Positions 1-64,000 of a stretch of 64,000 nt of DNA are shown here, in pieces. Numbering within the stretch: the stretch's first letter is position 1; each line of letters begins with the position of its first letter. The notes under the pieces were generated by a model. The model did no database searches. It saw only the letters and a program-made list of their open reading frames with translations, and was not told the origin of the DNA. The translations under genes and the position numbers were made by a program. The stretch lies in the NCBI GenBank assembly GCA_963827235.1, contig CAWHAE010000012.1, positions 1,216,001 through 1,280,000 of the forward strand. The letters run 5' to 3'. This stretch comes from an uncultured bacterium (GTDB taxonomy: Bacteria > Chloroflexota > UBA5177 > JANWHV01).

Positions 1-732
1 CCGATCAATTACGGCATCAAGAAGGGCATCGTGATCATGACCTGGGACTCGGACTCGCCGAAGAGCAACCGCCCGGTGTTCTATGGTGTCGACGGCTACA
101 AGTGCGGCCAGCTCGAGTCCCAGATCGTGAACAAGTGGACCGGCACCAAGTCGGGCGACGTATGGGTGCTCAGCGGCGATCCCGGTGCCGACAACCTCAA
201 CCAGCGTGTGGCCGGCGTGAAGAACGCCTTGGCTCCGCGCCTCAAGATCGTCGAGACCGCCTACGCCAAGGGCGACTCCGCACAGATCTGCATCCAGGAC
301 ATCGAGCTCGCCGTCACCAAGTACCCGAGCCTCCTCGCCATGATCTGGGTAGGCGGCTGGCCGCTGTTCACCAACGCCACGCTGCCCAACCTGACCAAGG
401 CCACGAAGGCCGGCCTGAAGGTGGTCTCGTTCGACTACCTTGCGGCGGAGCTTCCGTGGGTAGCCAGGGGCCAGATCGGCGCCCTGGTCGGACAGGATTA
501 CTGGGGCTGGGGCTACCAGTCGGTCCAGATCATCCATGAGCTGCTGAAAGGCAAGAAGTTCAAGTCCTCCTTCATCCCACAGGCCAGTCCGGTGGTCACG
601 AAGGACAACCTGGCTCCCTACCAGAAGCTCTGGACGCTGGCCACGCCCGACAACTGGAAGAAGAACCCGGCAAGCGTCGCCAATGCCTTCGCTACGCTGC
701 TGGGGGGCGAAGCGCCCATCATGGGCAGCTGA
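1..732 (+). CDS. Sugar ABC transporter substrate-binding protein (RbsB/periplasmic binding protein type 1), 5'-partial
   Basis: Frame is open from base 1 (PINYGIKKGIVIMTWDSDSP...). Type-1 PBP features include 'TWDSD', 'NLNQRVAG', 'VVSFD' and 'LVGQDYWGWGYQSV'. Followed by a CUT2 ATPase. Confidence 0.88.
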   Translation, partial: PINYGIKKGIVIMTWDSDSPKSNRPVFYGVDGYKCGQLESQIVNKWTGTKSGDVWVLSGDPGADNLNQRVAGVKNALAPRLKIVETAYAKGDSAQICIQDIELAVTKYPSLLAMIWVGGWPLFTNATLPNLTKATKAGLKVVSFDYLAAELPWVARGQIGALVGQDYWGWGYQSVQIIHELLKGKKFKSSFIPQASPVVTKDNLAPYQKLWTLATPDNWKKNPASVANAFATLLGGEAPIMGS

Positions 733-895
733 TACTGATGTAGTCTAGTCTTGCGCGCGCTCGCACGGTGTGCGAGCGGCACTGGTTCCGCGAAGACTCG
801 CGGAACCAGTGCCGGCGCGAGGCGACCTTCGCTCCAGATCGGCCGCAGTCGAGTCGTGCGGAGCAGCCATAGCACAGCAGCAGAGGACCAGTTCG

Positions 896-1705
896 ATGCA
901 GCAGACGCAGGACGCATCGCCGACCCGGCAAGCCGTGGACGCGCCAGCGGCGACGCCGGTACTGGAGGCATACGGCATCAGCAAGGCCTTTGGACCGGTG
1001 AAGGCACTCGTCGGCGTCGACTTCAATCTGTGTCCTTCCGAGGTCGTGGGCATCGTGGGCGATAACGGCGCCGGCAAGTCCACGTTCATCAAGATTCTGG
1101 CCGGCGCCTTGACACCGGATGCCGGGCATGTCGCGGTCGACGGCCGGACGGTGGCGTTTCGCAATCCGCTCGATGCTCGCCGCGCCGGTATCGAGACGGT
1201 ATACCAGGATCTCGCCGTCGTGCCGCTGCTGGATATCGCTTCGAACCTCTTCCTTGGTCGCGAGGAGATCTATAGCGGCCCGTTTTCCGTCTTGCATGTT
1301 CTGAACAAGCGCGCCATGCGCCGCCATGCCATGGAAAACATCTCCGTCCTGAAGATCGGCATCAAGTCGGTCCGCCAAGCCGTGGGAACCTTGTCGGGCG
1401 GCCAGCGCCAGGGTGTTGCGGTGGCGCGCGCCGTGGCCTGGAGCCGCAAGATCGTCATCCTCGACGAGCCGACAGCCGCCTTGGGCGTCCAGGAATCGCG
1501 TGGAGTGCTCGAGCTGATCAAGCGCGTGCGGTCGCACGGCGTGGGCGTTATCCTTATCAGCCACAACATGCCGCACGTATTCGAAGTCACCGACCGGATC
1601 TTCGTGCTGCGCCATGGCGTTCATGTGGGCACCGTGCGCACGTCCGAGACCAGCTATGAACAGGTCGTGCGCCTGATCACCGGCGCCGAGGTCCATACGG
1701 CCTGA
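896..1705 (+). CDS. Sugar ABC transporter ATP-binding protein (single domain, CUT2 type)
   Basis: Walker A GDNGAGKST, 'GIETVYQD', signature LSGGQRQ, Walker B VILDEPTAALG, H-loop ISHN. ATG at 896 is preceded by GAGGA. Confidence 0.93.
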   Translation: MQQTQDASPTRQAVDAPAATPVLEAYGISKAFGPVKALVGVDFNLCPSEVVGIVGDNGAGKSTFIKILAGALTPDAGHVAVDGRTVAFRNPLDARRAGIETVYQDLAVVPLLDIASNLFLGREEIYSGPFSVLHVLNKRAMRRHAMENISVLKIGIKSVRQAVGTLSGGQRQGVAVARAVAWSRKIVILDEPTAALGVQESRGVLELIKRVRSHGVGVILISHNMPHVFEVTDRIFVLRHGVHVGTVRTSETSYEQVVRLITGAEVHTA

Positions 1706-1843
1706 GCGCGCTCGACGGCCAGGTCGGGCGGAAGTGCCTCTCCCGTTGGCGAGCAGACAGGCCTATACCGAAGCCACGATGGGATCTACATGAACGTGTG
1801 CTGACGACCGCACGACGCCTGCGGGTTTCACCGTGGCCTCACT

Positions 1844-3697
1844 TTAGGTTGCTGCCGCGAGGGGAAGCCTCAGCCTGAACACACTGCCGCCGGCGCCGGT
1901 CGTTTCCAGGACCAGGTCACCGCCCATCGCCTCGGCAAGCTGGCGGCTCAGGTACAGCCCCAGACCCGTGCCCACATGCCCGCTCCGGCTGCGACTGCCT
2001 TCCACGCGACCGAAGCGCTGGAACAACCGGTCGCGCCCGATCTCGGGCACGCCGGGCCCTGTATCCTTGACCCGCATCGCGGCCCAAACGGCCCTCCCAG
2101 AGTCGCCGGGTAGACCGTCTTGCTCCAGCTCCCAGGTGATGCGCACCGCCCTGCCACCCGGCGAATACTTCGCCGCGTTATCTGCCAGGTTCACCACGAT
2201 CTGCAGCACGCGATCGGCATCCGCCAGCACCGTCAGGTCCGATGGTCCGAACAGATCGACGTGAACGCCGCGATGATTGGCCTCGACTTCTTCCGCGGCA
2301 CGATGAATCTGCGTCGCCAGGTCGACGGCGGTGCGTGCCAGGCGCATAGGACCGCCCTCCAGCCGGCTGAGCAACAACAGATCCTGCACCAGCTTGAGCT
2401 GCCGGTTGGCGGAGAGGACGATGAGCCGCACGCGGTCGCGCCGCTGCGCATCCGGCAGGCTGTCCCAACGCCCCTCCAGCAGCTCGCCGTAGCCGATGAT
2501 CGCGGTCAGTGGGCTGCGCAGCTCATGGCTCACCGTGGCGACGAACTCGTTGCGCAGCTCGGCCAGCTCGGTCGCGGCGCGCGCGTGCTCGAGCTCGGCC
2601 TGCAGCAGCCGCTTCTGCTCCCCGACGTCTTGCAGCAGAAGCAGCAAGTGCGGTGCATCCTGACTGGTGAAGGAGACGGCGGTAGCCTGCACCCAACGAT
2701 CCTGCCCAAAGGTGGTGATCAGGTGCAGCTCCTTGCTGTGCACGCGGCCACTGCTCAGCGCCGCCACGGCCAGATCGTAAAGACCCGACTCCCGCCATGA
2801 GTGGAGCTTGCGGAAATCCAGCGTGGTCAGAACGTCCGCGGGCGCGCCGACCAGGGCCTCGGCTGCCGGATTCGCCAGCACGCAGGAGCCACTCGCCTGG
2901 TAGGCAAGAATGCCGACCGGTGACACGGAGATGATACGCTCGTTCAGGGCCAGCGCTTCCGCCAGGCGTCTTTCCCTCAGCTTCCGGTCCGTGATGTCGT
3001 GCAGGAATATCAGGAAGCTGTCACTCGATGCCACGTATGTGGCACTCACCTCCACATCGAGGATACGGCGATCTCCGGTCCGCAGCTGCGTTTCGAAGCG
3101 CTGGTAGCCACGTTGCGTGATGACGGCGAGGCGCCGGCGCGTCTCCTCCGGCGATTCCTGTGCTTCCAGGTCGGACACGCGCATCCGAAGCAGGCCCTGC
3201 GGCGCGTAGCTCAGCATGACCGCAAACTGGTCGTTTACTTCCAGCAGGTGCCCCTCCCGGTCAAGCACGACGACGCCATCCAACGTGGCAGCCATCACGC
3301 CGCGCAGCTTCTCCGCTGCCTCAGCGAGATCTCGCTCGGCCCGGCGAAGCTCGGTGGCATCATGGACGACCGAGGCCAGCAGTCGCCGGCGGCCGACCAC
3401 TATAGGACTGGAGTAGACGTCCACGTCGCGCAGGGCGCCGGACGCCACGCGGTGGACGAAGCGAAAGTAGTTGGCACGCCGTCCCTGGGCGCGTTCCATC
3501 TCCTTCGCCAGTGCGCCGGCATCGAGAAGATTGAGATCGTTGACTAGCATTGTCTTTAGCTGCTCGACCGTATACCCATAGAAGGCAGCGGCAGCCGGGT
3601 TGGCATCGACAATCCGTCCGCCCGCGGGATCGATGATCAGCATGACGGACATGGTTGCCTCGAAGAAGGCTCCGTAGCGCGCGGCACGCTTGCTCAT
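1844..3697 (-). CDS. Cytoplasmic PAS-PAS-PAS sensor histidine kinase
   Basis: Three PAS-like segments (DANPAA..FYGY; EVNDQF..MLSY; LANPAA), H-box SHELRSPL, N-box NLADNAAKYS, G1 VKDTGPGV, G2 GTGLGL. No TM helix. Confidence 0.93.
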   Translation of the reverse strand: MSKRAARYGAFFEATMSVMLIIDPAGGRIVDANPAAAAFYGYTVEQLKTMLVNDLNLLDAGALAKEMERAQGRRANYFRFVHRVASGALRDVDVYSSPIVVGRRRLLASVVHDATELRRAERDLAEAAEKLRGVMAATLDGVVVLDREGHLLEVNDQFAVMLSYAPQGLLRMRVSDLEAQESPEETRRRLAVITQRGYQRFETQLRTGDRRILDVEVSATYVASSDSFLIFLHDITDRKLRERRLAEALALNERIISVSPVGILAYQASGSCVLANPAAEALVGAPADVLTTLDFRKLHSWRESGLYDLAVAALSSGRVHSKELHLITTFGQDRWVQATAVSFTSQDAPHLLLLLQDVGEQKRLLQAELEHARAATELAELRNEFVATVSHELRSPLTAIIGYGELLEGRWDSLPDAQRRDRVRLIVLSANRQLKLVQDLLLLSRLEGGPMRLARTAVDLATQIHRAAEEVEANHRGVHVDLFGPSDLTVLADADRVLQIVVNLADNAAKYSPGGRAVRITWELEQDGLPGDSGRAVWAAMRVKDTGPGVPEIGRDRLFQRFGRVEGSRSRSGHVGTGLGLYLSRQLAEAMGGDLVLETTGAGGSVFRLRLPLAAAT

Positions 3698-4029
3698 GCA
3701 GGTCCTGCCTCATCATGCGGACGCAGCCTTACAACTCTATGCACCAACGTGCCGATCTCTGCAGCAGATGTCAAGGAGCGCGCGGCTCAGACGAGGCGCA
3801 GGTCATTCGTCTGCTCGATCGCCTCGCAGCCGGTGACACGCTCGGTCGGCTCTTGAGCGCCGGCGAACGACGCTGCGCGTGCATCCGGGGGGCCGCGAAG
3901 CCGACGGCAGAGGCTGAGCTCGTCAGGTGTGGGGTCTACCTGCGCCGACTGTTGGGGGATTGTGACCTTTGCAACCGCTGTCTACGATGACGGAGCGCAC
4001 AACTGGATCAGGGAGCATTATTGGGTACG

Positions 4030-6261
4030 ATGGCAGAAGGCTATCTCACCAGCAGCCAGGCGGCCCGGATCCTCGGTGTTTCCAGGCGGGCGGTGCTCCA
4101 CGCGGTGGCGGCGGGCAAGCTCTGTCCAGCCTGCCGGATGCCCGGCGGCGCGCTCCGTTTCGCGAGTGCCGACGTCGAGCACTACGCTCAGTGGCGGACT
4201 CTGGAGCGGCAGAAGCGCGTGCGGGCACGGCGCGTCGCCGGCGAGCCGGTACGTCTGCGCGATGCCGCCGACGCGGAGACCCGTTTCCACGCCACGGTGC
4301 TCGGCGCCGTGGGCCAGACAGTACTCGCCATGGACGTGGACCGCGCCATCACCTACTGGAACCGCGCCGCGGAGGCAATGTTTGGGTGGGAAGCCGCCGA
4401 AGTGCTGGGCCGCGGCATCGCCGAGGTGACCCAAACCTCGGCGTCTGCCGAGGACACGGCCCGCGTCATGTCCGTGTTGGCACGGGGAGAGACCTGGTCG
4501 GGTGAGCTCGAAGTCAGTCGCCGGGACGGCACCGTGTTCCCTGCCCTCGTGACTGCCACGCCGATCGTCGATCCCGCCGGCAAGCTGGGAGGCATCGTCG
4601 TCATATCGGTGGACCTGACGGCGAGGCGGCAAGCGGACGAGCGCCTGCGGCAGAGCGAGCAGGACTTCCGCTTGCTGGCAGAGAACTCCTCCGACTTGAT
4701 CACGCGGCTCACCCCGGACCTGGTCGTGATCTATGCTTCGCCTTCCGCCCGCCAGGTGCTGGGATTCGATCCCGAAGAGCTCAAGGGACGGCCGATCAGG
4801 GAAGTCATCCATGAGGACGATTGGGATGCCGTCGCGCAGACGGCAGAGCGGGCGCTCGCTCAGCCGGTAAGTGAATCCGTCGCCTACCGGCATTTGCGCG
4901 CCGACGGCACGTACGTATGGGTGGAGACGACCGGCCGAGCCAAGCGCGATGAGCGGACAGGCCAGGTGCTCGAGATCCAGGCGGACACGCGCGACATCTC
5001 GGCGCGCAAGCGTGCCGAGGACTTACTGCGTGATCTGGCCCATGAGCGCCTCGGTCAAGCCCGCGTAGCCGAAGCGCTTTCCGAGGCCAGCGCCGCTCTG
5101 GCTGCCGTCGCGGAGCCGGCGAGCCTTCACGGGTCCATCCTGGGGCAGATGGCACGCGTTGTGCCCTGTAGCTCGGCACACGTCCTCGCCTACCGCGACG
5201 GCTGGGCCGTGGTGGTGGGCGCCCATGGCGAGCCACACCTCCCATCCGGATACAGGATGGGACCTCTCGCCGGGATCGAGGGCTTCTTCCCGCGCTCCGC
5301 GGAGCACGCGCGACTGCTGAGCGAGACGCGCGACGCTGCAGGCTGGCCCAGTCTGCCGCCCTGGGTGGGCGAGAACGAGCTGCGCAGTGCCATCGTCGTG
5401 CCGTTGATCGTGCAGGGAGAGACCTACGGCTGCCTCCTGGTCGGCAGCACCACACCCGGAGTCTTGGGTCCGCGCGAGTTCCAGGTCGTACGCGCCTTTT
5501 CAGAGCGGATAGTACAGGCCGTCTGGAACGCGCGGCTGCAGCAGTTGGAGCAGGATCGAACACGTGCTACCCAATACCTGGATTCGTTGCGCAGCGAGTT
5601 CGTGGCCATAGTGAGCCACGAGCTGCGCACGCCGCTCGCCGCCGTGCTGGGCTTCGCCGAAGTGCTGGAGGCTCGCTGGACGCAGCTCACCGACGCCCAA
5701 CGAAGGCTGCACGTGCAGCGGATCGTCATGGCAGCCAACCGGCAGCAGCGGCTGATCGACGATATACTGCGAATGAGCGCACTTGAGTCCGAGTCGTTTG
5801 CCGCCGTGTCTCGAGAAGTACCGCTGCTGGAGGTCGTAAGCCGCGCCATGGACGTGGTGAATGCCAGCTACCCCAGCCAGCGCATCGAGGCCGACGGGCC
5901 GCTTGACCTGGCGGTGGCGGCCGATCCCACACACCTAGAGCAGGTACTGGTCAATCTGCTGGATAACGCGGCCAAGTACTCTCCAGAAGGCAGCCCGATC
6001 GAGGTGCACTGGGTCCGGGACGGCGGGATGGCGGTCATCCGGGTGTATGATCACGGGCCCGGCATCCCAGAGCAAGGACGCGGTGTCCTCTTCTCGCGCT
6101 TTGGCAGGCTGCCGGGCAGCCGAGCCCGGGCCGGTCACGTGGGCATGGGCCTCGGCCTGTTTCTGGGCCGTAAGTACGCGGAAGCCATGGGCGGTAGCCT
6201 CGACCTGGAGTCGTCGGATGAGAGCGGCAGCGTTTTCGGCCTGCGGTTGCGCCTGGCTTAG
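4030..6261 (+). CDS. Histidine kinase with N-terminal MerR/excisionase-like HTH (HTH_17), PAS-PAS-GAF-HisKA-HATPase
   Basis: N-terminus YLTSSQAARILGVSRRAV...GKL..RMPGGALRF. PAS motifs YWNRAAEAMFGW and YASPS..LGF..IHEDD. GAF 'RSAIVVPLIVQGETYGCL'. H-box SHELRTPL, NLLDNAAKYS, DHGPGI, GMGLGL. Confidence 0.9.
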   Translation: MAEGYLTSSQAARILGVSRRAVLHAVAAGKLCPACRMPGGALRFASADVEHYAQWRTLERQKRVRARRVAGEPVRLRDAADAETRFHATVLGAVGQTVLAMDVDRAITYWNRAAEAMFGWEAAEVLGRGIAEVTQTSASAEDTARVMSVLARGETWSGELEVSRRDGTVFPALVTATPIVDPAGKLGGIVVISVDLTARRQADERLRQSEQDFRLLAENSSDLITRLTPDLVVIYASPSARQVLGFDPEELKGRPIREVIHEDDWDAVAQTAERALAQPVSESVAYRHLRADGTYVWVETTGRAKRDERTGQVLEIQADTRDISARKRAEDLLRDLAHERLGQARVAEALSEASAALAAVAEPASLHGSILGQMARVVPCSSAHVLAYRDGWAVVVGAHGEPHLPSGYRMGPLAGIEGFFPRSAEHARLLSETRDAAGWPSLPPWVGENELRSAIVVPLIVQGETYGCLLVGSTTPGVLGPREFQVVRAFSERIVQAVWNARLQQLEQDRTRATQYLDSLRSEFVAIVSHELRTPLAAVLGFAEVLEARWTQLTDAQRRLHVQRIVMAANRQQRLIDDILRMSALESESFAAVSREVPLLEVVSRAMDVVNASYPSQRIEADGPLDLAVAADPTHLEQVLVNLLDNAAKYSPEGSPIEVHWVRDGGMAVIRVYDHGPGIPEQGRGVLFSRFGRLPGSRARAGHVGMGLGLFLGRKYAEAMGGSLDLESSDESGSVFGLRLRLA

Positions 6262-6279
6262 CCACTTCCTGGGCACAAA

Positions 6280-6305
6280 TGGTATACTCTTTGCAAGTAT
6301 GTCAT
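6280..6305 (+). promoter_or_regulatory. Extended -10 (TGgTATACT) upstream of the GntR gene, overlapped by a candidate operator
   Basis: TATACTCTTTGCA (6283-6295) is the exact reverse complement of TGCAAAGAGTATA at 7835-7847. AT-rich patch in GC-rich DNA. Confidence 0.6.
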
Positions 6306-6321
6306 ATCATGTGTGGCTCCG

Positions 6322-7557
6322 ATGAAAGTCCCGCTCTACGCGCAACTGTATACTCACCTGATCGATGACATCAGGTCCGGGCGATTGCGGCCCGGCGACC
6401 GCGTGGCGACAGAAAAGCAGCTCGCCGCGCAATTCGGCGTCAGCCGGATCACGTCAAAGCGGGCGCTCGAGGAGCTGGTGCGGCTCAGGGTGGTCGAGCG
6501 GACGCGCGGCAAAGGCTCGTTCGTCGCGGCTACGCTACCCGATCTCGACCGGCTGAATCTGTCCGGCGGCGACGAGGCCTTACCGTCCCGGGGAGGAAGC
6601 ACCAAGACCGCTACAGTGTGCCTGGTCATGCCCGATTTCAGTGATGCCTACGGCGTGGCGTTGCTGCACGCCGTCGAGGCCCGCGTCTCTTCCCAGAACG
6701 CACTCCTCGTGCTCAAACGCACGTACGGAGAGCGCGAACAGGAGCAGGCGGCGATCCGCCGGTTCGTCGAGAGCGGTGGCGATGGGCTGATGGTCATGCC
6801 GGTGCACGGGGAGTTCTACAACGAGCAGCTGCTGCGCCTCGTGGTGGAGTCGTTCCCCCTCGTCATGGTCGACCGCTACCTGAAGGGCATCGCGACCTGC
6901 GCCGTGTACACCGACAACAGGCAGGCGGCGTACGAGCTTACCACGCATCTGCTGACCCGCGGGCACGAGCACCTGGCTTTTCTGTCCCCTCCCCTCGAGG
7001 GCACGTCCAGCATCGAGGAACGGTTCGACGGCTTCAGTGCCGCCTGTGCCGAGCACGGCATCGCGCCGCGCTCGCAGTACAAGCTGACCAGTCTGCTGAG
7101 CACTCTCCCGCGAGCCTTCCACGGCGAGAAGATTCTCACCGACGAAGAGAAGCTGCGCACCTTTATGGTGGAAAACCCCCAGATTACCGCGTTCCTGGCA
7201 GAAGAATACAACATCGCCTTGATCCTCGCCCAGGTACTGGCTTCGCTGGGCAAGCACGTGCCCGCCGACTGCTCGGTCGTATGCTTTGACTCACCCGAGG
7301 ATCCGTTTGGACCGCCGGCGTTCACCCACATCGAGCAGGACGAATCGACCATGGGAGAGATGGCCGTGGATCTGTTGATGGCGCAGCTTCGCGGCGAGCC
7401 GGTGCCGCCCCGCACGATGGTGCCGTTCCGCCTGGTGGAAGGGCGCTCGACGCGCCATGCCGGGCATAGCCTCGATCCCGGCCTTGCGGCGACCGCCGGT
7501 TCGACGCTCACCGGCTTCCCTGCGCTGACCGTCGCCGCCAAGAGTTCCTCGGCCTGA
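6322..7557 (+). CDS. GntR-family regulator with LacI-type sugar-binding domain (AraR-like)
   Basis: GntR HTH 'PLYAQLY...PGDRVATEKQLAAQFGVSRITSKRALEEL...RGKGSFV'. C-terminal PBP-like 'PLVMVDRY', 'TDNRQAAY', 'SVVCFD'. Confidence 0.92.
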   Translation: MKVPLYAQLYTHLIDDIRSGRLRPGDRVATEKQLAAQFGVSRITSKRALEELVRLRVVERTRGKGSFVAATLPDLDRLNLSGGDEALPSRGGSTKTATVCLVMPDFSDAYGVALLHAVEARVSSQNALLVLKRTYGEREQEQAAIRRFVESGGDGLMVMPVHGEFYNEQLLRLVVESFPLVMVDRYLKGIATCAVYTDNRQAAYELTTHLLTRGHEHLAFLSPPLEGTSSIEERFDGFSAACAEHGIAPRSQYKLTSLLSTLPRAFHGEKILTDEEKLRTFMVENPQITAFLAEEYNIALILAQVLASLGKHVPADCSVVCFDSPEDPFGPPAFTHIEQDESTMGEMAVDLLMAQLRGEPVPPRTMVPFRLVEGRSTRHAGHSLDPGLAATAGSTLTGFPALTVAAKSSSA

Positions 7558-7819
7558 CTCCGTGGTCGCGCGCGTCCTCGCGCAGAGGTCGCGTGGAAGC
7601 AGACGCGCAGACCATGGGAGCACGATCGTTCTCATTGCCGGCGCCGGCCCGGCGGGCCGCGTCGGTGCATGCGCATGAGGTGCCGACCGCGCTGACCAGG
7701 CGTCGCTTCCTTCCACCACCCCCACGGCGCGCGCATGACCGGAGGCAGCCGTCAGTCAGCTCACGCGCCGAGCACATATCCTGCCGGCCACGAGTATGTG
7801 TTTTCGAGATCAAGATATA

Positions 7820-7849
7820 TTGACATGCTATATATGCAAAGAGTATAGT
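7820..7849 (+). promoter_or_regulatory. Sigma70-type promoter TTGACA-N18-TATAGT for the ABC/GH125/GH38 operon, overlapping the candidate GntR operator
   Basis: TTGACA at 7820-7825 and TATAGT at 7844-7849. Shares TGACAT(A/G)CT and TGCAAAGAGTATA with the 6283-6304 site. Confidence 0.7.
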
Positions 7850-7972
7850 TGGTCGCGTGAATCCCTAAGGCATCGCGCAAGGCACACGACCGCGCGGGCC
7901 GCGGACGGCCGGAGGACCCGGCGCGGCAGCCCGCCGACGATGGTGATGGCAAGTGGGCGAGGGAGACCAACC

Positions 7973-8971
7973 TTGGCGAAGATGCATACGTCGCACTCCG
8001 GCATCGTCCTGGCAGGCTCTCCCGGGCAAGGCGCCCCCCGGCGCCGCATCTGGCGCCGCCGCGAAACACTGATCGGCTATCTGTTTGTCCTGCCTTCAAT
8101 CATTGGCCTTACCTGCTTCGTCCTCTATCCCCTGGTTGCGGCGGCCTATCTTTCGTTCACAAACTGGACAGTCTCCACCGATCCTGTGTTCGTCGGTCTC
8201 GACAACTTCCGCACGATGTTCCAGCAAGACCAGTCGTTCTGGCCGTCCCTGCGGGCCACCGGGATTTACACTTTGCTGACCGTGACCGGGACGCTTATCC
8301 TCGGGCTGCTGGTGGCCACCCTGGTCAACCGCGATGTCCCCGGCATCAAGCTGTACCGCACGCTGCTCTATCTGCCCGCCATCGTGCCCGTGGTGGCGAC
8401 CATGGAGCTGTGGAAGCTGATCTATGACCCTCAGATCGGCCTTGCCAACCAGCTGCTGGACGATCTGCACCTGCCTACCAGCCTCTGGATGGGAAGCTAC
8501 GTGATGGCCATGCCGGCCATGGTCGTGGTCAACCTGTGGGGCGTGGGCGCCACCATGATTATCTTCCTGGCCGGTCTGCAGGCCGTGCCCGAGCAGCTCT
8601 ACGAGGCGGCACGCATCGATGGCGCCGGACGGCCGTCTATCTTCTTCCACCTCACACTGCCTATGATCTCGCCCATTCTGTTCCTGCAACTGGTCACCCA
8701 GTCCATTGCCGCCCTCCAGGCGTTCACACAGCCCGCGCTGCTCAGCGTGCCGCAAACGACCGGCAGCGGGGTGCTGGGAGGTCCCGGATTCACCACGAAC
8801 CTCTTCATGTACAGCATTTACTCGAACGGCTTCGGCGGCCTCGACGCGGTGCCGCAGATGGGCTATGCGGTAGCACAGGTGTGGGTGTTGTTTGCCATCA
8901 TCCTGGCGTTTACCGTCGTCCTGTTCCGCGTCTCCTCATTCTGGGTATTTGCGGAAAGCAGCCTCGATTAG
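7973..8971 (+). CDS. Carbohydrate ABC transporter permease (CUT1, MalF-like)
   Basis: 'GYLFVLPSIIG', 'FVGLDNF', EAA motif LYEAARIDGA. TTG start chosen after GGGAGA; ATG at 7982 is an alternative. Confidence 0.92.
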   Translation: MAKMHTSHSGIVLAGSPGQGAPRRRIWRRRETLIGYLFVLPSIIGLTCFVLYPLVAAAYLSFTNWTVSTDPVFVGLDNFRTMFQQDQSFWPSLRATGIYTLLTVTGTLILGLLVATLVNRDVPGIKLYRTLLYLPAIVPVVATMELWKLIYDPQIGLANQLLDDLHLPTSLWMGSYVMAMPAMVVVNLWGVGATMIIFLAGLQAVPEQLYEAARIDGAGRPSIFFHLTLPMISPILFLQLVTQSIAALQAFTQPALLSVPQTTGSGVLGGPGFTTNLFMYSIYSNGFGGLDAVPQMGYAVAQVWVLFAIILAFTVVLFRVSSFWVFAESSLD

Positions 8972-9030
8972 CGTTGCCGAACATGGTCACATGCACTCGC
9001 ACCCGATGAAGGGTTGGGGAGAAAGTCGAC

Positions 9031-9927
9031 ATGGCAGTGATGCAGGCGGCGGGCCGGCCACCCACGGTAATGAAGCAGCACCGGCGGAAGGTCCACAGGT
9101 TCGACGCAGCCGTGTACGTGCTCATCGTGCTGCTCAGCCTCACGACGATGGTCCCTATCGGCTGGATGCTGACCACCGCGCTCAAGAGCAAGGCAGCGCT
9201 GTATGCCTATCCGCCGCAGTTCTTCCCGCACGAGTTTCATTGGGAGAACTTCGTCGACGGTGCGAAGGCCATCGACTTTGGGCGACTCTTCTTCAACTCT
9301 TGCGTGATCACCAGCTTGACGGTGATCGGAGCGGTTTTCAGCTCCAGTCTGGTGGGCTACGGTCTCTCGCGCATTCGCTTTCCCGGCCGCAAGGTGCTGT
9401 TCTATGCCTTCATCGGCAGCATGATGCTGCCGGGAATCGTCAGCCTTTTCCCTCTGTTCTACGTGTACGTGAAAATCGGCTGGTATAACACCTGGCTGCC
9501 GCTCATCGTGCCGGCCTTCTTCGGCAACCCGTTCTTCATATTCCTGGCACGGCAGTACTACATGGGGATTCCGCTTGATTACGACGAAGCCGCCAAGATA
9601 GACGGCGCCAATCACCTGACCATCTTTCTGCGCATCATGATGCCGCTCACGCGCCCGGCGTGGATCACCATGGGTATCCTAGCCTTCCAGGCCTCGTGGA
9701 ACGACTACCTCAATCCGCTGGTGTACCTGTACGACAGCGATAAGTGGCCGCTCTCCGTAGGCATGGCCAGCTTCGCAGGCGGATTTGCCGGCGTCGCGGT
9801 CACGGCCTGGAACCAGTACATGGCGACCAATGTGCTCTACCTGCTGCCGTCGCTGGCCATCTTCTTCGTGGCCCAGAAGTACTTCATGCAGGGGCTGAGC
9901 GCACTTGGAACGTCCAACCTCAAGTGA
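9031..9927 (+). CDS. Carbohydrate ABC transporter permease (MalG-like)
   Basis: EAA motif YDEAAKIDGA, 'WNDYLNPLVYL', 'AQKYFMQG'. Confidence 0.93.
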   Translation: MAVMQAAGRPPTVMKQHRRKVHRFDAAVYVLIVLLSLTTMVPIGWMLTTALKSKAALYAYPPQFFPHEFHWENFVDGAKAIDFGRLFFNSCVITSLTVIGAVFSSSLVGYGLSRIRFPGRKVLFYAFIGSMMLPGIVSLFPLFYVYVKIGWYNTWLPLIVPAFFGNPFFIFLARQYYMGIPLDYDEAAKIDGANHLTIFLRIMMPLTRPAWITMGILAFQASWNDYLNPLVYLYDSDKWPLSVGMASFAGGFAGVAVTAWNQYMATNVLYLLPSLAIFFVAQKYFMQGLSALGTSNLK

Positions 9928-10062
9928 CGCCCGATCGTCTCACGACAAGGCGGCACTGTCGCTAGTAGAGGAGGTGGCCAACGGTGAGCTGAATCGAGCC
10001 CAAGGACACACGTCGAGACTTCGCGCGTTCCTCATCCGTACGGATTCACTAGGAGATAGGTG

Positions 10063-11385
10063 ATGAGCTTGAGTAAGCGGGTTTTATCGCTTGGCGCGTC
10101 GGTCGCGCTAACGGCGATGCTGGTAGCCACGAGCAGTGTCAGCGCCGCGCCCCGTCTGGCTACGGCAAGCCACGATACCGTCACGGTCACCCTGATGACC
10201 TGGGAAACACCGGCGACCAACGCTCTGATCGACAAGGCAATGGCGACATTCATGGCCTCGCACCCCACGATCAAGGTCCAGCGCCTGGCCAGCCCGTCGT
10301 CCAACTACGCCCAGAAGCTCTCCTCCATGATCGTGGCTCATAAGCTGCCCGATCTGTTCTGGGCAGGCAACGACACCGCGCTGCAGTACGGCAAGGAAGG
10401 CATTCTCTACGACTGGACGTCGTATTCGCAGAAGAAGACCGCCGACTTCGACATCAAGAACTTCGCGCCCGCCGCGGTCGCGAACTGGACGTTGGACGGG
10501 CACCTCTATGGCTTGCCGTCTCTCATGAACACCTACGGCGTCTGGTACAACCAGTCGCTGCTCCAGGCGGCAGGGGTGTCCGTGCCGAAGCTGGGCTGGA
10601 CCTTCCAGGAAATGCTGCACGACGCGCAGGTGCTCGCCGCGAAGGAAACCGGCTCCGGACCCCATTTCGGTCTGATCGCGCCGCCCGACAGCCCGTTCGA
10701 CATCGGCGAGTACTCCGTGTCTGCCGGTGGCGCACCGTTCGTGAACGACATCGTCAACCCGACCAGCGTCACGGCGAGCCCGCAGTTCATTCAGGGCACG
10801 ACCCTGCTGGCTCAAGCCGTGCAGAAGGGTTACGTCTCTCCGCCCAGCTATGACTCGAGCAATTCGGCCACCGACTTCGCTGGCGGCAAGGTTCCCATGC
10901 TCTTCGGCGGCCAGTGGCTCGCCGCGGGCTGGCTGCTCAGCCCGCCCAAGTTCAAGTTCGGCTTCACCTCCTATCCCATCGTGACCAAGCGCACCCAGCC
11001 GTACGACGCGGTAGGCATCGTTTCGCCGAAGGGCATCTCCAACCCGGACGCCGTGTGGCAGGTGCTGCAATACCTGGATACGACCGCCTGGGAGACCATC
11101 CTGCCGGCGTCCCCCGTCGCCCCGGCCGCTTACTCGCCTGCCTCCGGGCCGTACTTCAGCAAGCTGAAGGCAGCCGGTCTGACCTCGATCGCCGACGCGG
11201 TCACCTATGAGATGCAGAGCCCGATAAAGGGTGCCATTCGCTTCAACCCCACCTGGGCCTCGCAGGCCAACACCGTGATCACGGCGCAGTGGAACGACAT
11301 CTTGATGGGCAAGACGCCTGTCGCGCAGGGTTGCGCATCCATGGTCAAGGCGATCAATCAGGTGATCTCGTCTCAGAAGCACTAG
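10063..11385 (+). CDS. Extracellular solute-binding protein (CUT1, family 1)
   Basis: Sec-type signal with AxA-like end and no lipobox. 'HPTIKV', 'LPDLF', 'GHLYGLP...VWYN', 'FAGGKVPMLFGGQW'. GGAGA RBS. Confidence 0.9.
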   Translation: MSLSKRVLSLGASVALTAMLVATSSVSAAPRLATASHDTVTVTLMTWETPATNALIDKAMATFMASHPTIKVQRLASPSSNYAQKLSSMIVAHKLPDLFWAGNDTALQYGKEGILYDWTSYSQKKTADFDIKNFAPAAVANWTLDGHLYGLPSLMNTYGVWYNQSLLQAAGVSVPKLGWTFQEMLHDAQVLAAKETGSGPHFGLIAPPDSPFDIGEYSVSAGGAPFVNDIVNPTSVTASPQFIQGTTLLAQAVQKGYVSPPSYDSSNSATDFAGGKVPMLFGGQWLAAGWLLSPPKFKFGFTSYPIVTKRTQPYDAVGIVSPKGISNPDAVWQVLQYLDTTAWETILPASPVAPAAYSPASGPYFSKLKAAGLTSIADAVTYEMQSPIKGAIRFNPTWASQANTVITAQWNDILMGKTPVAQGCASMVKAINQVISSQKH

Positions 11386-11429
11386 ACGGTCACCCATCGC
11401 CTCTCGCGAGGCGATAGTGTGGTCCTGTC

Positions 11430-11463
11430 GGGGGCGTCTCCGGCTCCGGAGACGCCCCCCTTT
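11430..11463 (+). terminator. Strong GC hairpin after the SBP gene (terminator or mRNA stabiliser)
   Basis: GGGGGCGTCTCCGG-CT-CCGGAGACGCCCCC followed by TTT. Confidence 0.6.
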
Positions 11464-11536
11464 CGCCGAGTCGACTCGGTAGCACCGCGCAAGAGCTCAC
11501 GTCCCACGCCCCGGAAAAGGAGGAGATCCCACTACG

Positions 11537-12835
11537 ATGCCACGATACGCGGCTGTCTACGACGTGATCGGCGACATCCAGCGTCGACTGGCCGATTGGC
11601 CCGAGGTAGCCGCGCTGTTCGCGCGGTGCTACCCGAACACGCTGGAGACGACCGTCGACATGTCCGATGATGGCACTGCCTTCGTCGCGACCGGGGATAT
11701 CCCGGCCATGTGGCTTCGCGATTCGTCCGCGCAAGTCGCGCCGTACATGTCGCTGGCCCGCCACGATCCCGACGTCCGCCACCTGATTGGCGGGCTCATT
11801 CGACGCCACGTCACGTGCATCCTCCGAGACCCCTATGCCAACGCCTTCAATCGTGAGCCGACCGGCTCCGGCCACCCCGGGGATCGGCCGCACGCCGGCC
11901 CGTGGGTCTGGGAACGCAAGTTCGAGCTCGATTCGCTCTGCCATACCCTCAAGCTTTGCCACGACTATTGGCGCGTCACGGAAGACGCGTCGATCTTCAC
12001 GGCCGATCTGCACCGGGCACTGACCGTGATCCTCGAGGTGATGCAGGTCGAGCAGCACCACGATCGCGATTCGACCTACCAGTTTGAGCGGCCGGATCCT
12101 TTGCTTCCCACCGACAGCCTGCCGCGAGACGGTCGGGGCACGGAAACGGCGTACACGGGCATGGTCTGGTCCGGATTCCGGCCCAGCGACGATCGCTGCA
12201 CCTATGGCTACCTCATTCCAGCCAACATGTTCGCGGTCGTGTCACTGCGCTGCCTGGCCGAGATGGCACGCGACGCCTATGCCGATACCGGTCTAGCGGC
12301 AGGTGCCGAGCAGCTGCGAAGGCAGATCGATGTCGGCATACAGCACCACGGCATCGTCGAGCACCGGCAGTACGGCCTGATCTACGCCTACGAGACGGAC
12401 GGTTTCGGCAATTACGGTCTCATGGACGACGCCAACGTGCCCAGCCTGCTCTCCATACCGTATCTGGGCTATCGACCGGCCGACGATGCCATCTATCAGA
12501 ACACGCGCCGCTTCATTCTCAGCACGGACAATCCCTATTACTACGTGGGCCGTCACGCTCACGGCATCGGCAGCCCACATACGCCCGCCGGCTATGTCTG
12601 GCCGATCGCGCTGGCCATGCAGGGTCTCACGACCACGGATCCGTCCGAGCGGGAGCAACTGGCGCGCATGCTGGCCGGCACGACCGCCGGCACCAACTTC
12701 ATGCATGAGAGTTTCGACCCGGACGATCCTGCCAGGTTCACCCGATCATGGTTCGCCTGGGCTAACAGTCTCTTTGGTGAGTTCATCTTGAGCCTGGCGC
12801 CGGCAGGAGCGCCGGCTCTGCGGTCCGAAGCCTGA
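11537..12835 (+). CDS. Glycoside hydrolase family 125 (exo-alpha-1,6-mannosidase, DUF1237)
   Basis: Hallmark motifs TGDIPAMWLRDSSAQ, DPYANAFN, VWERKFELDSLC, WSGFRPSDD, MDDANVPSLL, GIGSPHTP, MHESF, FTRSWFAWANSLF. Confidence 0.95.
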   Translation: MPRYAAVYDVIGDIQRRLADWPEVAALFARCYPNTLETTVDMSDDGTAFVATGDIPAMWLRDSSAQVAPYMSLARHDPDVRHLIGGLIRRHVTCILRDPYANAFNREPTGSGHPGDRPHAGPWVWERKFELDSLCHTLKLCHDYWRVTEDASIFTADLHRALTVILEVMQVEQHHDRDSTYQFERPDPLLPTDSLPRDGRGTETAYTGMVWSGFRPSDDRCTYGYLIPANMFAVVSLRCLAEMARDAYADTGLAAGAEQLRRQIDVGIQHHGIVEHRQYGLIYAYETDGFGNYGLMDDANVPSLLSIPYLGYRPADDAIYQNTRRFILSTDNPYYYVGRHAHGIGSPHTPAGYVWPIALAMQGLTTTDPSEREQLARMLAGTTAGTNFMHESFDPDDPARFTRSWFAWANSLFGEFILSLAPAGAPALRSEA

Positions 12836-12862
12836 GTCGAAGTGGGGGATGAGGCAGCGCAG

Positions 12863-15082
12863 ATGATCGTTCACATGATTGGCAACGCGCACATCGATCC
12901 GATCTGGCTATGGCGCTGGGAGGCGGGGGTCGACGAGGCGGTGGCGTCCTTTGCCTCGGCTGCCCAGCGCTGCGACGAATATCCGGAGTTCGTCTACACG
13001 CGAGGCGAAGCCTGGCTGTACCAGCAGGTGGAGCGCGTCGCTCCGGACCTGTTTGCGCGGGTGAGGGAGCTGGTGGCGGCCGGCCGCTGGCACATCACGG
13101 GCGGCCAGTACATTCAGCCCGACGCCAATGCGCCGACCACGGAAGGCTGGCTTCGCCAATATACGCATGCCGGGCGCTACTTCCGGGACCGCTTCGGTGT
13201 GAAGCCCACGATCGGCTACAACGTCGACACCTTCGGCCACGCGGCCACCATTCCCGACATGCTGGCGCCGCTCGGCTACCGCGGCTACGTGTTCTCGCGT
13301 CCGGACAGGCACCAGATCGCGCTGCCGGCGCAGACCTTCCGATGGCGCGGCCCGGGCGGGGCCGAGCTGATTGGCTTCCGCATTGAGCCCGCCTATCTCA
13401 CGCATACGCCCGATCTGTACGACCAGATCATGGCTGCCGTCGAGTCCGCCGATCCCTCGCTCGGCCACACCATGTGTTTCTACGGTGTCGGCAATCATGG
13501 GGGCGGTCCGACCAAGGCCAATATCGAGTACATCCTGGCCCATGCCCGCTCGCTCGAGGGCATCGAGCTGCGCTTCAGCACGCCCGAGGCATTTGTCGAC
13601 GCGGTGTTGCCGCACAGGAATAGCTTGCCCGTGGTCGAGGAAGAGCTGCAGAAGTGCTTCCCCGGTTGCTTCAGCGTGATGCACGACATCAAGCAGCAGC
13701 AGCGGCGCGGCGAGCATCTGCTCGAGCAGGCGGCGCGCGCGGTCGACGTGCTTGCCGGCGACGGCGCGGAGCGAGCGGAGTATCATGCCAGGTTGGACAA
13801 AGCCTGGGAAGATCTGCTCTTCGTCCAGTTCCACGATATCCTGTCCGGCACGGCCGTGCCCTCTGCCTATCCCTCGGTACGCGCCATGCAGGGCCGAGCC
13901 CAGATCACGGCCGAAGAGATCATTACCGAGGTGACCAGGCGTTGGACGCGCACTGCCTTGCCGCGCATCAACCAGCAGCAGATCGTGTTCGTGAACCCGG
14001 ATGCCGATCCCTGGACAGGCATGGTCGAAGTGGAGCCGTTCCTCGACTTCGACCGCTGGGGCGATCGCTGGGTGAGCGACCTCGAGGGCCGGCCGATTCC
14101 GTTCCAGCCCGTGCAGTCCGAGGCTCGCCTGCTGGTCAGTCGCATCCTCTTGCCGGTCCGGGTGGCGGCGGGCGCAGTCCAGCAGCTGCTCGTGCGCGAT
14201 GACGCGCTGCCCAATCCGCCGGAACAGCCGACCGATCTCGAGATCTCCGGCACACATCTCGCCAACGGGCATCTTCGCGTCGAGCTGGACAAGAAGGGGA
14301 TCGGGTCGGTCACGTTCCTGGGCCGGAATGTGCTCGGCGGCGACGGGCTGCGGCTGCACCTGCGCCACGACCACTCGAATACGTGGGGCGCCGGGAGCGA
14401 CAGGTTCGCGGAACCCGTGGATGCCGTGTTCGCGACCGACGGCTGGCTCATCGAGGAGACCGGCCCGCTCCGCGCGCGGGCCTATGCCGAGGGCAGGCTG
14501 GGCAGCTCGCCCGTTCTGTGGCAGGTCACGCTGCACGCGGGCGATCCCCGGCTGTACCTGCACCTGGAAACTACGTTCTGCGAGCACTATCGCCTGCTGC
14601 AGATGCCGATCGATCTGGCTTCCGCGCCGGCGAGCTGGCTGTGCGGGCTGGCAGGAGGGCAGATCACGCGCCTGCCCAGCGCCACGGAATGGCCCCTCCA
14701 GGGCTGGTCGACGGTACGGAGCGCAGGACTGGACGTAGGGCTGGTGACGGCCGACGCCTACAGCGCCAGCCTCGACGACAGGCGCTGGCAGTGGACGTTG
14801 CTGCGCAGTCCCAAGATGGCGTGGGGCGGCGACCGGGACAAGACGTTCTCCGGACGCGACTGGTACTCGGATCAGGGAGATCAGGCGTTCGACTTCGTGC
14901 TCCATTTCGGCGAGTGCCTCGAAGCGCGGGACCTGGAGCGCGCCGCTCGGCAGCAGGTGAGGTGCCCGATAGTATTCGATCGCTATGAAGGCATGAACAG
15001 GCCGGCGTACGGGGATCATCCGCCGCGTCACGTGCTCACAGAAAACGAGCATCGAGTCGCAGACAGGGCATCGAATCGGTGA
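12863..15082 (+). CDS. Glycoside hydrolase family 38 alpha-mannosidase
   Basis: Zn motif GNAHIDPIWLW, nucleophile region YNVDTFGH, 'YGVGNHGGGPT', 'QFHDILSG', 'TLLRSP'. Confidence 0.92.
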   Translation: MIVHMIGNAHIDPIWLWRWEAGVDEAVASFASAAQRCDEYPEFVYTRGEAWLYQQVERVAPDLFARVRELVAAGRWHITGGQYIQPDANAPTTEGWLRQYTHAGRYFRDRFGVKPTIGYNVDTFGHAATIPDMLAPLGYRGYVFSRPDRHQIALPAQTFRWRGPGGAELIGFRIEPAYLTHTPDLYDQIMAAVESADPSLGHTMCFYGVGNHGGGPTKANIEYILAHARSLEGIELRFSTPEAFVDAVLPHRNSLPVVEEELQKCFPGCFSVMHDIKQQQRRGEHLLEQAARAVDVLAGDGAERAEYHARLDKAWEDLLFVQFHDILSGTAVPSAYPSVRAMQGRAQITAEEIITEVTRRWTRTALPRINQQQIVFVNPDADPWTGMVEVEPFLDFDRWGDRWVSDLEGRPIPFQPVQSEARLLVSRILLPVRVAAGAVQQLLVRDDALPNPPEQPTDLEISGTHLANGHLRVELDKKGIGSVTFLGRNVLGGDGLRLHLRHDHSNTWGAGSDRFAEPVDAVFATDGWLIEETGPLRARAYAEGRLGSSPVLWQVTLHAGDPRLYLHLETTFCEHYRLLQMPIDLASAPASWLCGLAGGQITRLPSATEWPLQGWSTVRSAGLDVGLVTADAYSASLDDRRWQWTLLRSPKMAWGGDRDKTFSGRDWYSDQGDQAFDFVLHFGECLEARDLERAARQQVRCPIVFDRYEGMNRPAYGDHPPRHVLTENEHRVADRASNR

Positions 15083-15157
15083 TATTGTCCGCCGCAGGGC
15101 GGTGCACCGCGGTACAGTTGCCTGGGTAGCAAGAGAGTTGGGAAGGGTCCCCAAGGC

Positions 15158-16426
15158 GTGCCGAGGATCGATCGTCACTGGTTGTATCCACGTGCGAGCG
15201 CTGGTGCCGGTGACATCGACGAGGTCACGGAACACAACGTAGGATACCTGTATCGCGAGATTGCCTGGGCAGGTATCTCCAACGGCGTCCTGGGGGGTTT
15301 CCTCTCGATTTTCGCCCTCCGGCTGGGCGCGACGGCGTTTGAGGTGGGGTTGCTCACCACCGGCCCGGCAATCGCGGGCATTCTCGTACCGCTGCCTGCG
15401 TCAAGGCTGTTGCGCCGCATGTGGAGCAAGGCGGTGGTCTTCGCACCGCTGGCCATGTTCCGCATGGTCTTTGCCGTCGTAGCGGCGATTCCTCTGCTAC
15501 CGGGCCCGCTCCGTGTGCCGGTGCTGGTTTCCAGCTACACGCTGCTCGCCGCGCCGTCATGCTTCTTCAACACCGGGTTCGTGCCGCTCCTCGGCAAACT
15601 GCTGTCGAGGGACATACGAGCGCACGTAGTCGGCGTGCGCAACACCGTGGTCGGCCTCACCACCACGATTACGGTCCTCGCCGTAGGCAAGGTCCTGGAC
15701 GCCTTGCCCTTTCCGATCAACTTCCAGATCGTCTTTCTGATCGGGCTGGTCGCCGCCCAGACCAGCACCTTCTTGGTGTCGCACGTGCGCCTGCCCGCTC
15801 TCAACGAGCAGGCGCCGGCGGCACGCAACCCCGGCGAGGGCGAGGGAGCGCGGGCGAACACCCCACACACGAAGATGTTCTGGTGCCACACGATCAGTGC
15901 GGTCGTCTTCTCGCTCGGCATCGCCGTGCCCGCGGCGCTGTACCCGATCGTGCTGGTCGACAAGCTGCACGCCACCAACGGCTGGATCGGCGGACTGGCA
16001 ACTCTGACGAACCTCGCCAGCGTCGTGTGCACGCCTCTGTGGAGCCGGGCCGCCATGCGCCGGGGTAATCGCGTGGTGCTGGTCGCCGGCGCCATCGGCT
16101 TTACCCTGGTACCGCTCGGCGCCAGCCTTGTGCCCAGCGTCGCGGCATACGTACCCGTATCGCTCGGCATGGGCGCGTTCATGGCGGGCATCAATCTCGG
16201 TCTCTTCCAGTGCCTGCTGGACGTGGCACCCGAAAGCCGGCAGACCCACTACACTGCCATGTACTCCATGCTCGTGAATGGCGCCGGGGCGCTGGGCCCC
16301 TTGCTCGGCACTACCGTACTGGTCACCGTGGGAATGACGCAGGCATTCATGGTGGCGGAATTCTGCGTGCTCTTGGGAGGCGTGCTGTTCTGGTTGGTCG
16401 GCGCAGCGCTGTCGCCGCAGCGTTAA
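15158..16426 (+). CDS. MFS transporter
   Basis: About 12 hydrophobic segments in two halves: 'FALRLGATAFEVGLL' and 'LHATNGWIG...WSRAAMRRGNR'. Confidence 0.88.
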   Translation: MPRIDRHWLYPRASAGAGDIDEVTEHNVGYLYREIAWAGISNGVLGGFLSIFALRLGATAFEVGLLTTGPAIAGILVPLPASRLLRRMWSKAVVFAPLAMFRMVFAVVAAIPLLPGPLRVPVLVSSYTLLAAPSCFFNTGFVPLLGKLLSRDIRAHVVGVRNTVVGLTTTITVLAVGKVLDALPFPINFQIVFLIGLVAAQTSTFLVSHVRLPALNEQAPAARNPGEGEGARANTPHTKMFWCHTISAVVFSLGIAVPAALYPIVLVDKLHATNGWIGGLATLTNLASVVCTPLWSRAAMRRGNRVVLVAGAIGFTLVPLGASLVPSVAAYVPVSLGMGAFMAGINLGLFQCLLDVAPESRQTHYTAMYSMLVNGAGALGPLLGTTVLVTVGMTQAFMVAEFCVLLGGVLFWLVGAALSPQR

Positions 16427-16885
16427 TGGCGGACGCCACGATGCCGGCGACCGGCAACACACCCACTATGTTCGGAGAGGAGATCGCACTTGGCCCCCGA
16501 CTGTTTTGCGTCCGAAGTCCGCCCGGGCGCTTCCATGCCATTCGATCTGGAGGGGGCCGCGGTGCGGCTCAGCACGACGGGCCAGCGCGTACCCGGCTGG
16601 GTGATCGAGCAGAACTCGGCCGGCTCCGTGCCGTCCGGCCAGGATGCCGGCCCGGATCCGGAGTCGATCGCGCTCGTGCCCTACGGCTGCGCACGTCTGC
16701 GGATAGCCGAGTTCCCGGTCGCCGAGCGGACGCAAGCCGGCCGCCAGGGCGCCAGCCACGAGGCAGCGGCGGCATCCGGTCCGGACCAATCCGCCAGACA
16801 CCGGGACCCGGGCGAGCCGCCCCCAGCCCTGTCTCGCGGCGACAACCTGGATGCCGGCACGGCAACGCCACGGCGGCGCGTATGA
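16426..16885 (+). pseudogene. Remnant of a GH127-like (DUF1680, beta-L-arabinofuranosidase) gene, C-terminal ~70 aa only
   Basis: Frame 16490 encodes PFDLEGAAVRL..GQRVPGW..EQNSAG..P...ESIALVPYGCARLRIAEFP, a typical C-terminus of GH127-like proteins. The coupled start (TAATG at 16424-16428) is in a different frame. Confidence 0.65.
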
Positions 16886-17029
16886 GCACAGGAGAAACGT
16901 GTCGCGGGCGGGGTGCACGCCCCGGCCGGCAGCTCGGGCAACAGTCAGCACCGCGGACCCGGTATTGTGCACGCCCGTGCACTCGCGGACGTCAATGCCC
17001 TGTATCTTTGTCTTGCATTGGAGGGCGCA

Positions 17030-18070
17030 GTGAAAACACTACTCATCGGTGGCTCGGGCCTGATCAGCACCGAGATCACCCGCCTGTTCGTGAATCGCGG
17101 CGACGAGATCACCCTGTACAACCGCGGCCGGACTCCAGTGAGGGTTGACGGCCCGTTTCACCAGGTGCACGGCGACCGGACCGACTTCCCCCGCTTTGAA
17201 GCGCAGATGAGCGCGCTAGGCCACTTTGACTGCGTGATCGACATGGTCTGCTTTGACCCGGCCGAGGCGGAGAGCACGGTGCGGGCGTTCGGCGGCCGCG
17301 TCGATCAGTTCATCTTCTGCAGCACGGTCACCGTGTACAACAAAGCGGGCGACGGCTATCCGCTCGGCGAGGGAGCGCCTCGCGACCGGCCGGTGGGCGA
17401 CTACGCGCAGAAGAAGACGCTCTGTGAGGACGTGTTCTTCGAAGCGCACCGCCGCGGAGAACTCCCGGTTACCGTTCTGCGCCCCGGCCCGACCTACGGG
17501 GAATCAGGCACCGTGATCCATACCTTCGGCCTGTCGACCACCTACATCGACCGCATCCGCAAGGGCAAGCCGATCATCGTCCATGGCGACGGGAGCGGCC
17601 TTACCGTGGTCTGCCACGCGGCGGACGTCGCGCGGGGGTTTGCCGGCGCCTGCGGTAACCTGCTAACCCTGGGCAAGGCATACAACGTGACGGGGGAGGA
17701 ATGGCTGACCTGGACGCGGTACCACCAGAAGGTGGCCGAGGCCCTCGGCGCTCCCGAGCCGCGCATGGTCCATATCCCTACCGCGGTGCTTGGCGCCCTC
17801 GATCCGCGGCGCGCCTCGTTCATCGTCAACGACTTGCAGTACGTCAACATCTTCGATACCAGCGCGGCCCGCAGGGACCTCGGATTCCGCTATACGATCC
17901 CATTCGTGGAAGGAGCTCGCGCCGTGGTGGCCTGGCTGGACGCGCACGGCAGGGTGCAGAACAGCGACGAAGACACGTTCGACGACCGTCTGATCGCGTC
18001 CTGGGAAACCCTCTGCGCTGAGCTGGGCGCGCGGTTCCGGACGGCACCGATCCCGACAGAAGGCAACTAG
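17030..18070 (+). CDS. NAD-dependent epimerase/dehydratase family protein (atypical SDR)
   Basis: VKTLLIGGSGLIS Rossmann motif, 'YNRG', 'FIFCSTVTVY', YxxxK (YAQKK), 'LRPGPTYG'. GGAGG RBS before GTG. Confidence 0.88.
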   Translation: MKTLLIGGSGLISTEITRLFVNRGDEITLYNRGRTPVRVDGPFHQVHGDRTDFPRFEAQMSALGHFDCVIDMVCFDPAEAESTVRAFGGRVDQFIFCSTVTVYNKAGDGYPLGEGAPRDRPVGDYAQKKTLCEDVFFEAHRRGELPVTVLRPGPTYGESGTVIHTFGLSTTYIDRIRKGKPIIVHGDGSGLTVVCHAADVARGFAGACGNLLTLGKAYNVTGEEWLTWTRYHQKVAEALGAPEPRMVHIPTAVLGALDPRRASFIVNDLQYVNIFDTSAARRDLGFRYTIPFVEGARAVVAWLDAHGRVQNSDEDTFDDRLIASWETLCAELGARFRTAPIPTEGN

Positions 18071-18235
18071 GGGCGATCAGGCCGCGGAGCTCCGAACTCG
18101 CTCGATACGCGCGGGCCGCGGGCTTCGCGGTTGCCTGCCGGGCACACGGCAGCAGGCAACCGACCACGAGCCTACCGGCGCACGATCACGCGATTGCGAC
18201 GAACTACAGTCAGAAAGTAGAAGCAGGAAACAACG

Positions 18236-20035
18236 ATGAGTATTCCGCGACCAGAGTATCCGCGACCACAGTTTGTGCGTGCCGACTGGCTGTGTCTCAA
18301 CGGCGAATGGCAGTTTGAGATCGACTCCGGCGACAGCGGACTGGAGCGCGGCCTGCTGCGGCGCGACCTCACGCAGCGCATCGTGGTGCCCTTCTGCCCG
18401 GAGGCGCCCCTCTCCGGCATCGGCAATACCGACTTCATGCACGCGGTGTGGTATCGCCGCACCGTGACCGTGCCCGCCGAATGGGCAGGCCGCCGCGTGC
18501 TGCTCCACCTGCAGGCCGTCGATTACGATGCCACGGTCTGGGTCAACGGCAAGGAAGTGGGCCGCCACCGCGGCGGCTTCACACCCTTCACCTGCGATCT
18601 GCACGGCGTCGCCGCGCCGGGCGAGGCGATCACCATCGTCGTTCGCGCTCGGGACGACTACCACGTTCCCCAGCCGCGTGGTAAGCAGGCCGAGCTTTAT
18701 GACAACAACGGCTGCGATTACGTCAGGACCACCGGAATCTGGCAGACGGTCTGGCTGGAGCCCGTCCCCCACTGCCACCTGCTGCGGCCCCGCTTGACTC
18801 CCGACGTTGCCGCCGGCTCCATCCGTCTGGAACAGGGGCTGAGCGAGAACCGCCGCGGCTATCGCGTCCGAGCCGCCCTGCGCGATGCCCTGGGCGTGGT
18901 CGCCACTGCCCAGCGCGCCGCCGATGCGGACCGCACGCCCACCCTTGATCTGCCCGTCCCCGCCGACCGGCGCCGCCCGTGGTCACCCGACGACCCGCAC
19001 CTCTATGACCTCGAGATCGAGCTCCTCGACGCCGAGGGACGCACCGTCGATCGGGCCACGAGCTACGCGGGCCTGCGCAGCGTGACCACCGAGGGCACGG
19101 CAATCAAGATCAACGGCCGTACGATCTTCCAGCGGCTCGTGCTCGATCAAGGCTACTACGCGGACGGCATCCTGACCGCTCCTACCGACGAGGCCCTGCG
19201 CAAGGACATCGAGCTTGGACTGGCCGCAGGCTTCAACGGAGCCCGGCTGCACCAGAAGGTATTCGAGGAGCGCTACCTCTACCACGCCGACCACCTGGGC
19301 TATCTGGTGTGGGGCGAGTTCCCCGACTGGGGCTGCGGCGGCTACGGGCCGGAGCACGATCACCAGCAGCCGGGTGCCGCCTACATCACGCAGTGGCTGG
19401 AGGCAATCATGCGCGACTACGCGCATCCTTGCATCGTGGGCTGGTGTCCGATGAACGAAACGCACCAGCGCATCACCGACCGCATTTCCGTGCTGGACGA
19501 CGTCATGCGCGGCATGTTCCTGGCAGCCAAAGCCCTGGACACCACCCGGCCGGTGCTGGACACCTCGGGCTATTCCCATCGCGTGCCCGAGGCGGACGTG
19601 TACGACTGCCATGACTACGAGCAGGATACGGCCGTCTTCAAGGAGAATTACCGCTATCCCGACTCGGCAGGCGGTCCGGCGTTCGTGCGCACGCAGGCGC
19701 ATCTCGCCTGGTCTCTCCCCTACCGCGACCAGCCGTTCTTCGTCAGCGAGTTCGGGGGCATCTGGTGGAATCCCCTGGTCAAGCCGGAAGAGTTCTCCTG
19801 GGGCTACGGTAATCGCCCTGCCAATCTGGAGGAGTTCTTCGCACGCTTTACCGGTCTGATTGATACCCTGCTGGACGATCCGGCCATGTTCGGCTACTGC
19901 TACACGCAGCTCACCGACGTGTACCAGGAGCAGAACGGGATCTACACCTTCGATCGGCAAGAGAAGTTCGACATGGAGCGCGTACGCCGTGTGCAGCGGC
20001 GCCCCGCGGCGTGTGAAGCGGCGCCGAGGGAATAG
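18236..20035 (+). CDS. Glycoside hydrolase family 2 (beta-galactosidase/glucuronidase-like)
   Basis: PRPEYPRPQF..WLCLNGEWQF, AVDY..TVWVNG, TTGIWQTVWLE, LDQGY, GFNGARLHQK, acid/base 'WCPMNE', nucleophile 'FVSEFGG', GYCYTQLTDV. Confidence 0.93.
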   Translation: MSIPRPEYPRPQFVRADWLCLNGEWQFEIDSGDSGLERGLLRRDLTQRIVVPFCPEAPLSGIGNTDFMHAVWYRRTVTVPAEWAGRRVLLHLQAVDYDATVWVNGKEVGRHRGGFTPFTCDLHGVAAPGEAITIVVRARDDYHVPQPRGKQAELYDNNGCDYVRTTGIWQTVWLEPVPHCHLLRPRLTPDVAAGSIRLEQGLSENRRGYRVRAALRDALGVVATAQRAADADRTPTLDLPVPADRRRPWSPDDPHLYDLEIELLDAEGRTVDRATSYAGLRSVTTEGTAIKINGRTIFQRLVLDQGYYADGILTAPTDEALRKDIELGLAAGFNGARLHQKVFEERYLYHADHLGYLVWGEFPDWGCGGYGPEHDHQQPGAAYITQWLEAIMRDYAHPCIVGWCPMNETHQRITDRISVLDDVMRGMFLAAKALDTTRPVLDTSGYSHRVPEADVYDCHDYEQDTAVFKENYRYPDSAGGPAFVRTQAHLAWSLPYRDQPFFVSEFGGIWWNPLVKPEEFSWGYGNRPANLEEFFARFTGLIDTLLDDPAMFGYCYTQLTDVYQEQNGIYTFDRQEKFDMERVRRVQRRPAACEAAPRE

Positions 20036-20181
20036 GGCGGGCAGGCAGTGCCGCGTCGCCGGTGGCGCAATCCTGCGACGCCGCCCGCCTTGTATTGACG
20101 ACGGAGTATCGAAGCCGAAGGAGCACCACTGATGGTATTGTCGCGTCTTGCCGAGGTTGGCTGCATCATGGGAGGTGCGCG

Positions 20182-21450
20182 ATGACTCCGCGGGACCGCG
20201 TGCTGCGCGCGCTGGCCTTCGAGCGGACCGACCGCGTGCCGTGCGACCTGGGCGCTATGCGCTCCACGGGCATCAGCGCATTTGCTTACCCAAAGCTGGT
20301 CGAGGCTCTCGGCCTTCCGCCCAGACGGCCACGCGTCCACGACACCGAGCAGATGCTGGCCTTGCCGGATAGGGATGTGCTGGATGCGCTCGGCTGCGAC
20401 GTCGTCACCATCGACGGCGGCGTGACCAACGCCTTCGACGAGCCCGAGAAATGGCACGACTACGACTTCGCCGGCCGTCTGCCGGCACGGGTGCTCGACC
20501 CCACCGCGTTCCAGGCCTTGTCCGACGGCAGCATCGTGCAGGGAGGCGGCACGCGACGGATGCCGGCCACGTCCTTCGTCTTCGACGTCGAGCATGGCGG
20601 CCAGCCACTGCTCGGTTTCGACCAGCCACTGCCTCTGCTCGATCTGCGGCAGTATGCCCGGGACCTGCAGGCCCAGGAGCCGACCGGCGAGCAGATTCGG
20701 CGGGCGGCAACCCTGGCGCGACGCGTACGCGATGCAACCGACCGGGCAGTATTCATGGCCGACTACTGTTACGCGGGGCTGGGGATCGGCGCTCACGGCG
20801 GGATCGGCATCTTCCCCGTGATCTGCAAGCTGGAGCCGGACTACGTGCACGAGTACCACGAGATCACGATTGAGCACGCCCTGCGGACCATTCGCGCGGT
20901 CCTGCCTGAGCTGCGGGGCTGCGTCGACGTCGCGATCACCACGACGGACGACTGGGGGACGCAACAGTCGCTGATCGCCTCCCCGCAGACCTATCGCACA
21001 CTCTTCATGCCCTATTACCGCCGCTTCAACGAGGAGGTGCACCGGCTGCTGCCGGGCGTGAAGGTATTCATCCACACCTGCGGTGCCATCTACGGCATCC
21101 TCGACATGCTGGTGGAAAGCGGCTTCGACATCATCAACCCCGTGCAATGGCCGGCCGGCGGACATTCCTACCGGGACTGGAAGGATGCGCTGCGAGGCAA
21201 AGCCACCATGTGGGGCGGCGGCGTCAATGCCCAGGCGACACTGGCCCTGGGCACGACGACGCAGGTGACAGAGGAGGTCACCGACGTCGTGCGCTACTGC
21301 CGGGAGGACGGCGGTTACGTCTTCAACAGCATCCACAATCTGCTGGCGGAGGTACCGGCGGAACGGGTGGTGGCCATGTACAGGGCTGCCGTCCAGTGCA
21401 CATCTCCCAGGCCACGGCGGCCTGACGAAGAACGTGCGGATGGGCGATAG
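20182..21450 (+). CDS. Uroporphyrinogen decarboxylase/MtaA-like family protein (URO-D_like)
   Basis: MTPRDRVLRAL..ERTDRVP, 'DDWGTQ..LIASP', HTCG, 'INPVQW', 'WGGGV', 'GGYVFNSIHNL'. GGAGG RBS. Confidence 0.88.
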   Translation: MTPRDRVLRALAFERTDRVPCDLGAMRSTGISAFAYPKLVEALGLPPRRPRVHDTEQMLALPDRDVLDALGCDVVTIDGGVTNAFDEPEKWHDYDFAGRLPARVLDPTAFQALSDGSIVQGGGTRRMPATSFVFDVEHGGQPLLGFDQPLPLLDLRQYARDLQAQEPTGEQIRRAATLARRVRDATDRAVFMADYCYAGLGIGAHGGIGIFPVICKLEPDYVHEYHEITIEHALRTIRAVLPELRGCVDVAITTTDDWGTQQSLIASPQTYRTLFMPYYRRFNEEVHRLLPGVKVFIHTCGAIYGILDMLVESGFDIINPVQWPAGGHSYRDWKDALRGKATMWGGGVNAQATLALGTTTQVTEEVTDVVRYCREDGGYVFNSIHNLLAEVPAERVVAMYRAAVQCTSPRPRRPDEERADGR

Positions 21451-21688
21451 TCGTCTCACTCGGCGCTAGACGCTTCCCATCCGAATAAGCGGCGCGGCGG
21501 GCGAGGAGCCTCCACCTGCGGTGAGAAGGCAGGGAAAGGGCCGGCCGGTCTACTCACCGCGGGTAGCGGCGCCAGGCTCGTGGCCGGCCGGAAGCAGCTC
21601 GATACCACCGATGCTTTGGTGCTCCCGCCGGTCGCGAGCGACGCGCTACACCGGTGGCGATACGCTGTAGGGAACGCGTGGGGTAGCG

Positions 21689-22306
21689 GTGGGCAGGATC
21701 GCGGGCGATGCCGGCGCGGCGACCTCACAGCGGCAGGGCCGGATCGTCGACGGGAGGCCAATCACGGAGGTCTCAGGCACGGGTGCGGATCTACAATTCC
21801 GGGCGGCTGTGCCGGACGACGCCGGCATGATCGCCGCGCTGCACGCCGACAGCTGGCGTCGCACGTACAGGGGTGTCTTCTCCGACGTCTACCTGGATCA
21901 CGAAGCGCCATCCGAGCGCCGCCGCTACTGGCACCGCCATCTGCGGACGAAGCCGGGTGCGCAGCAGCGCGTCCTGGTGGCCCTCGACGGCGGCACCTGT
22001 GCCGGTTTCATCTGTATCGTCCTGGACGCCGAGCCGGCCTGGGGTCCGCTGCTCGACAATCTGCATGTGCGGCAGGACTACCAGAGCCGCGGCATTGGAC
22101 GGCGCCTGGTCGAGGCCGGGCGTCTCTGGGTGCGGTGCCGTGGCCCGCACGACAGGTGGCATCTGTGGGTGGTGGAGAGCAACCAGGCTGCCCGCCGTAT
22201 CTACGAGCATCTTGGTTGGGCACCGGCAGAACGATCCATCCACCATGCACCTGACGGCTCCGAGTTCCCGGCGTGGCGCTACGTACAGGACATCCCGGCA
22301 CAGTAG
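21689..22306 (+). CDS. GNAT family N-acetyltransferase
   Basis: 'IAALHADSWRRTYRG', acetyl-CoA motif LHVRQDYQSRGIGRRL, 'LWVVESNQAARRIYEHLG'. Start uncertain. Confidence 0.85.
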   Translation: MGRIAGDAGAATSQRQGRIVDGRPITEVSGTGADLQFRAAVPDDAGMIAALHADSWRRTYRGVFSDVYLDHEAPSERRRYWHRHLRTKPGAQQRVLVALDGGTCAGFICIVLDAEPAWGPLLDNLHVRQDYQSRGIGRRLVEAGRLWVRCRGPHDRWHLWVVESNQAARRIYEHLGWAPAERSIHHAPDGSEFPAWRYVQDIPAQ

Positions 22307-22484
22307 CGGTGCTTCTCGCCTCGCCGCGATCGCCCGGCACCGGTCAGAGCCCAGAACATCAGCAGGAGCGAACCGAACTCTGAACGTCACCGGAGAATGG
22401 AGATGGCGGTTAGTCCGGCGCTGACCCAGTACCGCCGGTCTCATAGTGCTCTCCCTATGCGGCCGAACGTGTGCCTCGAACTCA

Positions 22485-23762
22485 CTACCAGATCGTCAGA
22501 GAGTCAAGGAGGAGCTGGCGCAGCGTCGTCTCAGTGAATAGGCGCGGCGACAGCTTGGTGACGCGGTGTTGGGGCAAAGTTCCGGCGACGAGCTGGTCCA
22601 CATCCGCCGGTGTGAAGCCGACCGCCTGCAGCCCGTTGGGCATGCCGGTCTGCTGCATCAGTCGCACGATCGCCCCGGCGAGCGCCTCGCCGGCGGCATC
22701 TTCGTCTACCTCGCTGGTGTCGGCGCCCAGCAGGCGTGCCGCATGCAAGTGTCGCTGCGGATTCGCCGCCGCTGTGAAGCGGAACACGGCAGGAGCCGTC
22801 AGGATCACGGACATGCCATGCGGGATGATCGGGTGGTCGGCAGGATAATCTGAGGGCACGAAGTGGCGAGCCAGACCGGAGATGGGGTAGGACATGCCGT
22901 GCGGCAGGTGTACGCCCGCGTTGCCAAAGCCGATGCCGGCGTAGGTCGCCGCCAACAGCATCTGTTCACGCGCCTCGTCGTCCGTGGGATCCGAGATGGT
23001 GCGCACGAGCGAGCGGGCGACCATGGCGATTGCCTGGGTGGACCAGACGTCGCTGATCGGGTTAGCACCCTGATAGCTCGGCCGAAGACCTGGCTGCTCG
23101 GGTGCCTGCCGCGCGGAGAACGGCAGGGCCGTGTAGGATTCGAGGGCGTGGCTGAGCACGTCCAGGCCGCTGCAGGCAGCGACCATCTTCGGCAGTGCGC
23201 GTGTGTTGTCCGGGTCGACGATGCCCAGGGCGGGGCGCAGCGCACGGTGCGCAATGCCGGTCTTCGCATGCAGATCCTGGCAGTCGAAGATCGCCACGCC
23301 GGTCGTCTCGCTGCCGGTCCCCGCCGTGGTAGGGATGGCGATCAGCGGTCGCAAGGGGCCCGGCACCGGACGCGCCTGTCCGATCGGCGCGTTCACGTAG
23401 GTCAGCAAGTCGGCGGGGTAGGTGGCATAGAGGTTGGCCGCTTTGGCGGTATCGATGCTGGAGCCGCCTCCCACGGCTACATACCCATCGAAGCGGCCGG
23501 CGACGGCAAATTCTATCGCTTCGGCGAACGAACGGTCGGTCGGTTCCACGCGCACGGCGTCGAAGAGCACGGCGTCGATTCGGGCGGCGCCGAGGGCATC
23601 CAGCGTGACCGCGACGCTCTCGCTTGCGGCGAGCACGTGATCGGTGACGACCATCACGCGCCGGCCACCCAAGCGCAACATGTCGGCACCCACCTCGCGC
23701 GTGGCGCCGCGGCCGAACTTGATGCTGGAGGTATCCATCGTGAAGACCGTTTCGACAGTCAT
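22485..23762 (-). CDS. Hydroxyacid-oxoacid transhydrogenase (HOT/ADHFE1-like, Fe-ADH family)
   Basis: SSIKFGRGATREVG, VEPTD.SF, GGGSSIDTAKAANLY, YVNAPIG, PTTAGTGSETTG, GLDVLSHALESYTA, RPSYQGANPISD, GNAGVHLPHGMSYPI, PHGMSV, LPQHRVTKLSP. Confidence 0.92.
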   Translation of the reverse strand: MTVETVFTMDTSSIKFGRGATREVGADMLRLGGRRVMVVTDHVLAASESVAVTLDALGAARIDAVLFDAVRVEPTDRSFAEAIEFAVAGRFDGYVAVGGGSSIDTAKAANLYATYPADLLTYVNAPIGQARPVPGPLRPLIAIPTTAGTGSETTGVAIFDCQDLHAKTGIAHRALRPALGIVDPDNTRALPKMVAACSGLDVLSHALESYTALPFSARQAPEQPGLRPSYQGANPISDVWSTQAIAMVARSLVRTISDPTDDEAREQMLLAATYAGIGFGNAGVHLPHGMSYPISGLARHFVPSDYPADHPIIPHGMSVILTAPAVFRFTAAANPQRHLHAARLLGADTSEVDEDAAGEALAGAIVRLMQQTGMPNGLQAVGFTPADVDQLVAGTLPQHRVTKLSPRLFTETTLRQLLLDSLTIW

Positions 23763-23936
23763 TGGTCACCTCGTTGTTGGGTGTAGAGGAGTTTGAACAG
23801 GCTTGAGGCGCATGATACGGCCCGATTGCATAGGTGGTGACATCCAGAACGGCGGGTGCCGAGTGCGCGGGATATCGAGCCACGATGTTGGTTGACGCTC
23901 TATCCTCCTCGACGGTGCGCTATTCGTTGATCTCAT

Positions 23937-23986
23937 CCTATCAGCCTAGCGGATAGCTTGACAGGTTCGGCATAGTGGCGTACAGT
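23937..23986 (+). promoter_or_regulatory. 29-bp operator CCTATCA-N15-TGACAGG overlapping the -35 of promoter TTGACA-N17-TACAGT
   Basis: CCTATCAGCCTAGCGGATAGCTTGACAGG (23937-23965). Same architecture at 24976 and a partial copy at 31291. Confidence 0.75.
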
Positions 23987-24207
23987 ATCGCGTATTGCGG
24001 CAGCCCATGCGATGTCACGCCGGCAGACCTCGCAGACCGTTCCTCCATGTCAGTCGTCCTGCGAGGCGCGGGTAAGGCTGTGTTCGCGTCGCTTGGTGCA
24101 CGGCAACGTGACGGAACTGTGCCGCCGACCTCATTTGGTGCGATACGGTGCCCGACGTTGCATGTCATGAGGACCTGCCTCGCACCCACTGCCAAGGGTG
24201 GGAATAG

Positions 24208-24957
24208 ATGGAGATTGAGACACCCGACATCGTGCGCCTGCCGCGGGAGCTTGTCGAGGGCCTGGCGAGCATTGGGAGCGCGACGGCCACAAGCGAGTTG
24301 AGTCGTCTGGGTATCCGCTCTGCGCATCTGCAGGGCCTCACGTCCTGGACGCCCGGCGTGGCCATGGCGGGCTCCGCACTGACTCTGCAGTTCATGCCCA
24401 AACGTGAGGACGTCTACACGGCCGCGGAATATGCCGATCCGGAGCGGCAGCTGCACCGGCACGTGCTCTACCGCGCCCAGCCCGGTGATGTCGTGGTGGT
24501 CGATGCCCGCGGAGATCTGGGGAGCGGCGTGTTCGGCGACATGATGTTGACCTACTTCAAGGGGCGGGGGGGCCGTGGCGTCGTCGTAGATGGCTGCATC
24601 CGCGACTATCCCAGGGTGAAGCGCCTCGGACTCGGCCTCTGGCTGCGCGGCGTCACACCCAACTTCCATACACAGACCGCCATCTTTCCCTACGCGGTGA
24701 ACGTGCCGATTGCCTGCGGCGGTGTGCTGGTGCAGCCGGGTGACGTGATCGTCGCAGATGACGATGGTGCGGTCGTCGTCCCGGCCTCGCTGGCCTCTGC
24801 GCTGCTCGAGGCGGCCAGCCAGCACGCCGAATGGGAGGATTTTGCCCGACTGCGGCTCTCGGAGGGCGGCGATCTCCGGCGCTACTACCCGCTGTCGGAG
24901 GAGGCGCGGACCGAATACCTGGCCTGGCGGGCCTCGCAGGGCCCGGACAAGCCCTGA
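24208..24957 (+). CDS. RraA-like / HMG-type class II pyruvate aldolase family protein
   Basis: 'MAGSALTLQFMPKRED', 'PGDVVVVDARG...GVFGDMM', 'VVDGCIRD', 'NVPIACGGVLVQPGDVIVADDDGAVVVP'. Confidence 0.88.
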   Translation: MEIETPDIVRLPRELVEGLASIGSATATSELSRLGIRSAHLQGLTSWTPGVAMAGSALTLQFMPKREDVYTAAEYADPERQLHRHVLYRAQPGDVVVVDARGDLGSGVFGDMMLTYFKGRGGRGVVVDGCIRDYPRVKRLGLGLWLRGVTPNFHTQTAIFPYAVNVPIACGGVLVQPGDVIVADDDGAVVVPASLASALLEAASQHAEWEDFARLRLSEGGDLRRYYPLSEEARTEYLAWRASQGPDKP

Positions 24958-24975
24958 ATAGGACCGCTATACCGA

Positions 24976-25026
24976 CCTATCATACTATCATATAGCTTGA
25001 CAGGATGACCCCCACAGTGCCATAAT
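24976..25026 (+). promoter_or_regulatory. 29-bp operator plus promoter TTGACA-N18-CATAAT for the ABC operon
   Basis: CCTATCATACTATCATATAGCTTGACAGG (24976-25004). CATAAT at 25021-25026. Confidence 0.75.
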
Positions 25027-25089
25027 TGTTGAATCGCGCGGGGACGCAAACGGATCGTTGGATCCGGCAGGGTTTTGGAGGAGGTCGAC

Positions 25090-26469
25090 ATGGCCAGAGA
25101 AGGGTCACGGTCGCGCAGAGAGTTCTTGCTAGACACGGCACGAGTGGGAGCCGGTGTCGCCGCGGGCGCCGGGATGCTTGGCACAGTTGCGAGGGTGCAG
25201 GCCGCACGGCCGAGTGCCGGCGCCGTCACCATCACCTATCTGGACTATCAAAAGCTCCGCGCCGAGTGGGTCGCGCGCTGGATCCCCAAGTTCGAAGCCA
25301 TGACCGCGGCAGCCGGCAACCCGATCAAGGTGAATCACCAGGTCGGCCCAACCCCCGACGTGGACTTCCAGACCAAGATCACGGTCGAATACGCCGCCAA
25401 CAACGGACCGGACGTGAGCTGCTACGGCTCGAGTTGGCTGCTGCCCTTTGTCTCCGCCGGTTACCTGCAGGATCTCACGCCCTACGTGAGCAAGTGGTCC
25501 GACTGGAGTAAGTACTATCCTATCTCCCTCAAACCGGTCACGGTCGGGGGCAAAGTCTACGCCGTGCCTCAGGAAGCATCCCTGGAATTCCTCTTCTACC
25601 ACAAGGATATTCTGACCAAGGCCGGCATCTCTACCGCGCAGCCTACCAGCTGGGCCGATCTGCTGGACCGCGGTCGCGAGATCAAGGCCAAGACCGGCAA
25701 ATACGCCATGCTGTTCGATGCCGGCATCCAGTGGGGCGGCGGCGTGTGGCAGGAGGCCTTCGGTCCTCTGATGCTGGGCACGAAGAGCCCGATCTACGAC
25801 GCGGCATCCTCCAAGTGGGTTGTGCGCAGCCAGGGGCTGCTGCAAACCTTCCAGTTCTACGAGTCGCTCTACACCGAGCAGTTGATGCCGATCCAGCCGC
25901 TGCTGAATCCCTCTCCATGGGTGATCCCAAAGTATAAGATGTTCCCCGCGGGACAACTGGTGATCAGCGTTGGCGGCAGTTGGTCGTGGCAATTTGACTG
26001 GGGGGCGCAGGGCGCCGGTCCTATCGCCAACGAGCTCGCCGTCCTGGGCACATGGGATTTCCCCACGCAGGATGGATCCAGCAAGCCCTATGTCTGGACC
26101 GCCGATGGCTATGCCTACACTATTTCGGCCAACAGTCAGCACCCGCAGGAGGCGTTCGAGTTCATCAAGTTCCTGGCGTCGCCCGGCCCTTCGGCTGACG
26201 AGCTCTATTCGATCGGCGCGGTGGCGCCGCGCAAGGACCTGCGCAACACCGCTCCGTATGACAAGCTGCCCAAGATCGTGAGCACCGAAAGCCAGTTGAC
26301 CACCGGCAAGTTCTTCCTGAATTACAACGGCATCGACAAATGGGAGACCTATATCGCCGCGGCGACTGAGTCCATCATCACCGGCAAGGCGACCGCGCAG
26401 CAGGCACTCGACCAGTTCGCCGCCGCGTGCACGAAGGGGATGGGCTCCAGCAGCGTCACCCAGGAGTAG
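25090..26469 (+). CDS. Extracellular solute-binding protein (CUT1) with Tat signal
   Basis: SRREFL twin-arginine motif with no lipobox Cys. 'GYLQDLT', 'GKVYAVP..LFYHKDIL', 'PTSWADL', 'SQHPQEAFEFIKFL'. GGAGG RBS. Confidence 0.9.
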   Translation: MAREGSRSRREFLLDTARVGAGVAAGAGMLGTVARVQAARPSAGAVTITYLDYQKLRAEWVARWIPKFEAMTAAAGNPIKVNHQVGPTPDVDFQTKITVEYAANNGPDVSCYGSSWLLPFVSAGYLQDLTPYVSKWSDWSKYYPISLKPVTVGGKVYAVPQEASLEFLFYHKDILTKAGISTAQPTSWADLLDRGREIKAKTGKYAMLFDAGIQWGGGVWQEAFGPLMLGTKSPIYDAASSKWVVRSQGLLQTFQFYESLYTEQLMPIQPLLNPSPWVIPKYKMFPAGQLVISVGGSWSWQFDWGAQGAGPIANELAVLGTWDFPTQDGSSKPYVWTADGYAYTISANSQHPQEAFEFIKFLASPGPSADELYSIGAVAPRKDLRNTAPYDKLPKIVSTESQLTTGKFFLNYNGIDKWETYIAAATESIITGKATAQQALDQFAAACTKGMGSSSVTQE

Positions 26470-26486
26470 CGCACCGGATTGCGGCT

Positions 26487-26526
26487 CGTGGGGATTGGGG
26501 CGTCGGTCGGCGCCCCAATCCCCACG
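26487..26526 (+). terminator. 16-bp perfect hairpin after the SBP gene (intercistronic stabiliser or attenuator)
   Basis: CGTGGGGATTGGGGCG-N8-CGCCCCAATCCCCACG. No U-tract. Confidence 0.55.
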
Positions 26527-26679
26527 TAAATCAGCAGGCGGATCCTGGTGCCGGTGCGCAACTGCGGCCCGCCACTAATGGCCTCGCCGGCACCGCGCCA
26601 TGCGTGTGCCGGCCGCGCAACGATCACATGCAAAGCCATCCCGGGCATGGGCCGTGAAGCGGATCTGCATGGAGGCTGG

Positions 26680-27567
26680 ATGTTCTTCCGACGGCGTGAA
26701 CGGGTTATCCTGCTCCTGTTCCTGATCCCGGCGCTCGTGCTGCTCGTCGGCTTTCTGCTTGTCCCTGCGGTCTGGGCCGTCTACCTCAGCTTTACCGACC
26801 GCGCGCTGACCGGACCACAAGCCCGCCACCCGGACGTCATCGGGCTGGCTAACTATGCCAACCTCTTTCAGGACTCCAGCTTCTACCAGTCGCTCTGGCT
26901 CACGCTGATCTTCGTTTTCCTCTCGGCGATCGTCGGCCAGTTCGTCGTGGGCCTGCTCGCGGCACTCGTGTTGAACCGCAAGGGCGTACGCGGCGGGGCC
27001 ATCTTCTCCGCCGCGATTCTCATGCCCCTGATCGTGCCGGAGACGATCGCCGCCTACGCCTGGGGCAGCATGCTGGCATCCGGCACCTATGGCGTGGCAA
27101 ATAAGCTGGTCGGGTTGGTCGGTGTCTCGCCGGTCGACTGGCTGCAATCGCAGCCCATGGCCTCGATCATCGTCATGAATATCTGGCGTGGCATCGCCTT
27201 TGCCATGATCATCTTTCAGGCCGCTCTGCAGGGCATTCAACCCGAGATCTTCGAAGCCGCAGACATGGACGGCGCCGGTACGTGGAGTCGCCTGTTCCAC
27301 ATCACGCTGCCGCTGCTCCGCCACGCCATCCTGCTCTACATGCTGCTCACGACGATCTTCACTTTCGGCATCTTCGGCCTAGTCTACATCCTGACCGCCG
27401 GAGGGCCCGGCACTGCGACGCAGATTCTAGGTATCTACATCTACCAGACCTCCTTCCGCTTCTTCGAGCTGGGCTATGGCAGCGCGGCCGCCGTGGTCAC
27501 GCTCCTTGTCGCTCTCTCGCTGGGTCTGGTCTATATCCGCGTGCTGCGGCCGGAGGGAGTCTCATGA
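26680..27567 (+). CDS. Carbohydrate ABC transporter permease (MalF-like)
   Basis: 'FLIPALVLL', 'IGLANY', EAA motif IFEAADMDGA, 'LTAGGPG'. GGAGG RBS. Confidence 0.92.
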   Translation: MFFRRRERVILLLFLIPALVLLVGFLLVPAVWAVYLSFTDRALTGPQARHPDVIGLANYANLFQDSSFYQSLWLTLIFVFLSAIVGQFVVGLLAALVLNRKGVRGGAIFSAAILMPLIVPETIAAYAWGSMLASGTYGVANKLVGLVGVSPVDWLQSQPMASIIVMNIWRGIAFAMIIFQAALQGIQPEIFEAADMDGAGTWSRLFHITLPLLRHAILLYMLLTTIFTFGIFGLVYILTAGGPGTATQILGIYIYQTSFRFFELGYGSAAAVVTLLVALSLGLVYIRVLRPEGVS

Positions 27568-28415
27568 TCCAGGCTCGACGACCGGCAAGGCGAAGCTCCA
27601 GGCAGCGGCTGGCCTCTATCGCTACCTATGCGTTCCTGATCCTGCTGGCCCTGTTCTGCTTGGTACCCTTTGCCTGGCTCTTCGAGGCTGCGTTCGATGC
27701 AAAGGCATCGTTGTACCTCCAGTTGCCGTCGCGCCTGACGCTGGACAACTTCGGACGAGCATTCAACGATTCCGGTGCGCTCACCCTGCTGCAGAATAGC
27801 CTGATCATGGCTTTGGGAGCCGTCGTCGTGGTCGTCTTCTGCGCATCGCTGGCTGGCTATACCCTGTCGCGACTGAAGTTCGGTTTCAAGCCGGTCTTGA
27901 TGTACGGAATCCTTCTGGCACAGCTCATTCCGGTCACGGCAACCATCGTGCCCATCTACACGATCTTCATCGACCTCCATCTGACTGACACGTACCGGGG
28001 CATGATCCTGATTCTGGCCACCTACCAACTTCCCTTGGCGATGTGGATCATGAAGAGCTTCTTCGACGCAGTGCCCACGGAGATCGAGGAAGCGGCCTGG
28101 ACCGACGGCGCCGGCCGCCTCCGCACCATCTATTCGATCATCGTGCCCATGGCGCGGCCCGGGGTCTCCGCGGCGGCCTTGTTCGCCTTTATCGGCGCCT
28201 GGGGTGAGTTCACGCTGCCGCTGATCCTCCTCTCCTCGCAGGACAAACTGCCGCTCTCGCTCGGCATATACCGAGCCTATCAAGCGTATTACCTCATCGA
28301 TTACGGGCAGCTCACCGCGATGTCATTGCTGTACCTGGCGCCAAGCCTGCTCTTCTATATCATCACGCGCCGGTATCTGACGCGTGTCACGGTAGTGGGA
28401 GCGACCATTGGCTAG
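27564..28415 (+). CDS. Carbohydrate ABC transporter permease (MalG-like)
   Basis: ATGA overlap with the upstream stop. EAA motif EIEEAAWTDGA, 'AWGEFTLP'. Confidence 0.92.
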   Translation: MIQARRPARRSSRQRLASIATYAFLILLALFCLVPFAWLFEAAFDAKASLYLQLPSRLTLDNFGRAFNDSGALTLLQNSLIMALGAVVVVVFCASLAGYTLSRLKFGFKPVLMYGILLAQLIPVTATIVPIYTIFIDLHLTDTYRGMILILATYQLPLAMWIMKSFFDAVPTEIEEAAWTDGAGRLRTIYSIIVPMARPGVSAAALFAFIGAWGEFTLPLILLSSQDKLPLSLGIYRAYQAYYLIDYGQLTAMSLLYLAPSLLFYIITRRYLTRVTVVGATIG

Positions 28416-28439
28416 CGCTCGAGCGAAAAGCATGGTTCT

Positions 28440-29456
28440 ATGAGGAAGTTCAGCGTCCTGATCGCGGGCGCCGGCCAGATGGGCCGGGGCTGGGGCCGGC
28501 TGCTGCGCGACTGTGAGGATACCGAGATCGTGGCCTGGGTTGATACGCTGCCCGGGGCAGCCGCGCGCGCGGTCGAGGAGCTTGGGCTGCGGAACGTGGT
28601 AACCGGTCAGGATCTCGAGATCGCCATCAGCAGCGCCAGGCCCGATTTCGTCGTGGACGTCTCGTCGCCGGAGGCGCACCACGACGTCACGTTGCTGGCG
28701 CTTGCCAAGAAGGTGCCTGTGCTGGGCGAGAAGCCGATGGCCTCCACCATGGCGCAGGCGCGAGCGATGGTGGCAGCCGCGGAGGCCACGGACACTCTCT
28801 ATATGGTCAGCCAGAACAGGCGATTCGACCCGAATCTGCACGCACTGCGCCGGCTTATTGCCCAGCACACCGGTCCCGTGGGCGTGCTCAACGCCGACTT
28901 CTATCTGGGCGAGCACCTCGGCGGCTTCCGCCGCGAGATGCCGCATCCGCTACTGCTCGACATGGGCATTCACAGCTTTGACGCGGCTCGCTTCCTCACC
29001 GGTGCCGACGCGTTGGCGGTCACCTGCACGGAGTTCAACCCGGCCTGGAGCTGGTACAGCGGCAATGCCTGCGCCACGGCCGTCTTCGAGCTCACCAATG
29101 GCGCCATATTCACCTATCGCGGCAGTCGCTGCACTGATGGCTTCCACACGACGTGGGATGCAGAGTGGCGAGCTGTAGGGCCACATGGGACGGCGTGCTG
29201 GGACGGGCATACGGCGCCGGCAGCAGAGATCGTGGCCGAGCCGACCGTGCCCATCGCTACCTTCAGGAAAGTTCAGGGCACGCCGGATACCACGATGGTC
29301 GCGGGCATCGCCGGCACGTTGCGCGCGTTCCTGCAAGCCCTGGAATCCGGCGCGACACCACCGTGCGAATGCCACGACAATATCAAGAGCCTGGCCATGG
29401 TGCACGCCGCAATTGAGTCGGCAGCGACCGGCCGGCGGGTCGCTGTCCCGGTCTAG
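28440..29456 (+). CDS. Gfo/Idh/MocA family oxidoreductase (ThuB-like)
   Basis: GAGQMG, 'VLGEKPMA', 'SQNRRF', 'LLDMGIHSFD'. Confidence 0.9.
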   Translation: MRKFSVLIAGAGQMGRGWGRLLRDCEDTEIVAWVDTLPGAAARAVEELGLRNVVTGQDLEIAISSARPDFVVDVSSPEAHHDVTLLALAKKVPVLGEKPMASTMAQARAMVAAAEATDTLYMVSQNRRFDPNLHALRRLIAQHTGPVGVLNADFYLGEHLGGFRREMPHPLLLDMGIHSFDAARFLTGADALAVTCTEFNPAWSWYSGNACATAVFELTNGAIFTYRGSRCTDGFHTTWDAEWRAVGPHGTACWDGHTAPAAEIVAEPTVPIATFRKVQGTPDTTMVAGIAGTLRAFLQALESGATPPCECHDNIKSLAMVHAAIESAATGRRVAVPV

Positions 29457-29583
29457 CAGGCGGCCGCGTCGAGGAGGGCCGTAGGGCTGGCCGGTTGCGT
29501 TGGGTCCATCGCCGCGTGGTAGCGAAATCCTGGTGCGAAACGACTGTTGTAGGGGCAGGTGTCCCTGCGGAATGCGCTGAAGA

Positions 29584-30345
29584 ATGGAGATGGCGGTGGC
29601 AAGCAACAGCCTACACGTAACGGTTTGGAACGAGCATGTGCACGAGCGAGAAGACGCGCTTGTTCGGGCCGTGTATCCCGACGGCATCCACAATACTGTG
29701 GCAAGTGCCTTGCGCAGCCTCCTCGGTGCGGCTGTCAACGTCACGACAGCCACTCTGGAGCAGCCCGAGCAAGGCTTGAGCGAAGCGACGCTGGCCGCAA
29801 CAGACGTGCTGCTGTGGTGGGGACACGTCGCGCACCGCCGCGTGGCGGATGAGGCAGTCGACCGCGTGCTGCGCCGCGTGCATGACGGCATGGGATTCAT
29901 CGCGCTGCACTCGGCACATGAGTCCAAACCATTCATGCGGCTGATGGGCCGAAGCTGCTCGCTGCGCTGGCGTGAGGCAGACGACCGCGAGCTTGTCTGG
30001 CTCGTCAATCCGGCCCACCCCATCGCAGCCGGCGTAGCGCCCGTGCTGGTCATTCCGCGCCAGGAGATGTACGGCGAGTACTTCGATATCCCGCAGCCCG
30101 ACGAGCTGGTCTTCATCAGCTCGTTTAGTGGCGGCGAAGTCTTCCGCAGTGGCTGCACCTTTACGCGCGGCCTGGGCAAGATCTTCTACTTCAGTCCCGG
30201 TCACGAGACCTATCCCGTGTATCACGACGCGGGCGTGCAGCGTATTCTGGCTAACGCCGTTATGTGGGCGCGGAGAGAGACACGGCTCCCGTACTCGACT
30301 GAGAAAAGCGCCCACTCGCCGCTCGGATGGTTCGAGCGACCCTAG
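29584..30345 (+). CDS. thuA: ThuA (trehalose utilisation) domain protein
   Basis: VTVWNE..HE, YPDGIH, TDVLLWWGH.AH, GMGFIALHSAH.SKPF, EMYGEYFDIP.PDEL, GGEVFRSG, GKIFYFSPGHETYP. Confidence 0.9.
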   Translation: MEMAVASNSLHVTVWNEHVHEREDALVRAVYPDGIHNTVASALRSLLGAAVNVTTATLEQPEQGLSEATLAATDVLLWWGHVAHRRVADEAVDRVLRRVHDGMGFIALHSAHESKPFMRLMGRSCSLRWREADDRELVWLVNPAHPIAAGVAPVLVIPRQEMYGEYFDIPQPDELVFISSFSGGEVFRSGCTFTRGLGKIFYFSPGHETYPVYHDAGVQRILANAVMWARRETRLPYSTEKSAHSPLGWFERP

Positions 30346-30463
30346 ACCGGCCCTGTCCCGCCGTGTTCCTCGCGCGCGTGACTTCGCGCGGCAAAGGACG
30401 TCAGCATAAGTATGGACGGCGATGATGCGGCCGGCTACTGCCACGAGTGACCCGGGGGAGCAC

Positions 30464-31225
30464 ATGGTGCCGGAGACCGATGACAAGGGTTCGAGCGTGC
30501 TCGTAACCGGGGCAGGCAGTGGGATCGGTCGCGCCATCGCCCTCGGCTTCGCACGGGCCCGGGCCGCAGTGCTGGCAGCGGACATCGACATGCAAGCGTT
30601 GCTCATGCTGCAGAAGGAAGCACGGCGCGACAGCCTCGTACTCACGACACAGGTAGCCGACATGCGCAGTGAGCCTGAGGTACGGGGCCTGGTCGCCGCG
30701 GCCGCACAGCAGGTACCGCTCGGGGTGGTTGTCCACTGCGCGGGCATCACCGTGCGAAGATCTCTGACGGAGACGAGCGAGGATGAGTATCGTGCCGTGC
30801 TCGAGACGAACCTGACCGGTACGTTTTACTGTCTCCGGGCCGCGGCGCTACAGATGCAGCAACAGGGCCGGGGTGGCAGTATCGTCGTGATCACTTCGAT
30901 CAATGCGCAGTGGCCGCTCGCCACACAGGCAGTCTATACGGCTACCAAGGCGGCCATCGAATCCCTGACCAAGTCGCTGGCCGTGGAGATGGCTCGGCAC
31001 GGCGTCCGTGTCAATGCAGTGGCGCCGGGAGCCATCGACACGCCAATGAACACTGGCGTTCTTGGTCAGAGCCAGCGAGAGCTGCTCGATCGTCGCATTC
31101 CACTCGGCCGGATCGGCAGGGCGCAAGACATGGTTGGTGTCGTGCGGTTTCTCGCCTCGAGCGAGGCAGCCTACATTACCGGTGCCACCGTGGTGGTTGA
31201 CGGAGGGATGATGATCAGCCGCTAG
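30464..31225 (+). CDS. Classical SDR NAD(P)-dependent oxidoreductase
   Basis: TGAGSGIG, 'HCAG', YxxxK (YTATK), 'GVRVNAVAPG', 'YITG..VVDGG'. Confidence 0.92.
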   Translation: MVPETDDKGSSVLVTGAGSGIGRAIALGFARARAAVLAADIDMQALLMLQKEARRDSLVLTTQVADMRSEPEVRGLVAAAAQQVPLGVVVHCAGITVRRSLTETSEDEYRAVLETNLTGTFYCLRAAALQMQQQGRGGSIVVITSINAQWPLATQAVYTATKAAIESLTKSLAVEMARHGVRVNAVAPGAIDTPMNTGVLGQSQRELLDRRIPLGRIGRAQDMVGVVRFLASSEAAYITGATVVVDGGMMISR

Positions 31226-31290
31226 CCGGTTAGGATGTTCGGCGCTTGAGTCTGTCCGGCATGGCCGCACTGACCGCTCCGCTAGGTGAA

Positions 31291-31311
31291 CCTATCTGAT
31301 AGCTCGACAGG
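31291..31311 (+). promoter_or_regulatory. Third copy of the operator, upstream of the FadR/GntR gene (autoregulation)
   Basis: CCTATCTGATAGCTCGACAGG: perfect core palindrome CTATC-T-GATAG plus right arm CT-CGACAGG. Confidence 0.65.
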
Positions 31312-31457
31312 TTGTTAGCTGATATGCTCGATGTGTTCAATGTTGAGAAGACGAGTACGGCCCCGCGGGGACGTGGGCTGGCGGAGCAGCGAGCGCCGGC
31401 TCGCATCGCCCCGAGCGTGCCGCACCCAACGTGACCGGGCTTTGGAAAGAGGTGGAT

Positions 31458-32174
31458 ATGCTCCCACGGCTGCGGCGCGAGACCCTGGCGGAACGCGCTG
31501 AAGACGCATTAATGGAGTACATTCAGCGGCAGGATCTCAAGCCGGGAGCGCTTCTCCCGCCGGAAGCGACCCTCACGGCCCAGCTTGGTGTGAGCCGCGC
31601 CGTGGTACGAGAGGCGCTCAAATCCTTGCAGGGTCGCGGTACGCTTGAGATCGTCAACGGCAAGGGGGCCGTCGTGCTGCCGAGCGACCCCCGCGTGTTG
31701 CGTCTGTACTTTTCCCGAGAGGTTCAGATGCGGCATGAGGCCGTCGTGGAGTTGATGGAGACTCGCCGGGGCCTCGAGGCGGAATGTGCGCAGCTGGCGG
31801 CCTCCCGCCGGACTGCTGCCGAACTCGAGGGAATGGAGGAGACGCTTGCCGCGATGCGTGCGCGACTGCACGATCCGGATTCGTATGCCGAGCTTGACGT
31901 CGCGCTGCACCTGTTGATTTCCGCTGCAAGCCATAACACGATGCTGTCACATCTGGTCGAGTCGCTCCGCGCCGCCCTTAAGGACAGCATCCGCGAGGGG
32001 CTACGCCTGCGTCGCACCGACACTCAGCTGGAAACGATGCAGGACAGCCACGCGCGCATAGTAGCCGCGATCAGGCGCGCCGAGTCTGAGGAGGCTGGGC
32101 GGTTGATGGCCCTGCATATAGACCGCGCCATTGCCACGATGAACGCCTCGCTCGCCCAGGCGTCGACCGCATAA
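31458..32174 (+). CDS. FadR/GntR family regulator (FCD domain)
   Basis: 'LKPGALLPPEATLTAQLGVSRAVVREALKSL...GKGA'. FCD 'LMETRRGLE', 'DVALH...ASHN', 'H..IVAAI...MALH'. Confidence 0.93.
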   Translation: MLPRLRRETLAERAEDALMEYIQRQDLKPGALLPPEATLTAQLGVSRAVVREALKSLQGRGTLEIVNGKGAVVLPSDPRVLRLYFSREVQMRHEAVVELMETRRGLEAECAQLAASRRTAAELEGMEETLAAMRARLHDPDSYAELDVALHLLISAASHNTMLSHLVESLRAALKDSIREGLRLRRTDTQLETMQDSHARIVAAIRRAESEEAGRLMALHIDRAIATMNASLAQASTA

Positions 32175-32272
32175 GGCCGGCGCAGAGCGTTGCCGGTTCG
32201 CATACCGTACGCTTTCCCGAGTACATGACCGTTCCACGTCGTGTGTCCCGGGTAGAGAAGGGGAAAGGCAGC

Positions 32273-33280
32273 ATGGTCCACTTTGCGGAATACCTGCGCC
32301 CGACACGGGCCCCATTCTGGACGCTGCTGCGACAGCTGGGCGTCGAGCACGTGGTGAGCAGCCTCGACCGCGAACTGCCTTCGGGCGGCCATCGCGCCAT
32401 CGATCTGCCCTGGGAAGAAGGGGCCCTGCGCCAGCTGGTCCACCGCTATGAACGGGCCGGCTTGCGCGTGGCCGTGATCGAAGATGGCCCCCCTCTCGAC
32501 TGCGCGCGCCTTGGGCTGCCCGGCGCCGACGATGAGATCGAGCAGGTCTGCACCCTGGTGCGTAGCATGGGCGCCGTGGGGATTCCCGTGCTGTGCTACA
32601 ACTGGATGTCCGTCATCCCCTGGCTGCGCACGTCGACCGCCCTGCCGGGGCGGGGAAACGCCCTTGTCACCGGCTTTGACGCCGCCGATCTCGCCGGCCT
32701 GCCACCCACCTGGGCCGGTGAGGTTCCTGAAGCGCAGTTGTGGGACACCCTGGCCACGTTTCTCCGCAGGGTGGTGCCGGTGGCCGAACGGGCGGGTGTG
32801 CGGCTAGCTCTCCATCCGGATGACCCGCCGTATTCGCCGATCCGAGGCGTGGCCCGCATACTGACGAGCCTGGATGCCTTCCAGCGGGTGCTCGATCTGG
32901 TGGATAGTCCGGCCAATGCCCTGACGTTCTGCCAGGGCAACTTCTCGCTGCTGACCGACGATGTGCCGGGAGCTCTTCGCCAGTTCGGTTGCCAAGGCCG
33001 GGTCGCCTTCGGACACTTTCGCGACGTGCGGGGCACGCCGGAGCGCTTCGTCGAGACGTTTCATGATGATGGGCAGACCGACATGTATGCCTGTATGCGG
33101 GCGTGGTTGGACATCGGCTTCGACGGGGTGCTTCGTCCAGACCATGTGCCGACCCTGGAAGGGGAAGCGAACGACCAACCGGGCTACGCCTATCTCGGAC
33201 GCCTGCATGCACTGGGCTACATGACCGGACTCAGGGAAGCAGCCCTGGCCGAACGGACGTTGCTCAATAAACAGGTCTGA
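32273..33280 (+). CDS. uxuA: Mannonate dehydratase (UxuA family)
   Basis: 'GIPVLCYNWM..WLRT', 'AERAGVRLALHPDDPP', 'TFCQG', 'HFRDVRG..F.ETFHDDG', 'RPDHVP'. Confidence 0.88.
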   Translation: MVHFAEYLRPTRAPFWTLLRQLGVEHVVSSLDRELPSGGHRAIDLPWEEGALRQLVHRYERAGLRVAVIEDGPPLDCARLGLPGADDEIEQVCTLVRSMGAVGIPVLCYNWMSVIPWLRTSTALPGRGNALVTGFDAADLAGLPPTWAGEVPEAQLWDTLATFLRRVVPVAERAGVRLALHPDDPPYSPIRGVARILTSLDAFQRVLDLVDSPANALTFCQGNFSLLTDDVPGALRQFGCQGRVAFGHFRDVRGTPERFVETFHDDGQTDMYACMRAWLDIGFDGVLRPDHVPTLEGEANDQPGYAYLGRLHALGYMTGLREAALAERTLLNKQV

Positions 33281-33411
33281 GACGCACATGAGAGCGATGG
33301 CGAAGGTTTTCTTCGGTTGTGCTGGGGCGGCCGCGCGCAGCGCTCTCGTCGGTTGGTACGCTCGTCATCCGGGGAGAAGTTGCCGTTGGCACCGACACGC
33401 AGTGATTCCCG

Positions 33412-33888
33412 CTAGTAGCTCATCTCTCCTGGTGTCAGCAGCCGGCAAATGGCGCCGTCCACTGCCAACGGCTCGGGCCCACCGTGTGCGGCGTAGTCGT
33501 CCGCATAGTGGTGGATCAGGAAACCCAGGACATGGTGCATAAGCCACAGCTCGAGGGGTTGATTTGGCGTCCAGCCCAGCCGTGCGTAGCCATCGCCGAA
33601 GATGTAGGCATTGGTCATGCTCCAGTAGGCGCGCACCAGTTGCTGCCATCGCCACGTGGCGGAATCGGGACACTCGGCCAGGTCCTCGTGCGTGAAGAAC
33701 GAGAGGGCTTCGGGCATAGAGATACGCAAGGCGTCGGCTTCGCCGCGACCTCCGCCAACCAGGATGTCACCGCGTTTGCCCCGGAAGCTGTCGTCGCCTC
33801 GGGTATCCTCATCCAGCCGGTAGATCGCAACGCTCCTGCTAGCGTCATTCCCGAACACGAACGGGAAGCGGCTAGGACAGGTCACCAT
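33412..33888 (-). CDS. Hypothetical protein (~158 aa)
   Basis: Protein-like composition (aromatic-rich, 'GDILVGGGRGEADALRIS', 'AYWSMTNAYIFGDGYARLGW'). No family recognised. Confidence 0.55.
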   Translation of the reverse strand: MVTCPSRFPFVFGNDASRSVAIYRLDEDTRGDDSFRGKRGDILVGGGRGEADALRISMPEALSFFTHEDLAECPDSATWRWQQLVRAYWSMTNAYIFGDGYARLGWTPNQPLELWLMHHVLGFLIHHYADDYAAHGGPEPLAVDGAICRLLTPGEMSY

Positions 33889-34330
33889 GCCGAGGCAGGT
33901 ATGTCGATAGCTGTCAACTTCCGACACGCAACAACCTCCGCTGGCTGTGGACGCCTGACTCTGTTGACCGCGCTCCACTCACGCATCGAGTCAATTGTAG
34001 GTCCACGTCGTCCGTGGGTCTATCACGACGGTAACAAACGGTTGCTCTAGCCGCCGGGCTGACGGGAGCATCGCGCCCGACTCACTCGCCGCTAGGTCAA
34101 GCGCGCTGGGACGCGGATGTGTAGTCTCGCGGCGTACGGAATTCCGCCCGCGAACGTGCGCTCCAGTATCTTCGCGCGCTCAAGGATGGGCAGCAGCCAC
34201 TGTACTGGTGTAAGCATCTCGCCAACCATCCCTTAAGGGTCTACCTGGATCGACCCGGTGGGCGTTTCTGGCTGACGCGACACGCCGGAGCGGGTCCCGG
34301 CATCGGCTGGCTCCCGCCGCTTCCCGCGGA

Positions 34331-34603
34331 TCAGTGCCACCCTGCCCAAGGCCACGGCCAGGACGTTCTCGTCAGCGCTAGGAGGACGGCATGATTCGTT
34401 GTGCTCAGGGCGACCAGCACAGCGTCCACGAACCCGACGAACACGTCAGGCTCGATGTCGTACTCGTCGCAGCCCAGGTCCGCGATGCCAGTCGTCTGGC
34501 CAGCGAGCGCTTCAAGCGCTAGCGCCTGCCCGCAAAAGAGCACGCCGACCCGCGAGGCCGGATTCCAGATCTCCCGATTGCCGACCTGAAAGTACACGCT
34601 CAT
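34331..34603 (-). CDS. DUF6086-like small protein, probably frameshifted near its 3' end
   Basis: 'MSVYFQVGNREIWNPASRVGVLF...TTGI...DEYDIEPDVF..FV...TNHAVL' resembles DUF6086 from recall. Alternative frame after ~34371 reads ENVLAVALG. Confidence 0.6.
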   Translation of the reverse strand: MSVYFQVGNREIWNPASRVGVLFCGQALALEALAGQTTGIADLGCDEYDIEPDVFVGFVDAVLVALSTTNHAVLLALTRTSWPWPWAGWH

Positions 34604-34624
34604 CGCTGACGCCCTCGAGTGGAC

Positions 34625-35572
34625 TCAGCCGCCGGCGGTCTGTTCCGCCAGCACCTGCGGCCAGGAGTATTGCGGGCGATAGGCCAGCACTTGCCACGCT
34701 CGCGTGCAGTCGAGCAGCGACCAGCGGTCCGTGAGCGGTGCCGGCACCTCTTCGGCCGGCGTGCGCCGCGGCACGTTGGGGAAATAGCGCTGCAGCAGCG
34801 TCTCCGTGGGCAGATCCGAACTGGTGTCTGCCGAGGTGACGAACATCGGCGCGTGACCTTCGAAACGGGCGTCGAGCGCCAGCAGGCAAGCACGGGCGGC
34901 GTCGCGAAGATCGACGTAGCTCCAGAGCATATGTGCCTGCGCCCCCACGTCCTGCTTCACGCGGTCCACGTATTGCCGGTAGTAATGCTCGCCGATGATG
35001 GTCGAGAAGCGCAGACTGGCGGCGCTGCCGCCGGTGCGACGGCAGAACGTGGCCGCGATCTCTTCGCCGGCCACTTTGGACAGGCCATAGCAGTCCTGCG
35101 GTATGAGCGGGTGCGCCTCGTCGATGGGGACGTAGAGCGGCTCGGACCAGCGGTACTGCCAGGGGAAACCGAGCGCCGACACGCTCGAGGCGCTCACCAC
35201 CCGGCCTATGCCGAGCACTGCCGCCGCTTCGTATACGTTGAATTGCCCGAGCACGTTGTTGCGAAACACGACCTCGGGCGGATGGCTGCTTGGCGCGGCG
35301 ATCGCTCCGAGATGTATCACCGCGCCGGCACCGGTCAGCGCTCCGTAGACCTGGCCGAGATCGGTCAAATCGACCAGCCGGTAGCGCAGCTCGCCCGCCC
35401 CTTCGCGTCGGGTCGCCGCGCCGAGATCGCTGAGCGTGCCCTCATGCATGCGTCTGTAGACCTCGTGCGGCTCGACGAGATCCAAGGCAAGCACATCCAA
35501 GCCCTGCTCGACAAGCATCCTGACCACGGCGTGGCCGAGATGTCCGAGCGCACCACTGACTACTACGCGCAT
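34625..35572 (-). CDS. NAD-dependent epimerase/dehydratase (extended SDR)
   Basis: MRVVVSGALGHLG, 'VIHLGAI', 'VSASS', 'PIDEAHP..P.DCYGLSK', 'LWSYVDLRDAA'. Confidence 0.88.
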   Translation of the reverse strand: MRVVVSGALGHLGHAVVRMLVEQGLDVLALDLVEPHEVYRRMHEGTLSDLGAATRREGAGELRYRLVDLTDLGQVYGALTGAGAVIHLGAIAAPSSHPPEVVFRNNVLGQFNVYEAAAVLGIGRVVSASSVSALGFPWQYRWSEPLYVPIDEAHPLIPQDCYGLSKVAGEEIAATFCRRTGGSAASLRFSTIIGEHYYRQYVDRVKQDVGAQAHMLWSYVDLRDAARACLLALDARFEGHAPMFVTSADTSSDLPTETLLQRYFPNVPRRTPAEEVPAPLTDRWSLLDCTRAWQVLAYRPQYSWPQVLAEQTAGG

Positions 35573-35994
35573 GCAGCACGTCCTTCCGCACCTGCAAGGT
35601 GCCTCGCGTTGCCGTTCACACCGTTCCCGACTACTGGATTCCCGCCCGGCGCCGTAACGCCGGGCTACCGGGTCGCCGTCCGCGAGGCAACCATGGGTCG
35701 TATTCTTCCTGTAAACCCCGGGCTCGCCCTTGATACTACCGCAGGATACAACAGGGTCACCCGGCCTGTGCCGGTTCGCGCGGCAGAAGCGTGGCCCAAC
35801 GTGCCGGCATCCTGCTTCGAGACAGTGCGCAAGGCGCCGCCGCCAATCAGGAATGGAGATCGCAGGCACCGCATTCTTCGGCGTTCGGAGCGGGTCCAGA
35901 TCCGCGGCATCCTCCCCTGTATTCGCATGCGCGACCGGCGTCGTGAGAGGCCGCGCGACCGATCGCCGTACCCGATCCCGCGCTGCCGGCGGTG

Positions 35995-38778
35995 TCAGTC
36001 ATGTTGACCGGCGATCTCCAATTCCACGCTGACGATCGCTTTGGCTTCTACCACCAGATCGATCGTCTCGCCGTCTGCCACGGGCACGGATCGCAGGCGA
36101 CGCTCTTCGAGCGAGATCACGTACGCCCCTGCCAGAGGCAGCAGGCTCGTCAGAGTAGCACGGCATGGAGCGGATGCCGGGTTGTAGAAGCGAGCCACGA
36201 CGCCCTGGCGCTCCTCGGCCCGCTTGAAGGCCGACAAGACGAGGGTGCCCCCGTGAATGCGCAGGAAGCTGGCCCCGGCCGGAAGCCTCCCGCGAAACGG
36301 AGCGGACAGGGCAGGGCCGTGAGTGCCGAGGACGGCATGCAGCGGTGTTACGAATTCATGCGCCCATCGCGCCGCTGTTGCCCAGCTACCCGCGTGCGGC
36401 ACGAGAGCGTACTCGGCCGACCACTGCCCGAGGCATTGGGCATCGGGCGTAGGAAATACACCCCAATCTCCCACGTGCCCTACGGAGCGCAGCAGGGTGA
36501 GGGTCACGGTACGCGCGTCGTCGCGCAGCACCTCATATTCCGGCAGCCCACGGTTGGCAAGCAGCAGCCCGCGCCTGCCGTCCGAGAGGTCGACAAACGC
36601 CTGCTGCGGCTGGCTGTCGGTGGCGCTCTGCCAGCCGGACCACGGGGTAATCGGTCGCTCCACGACGTCGAAGGCGCTGTCCACCGAGCACAGGTCTGTC
36701 TTCACTTCGCTGGGGAACAGCGCGCGCAGCCGGTGGTCGCGCGCCTGGTTGTCGAAGCGGCACGCGATCTCCACGGCATGCCCGCCCGCGCTCAAGCGTA
36801 CGGCCGTGACCAGGTCCAGCGTCACCGTCTCTTGCGAGCGCCGCTCGCCTCGGCCCGGATCCGGCGGCTCGGCGTGTGCGGGCACCGCGAGCGCCTGCCC
36901 TATGATCAGGCAACCCCAGACGGGCGTCGCCTCGGCCGTGACATACCTCACCGGTACGCCCGACGTGGTCAGAATGGTCTCGCGCGCGGGAGCACGGTAC
37001 ACGTATTCGTCGCCCACGTCACCGCAGTCCTCGTAGACGTTCAGCCCGCAGTACCGCTCCCCTGTCGACTTGTCGGTCAGCGAGAGGGATCCGTCCGACG
37101 CCACGTCCACCCGCAGATGCTCGTTTTCGAGCCAATCGGGCCCCACGCGTACGTCGTGCGTTTCCGAGCCGGCAGCCGTGTCCGGCGACTCGCCCGCGCC
37201 GGACAGGTACAGCAACTCGTAGCCCAGACCGGGCACGGCGGGTGCGACAGCGCGCACTCGGACTCGCCTGGCATAGTACGGCTGCCGGCTGCGATCGGGC
37301 GGCAGCTCGTAGTCCCAGACCACGCCCAGGTCCTCGATCGTGGCAGGCAGCAGCGATCCGTCATGCTTCCAGAGGCGCAGGTCGGCCGCGTCCACATCCG
37401 CCAGCTCACGGGCATCGGATATCGGGCCGGGCGGGCTGGCGCAAGCGCGGCGCGCGAGGTCGAGCTCGACGTCGAATTGCCCGCCCCGCGGCCAGGCCAG
37501 CGTGTTCACGAGCAGAATCGGCCACGAGCCCGCCGGCGTGTGACACTCCGCGACGACAGCGGCGGCGAGGGCGGCCGCGGCCTCTCGTGCCACCAGGCGG
37601 GACACCTCAAGGCTGTCGCGGAAGCGCGGCAGCATGTCATCGTGCACCTCGTCCGTGCTGCATCCGCAGATACTGTCATGGGGCTGGTTCTGCAGAAGGC
37701 GCGCCCAGGAATAGCGCAGGAGGTCGTACGGATAGGGCGCGCCGCACAGATTGGCCAGGGTGGCGAGCGGCTCCGCGTAGTGCTCGAGCACGATCTGCGC
37801 GTCGTGGTTCAGGCGTTTCAGGTACAGCCGCGACGACGCCGTATTCGCCAAGGTCGTACGCCCGTCGGTCCCCTGCCCGCGAAGCTCCCCGATCACGGTG
37901 AAGAGGCTGGACGACTCGAGCGCCGTGCGCAGGGCGGCGACGTAGCCGAGGATGCTGTCTTGCACCGCGAGATCGGGCGCCAGGGCGGCGGCGGCATCGG
38001 CGAGAGCGGTGGAGAGATCGGCCTGCACCGGTTGATGATCCATGCCGTTCATCAGTAGCAGGTGGCGAGTCGAGGCGAAGGGCGCCACGGTGTCGCGGAT
38101 GCAGCGCAGGCGCGCCGCGGCCGCGTCGGTGCCGGTCGGCAGCTCCGCCGCGTTGTTGTACCAGGTGGCCAGCATGATGCCCAGCACGGAGGAGCCATCG
38201 GGTGCCTGCCAGGTCACCTCAGAACGGAGCGGCCCGGGCTGCAGCCCGTCGGCAGTCTCGATCAGCAGGGGAAGACCACGGCCGAAGATCGCATTGTCGA
38301 TCTCGAAGCCTCTCAGGATCTGAGGCATCTGCGAAACGTGCCCAAAGCTGTCCGGTAGATAGCCCGTGCGCGCGGCCCCGCCGTACGCGCGGCTGGCCAG
38401 TATGCCTCGCAGAAGGTTGCGCACCAGGGCCTCGCCGCTGACCAGGAACTCATCGGGCTGCACGTACCACGGCCCGACGATCAGGCGCCCCGCGCGTGCC
38501 TGGCGCTCCAGGTCGGGAGCACGCTCGGGACGAATCTCCAGGTAGTCGTCCAGGATGATGGTCTGTCCATCGAGGTGGAAGCTGGTGAACGAGGGATCGC
38601 GGTCCAGCAGATCCTGCACGGAGTCGAGCAGCGCCACCAGGCGGGCGCGATGCCGCTGGAACGGCATATACCATTCGCGGTCCCAATGCGAGTGAGCGAC
38701 CACATGCATGACGAAACCGGGCGTCGTGGGCGCGCCGGGCGCGCTCGAATCGTCATCCTGGATACTCTCCAGCATCAC
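35995..38778 (-). CDS. Glycoside hydrolase family 38 alpha-mannosidase (MngB-like subgroup)
   Basis: HSHWDREWY, FHLDGQT, GPWYVQPDEFLVSGEALVRN, YLPDSFGH, MNGMDHQ, QNQPHDSICGCSTDEVH, 'DHRLR', 'GLPEYE..TLLRSVG'. Confidence 0.94.
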   Translation of the reverse strand: MMLESIQDDDSSAPGAPTTPGFVMHVVAHSHWDREWYMPFQRHRARLVALLDSVQDLLDRDPSFTSFHLDGQTIILDDYLEIRPERAPDLERQARAGRLIVGPWYVQPDEFLVSGEALVRNLLRGILASRAYGGAARTGYLPDSFGHVSQMPQILRGFEIDNAIFGRGLPLLIETADGLQPGPLRSEVTWQAPDGSSVLGIMLATWYNNAAELPTGTDAAAARLRCIRDTVAPFASTRHLLLMNGMDHQPVQADLSTALADAAAALAPDLAVQDSILGYVAALRTALESSSLFTVIGELRGQGTDGRTTLANTASSRLYLKRLNHDAQIVLEHYAEPLATLANLCGAPYPYDLLRYSWARLLQNQPHDSICGCSTDEVHDDMLPRFRDSLEVSRLVAREAAAALAAAVVAECHTPAGSWPILLVNTLAWPRGGQFDVELDLARRACASPPGPISDARELADVDAADLRLWKHDGSLLPATIEDLGVVWDYELPPDRSRQPYYARRVRVRAVAPAVPGLGYELLYLSGAGESPDTAAGSETHDVRVGPDWLENEHLRVDVASDGSLSLTDKSTGERYCGLNVYEDCGDVGDEYVYRAPARETILTTSGVPVRYVTAEATPVWGCLIIGQALAVPAHAEPPDPGRGERRSQETVTLDLVTAVRLSAGGHAVEIACRFDNQARDHRLRALFPSEVKTDLCSVDSAFDVVERPITPWSGWQSATDSQPQQAFVDLSDGRRGLLLANRGLPEYEVLRDDARTVTLTLLRSVGHVGDWGVFPTPDAQCLGQWSAEYALVPHAGSWATAARWAHEFVTPLHAVLGTHGPALSAPFRGRLPAGASFLRIHGGTLVLSAFKRAEERQGVVARFYNPASAPCRATLTSLLPLAGAYVISLEERRLRSVPVADGETIDLVVEAKAIVSVELEIAGQHD

Positions 38779-38796
38779 GGGCGAAACCCCCCTATG

Positions 38797-39921
38797 TCAT
38801 CGAGAGCTTACTTGGAGCTGCGGCAGCTCTTCGACGCTCGTCGAAACGGTGACCGGCAACACCACGTGGCGCAACGACGGCTCGACTGTCCCACTCAGCT
38901 GGTCGAGCAGAATATGCATCGCCTGGGTGCCTATCTCGTACGAAGGCAGCGTGACTGACATGGCGCCCGAGGCTCGGACAACGTCGAAGTTCGCATTATC
39001 CATAGAGGCCATCGCGGCCTCTTCCGGAACGTGGACTCCCAGGCCGATCAGGTCGGAGGTCACGGCGGCGAGGCCCACGTCGCTGTTCACCGTCAGATAG
39101 GCAGTGGGCCGATACGGCGCGCTCAGCCACGAGCTCAAGCGCGCGCGGCGCTCCTCGACAGGCAGGCCGGTGTATGGGCGCAAGGCGACCAGCTCCGGCA
39201 CAATGGGCATGCCGTTTGCCTTGAGCGCCTGCATGTGTCCGATCACGCGATCGCGGACGCTGGTGCAATCCACCTGCGCGAGGATCGTGGCGATGCTTCG
39301 ATGCCCCTGACGAATCAGCGCCTCCGTCAGCTCGTAGCCGATCGCAAAGTCGTCCGCCACCACCACGTTCGTCGGCAGGGCCGGGTAGTAGCGATCTACC
39401 AGCACGAGCGGCACGCCGTCGCGCATGAGTGCTTCGAAATGCGTCATGTTAGCATGGCTATCGACGGGATAGACGATCAGCCCATGCACGCCGACATTGC
39501 GGGCGCGGGCCAGATTGATCAGCTCCGTGTGGGCCGATCCGCCCGAATCGAAGAGTAAGAGATGATAGTCGGCCGCGCGGCAGACGTTCTCGATACCCCG
39601 CACGATCGCCATCGGATGGTTGCCGTGCAGCTCGTCGATGATGCAGGCGATCAGGCGCGTGCTGCCGTCGGGCGCCCGAGCAGCCGACGGGTCCAGCTGC
39701 GGCGCCGTCACGAAGGTGCCGCGACCGCGTTGGCGCGATAGAACCCCCTCGTGCATGAGGTCGTTGAGAGCGCGGATAGCAGTGGCGCGGCTCACCTCGA
39801 ATCGGCGGCAAATCTCGCTCTCGGTGACGAAAGGACGATCGATCGGATACGCGCCGCGCTTGATCTCTTCAAGCAGCGCCAACTTGATGCGCTGGTAAAC
39901 GGGGACGGTCGCAGCGGACAT
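38797..39921 (-). CDS. GntR-family regulator with LacI-type sugar-binding domain
   Basis: 'PVYQRIK...TESEICRRFEVSRATAIRALNDL...RGRGTFV', 'PLVLVDRY', 'SVRDRVIG'. Confidence 0.92.
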   Translation of the reverse strand: MSAATVPVYQRIKLALLEEIKRGAYPIDRPFVTESEICRRFEVSRATAIRALNDLMHEGVLSRQRGRGTFVTAPQLDPSAARAPDGSTRLIACIIDELHGNHPMAIVRGIENVCRAADYHLLLFDSGGSAHTELINLARARNVGVHGLIVYPVDSHANMTHFEALMRDGVPLVLVDRYYPALPTNVVVADDFAIGYELTEALIRQGHRSIATILAQVDCTSVRDRVIGHMQALKANGMPIVPELVALRPYTGLPVEERRARLSSWLSAPYRPTAYLTVNSDVGLAAVTSDLIGLGVHVPEEAAMASMDNANFDVVRASGAMSVTLPSYEIGTQAMHILLDQLSGTVEPSLRHVVLPVTVSTSVEELPQLQVSSR

Positions 39922-39958
39922 GTATGAGCACCATCCTTCATTGAGCGGGCCGGACACC

Positions 39959-39987
39959 ATAGTATGATATTCCTTTGCGCTTGGCAA
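39959..39987 (-). promoter_or_regulatory. Sigma70-type promoter TTGCCA-N17-TACTAT for the regulator/GH38 unit
   Basis: Minus strand reads TTGCCA agcgcaaaggaatatca TACTAT, about 40 nt before the ATG at 39921. Confidence 0.55.
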
Positions 39988-40264
39988 GAGGGTGCGGCGA
40001 CACGACCGGCTGAATATTGACCGGTTATTCTGGCTGCGTACCAACCAATTACACATCATTCTGGATGTGACCCACAGCCCGTCGGTCCCGGATGCAGGCT
40101 GCCGAGCCGGCATGGCAGCCTGCTAGAGCATACCTGCCGCCGGCACAGAGCCCATCGTGCTCGATTCCGGTCACGAGAGCCGGCAGGGTGCCGGTGATCC
40201 GTGGCTGGAGAATGATGATAATTGAGCTGACAACTTGACCGCCAAGCAGTGAGGTCAAACAATA

Positions 40265-40293
40265 TTGACAGTGCAGATGGCACGTGCTATTGT
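40265..40293 (+). promoter_or_regulatory. Sigma70-type promoter TTGACA-N17-TATTGT for the ABC/GH operon
   Basis: TTGACA at 40265-40270 and TATTGT at 40288-40293. Confidence 0.6.
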
Positions 40294-40660
40294 CTTACTG
40301 CCTGTGCTGCACACTCAAATTCTGTAGGTATCGTGTGGGCACGGAGGTCGATATTGTCCGGTGGATATTCTGGCAGGGCAGGTTGTGCCGGCCTGGGTTC
40401 GGGAAGGGGGTGAGTCCTCCGGCAGCGTTCTGGTAGCACTGAGTCTGGTTGAGACACTTCGTGCCCGGGAGCCATCTTTCGCGCGGTTGCGGCCGCGGCC
40501 GCTCGCCTCCTCACAGCGAGGGCACCGCGAGCACCCCGGCAGGCCTGTTGTTATACATCGCTTGGGCAACGCGGCCACCGTGCGGTTACGCAGGCGGATT
40601 TGCCTTCCACCCCGAAGTACCAATGCCGGTGCTTCCAATTCCAAAGGGGGTACGTGACCA

Positions 40661-42106
40661 ATGGCATCATGCACTCGGCGCAGTTTCCTCACGAAATCAG
40701 CGGCGGTGGCCGGCGCGGTCGCCGGGGCCGGCGCGTTGACGGAGCTGGGTCAGCTCGGCCGGGCCGAGGCGGCCGCAAGTAGCGGCGTGGCGCTCACGAT
40801 GTGGACATGGAAAGTATTCCACGTGCCTGCCTGGAAGGCCGTGGCCGCGGCCTTCCAGGCCAAGACCGGTGTCTCTGTCACTGTCCAGGCATATCAACCC
40901 GATCCGCTGTATCGAACCAAGCTGGCCGCGGCGGGCTCCAGCAAGTCTCTGCCCGACATCATCTCGTATTGGAGCAGTGACTATTCCCCAGCTGCTAATG
41001 GTTGGTGGATGGATCTGACCGGCAAAGTCGACGGCTCAATATACTTGCCGGGAACCTACGACACGAGCTCCGTGGTCACTCAGTCGACCTACACCACCTG
41101 GGCCGCGGATCCAAAAGACAACAAGGCCAAGCTGACCCTTAAGGTCGGCCACGCCTACTCCCTGCCTGCGCTGGCAGGCTCGCCGAACTTCATGTTCTTC
41201 AACAAGGCCATGCGCAAGAAGGCCGGCCTGAACCCTGACGTACCGCCAGCCAGTTTCGAGGAGCTCATCTCCGACTTGCAGGCGATCACCAAGGCCGGTC
41301 AGCCGGGATTCGCCGCGGGCGTCAAGAACCACGACGTGCCGGAATTCTGGATTCTCAACCCGGCGTACCTGCAGCTGGTTGGGCAGCAGGCGTTTGCCGA
41401 CTCACTTGTGGGGTGGTCGTCGCTCAACAATCCCCATTACGTGTACATGCTCGAGATGTTCAAGCAGTTGGCTACCGACAAGCTATGGGTGCCCGGCGTG
41501 ACCCAGATCGACATCGATCCGGCCGACTCGTACTTTGCCTCCGGGCGTTCCTCGCTGGATGTAGGCGGCACGTACTCCCGCGCGGCAATCCTCCAGCTGG
41601 GCATGTCGGGTGACAACGTCCTCACCTTCAACGTGCCGGGGCCTAAGGGCAGCGTCATAAAGAAGTTCATCAACGCGGCGTTCTCGCTCATCGACATGGG
41701 CATCAACCCCGCGACGCAGCACCCCGACGAAGCGCTGGCCTGGCTCAAGTACGCCACTGGACCCGAGGGCGCGGCCATTTTCGCCAAGATTGCCGGGGAC
41801 CTGCCCGCGGCGCAGCTGCCTGCCGATCCCAAGCTCGTGGGGCCGAGCGTGGCCAGCCTGCTCAGCTTCTTCCCCAAGCTTCCCAAGGGCACGAAGGGCA
41901 CGTTCAACGCCATTCCAGGCCCGTACCAGTCGATACCTGGCGGCGTTGGCACTCCCGGTGAGCTGCTCGAGAACGATCTGCAGGCGCTGCTGCTCGGTCA
42001 AGGTGACCCGGCGACCATGGCGGCGGGCGTGCAGGCGGCGCTCACTGCGTATAACAAGAAGACGTACGCAAAGACCGGTAAGCCGCCGCGGGCGGCCATC
42101 GGCTAG
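40661..42106 (+). CDS. Extracellular solute-binding protein (CUT1) with Tat signal
   Basis: TRRSFL motif, AEA cleavage site, no lipobox. 'LPDII', 'AYSLP...FFNK', 'PPASFEEL', 'HPDEALAWLKY'. Confidence 0.88.
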   Translation: MASCTRRSFLTKSAAVAGAVAGAGALTELGQLGRAEAAASSGVALTMWTWKVFHVPAWKAVAAAFQAKTGVSVTVQAYQPDPLYRTKLAAAGSSKSLPDIISYWSSDYSPAANGWWMDLTGKVDGSIYLPGTYDTSSVVTQSTYTTWAADPKDNKAKLTLKVGHAYSLPALAGSPNFMFFNKAMRKKAGLNPDVPPASFEELISDLQAITKAGQPGFAAGVKNHDVPEFWILNPAYLQLVGQQAFADSLVGWSSLNNPHYVYMLEMFKQLATDKLWVPGVTQIDIDPADSYFASGRSSLDVGGTYSRAAILQLGMSGDNVLTFNVPGPKGSVIKKFINAAFSLIDMGINPATQHPDEALAWLKYATGPEGAAIFAKIAGDLPAAQLPADPKLVGPSVASLLSFFPKLPKGTKGTFNAIPGPYQSIPGGVGTPGELLENDLQALLLGQGDPATMAAGVQAALTAYNKKTYAKTGKPPRAAIG

Positions 42107-42130
42107 CACGGCGGCCCGGCACGTAGCGCG

Positions 42131-42169
42131 AGCCAGGCCGGCCACCTTGGCAGGTTGGCCGGCCTGGCT
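42131..42169 (+). terminator. 14-bp hairpin after the SBP gene
   Basis: AGCCAGGCCGGCCA-N11-TGGCCGGCCTGGCT followed by TATT. Confidence 0.55.
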
Positions 42170-42218
42170 TATTGCAGACGCTTGCGATCTTTCCACTCGA
42201 TAGGGAGGGAACGCGAAC

Positions 42219-43214
42219 ATGATGGTTCGCCCGGGAGAGTCCGCCGGCCTTTCTTCGCCCGGTTCACAGCGCCTAACGCGCCCGCGGCGTCTGCCAAAGC
42301 AATGGTGGGTAGGTTACCTATTTATCCTCCCTGCTGTGGTGCTCTTCATGCTTGTCGGCGCCTACACCGTCTACAGGTCGCTCAGACTGGCATTCTCGAG
42401 CTGGGATGGATACTCGCCCACCATGACCTGGGTAGGCCTTGACAACTTCAAGCAGTTTCTGGGCGCCAATTCGGTCTTGACGGGCGAATTCGATCAGGCG
42501 TTCCTGCACAACCTGTTTCTCTGCCTGGTCGTCCCCGCGGCCTCCTGCCTGATTGGCCTCGCACTGGCCCTGCTCCTGAACCGGGCAGGAATCTTCATCT
42601 ACCTTCTCCGCACAGCCTACTTCTTGCCGGTGGTGTGCAGCGGTGTGGCGACACTCTACACCTGGCAGCTGCTGTACCAGCCAGGGGCAGGGGGGGTCAT
42701 CGGTAACCTGCTCACTGCGGTTGGGCTAGGCGCCCTGGTGCCCTACAACGGCTTTCTGGGAGATACTTCGACGGCGCTGCCGGCAGTGACCGTGGTGTTC
42801 ATCTGGAGCGCCGCCCCCTTGGCGATGCTGATCTACCTTGCCGGGCTGCAAACGATCTCGCCCGAGATCCTGGAGTGCGCCGAAATCGATGGGGCAAACG
42901 GATGGCAGCGCCTGTGGTTTATCATCTGGCCGATGCTGCTGCCGCTGACCGCGCTGCTGGTCATCATGTTCCTCAACACCTCAATCCAGGACTATCAGAC
43001 CGTGTTCCTCATGACGAACGGAAATCCCGCGAACGCGACGAACGTGGTGGGCCTCATCGTCTACAACTATGCCCAGAACATCGGGACCGCGGGTGGTGTG
43101 GGCGTAACCCAGTCGGGAGGCATGGGCCCCGGCGCCGCCATGGGCTGGTTCCTGGCGCTGCTGACGGCGATCGTGGCACTCATCCAATTGCGTGTGCTCC
43201 GCGCGCGGGACTGA
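42219..43214 (+). CDS. Carbohydrate ABC transporter permease (MalF-like)
   Basis: 'GYLFILPA', 'WVGLDNF', EAA-like ILECAEIDGA. Confidence 0.92.
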   Translation: MMVRPGESAGLSSPGSQRLTRPRRLPKQWWVGYLFILPAVVLFMLVGAYTVYRSLRLAFSSWDGYSPTMTWVGLDNFKQFLGANSVLTGEFDQAFLHNLFLCLVVPAASCLIGLALALLLNRAGIFIYLLRTAYFLPVVCSGVATLYTWQLLYQPGAGGVIGNLLTAVGLGALVPYNGFLGDTSTALPAVTVVFIWSAAPLAMLIYLAGLQTISPEILECAEIDGANGWQRLWFIIWPMLLPLTALLVIMFLNTSIQDYQTVFLMTNGNPANATNVVGLIVYNYAQNIGTAGGVGVTQSGGMGPGAAMGWFLALLTAIVALIQLRVLRARD

Positions 43215-43229
43215 AGGGGAGGCGTATCG

Positions 43230-44141
43230 ATGTCCACCGTTTCCAGGCGTTCGCGCTCGAGGATAGGCCGGGCCGGGCCACGCCAGCGGAGCGGACGCGT
43301 GCAGGCAAGCGTTTGGCGGCCGGGCTGGCACTGGCTCCTGGCGGTGCCTTTGCTCGTGTGGCTTGTGGTCTCGCTCCTCCCCTTCGTCTGGATGATCTCG
43401 ACCTCGCTGAAGAGTGCCAACGAGGCAGATACCAGCCTCTCGTTGTGGCCGCAGGATCCGGGCAAGGGCATCCAGGTGTTCGGGACCGTGTGGAACGACC
43501 TGCACTTCTTCCAGGAGAGCATCAACAGTCTGGTGATCGCCGCGGGCATCGTGGTGCTCACCTGGCTGGTGTACGGATTAGCCGGGTACGGGCTGGGCGT
43601 GCTGCGATTCCCCGGTCGCGACCAGGTTTTTCTGCTGTTTACGATGATGATCTTCGTGCCCGGCGTGACGATCTTGATTCCCTTGCTGGTGCTGCTGCGG
43701 AACCTGAACCTCGCTGGAACACCCTGGGGCATCATCTTGCCGATCGTGAATGGTGGGGGACCAATCGCCATCTTCTTGCTACGCAGCTATTTCCGCGGCA
43801 TCTCGCCGGAGATACGCGAGTCGGCGAAGATGGATGGGGCATCGGAGCTGCGTATCTGGGGCCAGATCTACATGCCTCTTGCACTCCCAGCACTGACATA
43901 CCTCGGTATTACCGGTTTCATGGCGGGGTTCAAGGAGCTGATCCTGCCGCTGCTCACCCTGACGAACGACAGCACGTACACCTTGACGCTCGGCGTGTAC
44001 TACCTGAACCAGACAGAGTTCGTGCAGTGGAACCTGGTCATGGCAGGGTCGCTGATACTGATCGTCCCTGTGCTGATCGTGTACTTGCTCTTCCAGCGCT
44101 ACTACATCCAGGGCTTGACGCTGGGAGCAGTCAGGGGTTAG
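43230..44141 (+). CDS. Carbohydrate ABC transporter permease (MalG-like)
   Basis: EAA-like IRESAKMDGA, 'FQRYYIQGL..GAVRG'. Confidence 0.92.
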   Translation: MSTVSRRSRSRIGRAGPRQRSGRVQASVWRPGWHWLLAVPLLVWLVVSLLPFVWMISTSLKSANEADTSLSLWPQDPGKGIQVFGTVWNDLHFFQESINSLVIAAGIVVLTWLVYGLAGYGLGVLRFPGRDQVFLLFTMMIFVPGVTILIPLLVLLRNLNLAGTPWGIILPIVNGGGPIAIFLLRSYFRGISPEIRESAKMDGASELRIWGQIYMPLALPALTYLGITGFMAGFKELILPLLTLTNDSTYTLTLGVYYLNQTEFVQWNLVMAGSLILIVPVLIVYLLFQRYYIQGLTLGAVRG

Positions 44142-44189
44142 TGGCCTGACGGGGATGAGTCAACACCATCGGAAAGTTGGTGGGCGACA

Positions 44190-46103
44190 GTGGAGATAAC
44201 GTTTTGCTGCGGGCTGCCCGATGACGATGCGCAGGCCAGAGAGTTGCTGGCGCTCTACGAGCGCATGGGTGCCACGAGCGTCCAATCGTACGTAGAGTGG
44301 AAGCGGATCGAACCGGAACACGGCAGATTCGACTGGAGCTTCTACGATCGAGAGGTCCGCCTTATCCAGGAGTTCGGGCTAAAGTGGGTGCCGTTCATCA
44401 TCCTCGGCCCCTGGTACATCACCCCGGCCTGGTTCCAGGAGTCACCGGACTCGCATTTCGCCAAGTGCCTCGAGCACCACGCCGAGAGCCACGTGCAATC
44501 GATCTGGAATCCGGCTCTGCCGGCACACGTCGAGCGCGTGATGAAGGCCTTCGCCGATCACTACCTGGGCACGCACGTCCTGGAGTCCGTGCTGCTGGGA
44601 ATCTCCGGTGACTACGGCGAAGCGATCTACCAGGCCGTGGGCAACTGGCCGCTCGACTACCACACCCACTGCGGCTACTGGTGCGGCGACGACTATGCGG
44701 TAGCAGATTACCGGAAGTGGCTTCAGAATCGCTTCGGCACGCTCGACGAGCTGAACCGTCGCTGGTCCAGCGCCTACGACGGCTGGACTATGATGCCCTT
44801 TACACGGGAGCAGGCGCCCTCGCGCCGTGCCTGGCTCGACCAGATGCACTGGTATCGGGACACGATGACTGCCTGGGCCGGCCGCTGGATGGACATAGCA
44901 CAGGCCAGCTTCCCCGGCGTGGAGCTGTACCTCTGCACGGGAGGCGACGGCACGCCGGCACACGGCTCCGACTTCAGCGCGCAATGCAAGCTCGCGGCGG
45001 CGCGCGGCGCGGGCGTGCGCATCACCAATGAGGGCAGCGACTATCTCTTCAACTTCATCATCACGCGGCTGGTCGCATCCGCCTCGCGCCACTACGGGGC
45101 CTTCTTCGGCTTCGAGCCCGCCTCGACGGTGGACGAGCGCGGGACAGTGGCCAGAATCTACAACGCCGTGGCCTCAGGAGCGCGGCAGCTGCACGAGTAT
45201 GCCTTCAACTTCTACGACCCTGAGAAGCGCCAGGCCAGGCAGACGGTGCTCGACCGCTATCAGGCTCACGCGGAGTACCTCAAAGACGGCAAGCCGCGGG
45301 TCGACGTGGCAGTCTTTCTGCCGCTCAGCGACTTCACCTGCCACGAGGTGGGCTTCAGCTCTCGTCTGATCGCGGGCGCGCGATGGCTTCGCGACATCGT
45401 CGATTTCGACTTCGTCGACGAGCACATGATCGTCGACGGCGCCCTAGACCACGTCCGCTACCTGATCGTGCTCGACGGAGAGATCGCCGATGCGAGCGCG
45501 CTGGAGGCGCTGGAGAGCTGGGTGCAGCGCGGCGGCGTGCTGGTGAGCTGGCGCATGTTTAAGACGGTCGAAGGCGACGACGCCGTGTGCCGTCGCGTGT
45601 TCGGCCTGACGGAGCAGGGCGAGGAGCTGACCGGCATTCAGGATCTGCGCATGGTGGAGCCTGCATTCCTCGAGCACTTCTCTGCCGTGCCACACCCGGT
45701 GACAGCGCACAGCTACCGCGGTTTGGCGCCGACCGCCCGGCCGCTGGCGGTGCTGCAAAAGGATGCCACGGCGGCGGTCTGGCTCAACCGGCACGGCGAC
45801 GGCTGCGGCGTCTTCTTCGCCGGCCCGGTGGAACAGGACACCGATCTCTCGTTCACCTGGATGGGCGAACAGCACATGTACTTGCATCTCATTCGCGACT
45901 GCCTGTTCAACCTCTCTCGCGTCTGCGAGGGATGGCAGGACCTGGCCCGCCACGACGACACGCTGGACCAGGTATATGTGACGGACCTGGGTGACCGGCT
46001 GCTCTATCTCAACTATTCGGAGCAACCTGCCGAGAAAGCGACGCCCTGGGGAACTCCAGGTATACCGCCCTTCAGCATCCGATCGATGGAGAAGACCCGC
46101 TGA
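44190..46103 (+). CDS. Clan-A-like glycoside hydrolase (GH42/GH14-like) with beta-galactosidase trimerisation-type C-terminal domain
   Basis: 'YVEWKRIEPEHGRFDWSFYD', 'P.WF', 'SIWNP', 'GDYGEA', 'WLQNRFGTLDELNRRW', 'FGFEP', later 'VDFDFVDE...L..YLIV...LESWVQRGG.L'. Confidence 0.75.
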   Translation: MEITFCCGLPDDDAQARELLALYERMGATSVQSYVEWKRIEPEHGRFDWSFYDREVRLIQEFGLKWVPFIILGPWYITPAWFQESPDSHFAKCLEHHAESHVQSIWNPALPAHVERVMKAFADHYLGTHVLESVLLGISGDYGEAIYQAVGNWPLDYHTHCGYWCGDDYAVADYRKWLQNRFGTLDELNRRWSSAYDGWTMMPFTREQAPSRRAWLDQMHWYRDTMTAWAGRWMDIAQASFPGVELYLCTGGDGTPAHGSDFSAQCKLAAARGAGVRITNEGSDYLFNFIITRLVASASRHYGAFFGFEPASTVDERGTVARIYNAVASGARQLHEYAFNFYDPEKRQARQTVLDRYQAHAEYLKDGKPRVDVAVFLPLSDFTCHEVGFSSRLIAGARWLRDIVDFDFVDEHMIVDGALDHVRYLIVLDGEIADASALEALESWVQRGGVLVSWRMFKTVEGDDAVCRRVFGLTEQGEELTGIQDLRMVEPAFLEHFSAVPHPVTAHSYRGLAPTARPLAVLQKDATAAVWLNRHGDGCGVFFAGPVEQDTDLSFTWMGEQHMYLHLIRDCLFNLSRVCEGWQDLARHDDTLDQVYVTDLGDRLLYLNYSEQPAEKATPWGTPGIPPFSIRSMEKTR

Positions 46104-46147
46104 GCATGGTGCCGAGAGCGCGCCCGGTGCTTCTGCCGATCCGCGCA

Positions 46148-46193
46148 GGGCCGCATCCATCCGCCCCTGGCCGCGGACGGATGGATGCGGCCC
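46148..46193 (+). terminator. 16-bp hairpin between the GH gene and uxuA
   Basis: GGGCCGCATCCATCCG-N14-CGGATGGATGCGGCCC. Confidence 0.5.
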
Positions 46194-46294
46194 AACCTTA
46201 CCGCGTATACGAGGCGCCTTGCTGATACCCTGCCGATAGTTGCCGGCATATGCAGGATTGCGTCCGGGCGTCTATTGGCCTTTGGAGGTTGGAC

Positions 46295-47248
46295 ATGCGC
46301 GTAGCAATAGGTCAGTTCAACGAGCTGAGCGAGGAGCGGCTGCGCTTCGCCGTTCAGCTCGGGGCATCCGGCGTAGTACTCAACACGCCGCTCCTGCCGG
46401 GGGCACAGCATTGGGAGTACGAGGACTTGCTCTGGCTGCGCACGCGGTGCGACCGGCACGGTCTGCGGCTGGAGGCACTGGAGAACGTACCGGTCGCATT
46501 CTACGACAAGGCCATGCTCGGGCTCCCGGGCCGCGACGAGCAAATCGAGCACTACCAGACGACGATCAGGAACATCGGCCGGGCCGGCATCACGCACCTC
46601 GGCTACCACTGGATGCCCAACGGCGTGTGGCGCACGTCGTCCGCCACGCCCGGCAGGGGCGGTGCTCTGGTCTCGTCGTTCGACGTCTCGCTGGCCGACG
46701 CCGAGAAGCTCACCCACGGCCGCGTCTTCGGCGAAGACGAGATGTGGGATAACTACCGCTACTTCATCCAGGCGGTCCTGCCCGTCGCCGAGCAGGCAGG
46801 CGTCACGCTGGCGCTGCATCCCGACGATCCGCCTGTGCCCTCACTCGGCGGCGTGGCCCGTCTCTTCCGCAGCTTCGCCGGCTTCGCCCGCGCCATGGAG
46901 ATGGCGCCGAGTCGCCACCACGGGCTGGACTTCTGCATGGGTAGCTGGTCCGAGATGGGTCCCGGCGTGATCGACGCCATCCACCATTTCGCCGGCCGCG
47001 GCCAGATTGCCTACGTCCATTTCCGCGACGTGCAGGGTGCGGTGCCCTGCTTCCAGGAATGCTTCCTGGGCGAAGGCAACGTCGACGTGACCGAGGCGAT
47101 TCGCGCCTTGCGCGACGGCGGCTTCGACGGATTCATCATCGACGACCACGTGCCGCACCTGGTCGACGACAGCGAGTGGGGGCATCGCGGCAGAGCGTTT
47201 CAGACCGGCTACATCATGGGCCTGGTGAAGGCACTCGTGCCTGCCTGA
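46295..47248 (+). CDS. uxuA: Mannonate dehydratase (UxuA family), second paralog
   Basis: 'GLRLEALEN', 'GRDEQIE', 'LGYHWMPNGVWRT', 'LALHPDDPP', 'HFRDV', 'DDHVP'. GGAGG RBS. Confidence 0.85.
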   Translation: MRVAIGQFNELSEERLRFAVQLGASGVVLNTPLLPGAQHWEYEDLLWLRTRCDRHGLRLEALENVPVAFYDKAMLGLPGRDEQIEHYQTTIRNIGRAGITHLGYHWMPNGVWRTSSATPGRGGALVSSFDVSLADAEKLTHGRVFGEDEMWDNYRYFIQAVLPVAEQAGVTLALHPDDPPVPSLGGVARLFRSFAGFARAMEMAPSRHHGLDFCMGSWSEMGPGVIDAIHHFAGRGQIAYVHFRDVQGAVPCFQECFLGEGNVDVTEAIRALRDGGFDGFIIDDHVPHLVDDSEWGHRGRAFQTGYIMGLVKALVPA

Positions 47249-47269
47249 GAACGGCGGCCCGGCGAAGCA

Positions 47270-49256
47270 CTACTCGACAGCGCCATCGCGGAACACCCGG
47301 CGGAGCGCCAGGGCGGCCGGTTTCGGCCGCCCTTCGAAATCGACCACCGCCGTGTTGGCCGCGCAGGGAAAACTGTCGTGACCCATCCAGACGATGAACC
47401 CACCGCAGCGCGGAAAGCGATTCTTGCAGGCGCGGGCAGCACGCTGCAGTGCCCGCGCCTGCCGCTCCTGGCTCCACGACACGTATTCCTCCAGGTCGCG
47501 CGGTTCTCGTCCGACCTCCTGCACGAAGAGCGGCCATTCAATCCACCATGCCGTGCGATTCCAGAACGGGTTCCGCGCGGTGCCCGGCACGGCGGCGCAC
47601 TCGCCGCGGTAGCGATGGATCGAGATCGACCCCGCTTGCACCGGGCGCCCCCGTCTCGGAGCGAAACAGCGCGTCATCGCCCTGCCAGTAGCGGTCCCAT
47701 TCGTCGTGCAGCGAGCCCTCCGGCTTCCACGGCCCATGGATGTCCCAGTGCAGCCCTTTGCCGAACTCCGCCTCGGCGGCGCCGAAACGAGGGCCGCTGG
47801 AGGAGGTTGGCAGGAACCGCCGTTCCGGGTCGTCCTCCGCGACGACGCTCGCGAGGTGCGCAATCAGCGGGTGGCCCACACCGACCGGTCTGCCCGCGGC
47901 GTCTTGCAGCTCGTTGCCGCCGCACCACAGGGCGAGCGACACGTGGTGACGGCGCCGCGAGACGTAGGAACGAGCGATCTGGACAAGCTCGGCCAGGCTG
48001 GCTTCGTCGTCCGGCGGCCAGTTGTCCACCCCGGATGACGAGAGCGGAAATTCCTGCCAGACCAGCAGGCCCAGCTCGTCGCACAGGTTGTAGAACACCT
48101 CCTTCTCCAGGAAGGCACCGCCCCACACTCGGAGCAGGTTGCAGCCCATGTCGCGATAGAGCGTGAGGCGCTCCCGGTACTGCTCCTCGGTGACGTCGGC
48201 AAAGTTGGGACGGATCGGCGTCCAGTTGACGCCCTGCAAGAAGATAGGCTTGCCGTTGAGCACGCAGAGCCAGGGATCTGCGGCTTCCGGCGCCCCAGCG
48301 CAGGCAGTCCAGCGCAGATCCTTGAAGCCGATCCGGCGCTCGACGACATCGTGCGCGGCGCCGCTCGCGTCGAGCAACGTGCAGGTCAGGGTGTAGAGCG
48401 GTTGCGTCCCGTGGCCGTTCGTCCACCATGCCGATACCGGCAGACGTTCCCAAACCATGCCGGCGGCCAGGGCAGCGGCGCTCACCTCTTCCTCGCGCAC
48501 CGCACCGCCGTCCCCTACCAGTGCCAGGCGTACGCGATAGTCGGCCGGCGTGCAGTCGAAGCCCGCTTTTATGTAAAGACTACCGCTGCTATCGGCCGAG
48601 CCGGCGCGTGCCACGCTCTGCAGGTCGCTGAATGCCGGTCCGCCGCACACCTCGAGCAGGAGGTCGTCCCACACGCCTATCTGCACCAGCCGGGGCGTCC
48701 AGTCCCACGTGTAGTTGAAACGCGGCTTCCATTCGCGCATACGCGAGGTGGCGCCGAACTGCCCGAGCCAGCGAGGCGGGCAATCGAAGACGATCTGCAG
48801 GGTGTTGCTTTGCGCGGGCACGCGTTCGCTCGCAGCAGAACTCTCCCCGGCGCCCTTCGCCGCCGTGCGAAGATGGGGCGTGAGGTCCACGTTCTGCGGA
48901 CGGAACGATCCCCTGAAGGCGGCGATTTCGACGCCGTTCAGCAGCACCCAGCCGCTGTAGTCCAGACCGAGACATTGCAGGCGGATGGTGCGGCCGGGCT
49001 CGATCCACTCGTCGGGCAGCCGTGTCTCATAGATCCAGTGACGGTTCTCAACCCATTCGCAGTCCCGGCTGTTCAGTCCCACGTTCCAGTCCGGCAGCAG
49101 GCCCGCGTTCCGCAGTGCGAGCTGAACCGATCCGGGCACCGCGGCGGAGGCCACGCGTAGCTCGGCGTGTTCCGGATCCTTGTCCAACTGCCACATGTAC
49201 GGCGTCCAGCCGCTGAGCGACCAGCGGAGCGACGAAAGATCGAACGTTCTCTTCAT
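47270..49256 (-). pseudogene. GH2 beta-mannosidase with a +1 frameshift at ~47621 (real lesion or sequencing error)
   Basis: VPGSVQ..L, 'GLDY', 'KPRFNYTWDWTPRL', 'FLQGVNW', 'NLLRVWGG', 'VWQEF', 'WCGGNE', 'SETG'. The C-terminus (…WSQERQA…GGFIVWMGHDSFPC..NTAVVDF.GRPKPA) is in the adjacent frame, after GTC GAT CTC [G] ATC CAT. Confidence 0.85.
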
Positions 49257-49572
49257 TTGTGCCCTCACAAGAGATCGTGACAGGCTGCGCCACCGGGCGC
49301 ATGTGACGCCGCCCACTCCATCGTCTCTGTGCGGCGTGGAACCCGGAGCCCGTATCGGGAGCTGTCGAGCGCACACCGACAATCGCCGGTGCCGCGGGAG
49401 ATGGTCGTGACGGCCGCCCGGACCTGATGCATCATACCTCCGGCTCACCTCATTGCCGCAATCGCTCCGCTTGCTGCTCGAGATCGAGGGCTCCTGACGG
49501 TGCGCAAACGTGCGCCCACGCGCAGATAACCGGGTTCTCTCCGCTGCGGAGTGCAATGCGAAAGAGCTCGCT

Positions 49573-49966
49573 TGTCAGCGTCACGAGACGTGCTCCGGCG
49601 AGCAGCGCCAGCACCGCCGCTTGTTCGCGCTCGCGCCCCACGAGGCCGGAGAGCGCGGCCGGCAGGTTGTGCCGTGGCGTCAGCAGCGAGCGCCGCGAAG
49701 CCGGCCGGTGTTGACGTCGTGGCCCCGGCCGGCGCTGAGGGCTCGGGCACGCTCTCCGGTCGGGCTGCCGCCAGCAGCGCCAACCGCTGGTCGGTAGACA
49801 GGGCCATGGCCTCCGCCAGCAGTCGGACCTATTCCATATGTGGCCTGCGATTGACCCCTCGCTCGAGCGCGCTGACCGCCCGTTCGGAGAGCCCGGCCGC
49901 CAGACGCAGCCGGCGCAAAAGCGCGGCGAAAGGGCCACGATCCCGAACCCTGGGCGTGTCGGACAC
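49573..49966 (-). pseudogene. Relic of an XRE-HTH + ATPase (NB-ARC/AAA) regulator
   Basis: GGAGG RBS and GTG start. FAALLRRLRLAAGLSERAVSALERG..RRPHME*VRLLAEAM (in-frame TAG at 49829-49831), frameshift near 49700, then 'HNLPAALSGLVGRERE..V..LL...RLVTLT' cut just before Walker A. Confidence 0.8.
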
Positions 49967-50140
49967 GAGCGCTGTCCTCCGGGTTCGATAGTAGCCGATC
50001 CTGTGGGTATCGTATGGCCACTCTGCGTGGTGCCGGGCACAGGCGGGAGGCTCTTGGTGCCTGATGTCCTGACCGCGGCTTGATGTGCCCTCCGGCCCGG
50101 GCTCGTGGCCCTGAGGGTCGCCAACCTGGAGACCAGCGGA

Positions 50141-50178
50141 GAAAGGGTGTGCTGCGCGCGTGCGCAGCACACCCTTTC
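50141..50178. repeat. 17-bp perfect inverted repeat (hairpin)
   Basis: GAAAGGGTGTGCTGCGC-GCGT-GCGCAGCACACCCTTTC. Confidence 0.75.
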
Positions 50179-50379
50179 CTTGCCAGAGGCGTCGTATTGG
50201 TCATGGCGTGGCCGTGTGCCCGGACGTGTAGGCGGGCAGAGGGTGCGTAGCAATGTTGCCCGCCGGCGCGAGTCTCCCGCATCCGCCTTTCAGGATGCAC
50301 CGCGGAGCCGGCGCGACCGGACCAGCAGCAGCTGCCAGACGTTGGGACGTCGTCGTGAATGCGCCGATCATCATTGCGG

Positions 50380-50733
50380 CTACGGTTGCCCCGAATCATA
50401 GACTAGCTCTGGCATCGGCGGCAGACCTTGACTGCGGTCCATCCCGAACACGTGCTCCAGTTGGGAGAAGATCCAGGGACCATAGTCGGCGTCAGCCGCA
50501 TTCGCCGTCATGACGCGCTGCAGAGCGGTCGCAGGCTCCTCGCTCTCGAACACGGCCACATACAGGTAGCTTCCGTCGCCCAGGGCCTGGAGGTACCCGC
50601 GCTCAAGCACGTCTGCCTGGCGGTGTACCTCTGCCGTCTGCGCCCGGCGCGCTCCGTTCAGGCCAGCGAGCAACAGACGCAGCGCCTCGACTTTCTCCCG
50701 CTTCACCGGCAATGCCATGACGCTCAGATCCAT
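50380..50733 (-). CDS. Hypothetical small protein (DUF6176-like / dimeric alpha-beta barrel)
   Basis: GGAGGAG RBS. Pattern 'ALPVK..KVEA.R....L.G.R......R...V.ER.YLQ......V..FE...P..AL..............W......V.G.D'. Confidence 0.65.
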   Translation of the reverse strand: MDLSVMALPVKREKVEALRLLLAGLNGARRAQTAEVHRQADVLERGYLQALGDGSYLYVAVFESEEPATALQRVMTANAADADYGPWIFSQLEHVFGMDRSQGLPPMPELVYDSGQP

Positions 50734-50904
50734 CGACCGACTCTCCTCCAGCTAGCAACAACGACGTGACTACCTGTACTACGCGGCTGCGGCACCCACG
50801 GATCATGTGTTCTGGCATCCGTAGTGAGCCTTGCGCCCGATGATCGCGCGGCTCCGTAGACTGGGATGCTTGCGATTGGGCGATCCGCGCGTGCCAAGAC
50901 CACG

Positions 50905-51053
50905 GTGTTTTTGGCAGAGAGACGTTGCACCGGAGATGGAGCGACCGACCAGGAAACGATCTTTGGCCGGCAGCAGACTCCCCGTTGGAACCTTCGCCGC
51001 AGCCACAGGGCACGTGATCGCCCGTCAGTGCAATGTGCTTCTGCCCAAAACAC
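50905..51053. mobile_element. MITE-like 149-bp element with 26-bp imperfect terminal inverted repeats
   Basis: Left GTGTTTTTGGCAGAGAGACGTTGCAC versus reverse complement of right GTGTTTTGGGCAGAAGCACATTGCAC (21/26 identical). No coding capacity and no clear target-site duplication. Confidence 0.45.
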
Positions 51054-51276
51054 ACAGCCCGACGGCGGCACCTCGAATGCATGAAGATACAGATACTGAC
51101 GCCCGTCGGTTGCCTGACCACCTGGCCTGCCGGGCGGTAGCAACCAACGCGGTACCGGCCCGGGCAAGTCACCCGCCATTCACCTGCCTGGAGGCCACCC
51201 GCGCGGGCCTTGGCCGTGTCCCCGCAGGACGTGATCATCGCCAATGGCATGCGCCGCCTACAGAGCGGTGACACGA

Positions 51277-51305
51277 TTGACATCGCATCAGTGGGCGCAT
51301 AGTAT
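51277..51305 (+). promoter_or_regulatory. Sigma70-type promoter TTGACA-N17-TAGTAT
   Basis: Located about 120 nt upstream of the propeller gene. Confidence 0.55.
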
Positions 51306-51422
51306 TGCCGCGAGCCTTTCGTATCCGCATGGCGGCTGGTGCGAACGTGCGAATGGATCTCGGGGCGCAGGCTGACGCCTGGGATGGCGCCACACGTGCC
51401 GATTGCTGTCCGAATCCGGGAA

Positions 51423-52535
51423 GTGAGCGTGAAGAGTACGGTGCGCGGGGCATGGGCGACGCCTGGCTATTGGCCGGCCATACTTGTAGTCGGACTGATG
51501 GTGTCGAGCCTGCCTGGATTCGCCGTGCAAGCGTCTGCGGAGCAGGCGATCCCGGCCGCTCGCATAGCGGAGCCTCGGCCTCAGGTGCTTGCCTTGGCCG
51601 GTGCTGCCGGCAGGGCGGGGCGCCAGGAGGACCCGGCCAAGGCAAGCACCTGGACCTGGCGTAGCCGCGCCTCCGGCACCACCGATGACCTCGATGGCAT
51701 TGCCTGCCCAACCAGCAAGGACTGTGTCGCGGTGGGTGCCGACGGCACGATCTTGACCAGCGCCGACGGCGGAGCCGGTTGGAGCAATCGCCGCAATAGC
51801 GCCGCTGGTGACCTGGTCGGGGTCACCTGCCCGACCCGTAGCACCTGTCTGGCGGTGGGTGCAGACACTATCCTGACCAGCACCGACGCGGGCACCAGCT
51901 GGCGCCGCCGCTCCTTTCCCGAATCCGCTCCGTTGGCGGACGCCGCCTGCCTCTCGCCGAGTACCTGCGTCGTGGTGGGGTGGACCGGCACGCTCTTGGT
52001 CACCACAGACGGCGGCAGCACCTGGCGCCCGCATCCCACCCACACCGACGCGAATCTCAACGGTGTCGCCTGCCCGACCAGCAAGGCGTGTCTGGCCGTG
52101 GGGTGGAATATGACGAGTGGCACAGTCCTGGCGACGCTGGACGGCGGCGCCAGCTGGCAGAGCCGCACGTCGGGCACGTCTGGTACGCTGAGCGCCGTCA
52201 CCTGTCCGGCTCCGTCCGCCTGCCTGGCCGTGGGCGATGGCGGCACCGTGCTCACCAGCGCTGACAGCGGCGTCACCTGGCGGAGCCGCCCCTCGTCCAC
52301 CGTCAAGTCCTTGAACAGCGTCGTGTGCTCGGCGCGCAGTGCTTGCCTGGCGGTAGGCGGCAGCCTGAGCACCGGCACTATCGTGGTCAGCAGTGACGGC
52401 GGCTCAAGCTGGCACAGTGTCCGCTCCGGTACCGGCAACGACCTCAATGGCATCGCCTGCCCTGTTGCCGGCTCGTGCCTGGCCGTGGGCGATAGCGGCA
52501 CTATCCTGGCCGGCACCGACCCGAACGTCGGCTGA
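51423..52535 (+). CDS. Secreted Ycf48/BNR (Asp-box) repeat beta-propeller protein with Cys pairs
   Basis: Signal-like segment ending VQA-SA. Seven ~42-aa repeats 'L.G(V/I)AC-x5-CLAVG..GT(I/V)L.(S/T).DGG.SW'. Confidence 0.85.
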   Translation: MSVKSTVRGAWATPGYWPAILVVGLMVSSLPGFAVQASAEQAIPAARIAEPRPQVLALAGAAGRAGRQEDPAKASTWTWRSRASGTTDDLDGIACPTSKDCVAVGADGTILTSADGGAGWSNRRNSAAGDLVGVTCPTRSTCLAVGADTILTSTDAGTSWRRRSFPESAPLADAACLSPSTCVVVGWTGTLLVTTDGGSTWRPHPTHTDANLNGVACPTSKACLAVGWNMTSGTVLATLDGGASWQSRTSGTSGTLSAVTCPAPSACLAVGDGGTVLTSADSGVTWRSRPSSTVKSLNSVVCSARSACLAVGGSLSTGTIVVSSDGGSSWHSVRSGTGNDLNGIACPVAGSCLAVGDSGTILAGTDPNVG

Positions 52536-52616
52536 AGGCACCGGAGGCTGAGCTGCGTCGCATCGCCGGTGCCCGCGGGATGTCGGCGTTCGTCAACGAG
52601 GCGGTCCGCCAGCAGC

Positions 52617-52672
52617 TGCAGATGGCTACGGTGAGCGTCAAAGTGCTCTGCCAGCCGCTCGTGGTCGTCCAT
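52617..52672 (-). pseudogene. N-terminal stub of an ECF41 (SigJ-like) sigma factor
   Basis: MDDHERLAEHFDAHRSHL matches the start of SigJ-type sigmas (…LAERFE.HR.HL.AVAYRMLG) and then diverges. Divergent from a VOC gene. Confidence 0.55.
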
Positions 52673-52690
52673 CGCGGCCCTTCCCTCCTC

Positions 52691-52717
52691 GGTCACATTT
52701 CATCGCCGCTACCTGTC
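52691..52717 (+). promoter_or_regulatory. ECF41-type promoter GGTCACA-N16-TGTC upstream of the VOC gene
   Basis: ECF41 consensus is TGTCACA-N16-CGTC. This site has two mismatches and exact spacing. Confidence 0.55.
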
Positions 52718-52782
52718 AGAGTAGTGACCGGCGGAATGCCGACGGTGTGACAGCGCGAGAGTTGCGAGGGAGCGGATACGGT

Positions 52783-53196
52783 ATGAACGCGCACGTCAGC
52801 TCGATTCTTCTTGGTGTCAGGGATATGGAAGCATCCAAGCGCTTCTACACAGAGGGCCTGGGCTGGAAGGTCCAGAATGACTGGGGCATCTCGGTGTTCT
52901 TCGTGCCACACGGCGGGTCGCTCGTGGGCTTCTACGGCCGCGATGGCTTGGCTGCCACCGTGGGGGTCAGCCCAGAGGGCACGGGCTTCAGCGGCGTTGT
53001 TCTGAGCTACGTGGTCCGCAGCGAGGCGCGGGTCGATGCGATCATGGCCGAAGCCCAGGCGGCCGGCGCCATGATCCTCAAGCCCGCCGAGAAGCTGCAG
53101 TGGGGCGGGTACGGCGGTACCTTCGCGGACCCGGATGGCTACATCTGGCAGGTCGGATACAGCGCGCAGGGAACGGATCAGCCCTACGCGGAGTAG
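52783..53196 (+). CDS. VOC/glyoxalase family protein
   Basis: 'ILLGVRDMEASKRFYTEGLGW', 'A.AAGA.ILKPA....WGGYGGTFADPDGYIW'. Confidence 0.92.
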   Translation: MNAHVSSILLGVRDMEASKRFYTEGLGWKVQNDWGISVFFVPHGGSLVGFYGRDGLAATVGVSPEGTGFSGVVLSYVVRSEARVDAIMAEAQAAGAMILKPAEKLQWGGYGGTFADPDGYIWQVGYSAQGTDQPYAE

Positions 53197-53599
53197 TCGC
53201 CGCTGCAGGGGCCGGCTCGCTGGTCGACGGTAGTTTCGAGGTTCGTCTCCGCGCGGACATGCCGGAAGCCGGGCGGCAACGCATGGCAGCTGCTGCCCGG
53301 TCTCCGGTACATCGCGGCACGAGCCAGCTCCGCAGAGGGCGTGGGCATTCTTAGCGATCGACTTGCGCGCCTCTCACGCGGTTGTGGCCGGGCCAACGTA
53401 GTCTGCGTTGGCGGCGGCGGCGGCTCGACAAGGCCCCCAAAGGTGCCTGACGATGCGGCCCACGCCGCCGTCGGCGTCGCTGGATCCGTTTCGGCGACGC
53501 AGGCGTCTGTCGGTGGCGGCACTCACGCAACGCGCATGCGGTTGTCGTGCATGCTGCTCAACTCAGGACCAGATGGGGAACGTCGTTCCCAATAACTGC

Positions 53600-54509
53600 T
53601 GCTGCGTTTCATGAGCCGCGTTCGCGATAGCCGAGTCCGGGTGGTCCAAGTAGGCACATATTGTTGACAGATTGGTCGAATCACCAAACCAACCACAGCG
53701 CATGCTGCTTCTCGACACGCGCAGCGGGCGCATCCTGCACGTGTTTCCCGGCGCGAGCGAGCCCTTTGGCCTAACAGACGACGGCACGGTGGTGACGCGG
53801 CACCCTCGATCCGGCAGGGTGGGTCGTCGAGTCAGACGGCCTTAGCGGCTCGCGCGCTCCGGCGTACTTCGGGGCTCACGACTTGTTCAGTTTCTCTGCG
53901 TCTATCACGCAGTGGCTCGCCGTGCCTGGGCAGCGTCTCCAGGCCGCCATAGGCATTCCTCCCCAGGTGCACGACACCGTGCTCTACCTATTGAATACTC
54001 GTGATGGACACCTGCGCGCGTACTCGGCCCACGGTGGCAATCCTCTTGGCGTCGCGGCAGATGAGAGTACCGGTCGCGTGTTCGTCGCCTCCGGCCGTCA
54101 AAGCGACGGCTCTGCCGGCGTCTGGACACCAGGCGCCACGCGTGGGGGCGTCTCGCAGATGCCGCTGGGAGCGGGAGGGGATGACGTCACGCTCGCCCTG
54201 AACTCGCGTCGACACCTTCTGTTGGCTGTCGCATGGTGGTGGCCCGCTGGTCCACCGGCCACCATCCATCTCCAAATCCTGGACACCCGGACAGCCCAGC
54301 TCCTTGGCGGAGTGACGCTGGGTAAGGGCTACCCACTAGAGTTAGCAGTTGATCGCCAGCGTGGCCGCTTGTGGATCCTGGAGAGCCTGTCGCCGTCGCG
54401 AGTGCTCGATTGGCTGCCGACCCAGCTCCGAAATCTAGTCGGGCTGCCCGGGCAGAACTCTCGCCTGACAGCGCCCGCTTTACAGATCGTCGACATCAAG
54501 CACGTCTGA
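53600..54509 (+). pseudogene. Degraded YVTN/YncE-type beta-propeller gene
   Basis: ORF 53883-54509 has 'PLGVAADESTGRVFVA', 'YLLNTRDG', 'ILDTRTAQLL', 'PLELAVDRQRGRLW'. An upstream piece in another frame (53702-53845, MLLLDTRSGRILH) shows the same repeat, with stops in between. Confidence 0.55.
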
Positions 54510-54597
54510 AATGACAAGAGAGTAGTGTCTCGATCCTTCTTACCGCAGGGCCCGGCTCGTGCACCCGACTGTCTGACCCTTGGTCGGCACGGGCGGG

Positions 54598-55665
54598 CTA
54601 ATGAAGCTGCAGCGTAGCTCGTGCCGTCCCAGCGACGCCAGCAGCGGGAAACCAGACCAGCTGCCAGTAGAGCAGGTGGCGGCCGGCGTCGCCTACCGCC
54701 TCCGATGCTGGAAGCTCCATGGCAAAAGTCACGTGCCCGCCGGGCACTACCGGCGCCACGCCGTGGCAGTTGAGCACATAGAGGGCCGGGCCTCCCGGCC
54801 CCTTAGGATTCGGGTCGAGCAGCTCTGCGTAGCTCGGGCAGCGGGCGGGAAAGGCCAGCGGCACCGCGCCACGATTGGCCAATAGAACGCTGTAGCGCAC
54901 TGCCTGCCCTGCCCGTGCGAACGCCGGCACCACCAGGCGCACGTCATAGCGCGGCGGCGGTGGCGACGGTGGCGCTGCCACGACGATATCTCCGACACTC
55001 ATGTAGTCTTGCGACTCGAATGACAAGGCGGCGAGCGTGTCGTTGCAGGTTCGCATTCCGGCTGGGTCCTGGACCGTCAAAGCGCCCCCGTGTGCCGGGA
55101 GTAGAACGCGGAGACGGACGGGCTGTGGCGACCACCGACACGCCCCCACTTCCCCGCCCGAGAGGACAACCAGCGTCGCCTGGCCCGGCTCTCGAATCTG
55201 CATGGGCGCAGGGGCGTGGAGCAGGCCATGATGCGCTAGCAGTGTCACCCGCTCGGGCGCAGACGCTACGGCGGCTGAGGCCGCGAGAACCCGCCCGGCC
55301 GCGGTGACGAGCCTGAGCTGCGGATGGCCGCTCAGCGTGCACGTCGTCGCCGTATGGTTGCCAAACACGAAGATACTGACCTGCTGCGCGCCGGTAATGC
55401 CCTGTTCACCAATAAACGCGCCATCGAGCGCTGACGCCCGGCACGGCAGGGTCCCAGCTGGCGCCGGCACTGGCGTGGCCGGGCCCGCCGCAGTGGGCGA
55501 AGCCGCCACCTCGTAGAGCCAGGGAACCGCCGTAGTTGAAGCAGTTGCGGCGTGCTCCTGCGGTCGTGCAGTGCGACTGGGTTCGCCAGCATCGGCCCGC
55601 ACGGCGAAACCGACTCCTGCTACCGCGACTATCAGGCACGCGGCCCGAAGGATCCACCCTACCAT
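54598..55665 (-). CDS. Secreted DUF4232-domain protein
   Basis: Signal peptide (..FAVRADA), Pro/Ala/Thr linker, 'PCRASAL...G..G......F.N....CTLSGHP.L.L...G'. Second Cys-containing domain 'YSVLLAN...CPSY...LNC'. Confidence 0.72.
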   Translation of the reverse strand: MVGWILRAACLIVAVAGVGFAVRADAGEPSRTARPQEHAATASTTAVPWLYEVAASPTAAGPATPVPAPAGTLPCRASALDGAFIGEQGITGAQQVSIFVFGNHTATTCTLSGHPQLRLVTAAGRVLAASAAVASAPERVTLLAHHGLLHAPAPMQIREPGQATLVVLSGGEVGACRWSPQPVRLRVLLPAHGGALTVQDPAGMRTCNDTLAALSFESQDYMSVGDIVVAAPPSPPPPRYDVRLVVPAFARAGQAVRYSVLLANRGAVPLAFPARCPSYAELLDPNPKGPGGPALYVLNCHGVAPVVPGGHVTFAMELPASEAVGDAGRHLLYWQLVWFPAAGVAGTARATLQLH

Positions 55666-55847
55666 GCCAGACCCTCCCGCGTCTCCCTCTACACGATGCA
55701 ACGAGCAACGGCCAGCGAGCGTTACACGTGCGCCGGCAGTATGGTCCTGGCGCCGTGGCCTCCCAGACGAGCCTTGCCGCTCGACTCGGGTTTCCTAGGC
55801 CCGCCCCTGGCCACGCCGGACGCAGCGCCGCACTCGGTGGAGGTCTC

Positions 55848-56053
55848 GTAAGGTTCTTGATTTGTTCGAGTGCCCGCTGGTGCATGAACGCAAAGCATAT
55901 CCGATCGATGTCCTCACCGCGCTCAAGCTCAAGGATCAGCTCATTCTGCAGCGACAACCAGCGCTCAATTGTGCAATCCACCTGATAGGCAAAGCCTCGG
56001 ATAGTGGCACAGGCGTCTTGGTCGCGGGCCGGACGGAATGGCGGAGCACTCAT
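55848..56053 (-). pseudogene. Truncated N-terminal PD-(D/E)xK dsDNA nuclease domain (Cap4/DUF4297-like) of an anti-phage effector
   Basis: 'DACATIRGFAYQVDCTIERWLSL....LELERGEDID......LEQIK'. The similarity ends at ~68 aa and the segment is visibly less GC-rich. Confidence 0.6.
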
Positions 56054-56187
56054 TTGCAGTTAGGTCGCTCCGGCTACGATCCTATGTAACGTTTGTCACT
56101 GCCAGCGTACGGCGAACTCTGCCCGCCGTACAGCGCTGCATAGCCCAAGTCGTCTCGCGCAGTTGCCGGTCGCTTCACTTCGCGTAG

Positions 56188-56791
56188 ATGCGGGTCGTCT
56201 CCAGCATCGTGTGCCCCGGGTGCCGAGCATTCAAGGAGCAGGGCGCCGTGTACGTGTTCACGCGCCCGTCCGGGACGAGCGGCAGCTGGAGCCGGCAGAG
56301 CACGCTCACGGCGCGCGACGGCTGCTTCGGCGACGCCTTCGGCACGTCCATCGCCGCGAGCGACGACGGCTACACGGCGCTCATCGGCGCCTCGAACAAG
56401 GCGCCCGCGCATGGGCAAGGGCCGTGCGGAGCGGCTTACGTGTTCACCCGCGCGCAAGGCACCTGGCAGCAGTGGAGCGAACTGACGGCGGCAGACCGCG
56501 TGGCCAATGACGCGTTCGGCACGGCGGTAGCCCTGAGTGCCGGCACCACCGCCGTCGTGGGTGACTTTTGGCAGAACAGCGTCCAAGGCGCGGCCTACGT
56601 GTTCACGCGTCCCAACAGCGCGAGCAGCACCTGGACGCACGCGAGCAAGCTGACTGCCGCTGACGGCGCTCCCGGTGACTGGTTCGGCGGAATCGATAGC
56701 CCTGAGCGGCGACGACAGCACAGCGCTCGTCGGCGCTTCGGGCAACGATGGTCAAGGCGCGGTCTACGTGTTTGCCCGTTCGACCGACTAG
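56188..56791 (+). pseudogene. FG-GAP repeat protein fragment, 5'-truncated and frameshifted
   Basis: Repeats 'GAVYVFTR....W.....LTA.DG...D.FG.S(I/V)A.S....TA.IGA'. An extra G at ~56689 shifts the last repeat (ESIALSGDDSTALVGASGNDGQGAVYVFARSTD*). Confidence 0.75.
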
Positions 56792-56989
56792 GTGGCACGG
56801 GCCTATCGCGCAAGATATGCGCCCCATACCGGCCACTTCGCTACTCGCCGCGACCTCAGTCACAGAGGCCCTGCTATGCCGGATGGGCTTGCCGGTCAAG
56901 GTGCATAGCTCTTCGCCGGCAACGCAGACCGACATGCGCTCCGCCATGTTGCGCAAGGTTTCACCGTGCTTCGGCGCACCGGCGCTAGA

Positions 56990-57766
56990 CTAGTCCCACC
57001 AGAAGTGCCAGGCTCGCCGGCGCAGGTACCGAGCTGCCAACTCAGCCACAGTGCCAACATTGGGAAAGTTCTGGAACACCGCATCGTGGCAGTAAGCGTG
57101 GTGCTCCCAGGCCAGCTCCAGCGCCGCCGCCGGATCCTGGGGCGGTCGCGCCACAAAGAGTTCCAGGGAGTCTTCCGTCATCGCGACCAGCTCGGCGCCG
57201 TAACGCTCGTGCCACCGCTTGTGGATGGCAACGTGCAGCTCATCACTATTGTATTGCTGACTATCGCCGCCAGTTGGGGCCATCAGCGCGAAGACCATCC
57301 AACTCTCGCGGACGGGCAGCAGAACGACCTCAACTGGTGGCTGCTCAACCGTGACGAACATCTCATCGAGGGCGATGTAGTCTTCTGGGTCGTAGCCCTC
57401 TAGCTGCTCGACATCAAGCCAATCTGGCCATCTGCCGCATACGTCAACGTCAAAGTCCTCATAGCCGCCAGGGTCGTTTCGGTCTGCCATCCACGCGTCC
57501 AAGTCGACTACTGCGGCTCGTGCCAGTAGTTCAGCTGTGGGCACTTCGCTCGGAAAGCAGACGTCGATCTCTTCGCCGACGTTCGGGCGACAGATCACGG
57601 GCCAATGGCCGGTCCGCGCCACTTGAGAGCGCAGGGCGTGCCACACCGCCATAGCTTTGTCATGGGGCACCGCCAGTCTGAAAGCCGTCTGACCGCCGTA
57701 GAGCCGATACTCGGCGCACGGCCAGTAAGTGCCGGTCGCCTCCAATACAGGGAGGAGTTCACTCAT
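56990..57766 (-). CDS. DUF4253 domain protein
   Basis: 'A..KRWHERYGAELV....D.LEL.VARPP.D..AAL.LA.EH.AYC.D...Q....AELA......W.FWWD'. Confidence 0.88.
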   Translation of the reverse strand: MSELLPVLEATGTYWPCAEYRLYGGQTAFRLAVPHDKAMAVWHALRSQVARTGHWPVICRPNVGEEIDVCFPSEVPTAELLARAAVVDLDAWMADRNDPGGYEDFDVDVCGRWPDWLDVEQLEGYDPEDYIALDEMFVTVEQPPVEVVLLPVRESWMVFALMAPTGGDSQQYNSDELHVAIHKRWHERYGAELVAMTEDSLELFVARPPQDPAAALELAWEHHAYCHDAVFQNFPNVGTVAELAARYLRRRAWHFWWD

Positions 57767-57989
57767 CGACCAACGTAGCTCCCTGGCGGCCTATTCGCTC
57801 TCCATCGCTGCGCGATCCTGCTGACCGGCGCTATCGGGCACAAGCACAGCGCATTTCGCCCTGGCGGCCCATCTCGCTTTGACCGAGATCACGACGCGGA
57901 CGCCAGGGAAGAACATCGTCCCAGACGCGGATTGGCGCTCCGGTGCCCTACCATTCTGCAGGGGCGGTCCTGTTCCCTATCGCTTGCAG

Positions 57990-59234
57990 TTACGGAGCAT
58001 CATGGGCGGCTGAGTGACGATCGGCGCGTAACCCAGCGACCAGTACACCCGTTAGTGCGATCAGAGCACCGGCCAGCGCGAGCGTTGCCGTCGTGCTTGT
58101 CACTTGTGCAACGGCCGCTAGGACCACGCCGCCAGTGATTTCGCCGATGGATTCGGCCTGGGAGAGAAACGAATGCACCGTCGACCGTACGTCGCTGCTC
58201 GTGCGCCGGTTCACCCAGACCACACTGATGGCCCTGGTCACGCTGTCCGCGATCCCTCCCATGAAGAGCACCCCGATCCCGCCGAGAAGCGCGACCGGCG
58301 CGACTGCGAAGACGAGCAAGCCAAGCGCCCCGAGCAAGCAGGCCACGGCGTAGAACCGCCGCGCCACGCCAACTCCGTCGATACGCGCTTCGACGAAACG
58401 AAGCGCCACGAAACCGACGGCCGAGGTCAGGATCCCGAGCAGCGTGTACCAGAGGACGGGGTCGCTCGGAAATCCGAGCGTGAGGAGCTGTTTGGGGTAC
58501 AGCCAGCTCACGACAGCCGCCGCGTTGAAGAGCAGTGTAGCCACGAAGACGAGGAGAATCTCGTGGTCGCGGCGCGACAGGCTCACCCCCCGCTGGAATA
58601 CTGCCCCGGCGGCGGCCCACCGCTTCTCGCGTGTCGGCGCGAAGTACCGTTCCGTGAAGCGGACGGCTACAAAGACGGCGAGCAGGGCCATGGCGATGCC
58701 CGACACTACGATGGCGGTGGCCAAACTCGTCGCCCACGCGAGGAGTCCGAGCGCAGTCATCCCACTGGCCCCGCCGGCCCGATCCCATCGCACACTCGCC
58801 GTGAGGGCGCGGGCAATCCGCTGGGGGTCGTTCAACTCATCGTTCAGCCAGGCGCTATCCGCGCCGTTCAGGCACGCCCAGCCCAGCCCCCAGAGCACTT
58901 GGGTGACCACCAGCGAGGGAAAGGTGGTCACCAGGCCGGTCAGGACCATCCCGGCGCCCAGCAACAGCTGGCCGATCACCAGAGGCCAGCGCCGGCCAAT
59001 CGCGTCGGCCCACACCCCGGCCGGGATGTCGCACACCACGAGCGTGAGCGACATGATCGTGCCGAGCAAGACCAGTTGAGCGGCGGACAGGTGGGCCACC
59101 ACCACGAAGTAGAGGCTCGAGGTGAGGACATAGCCACGATGGAACACCGAGCGCAGATACATCCACCGCAAGAACCTGGTCGTGATCTGCTGGCCTCGCT
59201 CTAAGCTGTGTCCCATTTGTTTGATGGGCTCCAC
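57990..59234 (-). CDS. MFS transporter
   Basis: Motif A 'DIPAGVWADAIGRR', about 12 TM segments, 'DVRSTVHSFLSQAE..G...GG'. Start uncertain. Confidence 0.88.
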   Translation of the reverse strand: MEPIKQMGHSLERGQQITTRFLRWMYLRSVFHRGYVLTSSLYFVVVAHLSAAQLVLLGTIMSLTLVVCDIPAGVWADAIGRRWPLVIGQLLLGAGMVLTGLVTTFPSLVVTQVLWGLGWACLNGADSAWLNDELNDPQRIARALTASVRWDRAGGASGMTALGLLAWATSLATAIVVSGIAMALLAVFVAVRFTERYFAPTREKRWAAAGAVFQRGVSLSRRDHEILLVFVATLLFNAAAVVSWLYPKQLLTLGFPSDPVLWYTLLGILTSAVGFVALRFVEARIDGVGVARRFYAVACLLGALGLLVFAVAPVALLGGIGVLFMGGIADSVTRAISVVWVNRRTSSDVRSTVHSFLSQAESIGEITGGVVLAAVAQVTSTTATLALAGALIALTGVLVAGLRADRHSAAHDAP

Positions 59235-59937
59235 TGTGCATCCACTCTAGCCCGGCTCGCTCGCACCCGATACTCAGGTGTGGGCAACATCGTAGTCCTG
59301 ATCTCTTGGGCAGGTCTATCTCGCCGATAACACTTACCATTGCATTCACCGGTTGCATAAGCACACGGGCCAGCTGGAACGGGCCCGTGTCACTGCCTAC
59401 AGGTTCTCGCTCCGCCGAGCCGAGTCCTGTTGTGCAGCGCGTTGAGATCCGCGCCGGGATCACAAGTGCTTGGCGAGCGTAGATGAACAGCAACTGCACG
59501 CTCGGCCATCGGACTAATCGCCGGCGCTGAAGTGCGTAGTTGCGCGATCAGGAGTCGTGTGGCCGCCGCGAACAGGCTGCCAAGGTTCCGACACTGCAAG
59601 GGGCCCGTGCGTCGGTGGTTCAGGTCGGTCTGGATGTGATCAGTCGTGTACGCGCGTCGGACGTCGAGCCCGCCTTTCGAACCTCATTCTCACGCTAGTT
59701 AAGCCGGGTGGCTCGACTCTCATCGAGACGCGATAGCGGCATCTCGCACGACGCTGTGGAAGTCTACACAATCGGCATCGACACTGCCGCGCTGGGCGAT
59801 ACCACCGACGCATTCGCCGTCATCGCGCAGCGCGTAGAGCGGGAGAAGCGGCTAACAGCGGCGCGCAATTCCGGATACGACGAGCAGCGATCCCGGTTGC
59901 GGGTGCTGCTACCCTGACGATGCAGGGGGCAGAGGCG

Positions 59938-60639
59938 ATGCCGGCGGTACAGGTCAACGACATAGGCGTCCACTACGAGGAGTCCGGCAGCGGCCCACCG
60001 CTCTTGCTGATTGCCGGACTCAACAGCGATCATTCGCTGTTCCGGGTCTTCATTCCGCGACTGGCCGAGCGATACAGGACCATCGTGTTCGACAACCGCG
60101 GCATTGGCCAGAGCACGGGCGCAGATACCCCGTTTACCGTGGAATCGCTTGCCGACGATAGCGCGGAGTTGATACGTGCGCTGGACATCGGGAGCGCCCA
60201 CGTGCTCGGCGTGTCGCTGGGCGGCCGTATCGCCGCCGCGCTCACGCTTCGGCATGCCGCGTTGGTACGAAGCCTGATCCTCGTATCGACGGTGCCGGAG
60301 CCGCCGCCCCGGACGTGGCACCAGCGCTGGGTTGGCCTTGCCCTGCGGCTGCCGTTCATTCGCGGTGCCAATGCCTACCGGGTAGTCCTGCGGCAGCGCG
60401 CGGCGGCGCGGCGCTTCAACTGCACGGATCGGCTGCGCGAGATCGGCGTGCCGACGCCCATCTTGCATGGCAGGAAGGACGCGCTCGCGCCGTATCGCGC
60501 GGTGCGGGACATGCACGAGCGCATCGAGGGCTCAAAGGTTCGGACCTTCCCCGGCGGCCACCTCTTCTTCCTTCTGCGCGCAAGGCAGTTTGTGGACGCG
60601 GTTCTGGAGTTCCTGCGCCCCCTGGATCAGGCCTTGTAG
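59938..60639 (+). CDS. Alpha/beta hydrolase
   Basis: '[16 protein letters not shown]', 'FDNRGIGQS', nucleophile GVSLGG, 'HGRKD', 'GGH'. Confidence 0.9.
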
Positions 60640-61598
60640 AAGTTTCGTACCCACCGGTGCGCTTTCAGCCGCTGCACCTGATCCTGGGGCAGGCCTTGCC
60701 CATCGCCCAGCGCCGTGTTGGTCTCGGCGTGCCGCACCGTGCGCATGCCCGGGATGATCGTGGACACGGCCGGGTGGCTCAGGATGTAGCGCAGGGCAAC
60801 CTCGGGAAGTCGAGCCGGCTCGATGCCGAGGTCGGACGTGATGCGCTGCGCGTGCTCGTAGACCTCTTGCTTGCGCTCGCCACGGAAATAGCCGTCGCGG
60901 AAATCGCCCTCGGGAAAGACGGTGCCGGGCCGCACCGTTCCCGTCAGGCCGCCTTCGTCCAGCGGCACGCGCGCGAGGACCCCGATAGAGTGCGCCTGGC
61001 AGGCAGGGAACAACTGATCTTCGGGACTCTGGTCGAAGACGTTGTAGATGACCTGCACGGTATCCAACTCGCCGGTCTCGATCAGCTTCAGCGCGTTGGC
61101 AGGCTCATGATCGTTGATCGAGATGCCAAAGAAGCGAATCTTGCCCTGCTGTTTGAGGCGGTGCACGCCGTCGAGCCAGTCGCCCTGCCCTACCCACTCA
61201 TCCGACCACACGTGGAATTGCAGGATATCCACGCTGGCCAGACCAAGATTGCGCAGACTTGTCTCGGCCGATGCGATGACATGATCCGCCGGGAAGGCAT
61301 CCTCGGCCCGAACGCCCGCTCGAGCCGGCCACTGCCGGTTCTTTGGCGGCACCTTGGTCGCCACGAAGATCTGTTCGCTCCGCGAGCGAACGACCTCGCC
61401 GACAAGGCGCTCGCTGTGCCCGTTGCCATACACCAGCGCCGTGTCGATGAAGTTCAGGCCACGATCGATCGCCGCGTTGAGCGCGCGCAGGGACTCTCGA
61501 TCCTCGGCGCCCCGCCAGCCGGTGTTGCCGATGCCCCAAGCTCCATATCCGATCTCCGAGACCTGCAGACCCGTCCTGCCGAGCGCACGATAGTGCAT
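60627..61598 (-). CDS. Aldo/keto reductase
   Basis: [19 protein letters not shown], '[13 protein letters not shown]', 'VATK', 'SLRNL...DILQFH', 'GKIRFFGIS', 'QVIYN', 'IPGM'. Confidence 0.93.
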
Positions 61599-61850
61599 AT
61601 TGACCTCCCCACATCTGTCATGCCGTGTTCGAGTGCGATCGCGACGACGAAACGCGCGATAACCGCGCCCACGAAACCTAGCTGCAGTGTATACCCGGGC
61701 CGCGCAAGAGAGGTCGCGGCAACGACTATCCACTCAGGCGCGTGCCCCGCGAGCCAGCGGCTGGAAGGTGGGGAAACGGGCGAGTGGATCTCGCCGCCGC
61801 AAGTCGTGCGGCCCGACAACCGCCTCCATGAGCGATGAGCGGCTCGGCCT

Positions 61851-62867
61851 TCAGGCAGCGGTCTGCGACCGCAGCACCTCGATCATGGCGACGACGTTCT
61901 CCGGCGGCACGTCGCCGGGAATGTCGTGTGTCGGCGCTACGATGTAGCCGCCACCCGGCGCCATCACGCGCATGGTCTCGCGCGTGACACGCTTCACCTC
62001 CTCCGCGGAATACCAGGGTAGGACTCGCTGCGTGCTGATTCCTCCCCAGAAAGTCAGGTCCCGTCCATACTCGCCCTTCACCCGGCCGATGTCGTAGATC
62101 TCGGGCTGGAACGTTTGATACACATCCAGACCGATCTCGATCAGGTCGGGAAAGAGCTGCTGGATGTCGCCGCATGAGTGCTGGGACACGAACCGACCGG
62201 TGCGCTTCACGCGCTCGTACAGGCGAGCGAGCCGTGGCTTGACGAACGTGCGCCAGTGACGCGGACCCATGATCAGCCCGCGCTGCTGTCCCCAGTCGTC
62301 GCCGAAATGGAAGCCGTCGATCGGATACTCCAGCGCGATGTCGACCACGCGCAGATCGTGCTCGCAGATGGCGTCCATCAACACGTGTACGAAGCCGGGA
62401 TCGGTGACCATCTCCGTCAGCAGGTTCTCCATGCCGCGCAGCGTCCAGGCTCGCTCGAAGAGGGTGAAACCGATCTCGCCCAGCAGGCAGCGATCGCCGC
62501 GCTGGGCCACCGCCGTCTCGTACTCTTGTCGCAGGCGCGCTTCGTCCAGGACAGGGAAGGAGTAGCCGGCCAACGACGGGGCGGAGAGCACCGTGCCTTC
62601 GACGGCGCCGATGTCCTTGTCCGCTCCGTTGCGGTTCCACACCACGCCGAAGTGATCCTGCCAGTAGCCCTGCCGGTGCTCGATCTCTTGCAGGTAGCCA
62701 TCGTAGTAGACGGCGCTGATATGGTTGCCGATATGGTCGATGTAGGTGGGGTCGCCCGAATACCGGGTCAGGCGATCGCGGGCCTGTTGCGTGAGGCTCA
62801 CCTGGTAGGGCAGAATGTCGGTCTCCTGGTGCCGTATCGCCTGCAGCACACGGTCGCGCCTGTTCAT
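61851..62867 (-). CDS. Uroporphyrinogen decarboxylase/MtaA-like family protein (URO-D_like)
   Basis: MNRRDRV..AI....D..P, 'D.FGVVW', 'LFERAWTLRGMENL', 'GDDWGQQ', HSCG, 'FWGGISTQ..LP', 'GGYIVAPTHDI'. Confidence 0.9.
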   Translation of the reverse strand: MNRRDRVLQAIRHQETDILPYQVSLTQQARDRLTRYSGDPTYIDHIGNHISAVYYDGYLQEIEHRQGYWQDHFGVVWNRNGADKDIGAVEGTVLSAPSLAGYSFPVLDEARLRQEYETAVAQRGDRCLLGEIGFTLFERAWTLRGMENLLTEMVTDPGFVHVLMDAICEHDLRVVDIALEYPIDGFHFGDDWGQQRGLIMGPRHWRTFVKPRLARLYERVKRTGRFVSQHSCGDIQQLFPDLIEIGLDVYQTFQPEIYDIGRVKGEYGRDLTFWGGISTQRVLPWYSAEEVKRVTRETMRVMAPGGGYIVAPTHDIPGDVPPENVVAMIEVLRSQTAA

Positions 62868-62970
62868 CGTCGTTGCTCCCTCTCCCGCTGCTGGTCGTCG
62901 CCGCTACCTGCCTATGGTACCTGCCTTTGGCCGCGAGCAAGGGCGGTAGAGCAAACCGAGGGCAGGCAGG

Positions 62971-64000
62971 TTACAACCGGCGGATGCGCCGCACAGTGCT
63001 CTGCATGTTCTCCAGATCGAGGCGAATGCCGCCGTGCATCCAGCCGGCGCCCGATCTGACGCCCTGCACGTCCTCGACGGCGTAGCGGGCCTCGGGATCC
63101 AGGCCCTGCAGGTGCAGCACAGGCAGAATTGCCGGAAAGGGCAGCCAGGTGCGGAAAGCAAACAGCACGCCCGCGGCACGATCCTTGCTCATGTACTGCA
63201 CGGCCGAAAACTGGTGTTCCTGCGGCGATCGCAGGCGAAATTGATCGCCCCTCTGCACGAGCGGCCGGATTTCCTTGTAGAGGGCTATCCAGCGGGCCGC
63301 CTCCGCTCGCTCGGCCGCGGTCCACCGCGCGATATCGCAGCCGACCCCCAGCACGCCGCACATGGCAACGTGAAAGCGAAAGCTCAGCGGGATAGCGGCG
63401 GCGCCGACGTCCGTAGCCCATGATTCCATCACCGCGGCGGGAAAGAGCATCGAGAAGCCTTCTTGAATGCCCAGCCGCGCGGTAGCCTCCGTGTTGTCGC
63501 TCGTCCATATCTGGTCTGCCAGGCGGAGGATGCCGAGGTCGGCCCGACCGCCGCCGCCCGAACAGCTCTGGAACACTACATCGGGATGCCGATCGCGGAG
63601 AGCGCCCCACACGGCATAGAGACCCCGGACGTAGCGCACCCAGATCTCGCGGGCGTCGCCCGGCGCTTCGGGCCATCCGGGCTCGCTCACGCTGCGGTTC
63701 ATGTCCCACTTGATAAAGGCGATGTTGTGGCTCGAGAGCAGGCGGTCGAGGGCGTCGATCAAATAGGTCTGCACGTCGGAGCGGGCGAGGTTGAGCACGA
63801 GCTGATTGCGCGCCTCGGATCGGTGGCGCGTGGGAAAGTGGATCACCCAGTTGGGATGGGCACGGTAGAGGTCGCTGTCGCGGTTGACCATCTCCGGTTC
63901 GATCCACAGCCCGAAGTCCATGCCGAGCGTGTTTACTCGCTCGATCAAGGGAGTCAGGCCGCGCGGGAACTTGCCCGCATCGGGCCACCAGTCACCCAGA
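62971..64000 (-). CDS. GH36 alpha-galactosidase (melibiase), 5'-partial
   Basis: LGDWWPD..KFP.GL, FGLWIEPEMVN.DS, 'RNQLVLN', nucleophile FIKWDMNR, 'CSGGGGR', acid/base 'WTSDNT', GH36 C-terminal 'LQGLDPEARY'. Confidence 0.95.
   Translation of the reverse strand, partial: LGDWWPDAGKFPRGLTPLIERVNTLGMDFGLWIEPEMVNRDSDLYRAHPNWVIHFPTRHRSEARNQLVLNLARSDVQTYLIDALDRLLSSHNIAFIKWDMNRSVSEPGWPEAPGDAREIWVRYVRGLYAVWGALRDRHPDVVFQSCSGGGGRADLGILRLADQIWTSDNTEATARLGIQEGFSMLFPAAVMESWATDVGAAAIPLSFRFHVAMCGVLGVGCDIARWTAAERAEAARWIALYKEIRPLVQRGDQFRLRSPQEHQFSAVQYMSKDRAAGVLFAFRTWLPFPAILPVLHLQGLDPEARYAVEDVQGVRSGAGWMHGGIRLDLENMQSTVRRIRRL

Follow-up and report, generated by a model that had tools for sequence, protein, structure and literature searches.

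A putative GntR/FCD-controlled regulon for sugar-acid catabolism, built from separately conserved modules, in an uncultured Chloroflexota bacterium

The locus and its genes

The DNA analysed here, referred to as the window, is a stretch of 64,000 nt from an uncultured bacterium of the Chloroflexota, and the genes of interest lie at 22485-33280, hereafter the unit. Pfam and NCBIfam profile searches agree with the gene content given in a preliminary description of this DNA (Table 1) and bear out its picture of a CUT1 importer with neither a glycoside hydrolase nor a sugar kinase inside the unit, where no ABC ATPase was detected either. A lactonase is also absent from the unit. The flanks hold GH125, two GH38, GH2 and GH36 genes together with a second UxuA-like gene (Pfam).

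Table 1. Genes, putative operator sites and predicted promoters; site scores are from the foreign-site matrix described in the text
Feature	Position	Strand	Basis or remark
Fe-ADH (HOT subfamily)	22485-23762	-	Pfam Fe-ADH and ADH_Fe_C
Putative operator site 1	23937-23965	+	overlaps P1 -35 box; 35.9 bits
Predicted promoter P1	TTGACA 23958-23963, TACAGT 23981-23986	+	17-nt spacer; aimed at RraA-like gene
RraA-like	24208-24957	+	Pfam RraA-like, 119.9 bits; PRK08245 clade
Putative operator site 2	24976-25004	+	overlaps P2 -35 box; 41.4 bits, best site of the genome
Predicted promoter P2	TTGACA 24997-25002, CATAAT 25021-25026	+	18-nt spacer; 11/12 matches
SBP_bac_1 substrate-binding protein	25090-26469	+	Pfam
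Two BPD_transp_1 permeases	26548-27567, 27564-28415	+	Pfam BPD_transp_1 twice
GFO_IDH_MocA oxidoreductase (Gfo)	28440-29456	+	Pfam
ThuA	29584-30345	+	Pfam ThuA, 109.6 bits
SDR	30422-31225	+	Pfam adh_short_C2, 191.8 bits
Putative operator site 3	31283-31311 (core 31291-31311)	+	upstream of GntR-UxuA; putatively autoregulatory
GntR+FCD regulator	31431-32174	+	Pfam GntR and FCD
UxuA-family dehydratase, short form	32225-33280	+	Pfam UxuA, 260.5 bits
NAD-epimerase-family (extended SDR) protein	34625-35869	-	Pfam Epimerase; beyond the unit

The substrate-binding protein has a Tat signal with SRREFL in its N-terminus, and its relatives in the PDB are all distant, none above 60 bits; the best NCBIfam matches of the permeases, UgpA, GlcT and GlcU, are all below their cut-offs. 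In NCBIfam the Gfo protein comes closest to IolG, with 94 bits where the cut-off is 355. It aligns with the S. meliloti thuB region over 196 of its 338 residues at 30% identity, and so is not an orthologue of ThuB, the label it had been given. The ThuA assignment stands, with 58% identity over 237 aa to the pSymB ThuA of S. meliloti and a PDB match to 1t0b of 305.6 bits; by its sequence it is a true ThuA, predicted to serve a sugar or glycoside dehydrogenase as its accessory or second subunit. For the SDR no NCBIfam model reaches its cut-off; the highest-ranking ones are FabG, the L-rhamnose 1-dehydrogenase model and the glucose 1-dehydrogenase subfamily. Its top PDB matches comprise generic SDRs as well as gluconate 5-dehydrogenase and glucose 1-dehydrogenase, which makes it a candidate for either a sugar 1-dehydrogenase or a reductase of a keto-sugar or keto-sugar acid.

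The UxuA-like protein passes the NCBIfam subfamily PRK03906 (206.3 against a cut-off of 191), fails the uxuA equivalog TIGR00695 (142.7 against 199.55) and matches S. suis UxuA in the PDB at 162 bits, and would be a sugar-acid dehydratase resembling mannonate dehydratase. The RraA-like protein, single-copy in the genome, passes PRK08245 (286.4 against 208) and fails the RraA equivalog (54.7 against 136). Its closest solved relative is RraAS2 (5x15, 243 bits), which was reportedly presented as an RNase inhibitor, and PGAP labels the clade 'ribonuclease activity regulator RraA'. It also matches the aldolase 3noj at 100.6 bits, the Asp and Arg-Asp positions of which are conserved in the alignment, and its probable role is that of a class II pyruvate aldolase with a 2-keto-3-deoxy sugar acid as substrate.

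The Fe-ADH is below the cut-off of every NCBIfam equivalog, with relatives of 73-78% identity named HOT (hydroxyacid-oxoacid transhydrogenase) by JGI. Alignment with solved Fe-ADHs shows two extra stretches in it, of 18 and 13 residues, which correspond to the pair of HOT-specific inserts in PMC5125639, so its placement in the HOT subfamily is upheld. The gene is monocistronic and divergent from that of the RraA-like protein.

A shared palindrome and the genes it faces

A palindromic element of about 29 nt, the top direct-repeat family of the region, occurs in three copies with the consensus CTRTCA-N2-CTATC-N-GATAG-N-TTGACAG (roughly 27-29 bp). The 13-mer ATAGCTYGACAGG is matched three times in the window against 0.19 expected, with at least three matches in none of 100 shuffles, and within the genome of 7,984,468 bases the three window sites are its sole exact matches; places with one mismatch number 16 others, compared with 10 for a reversed control pattern. 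The regulator is of the FadR/FCD type, with an alternative ATG start at 31458, and of its 15 metagenomic homologues six (54-63% identity) carry the same palindrome some 100 nt ahead of the gene. The patterns used did not find it in the other nine loci, among them L274 (55%) and L276 (51%), whose upstream flanks are complete. Because it precedes six orthologous GntR/FCD genes, the palindrome is, with little doubt, the operator of the local regulator, to which the preliminary description had also assigned it.

A weight matrix built solely from the six foreign sites and scanned over the 8-Mb genome ranks site 2 first and site 1 second, the best unrelated place reaching 19.6 bits. Site 3, at 21.4 bits on the minus strand and 17.4 bits on the plus strand, does not outdo the best background site with this matrix, and its placement agrees with that of the sites upstream of the orthologous regulators. 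Within 22300-33600 just two sigma-70-like promoters were called, one on site 1 and the other on site 2; since two is also the shuffle expectation (2.0), it is their position and not their count that is telling. P2 serves the ABC-Gfo-ThuA-SDR operon, and site 3 offers TCGACA as a -35-like box with no canonical -10 at 16-18 nt.

It had been claimed that one operator ties together three promoters, the first shared by HOT and RraA. This holds for the RraA-like gene, the ABC operon and GntR-UxuA, whose common regulation is predicted from the sites as highly likely, but not for HOT, as site 1, 175 nt ahead of the HOT start codon, is oriented toward the RraA-like gene, and promoter candidates on the HOT side are weak (8/12 matches). 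Membership of HOT in the regulon is doubtful; the gene is most likely a bystander.

No regulator orthologue (E <= 1e-30) was found in four genomes of the same genus, which are 83-92% complete, and the best match among 400 genomes of the phylum has 49% identity. As the gene set is found nowhere else and the regulator is without close orthologues in these genomes, the case for regulon membership comes from the three sites of a single genome. On metagenome contigs the orthologous regulators lead operons with an MBL-fold hydrolase, SDRs, an enolase-superfamily dehydratase and a substrate-binding protein, and they adjoin an epimerase-family gene and a ManD-subgroup enolase.

Conservation of the parts

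The complete cluster is conserved nowhere; it is pieced together, mosaic-like, from modules that are each conserved on their own. The check set in advance was whether HOT, RraA, ThuA and UxuA genes are conserved together, and they are not, with other cluster genes beside HOT orthologues in none of 80 loci, RraA in none of 80 ThuA loci and UxuA in one. The proposal that HOT processes a hydroxyacid of the pathway has adjacency as its sole basis. What does recur widely is a dehydratase, UxuA-like or of the enolase type, with an RraA-like gene, often accompanied by CUT1 ABC and GntR genes.

Among 58 loci with RraA-like orthologues (56-75% identity), an enolase-superfamily dehydratase is found in 14 and a UxuA-like gene in four, with both in one locus, making 17 in total; the remaining 41 have no dehydratase within 6 kb, and about nine loci have CUT1 ABC genes. 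In all eight annotated alphaproteobacterial plasmid records examined the RraA-like gene (61-67% identical) adjoins a dehydratase gene or lies within about 150 nt of one, on the same strand and amid ABC transporter genes; the dehydratase is of the enolase type in six and annotated 'mannonate dehydratase' in two, and a GntR regulator is present in five. Two of these records contain minimal operons of only a CUT1 ABC system, a UxuA-like and an RraA-like gene, and given such operons the CUT1 importer need not mean an oligosaccharide, as had been supposed. In genome G021 UxuA-like and RraA-like genes adjoin an MGH1-like GH63 gene.

Seen from 80 UxuA-like loci, an RraA-family gene is within 4 kb in 14, and an epimerase-family gene is found in 24, an enolase dehydratase in 17 and an SMP-30 lactonase in six. 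SDR genes are near in 14 loci, in several directly adjacent, and ThuA, Gfo, GntR and HOT are found in none. From the side of ThuA, a Gfo homologue adjoins the gene in 37 of 80 loci, and in many loci the ThuA and Gfo reading frames overlap. In the same-genus genome G004, GH130, LacI and GH38 genes neighbour a CUT1 ABC system that is followed by a Gfo orthologue (72%).

The epimerase-family gene at 34625-35869 belongs to a GH38 alpha-mannosidase operon, and its product is 55% identical over 304 aa to that of the L274 gene directly upstream of a ManD-subgroup enolase. Homologues occur in 27 of 80 UxuA-like loci and five of 15 regulator loci, and in none of the 80 HOT or 80 ThuA loci. The family includes uronate dehydrogenases, and this member is a candidate sugar dehydrogenase feeding the pathway.

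A possible pathway and its rivals

The reading preferred here, which we hold at about an even chance, is a locally assembled catabolic regulon in which one GntR/FCD repressor governs an oxidative sugar-to-aldonate-to-pyruvate pathway. A repressor dimer would bind the palindrome, and as the right arm of the palindrome is the promoter -35 box, it would block transcription of three units, namely RraA-like, SBP-permease-permease-Gfo-ThuA-SDR, and the regulator gene with UxuA; the likely inducer would be one of the carboxylate intermediates, the aldonate itself or the 2-keto-3-deoxy acid made from it. The CUT1 system would import a sugar, small glycoside or aldonate, which Gfo-ThuA and/or the SDR may oxidise, with the UxuA-family enzyme dehydrating the aldonate to a 2-keto-3-deoxy acid (KDG in the case of D-mannose) and the RraA-like enzyme splitting this, without phosphorylation, into pyruvate and an aldehyde. 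The recurrent dehydratase and RraA-like module supports such a kinase-free route, and this element of the pathway first proposed is thereby retained; on these neighbourhoods a dehydratase step followed by an RraA-like aldolase step is reasonably likely.

The pathway first proposed began with oxidation of a glycoside at C3 by Gfo-ThuA and non-hydrolytic cleavage, the aldonate then passing through UxuA and the RraA-like enzyme and HOT moving hydride from a hydroxy-acid intermediate to 2-oxoglutarate. In favour of this, ThuA is close to its S. meliloti counterpart, for which genetics points to a part in forming 3-keto-disaccharides (PMC8121099), and the fusions of ThuA among 120 longer homologues listed (AP_endonuc_2 76, aldose 1-epimerase or mutarotase 23, Gfo 10) fit C1-C3 ring chemistry. 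A Microbacterium module of SBP-permease-permease-Gfo-ThuA followed by a GH36 gene links the module to glycosides, UxuA shares the TIM-barrel superfamily of AP_endonuc_2 (a 45-bit Pfam match), and membership of the HOT subfamily is supported. However, Gfo is not ThuB, the unit lacks the AP_endonuc_2-type enzyme that usually serves as 3-keto-glycoside lyase, and neither the UxuA-like nor the HOT orthologues keep the company this route calls for, with site 1 driving the plus strand away from HOT. The flanking GH38, GH125 and GH2 mannosidases are hydrolytic, so non-hydrolytic cleavage is unnecessary to explain the locus, and the route as a whole seems unlikely.

It is also improbable that the locus serves a classical hexuronate or aldonate route, with the SDR as a UxuB-like fructuronate or keto-aldonate reductase, KDG from UxuA passing to a KDG kinase and KDPG aldolases elsewhere, and a separate role for the RraA-like protein, such as oxaloacetate decarboxylase or RNase regulator. 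SDR genes do accompany UxuA-like genes, locus L274 has a PfkB kinase, and two KDPG/KHG aldolase genes (PF01081) on contig C16 mean that KDG could exit by a phosphorylative route; the authors of PMC10963439 send KDG into the semi-phosphorylative ED pathway in Natronoglomus and call its RraA gene a putative oxaloacetate decarboxylase, and the PGAP label points the same way. Against this, Pfam searches of the unit and flanks found no UxaC isomerase or kinase, the RraA-like protein falls below the RraA equivalog cut-off and its single-copy gene has its own operator copy, and its tight pairing with dehydratases in ABC operons, the minimal three-component ones included, is hard to square with a separate role. 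An aldarate or uronate-type route, in which dehydrogenases make a diacid and the RraA-like enzyme converts 2-keto-3-deoxy-aldarate to 2-oxoglutarate semialdehyde, is very unlikely. Epimerase-family genes accompany UxuA-like, RraA-like and regulator genes, enolase dehydratases are frequent partners, and the RraA-like protein FlDet is a 2-keto-3-deoxy-aldarate dehydratase/decarboxylase and not an aldolase, although its identity to the RraAS2 clade is just 26% (PMC8563752). The known UxuA-family substrates are aldonates and not aldarates, the aldolase residues of 3noj are conserved, and Pfam detected no 2-oxoglutarate-semialdehyde dehydrogenase in the unit.

For the kinase-free aldonate pathway the leading candidate source would be D-mannose freed by the flanking GH38, GH125 and GH2 enzymes, with the GH38-linked epimerase-family dehydrogenase as a further feeder, and D-mannose or a mannoside is put forward as substrate only tentatively. 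The likeness of the epimerase-family gene to its L274 counterpart next to the ManD-subgroup enolase, and the GH genes in the G004 and G021 neighbourhoods, speak for mannose. Homologues of mannoside-type GH genes are scarce (four of 80 UxuA-like and two of 58 RraA-like loci), so the module has no general link to mannose. A comparable system is nonetheless described in PMC10963439, where Natronoglomus mannan clusters combine mannanases, GH2, a sugar-dehydrogenase-like GH109-type gene, two manD genes and epimerase-family and RraA-family genes, and for which the authors predict the conversion of mannose to mannonate and then to KDG.

Gene content and the shared operator

All of the genes named in the preliminary description were confirmed by Pfam and NCBIfam scans (table below), and within the unit that they form neither a glycoside hydrolase nor a sugar kinase nor an ABC ATPase turned up in the same scans. 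The CUT1 importer has its SBP and both permeases, the only ABC_tran gene of the window (770-1705) belonging to another system, and no Rfam family reached its gathering score anywhere in the window. A look-up of public sequencing runs returned none for the locus. The source genome (7.98 Mb, 65% GC, 95.9% complete, 9% contamination) carries one copy each of the RraA-like and ThuA genes, a 60% paralogue of the Gfo gene and UxuA paralogues at 41% and 38%; the nearest relatives of the window proteins are mostly from Chloroflexota (Caldilineaceae, Anaerolineae, Thermomicrobiales).

Features of the unit and their positions in the window
Feature	Position	Strand	Identified by
Fe-ADH (HOT)	22485-23762	-	Pfam, NCBIfam
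Operator site 1	23937-23965		
RraA-like protein	24208-24957	+	Pfam, NCBIfam
Operator site 2	24976-25004		
Tat-signal SBP_bac_1 protein and two permeases	25090-28415	+	Pfam, NCBIfam
Gfo/Idh/MocA oxidoreductase	28440-29456	+	Pfam, NCBIfam
ThuA	29584-30345	+	Pfam, NCBIfam
SDR	30422-31225	+	Pfam, NCBIfam
Operator site 3	31283-31311		
GntR+FCD regulator	31431-32174	+	Pfam, NCBIfam
UxuA-family protein	32225-33280	+	Pfam, NCBIfam

That one operator element is common to three promoter regions, as had been proposed, was borne out, with three sites confirmed and tied to the local regulator. The 29-nt element is the top repeat family of the region, its 13-nt core has three matches in the window against 0.19 expected, a number reached in none of 100 shuffles, and perfect copies of the core occur genome-wide only at sites 1, 2 and 3. 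Sites 1 and 2 coincide with the sole two sigma-70-like promoters called in 22300-33600, both on the + strand (P1 at site 1, TTGACA-17-TACAGT; P2 at site 2, TTGACA-18-CATAAT), and therefore the right arm of the operator is the -35 box.

The regulator has an N-terminal GntR winged helix (Pfam, 57.8 bits) and a C-terminal FCD domain (80 bits), a domain for which a carboxylate effector is expected. A metagenome scan with this protein returned 15 homologous loci at 44-63% identity, and in six of them (L271, L272, L273, L275, L277 and L285, with regulators 54-63% identical to that of the window) the regulator gene is preceded, at a distance of about 100 nt, by the palindrome CT(A/G)TCA-N2-CTATCA(G/T)ATAG-N-TTGACA within a TTGACA...TATACAAT promoter; by pattern search the palindrome is absent from the other nine, including L274 and L276 with full flanks. 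A weight matrix was built solely from the six foreign sites and scored over the whole source genome, where site 2 (41.4 bits) came first and site 1 (35.9 bits) second among all positions. Site 3, which has no canonical -10, scored 21.4 read on the - strand and 17.4 on the + strand against 19.6 for the best unrelated place, and because these scores are so close it rests mainly on its position and on the perfect inner palindrome CTATCTGATAG. Judged from this pattern of sites the operator is real, and the local GntR/FCD regulator is the protein to which it is predicted to belong. A possible fourth operator at C3:14189, on another contig (19.6 bits), has a methyltransferase and unnamed genes as its neighbours and was treated as a chance match. 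The idea of a riboswitch in the leader of the RraA-like gene was also dropped, the 223 nt downstream of P1 folding no better than shuffles (z = 0.13).

The relatives of the regulator give some indication of what it controls. At L271, L273, L274 and L275 it is the first gene of an operon that also encodes an MBL-fold hydrolase, SDRs, an enolase-superfamily dehydratase, NIPSNAP and an SBP, with an epimerase-family gene and a ManD-subgroup enolase (408 bits against a cut-off of 550) upstream of that operon, thus the regulator family would appear to govern oxidative sugar or sugar-acid catabolism. The regulator itself has no match at E <= 1e-30 in four genomes of the same genus (83-92% complete), and across 400 genomes of the phylum nothing comes closer than a 49% homologue in the related genome G144, where neither other unit genes nor the motif were found. 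An IS240-type transposase (L275:6580-7413) and GGDEF/EAL genes (L275:1278-6454) lie just upstream of the epimerase-ManD pair of L275, a neighbourhood consistent with mobility of these catabolic modules.

The RraA-like protein and its dehydratase partners

The most useful lead from the analysis is that the clade of the RraA-like protein (PRK08245) may be the aldolase partner of sugar-acid dehydratases. The protein has the RraA-like fold (PF03737, 119.9 bits) and passes the PRK08245 subfamily model (286.4 against a cut-off of 208), and it fails the equivalogs for RraA (PRK09372, 54.7 against 136, covering only residues 82-195) and for LigK/PcmE (TIGR02798, 112.7 against 304.5; PRK09262, 120 against 179). 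Its closest solved relative is RraAS2 (5x15, 243 bits), which is reportedly an RNase inhibitor; the HMG/CHA aldolase structure 3noj matches at 100.6 bits. When aligned to 3noj the window protein has D, R and D at positions 102, 123 and 124, and Asp102, Arg123 and Asp124 of 3noj are said to have been identified by Wang et al. 2010 as metal-binding, enolate-stabilising residues. The fold is common to the window protein, the 3noj type and other RraA-fold proteins, the context in the window being sugar-acid rather than aromatic catabolism. FlDet, another RraA-like protein, is a keto-deoxy-aldarate dehydratase/decarboxylase (PMC8563752), and in the main text of open-access papers no characterisation of the PRK08245 clade as an aldolase was found.

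The UxuA-like protein (PF03786, 260.5 bits) passes the subfamily model PRK03906 (206.3 against 191) and fails the uxuA equivalog TIGR00695 (142.7 against 199.55); it is a short form, of 351 aa against 394 in the model. Another short UxuA-like gene, with 41% identity to this one, lies at 46250-47248 (+) and ends an operon of an SBP, two permeases and a GH42-like gene, an operon that holds no dehydrogenase.

Pairing of the two kinds of protein recurs elsewhere. Among 58 loci with an RraA-like gene of at least 56% identity an enolase-superfamily dehydratase is found in 14, a UxuA-like gene in 4, either of the two in 17 and CUT1 ABC genes in about 9, part of these counts coming from an ORF caller prone to antisense frames and the later ones being GC3-filtered. 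From the other side, an RraA-family gene lies within 4 kb in 14 of 80 UxuA-like loci, where the other neighbours are epimerase-family genes (24/80), enolase dehydratases (17/80), SMP-30 lactonases (6/80) and GH4 (5/80). The pairing is also present in eight plasmid records, picked among the 30 best matches for carrying annotation, in all of which an RraA-like gene (61-67%) sits beside or within about 150 nt of a same-strand dehydratase gene, among ABC transporter genes. The dehydratase is of the enolase type in six and a 'mannonate dehydratase' in two, and five of the records have a GntR regulator, two an IclR and one a LacI. In these same records (L376-L383) PGAP names the PRK08245 clade 'ribonuclease activity regulator RraA' despite the adjacent dehydratase, which is likely a systematic misnaming of the clade.

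In the operons of Agrobacterium and Martelella a UxuA-like gene (46.5%) and an RraA-like gene (63%) are accompanied by a CUT1 ABC system only, and since nothing else is present this suggests, by analogy, that the imported substrate can be the acid sugar itself and that CUT1 need not mean an oligosaccharide. Such minimal operons speak against the necessity of reading the CUT1 importer of the window as an oligosaccharide system, as was done in the preliminary description. Its dehydratase-aldolase route, on the other hand, is probably right, going by the recurrent pairing of dehydratase and RraA-like protein. If the aldolase reading is true, a large and widely distributed clade now labelled as an RNase regulator would be a sugar-acid aldolase, partnering both UxuA-like and enolase-type dehydratases in ABC-linked operons.

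HOT, ThuA and the mosaic make-up of the unit

The Fe-ADH (PF00465, 143.6 bits; PF25137, 111.3 bits) has an 18-residue insertion (query 213-230) and a 13-residue one (about 300-312), each of which is a gap in both of the solved methanol dehydrogenases aligned. PMC5125639 describes two HOT-specific insertions of about 19 and 13 residues, and because the inserts match these and JGI names relatives of the protein HOT, membership of the HOT subfamily (cd08190, ADHFE1-like) is supported at the level of sequence. The Fe-ADH fold and both subfamily-specific insertions are shared with animal ADHFE1; what differs is that the window gene stands alone, highly conserved in a variable neighbourhood. In the papers covered, no characterised bacterial member of HOT was found.

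Whether HOT takes part in the pathway, as was originally proposed, is a separate matter. Among 80 loci of HOT orthologues (61-75%) there is not one homologue of RraA, ThuA, Gfo, GntR or UxuA, the sole matches being generic SDRs in 29 and permeases in 6 and 2, and apart from lineage synteny in Caldilineaceae nothing in the surroundings of the orthologues is conserved. Site 1 is oriented like every other site, driving the + strand toward the RraA-like gene, and lies 175 nt from the HOT start codon; a relaxed scan for a HOT promoter gave only candidates with 8 of 12 matches, one overlapping the operator and one 100 nt from it. With the operator directed away, only weak promoter candidates of its own and no co-location in 80 loci, HOT is unlikely to belong to the regulon, and its membership of the pathway is unsupported.

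The loci of the other genes tell a similar story, and co-conservation of the whole set, a test named beforehand, fails for HOT, ThuA, the UxuA-like and RraA-like loci and the regulator. ThuA loci have Gfo in 37 of 80, UxuA and GntR in one each and RraA in none; UxuA-like loci have an RraA of the same clade in 3 of 80 and none of ThuA, Gfo, GntR or HOT; and the 58 RraA-like loci include, besides the four UxuA-like genes, ThuA within 10 kb in three, GntR homologues in three, one 33% Fe-ADH of another kind and no HOT. In three loci (L049, L050 and L056) the RraA-like and ThuA genes are 7-9 kb apart, in gene calls that are noisy at 59% GC. A DNA search of 40 relatives recovered only pieces of Gfo and ThuA, together with HOT in a single genome and, in the related genome G021, UxuA and RraA side by side. 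As the whole set is nowhere co-conserved in the loci searched, the locus is a mosaic that exists only here within the genomes and metagenomes covered. It would illustrate that the copying of a single operator-promoter cassette can bring separately mobile modules into one regulon.

One of these modules is Gfo-ThuA, the two genes adjoining in many loci, often with overlapping reading frames. The earlier labels ThuB and ThuA fared unequally. ThuA stands, with 58.2% identity over 237 aa to the pSymB ThuA of S. meliloti (Pfam ThuA, 109.6 bits), whereas the label ThuB does not, Gfo being 30.1% identical over 196 of 338 residues (E 9e-8) to the thuB region, a comparison made with an unannotated frame of 275 aa and covering part of the protein. 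Gfo has its best NCBIfam match in IolG (94 bits, cut-off 355), and none of its PDB relatives exceeds 60 bits. The module would therefore work like ThuAB, with a dehydrogenase of another subfamily. Among the 120 listed of 203 longer ThuA homologues, a hand count found 76 fused to AP_endonuc_2 (xylose-isomerase-like TIM barrels, the most frequent partner), 23 to aldose 1-epimerases, 10 to Gfo and one to URO-D (P0151, a natural fusion), with ThuA only in 7 and other domains in 3. There are hints that ThuA may act in ring-opening or keto-sugar chemistry and not as a passive subunit, and the invariant His, Glu, Asp and Cys columns of the ThuA alignment A2 suggest a putative active site. In the main text of open-access papers only genetic background was found on the biochemistry of ThuA. 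If ThuA does pair with Gfo dehydrogenases other than ThuB, the question of its role is widened. The case for oxidative glycoside cleavage, which formed part of the original interpretation, is weak.

Mannose as a candidate substrate and comparison with known systems

The unit lies in a carbohydrate island. Upstream are an AraR-like regulator, a CUT1 ABC system, GH125, GH38, an MFS transporter, an epimerase-family gene, GH2 and a URO-D-like gene; downstream are an operon of an AraR-like regulator, GH38 and an epimerase-family gene, then a CUT1 ABC system, GH42-like, the second UxuA-like gene, GH2 and GH36. The two regulators, at 6313-7557 (+) and 38797-40113 (-), have a GntR-type winged helix and a LacI-type sugar-binding domain, chimeras which we take to be AraR-like, and both adjoin CUT1 ABC systems and mannosidase genes. 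URO-D/MtaA-like proteins occur in sugar clusters at 20062-21450 (+) and 61851-62867 (-) of the window and at G000:C3:16203-17492 elsewhere in the source genome. The stretch from UxuA to the epimerase-family gene, where the GH38 operon ends, contains a 188-aa ORF without a Pfam match (33412-33978, -) and a DUF6086 gene (34331-34603, -).

D-mannose is the leading candidate substrate, put forward tentatively. The epimerase-family gene linked to GH38 (34625-35869) shares 55% identity with the gene directly upstream of the ManD-subgroup enolase at L274, and its homologues are found in 27 of 80 UxuA-like loci and 5 of 15 regulator loci, and in none of 80 HOT or 80 ThuA loci. In G004, a genome of the same genus, the last gene of a CUT1 operon is a 72% Gfo orthologue, with GH130, LacI and GH38 genes next to that operon, and the UxuA-RraA pair of G021 lies beside an MGH1-like GH63 gene. 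Against mannose, only 4 of 80 UxuA-like loci and 2 of 58 RraA-like loci have mannoside-type GH homologues nearby. Since the genome has two KDPG/KHG aldolase genes elsewhere, KDG, the 2-keto-3-deoxy acid expected from D-mannonate, might also take a phosphorylative exit.

The most far-reaching reading is a widespread, kinase-free aldonate pathway in which ABC import would be followed by a UxuA-like or enolase dehydratase and then by the RraA-like aldolase. Here one FCD repressor would bring this module together with a ThuA-Gfo two-subunit dehydrogenase and an SDR, and the combination would make a bacterial oxidative D-mannose pathway fed by the neighbouring alpha-mannosidases. The whole proposal, with the PRK08245 clade as the missing aldolase of the kinase-free route and here part of a complete pathway of this kind, is somewhat doubtful. 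The underlying observation is confirmed, and the first interpretation is right on one regulator and probably on the dehydratase-aldolase route. The repressor/operator pair, if the proposal holds, might be used to sense the pathway acid. The KDG aldolase of Thermoplasma is presumably of the DHDPS type. Conversion of mannose to mannonate and KDG has been predicted for Thermoplasma (PMC6901390) and for mannan-degrading natronoarchaea (PMC10963439); as of 2019 no mannose-specific oxidative pathway had been discovered according to PMC6901390, and no natural bacterial one was found in the main text of open-access papers. If true, the proposal would give a bacterial form of a route so far only predicted in archaea (PMC6901390, PMC10963439).

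The AldT-ManD-KDG aldolase system of Thermoplasma acidophilum (PMC6901390) and Natronoglomus mannanivorans (PMC10963439) share with the window a dehydrogenase, a mannonate dehydratase and KDG cleavage. In the mannan clusters of Natronoglomus, mannoside hydrolases are accompanied by a Gfo-fold (GH109-like) gene, an epimerase-family gene, two manD and an RraA-family gene (PMC10963439), and 'mannonate dehydratases' encoded on haloarchaeal plasmids have 47-48% identity to the UxuA-like protein of the window. These systems differ in being archaeal and in cleaving KDG by KDG aldolase or sending it to a semi-phosphorylative ED pathway, with no step assigned to the RraA gene, no ThuA and no defined operator.

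The thuEFGKAB operon of S. meliloti, for uptake of trehalose, maltitol and sucrose isomers and formation of 3-keto-disaccharides, likewise has a CUT1 ABC operon followed by a Gfo-family gene and the closely related ThuA. In the window, by contrast, the Gfo partner is distant (30% over 196 aa) and precedes ThuA, the thuK ATPase is missing, a different type of regulator is present and the genes are coupled to those of a dehydratase and a candidate aldolase.

Also close are the alphaproteobacterial plasmid operons of Rhizobium, Sinorhizobium, Microvirga, Martelella, Agrobacterium and Bosea, which have the same RraA-like clade beside a dehydratase and ABC genes, often with FadR/GntR. Known from annotation (regulators GntR/IclR) and with no characterisation found in the literature, they have a UxuA-like dehydratase in Agrobacterium and Martelella and the enolase type elsewhere. 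Unlike the window unit they include an ABC ATPase and lack ThuA, Gfo and HOT, whereas in the window three promoters share the genes, the one for the candidate aldolase lying upstream and the one for the dehydratase following the regulator gene.
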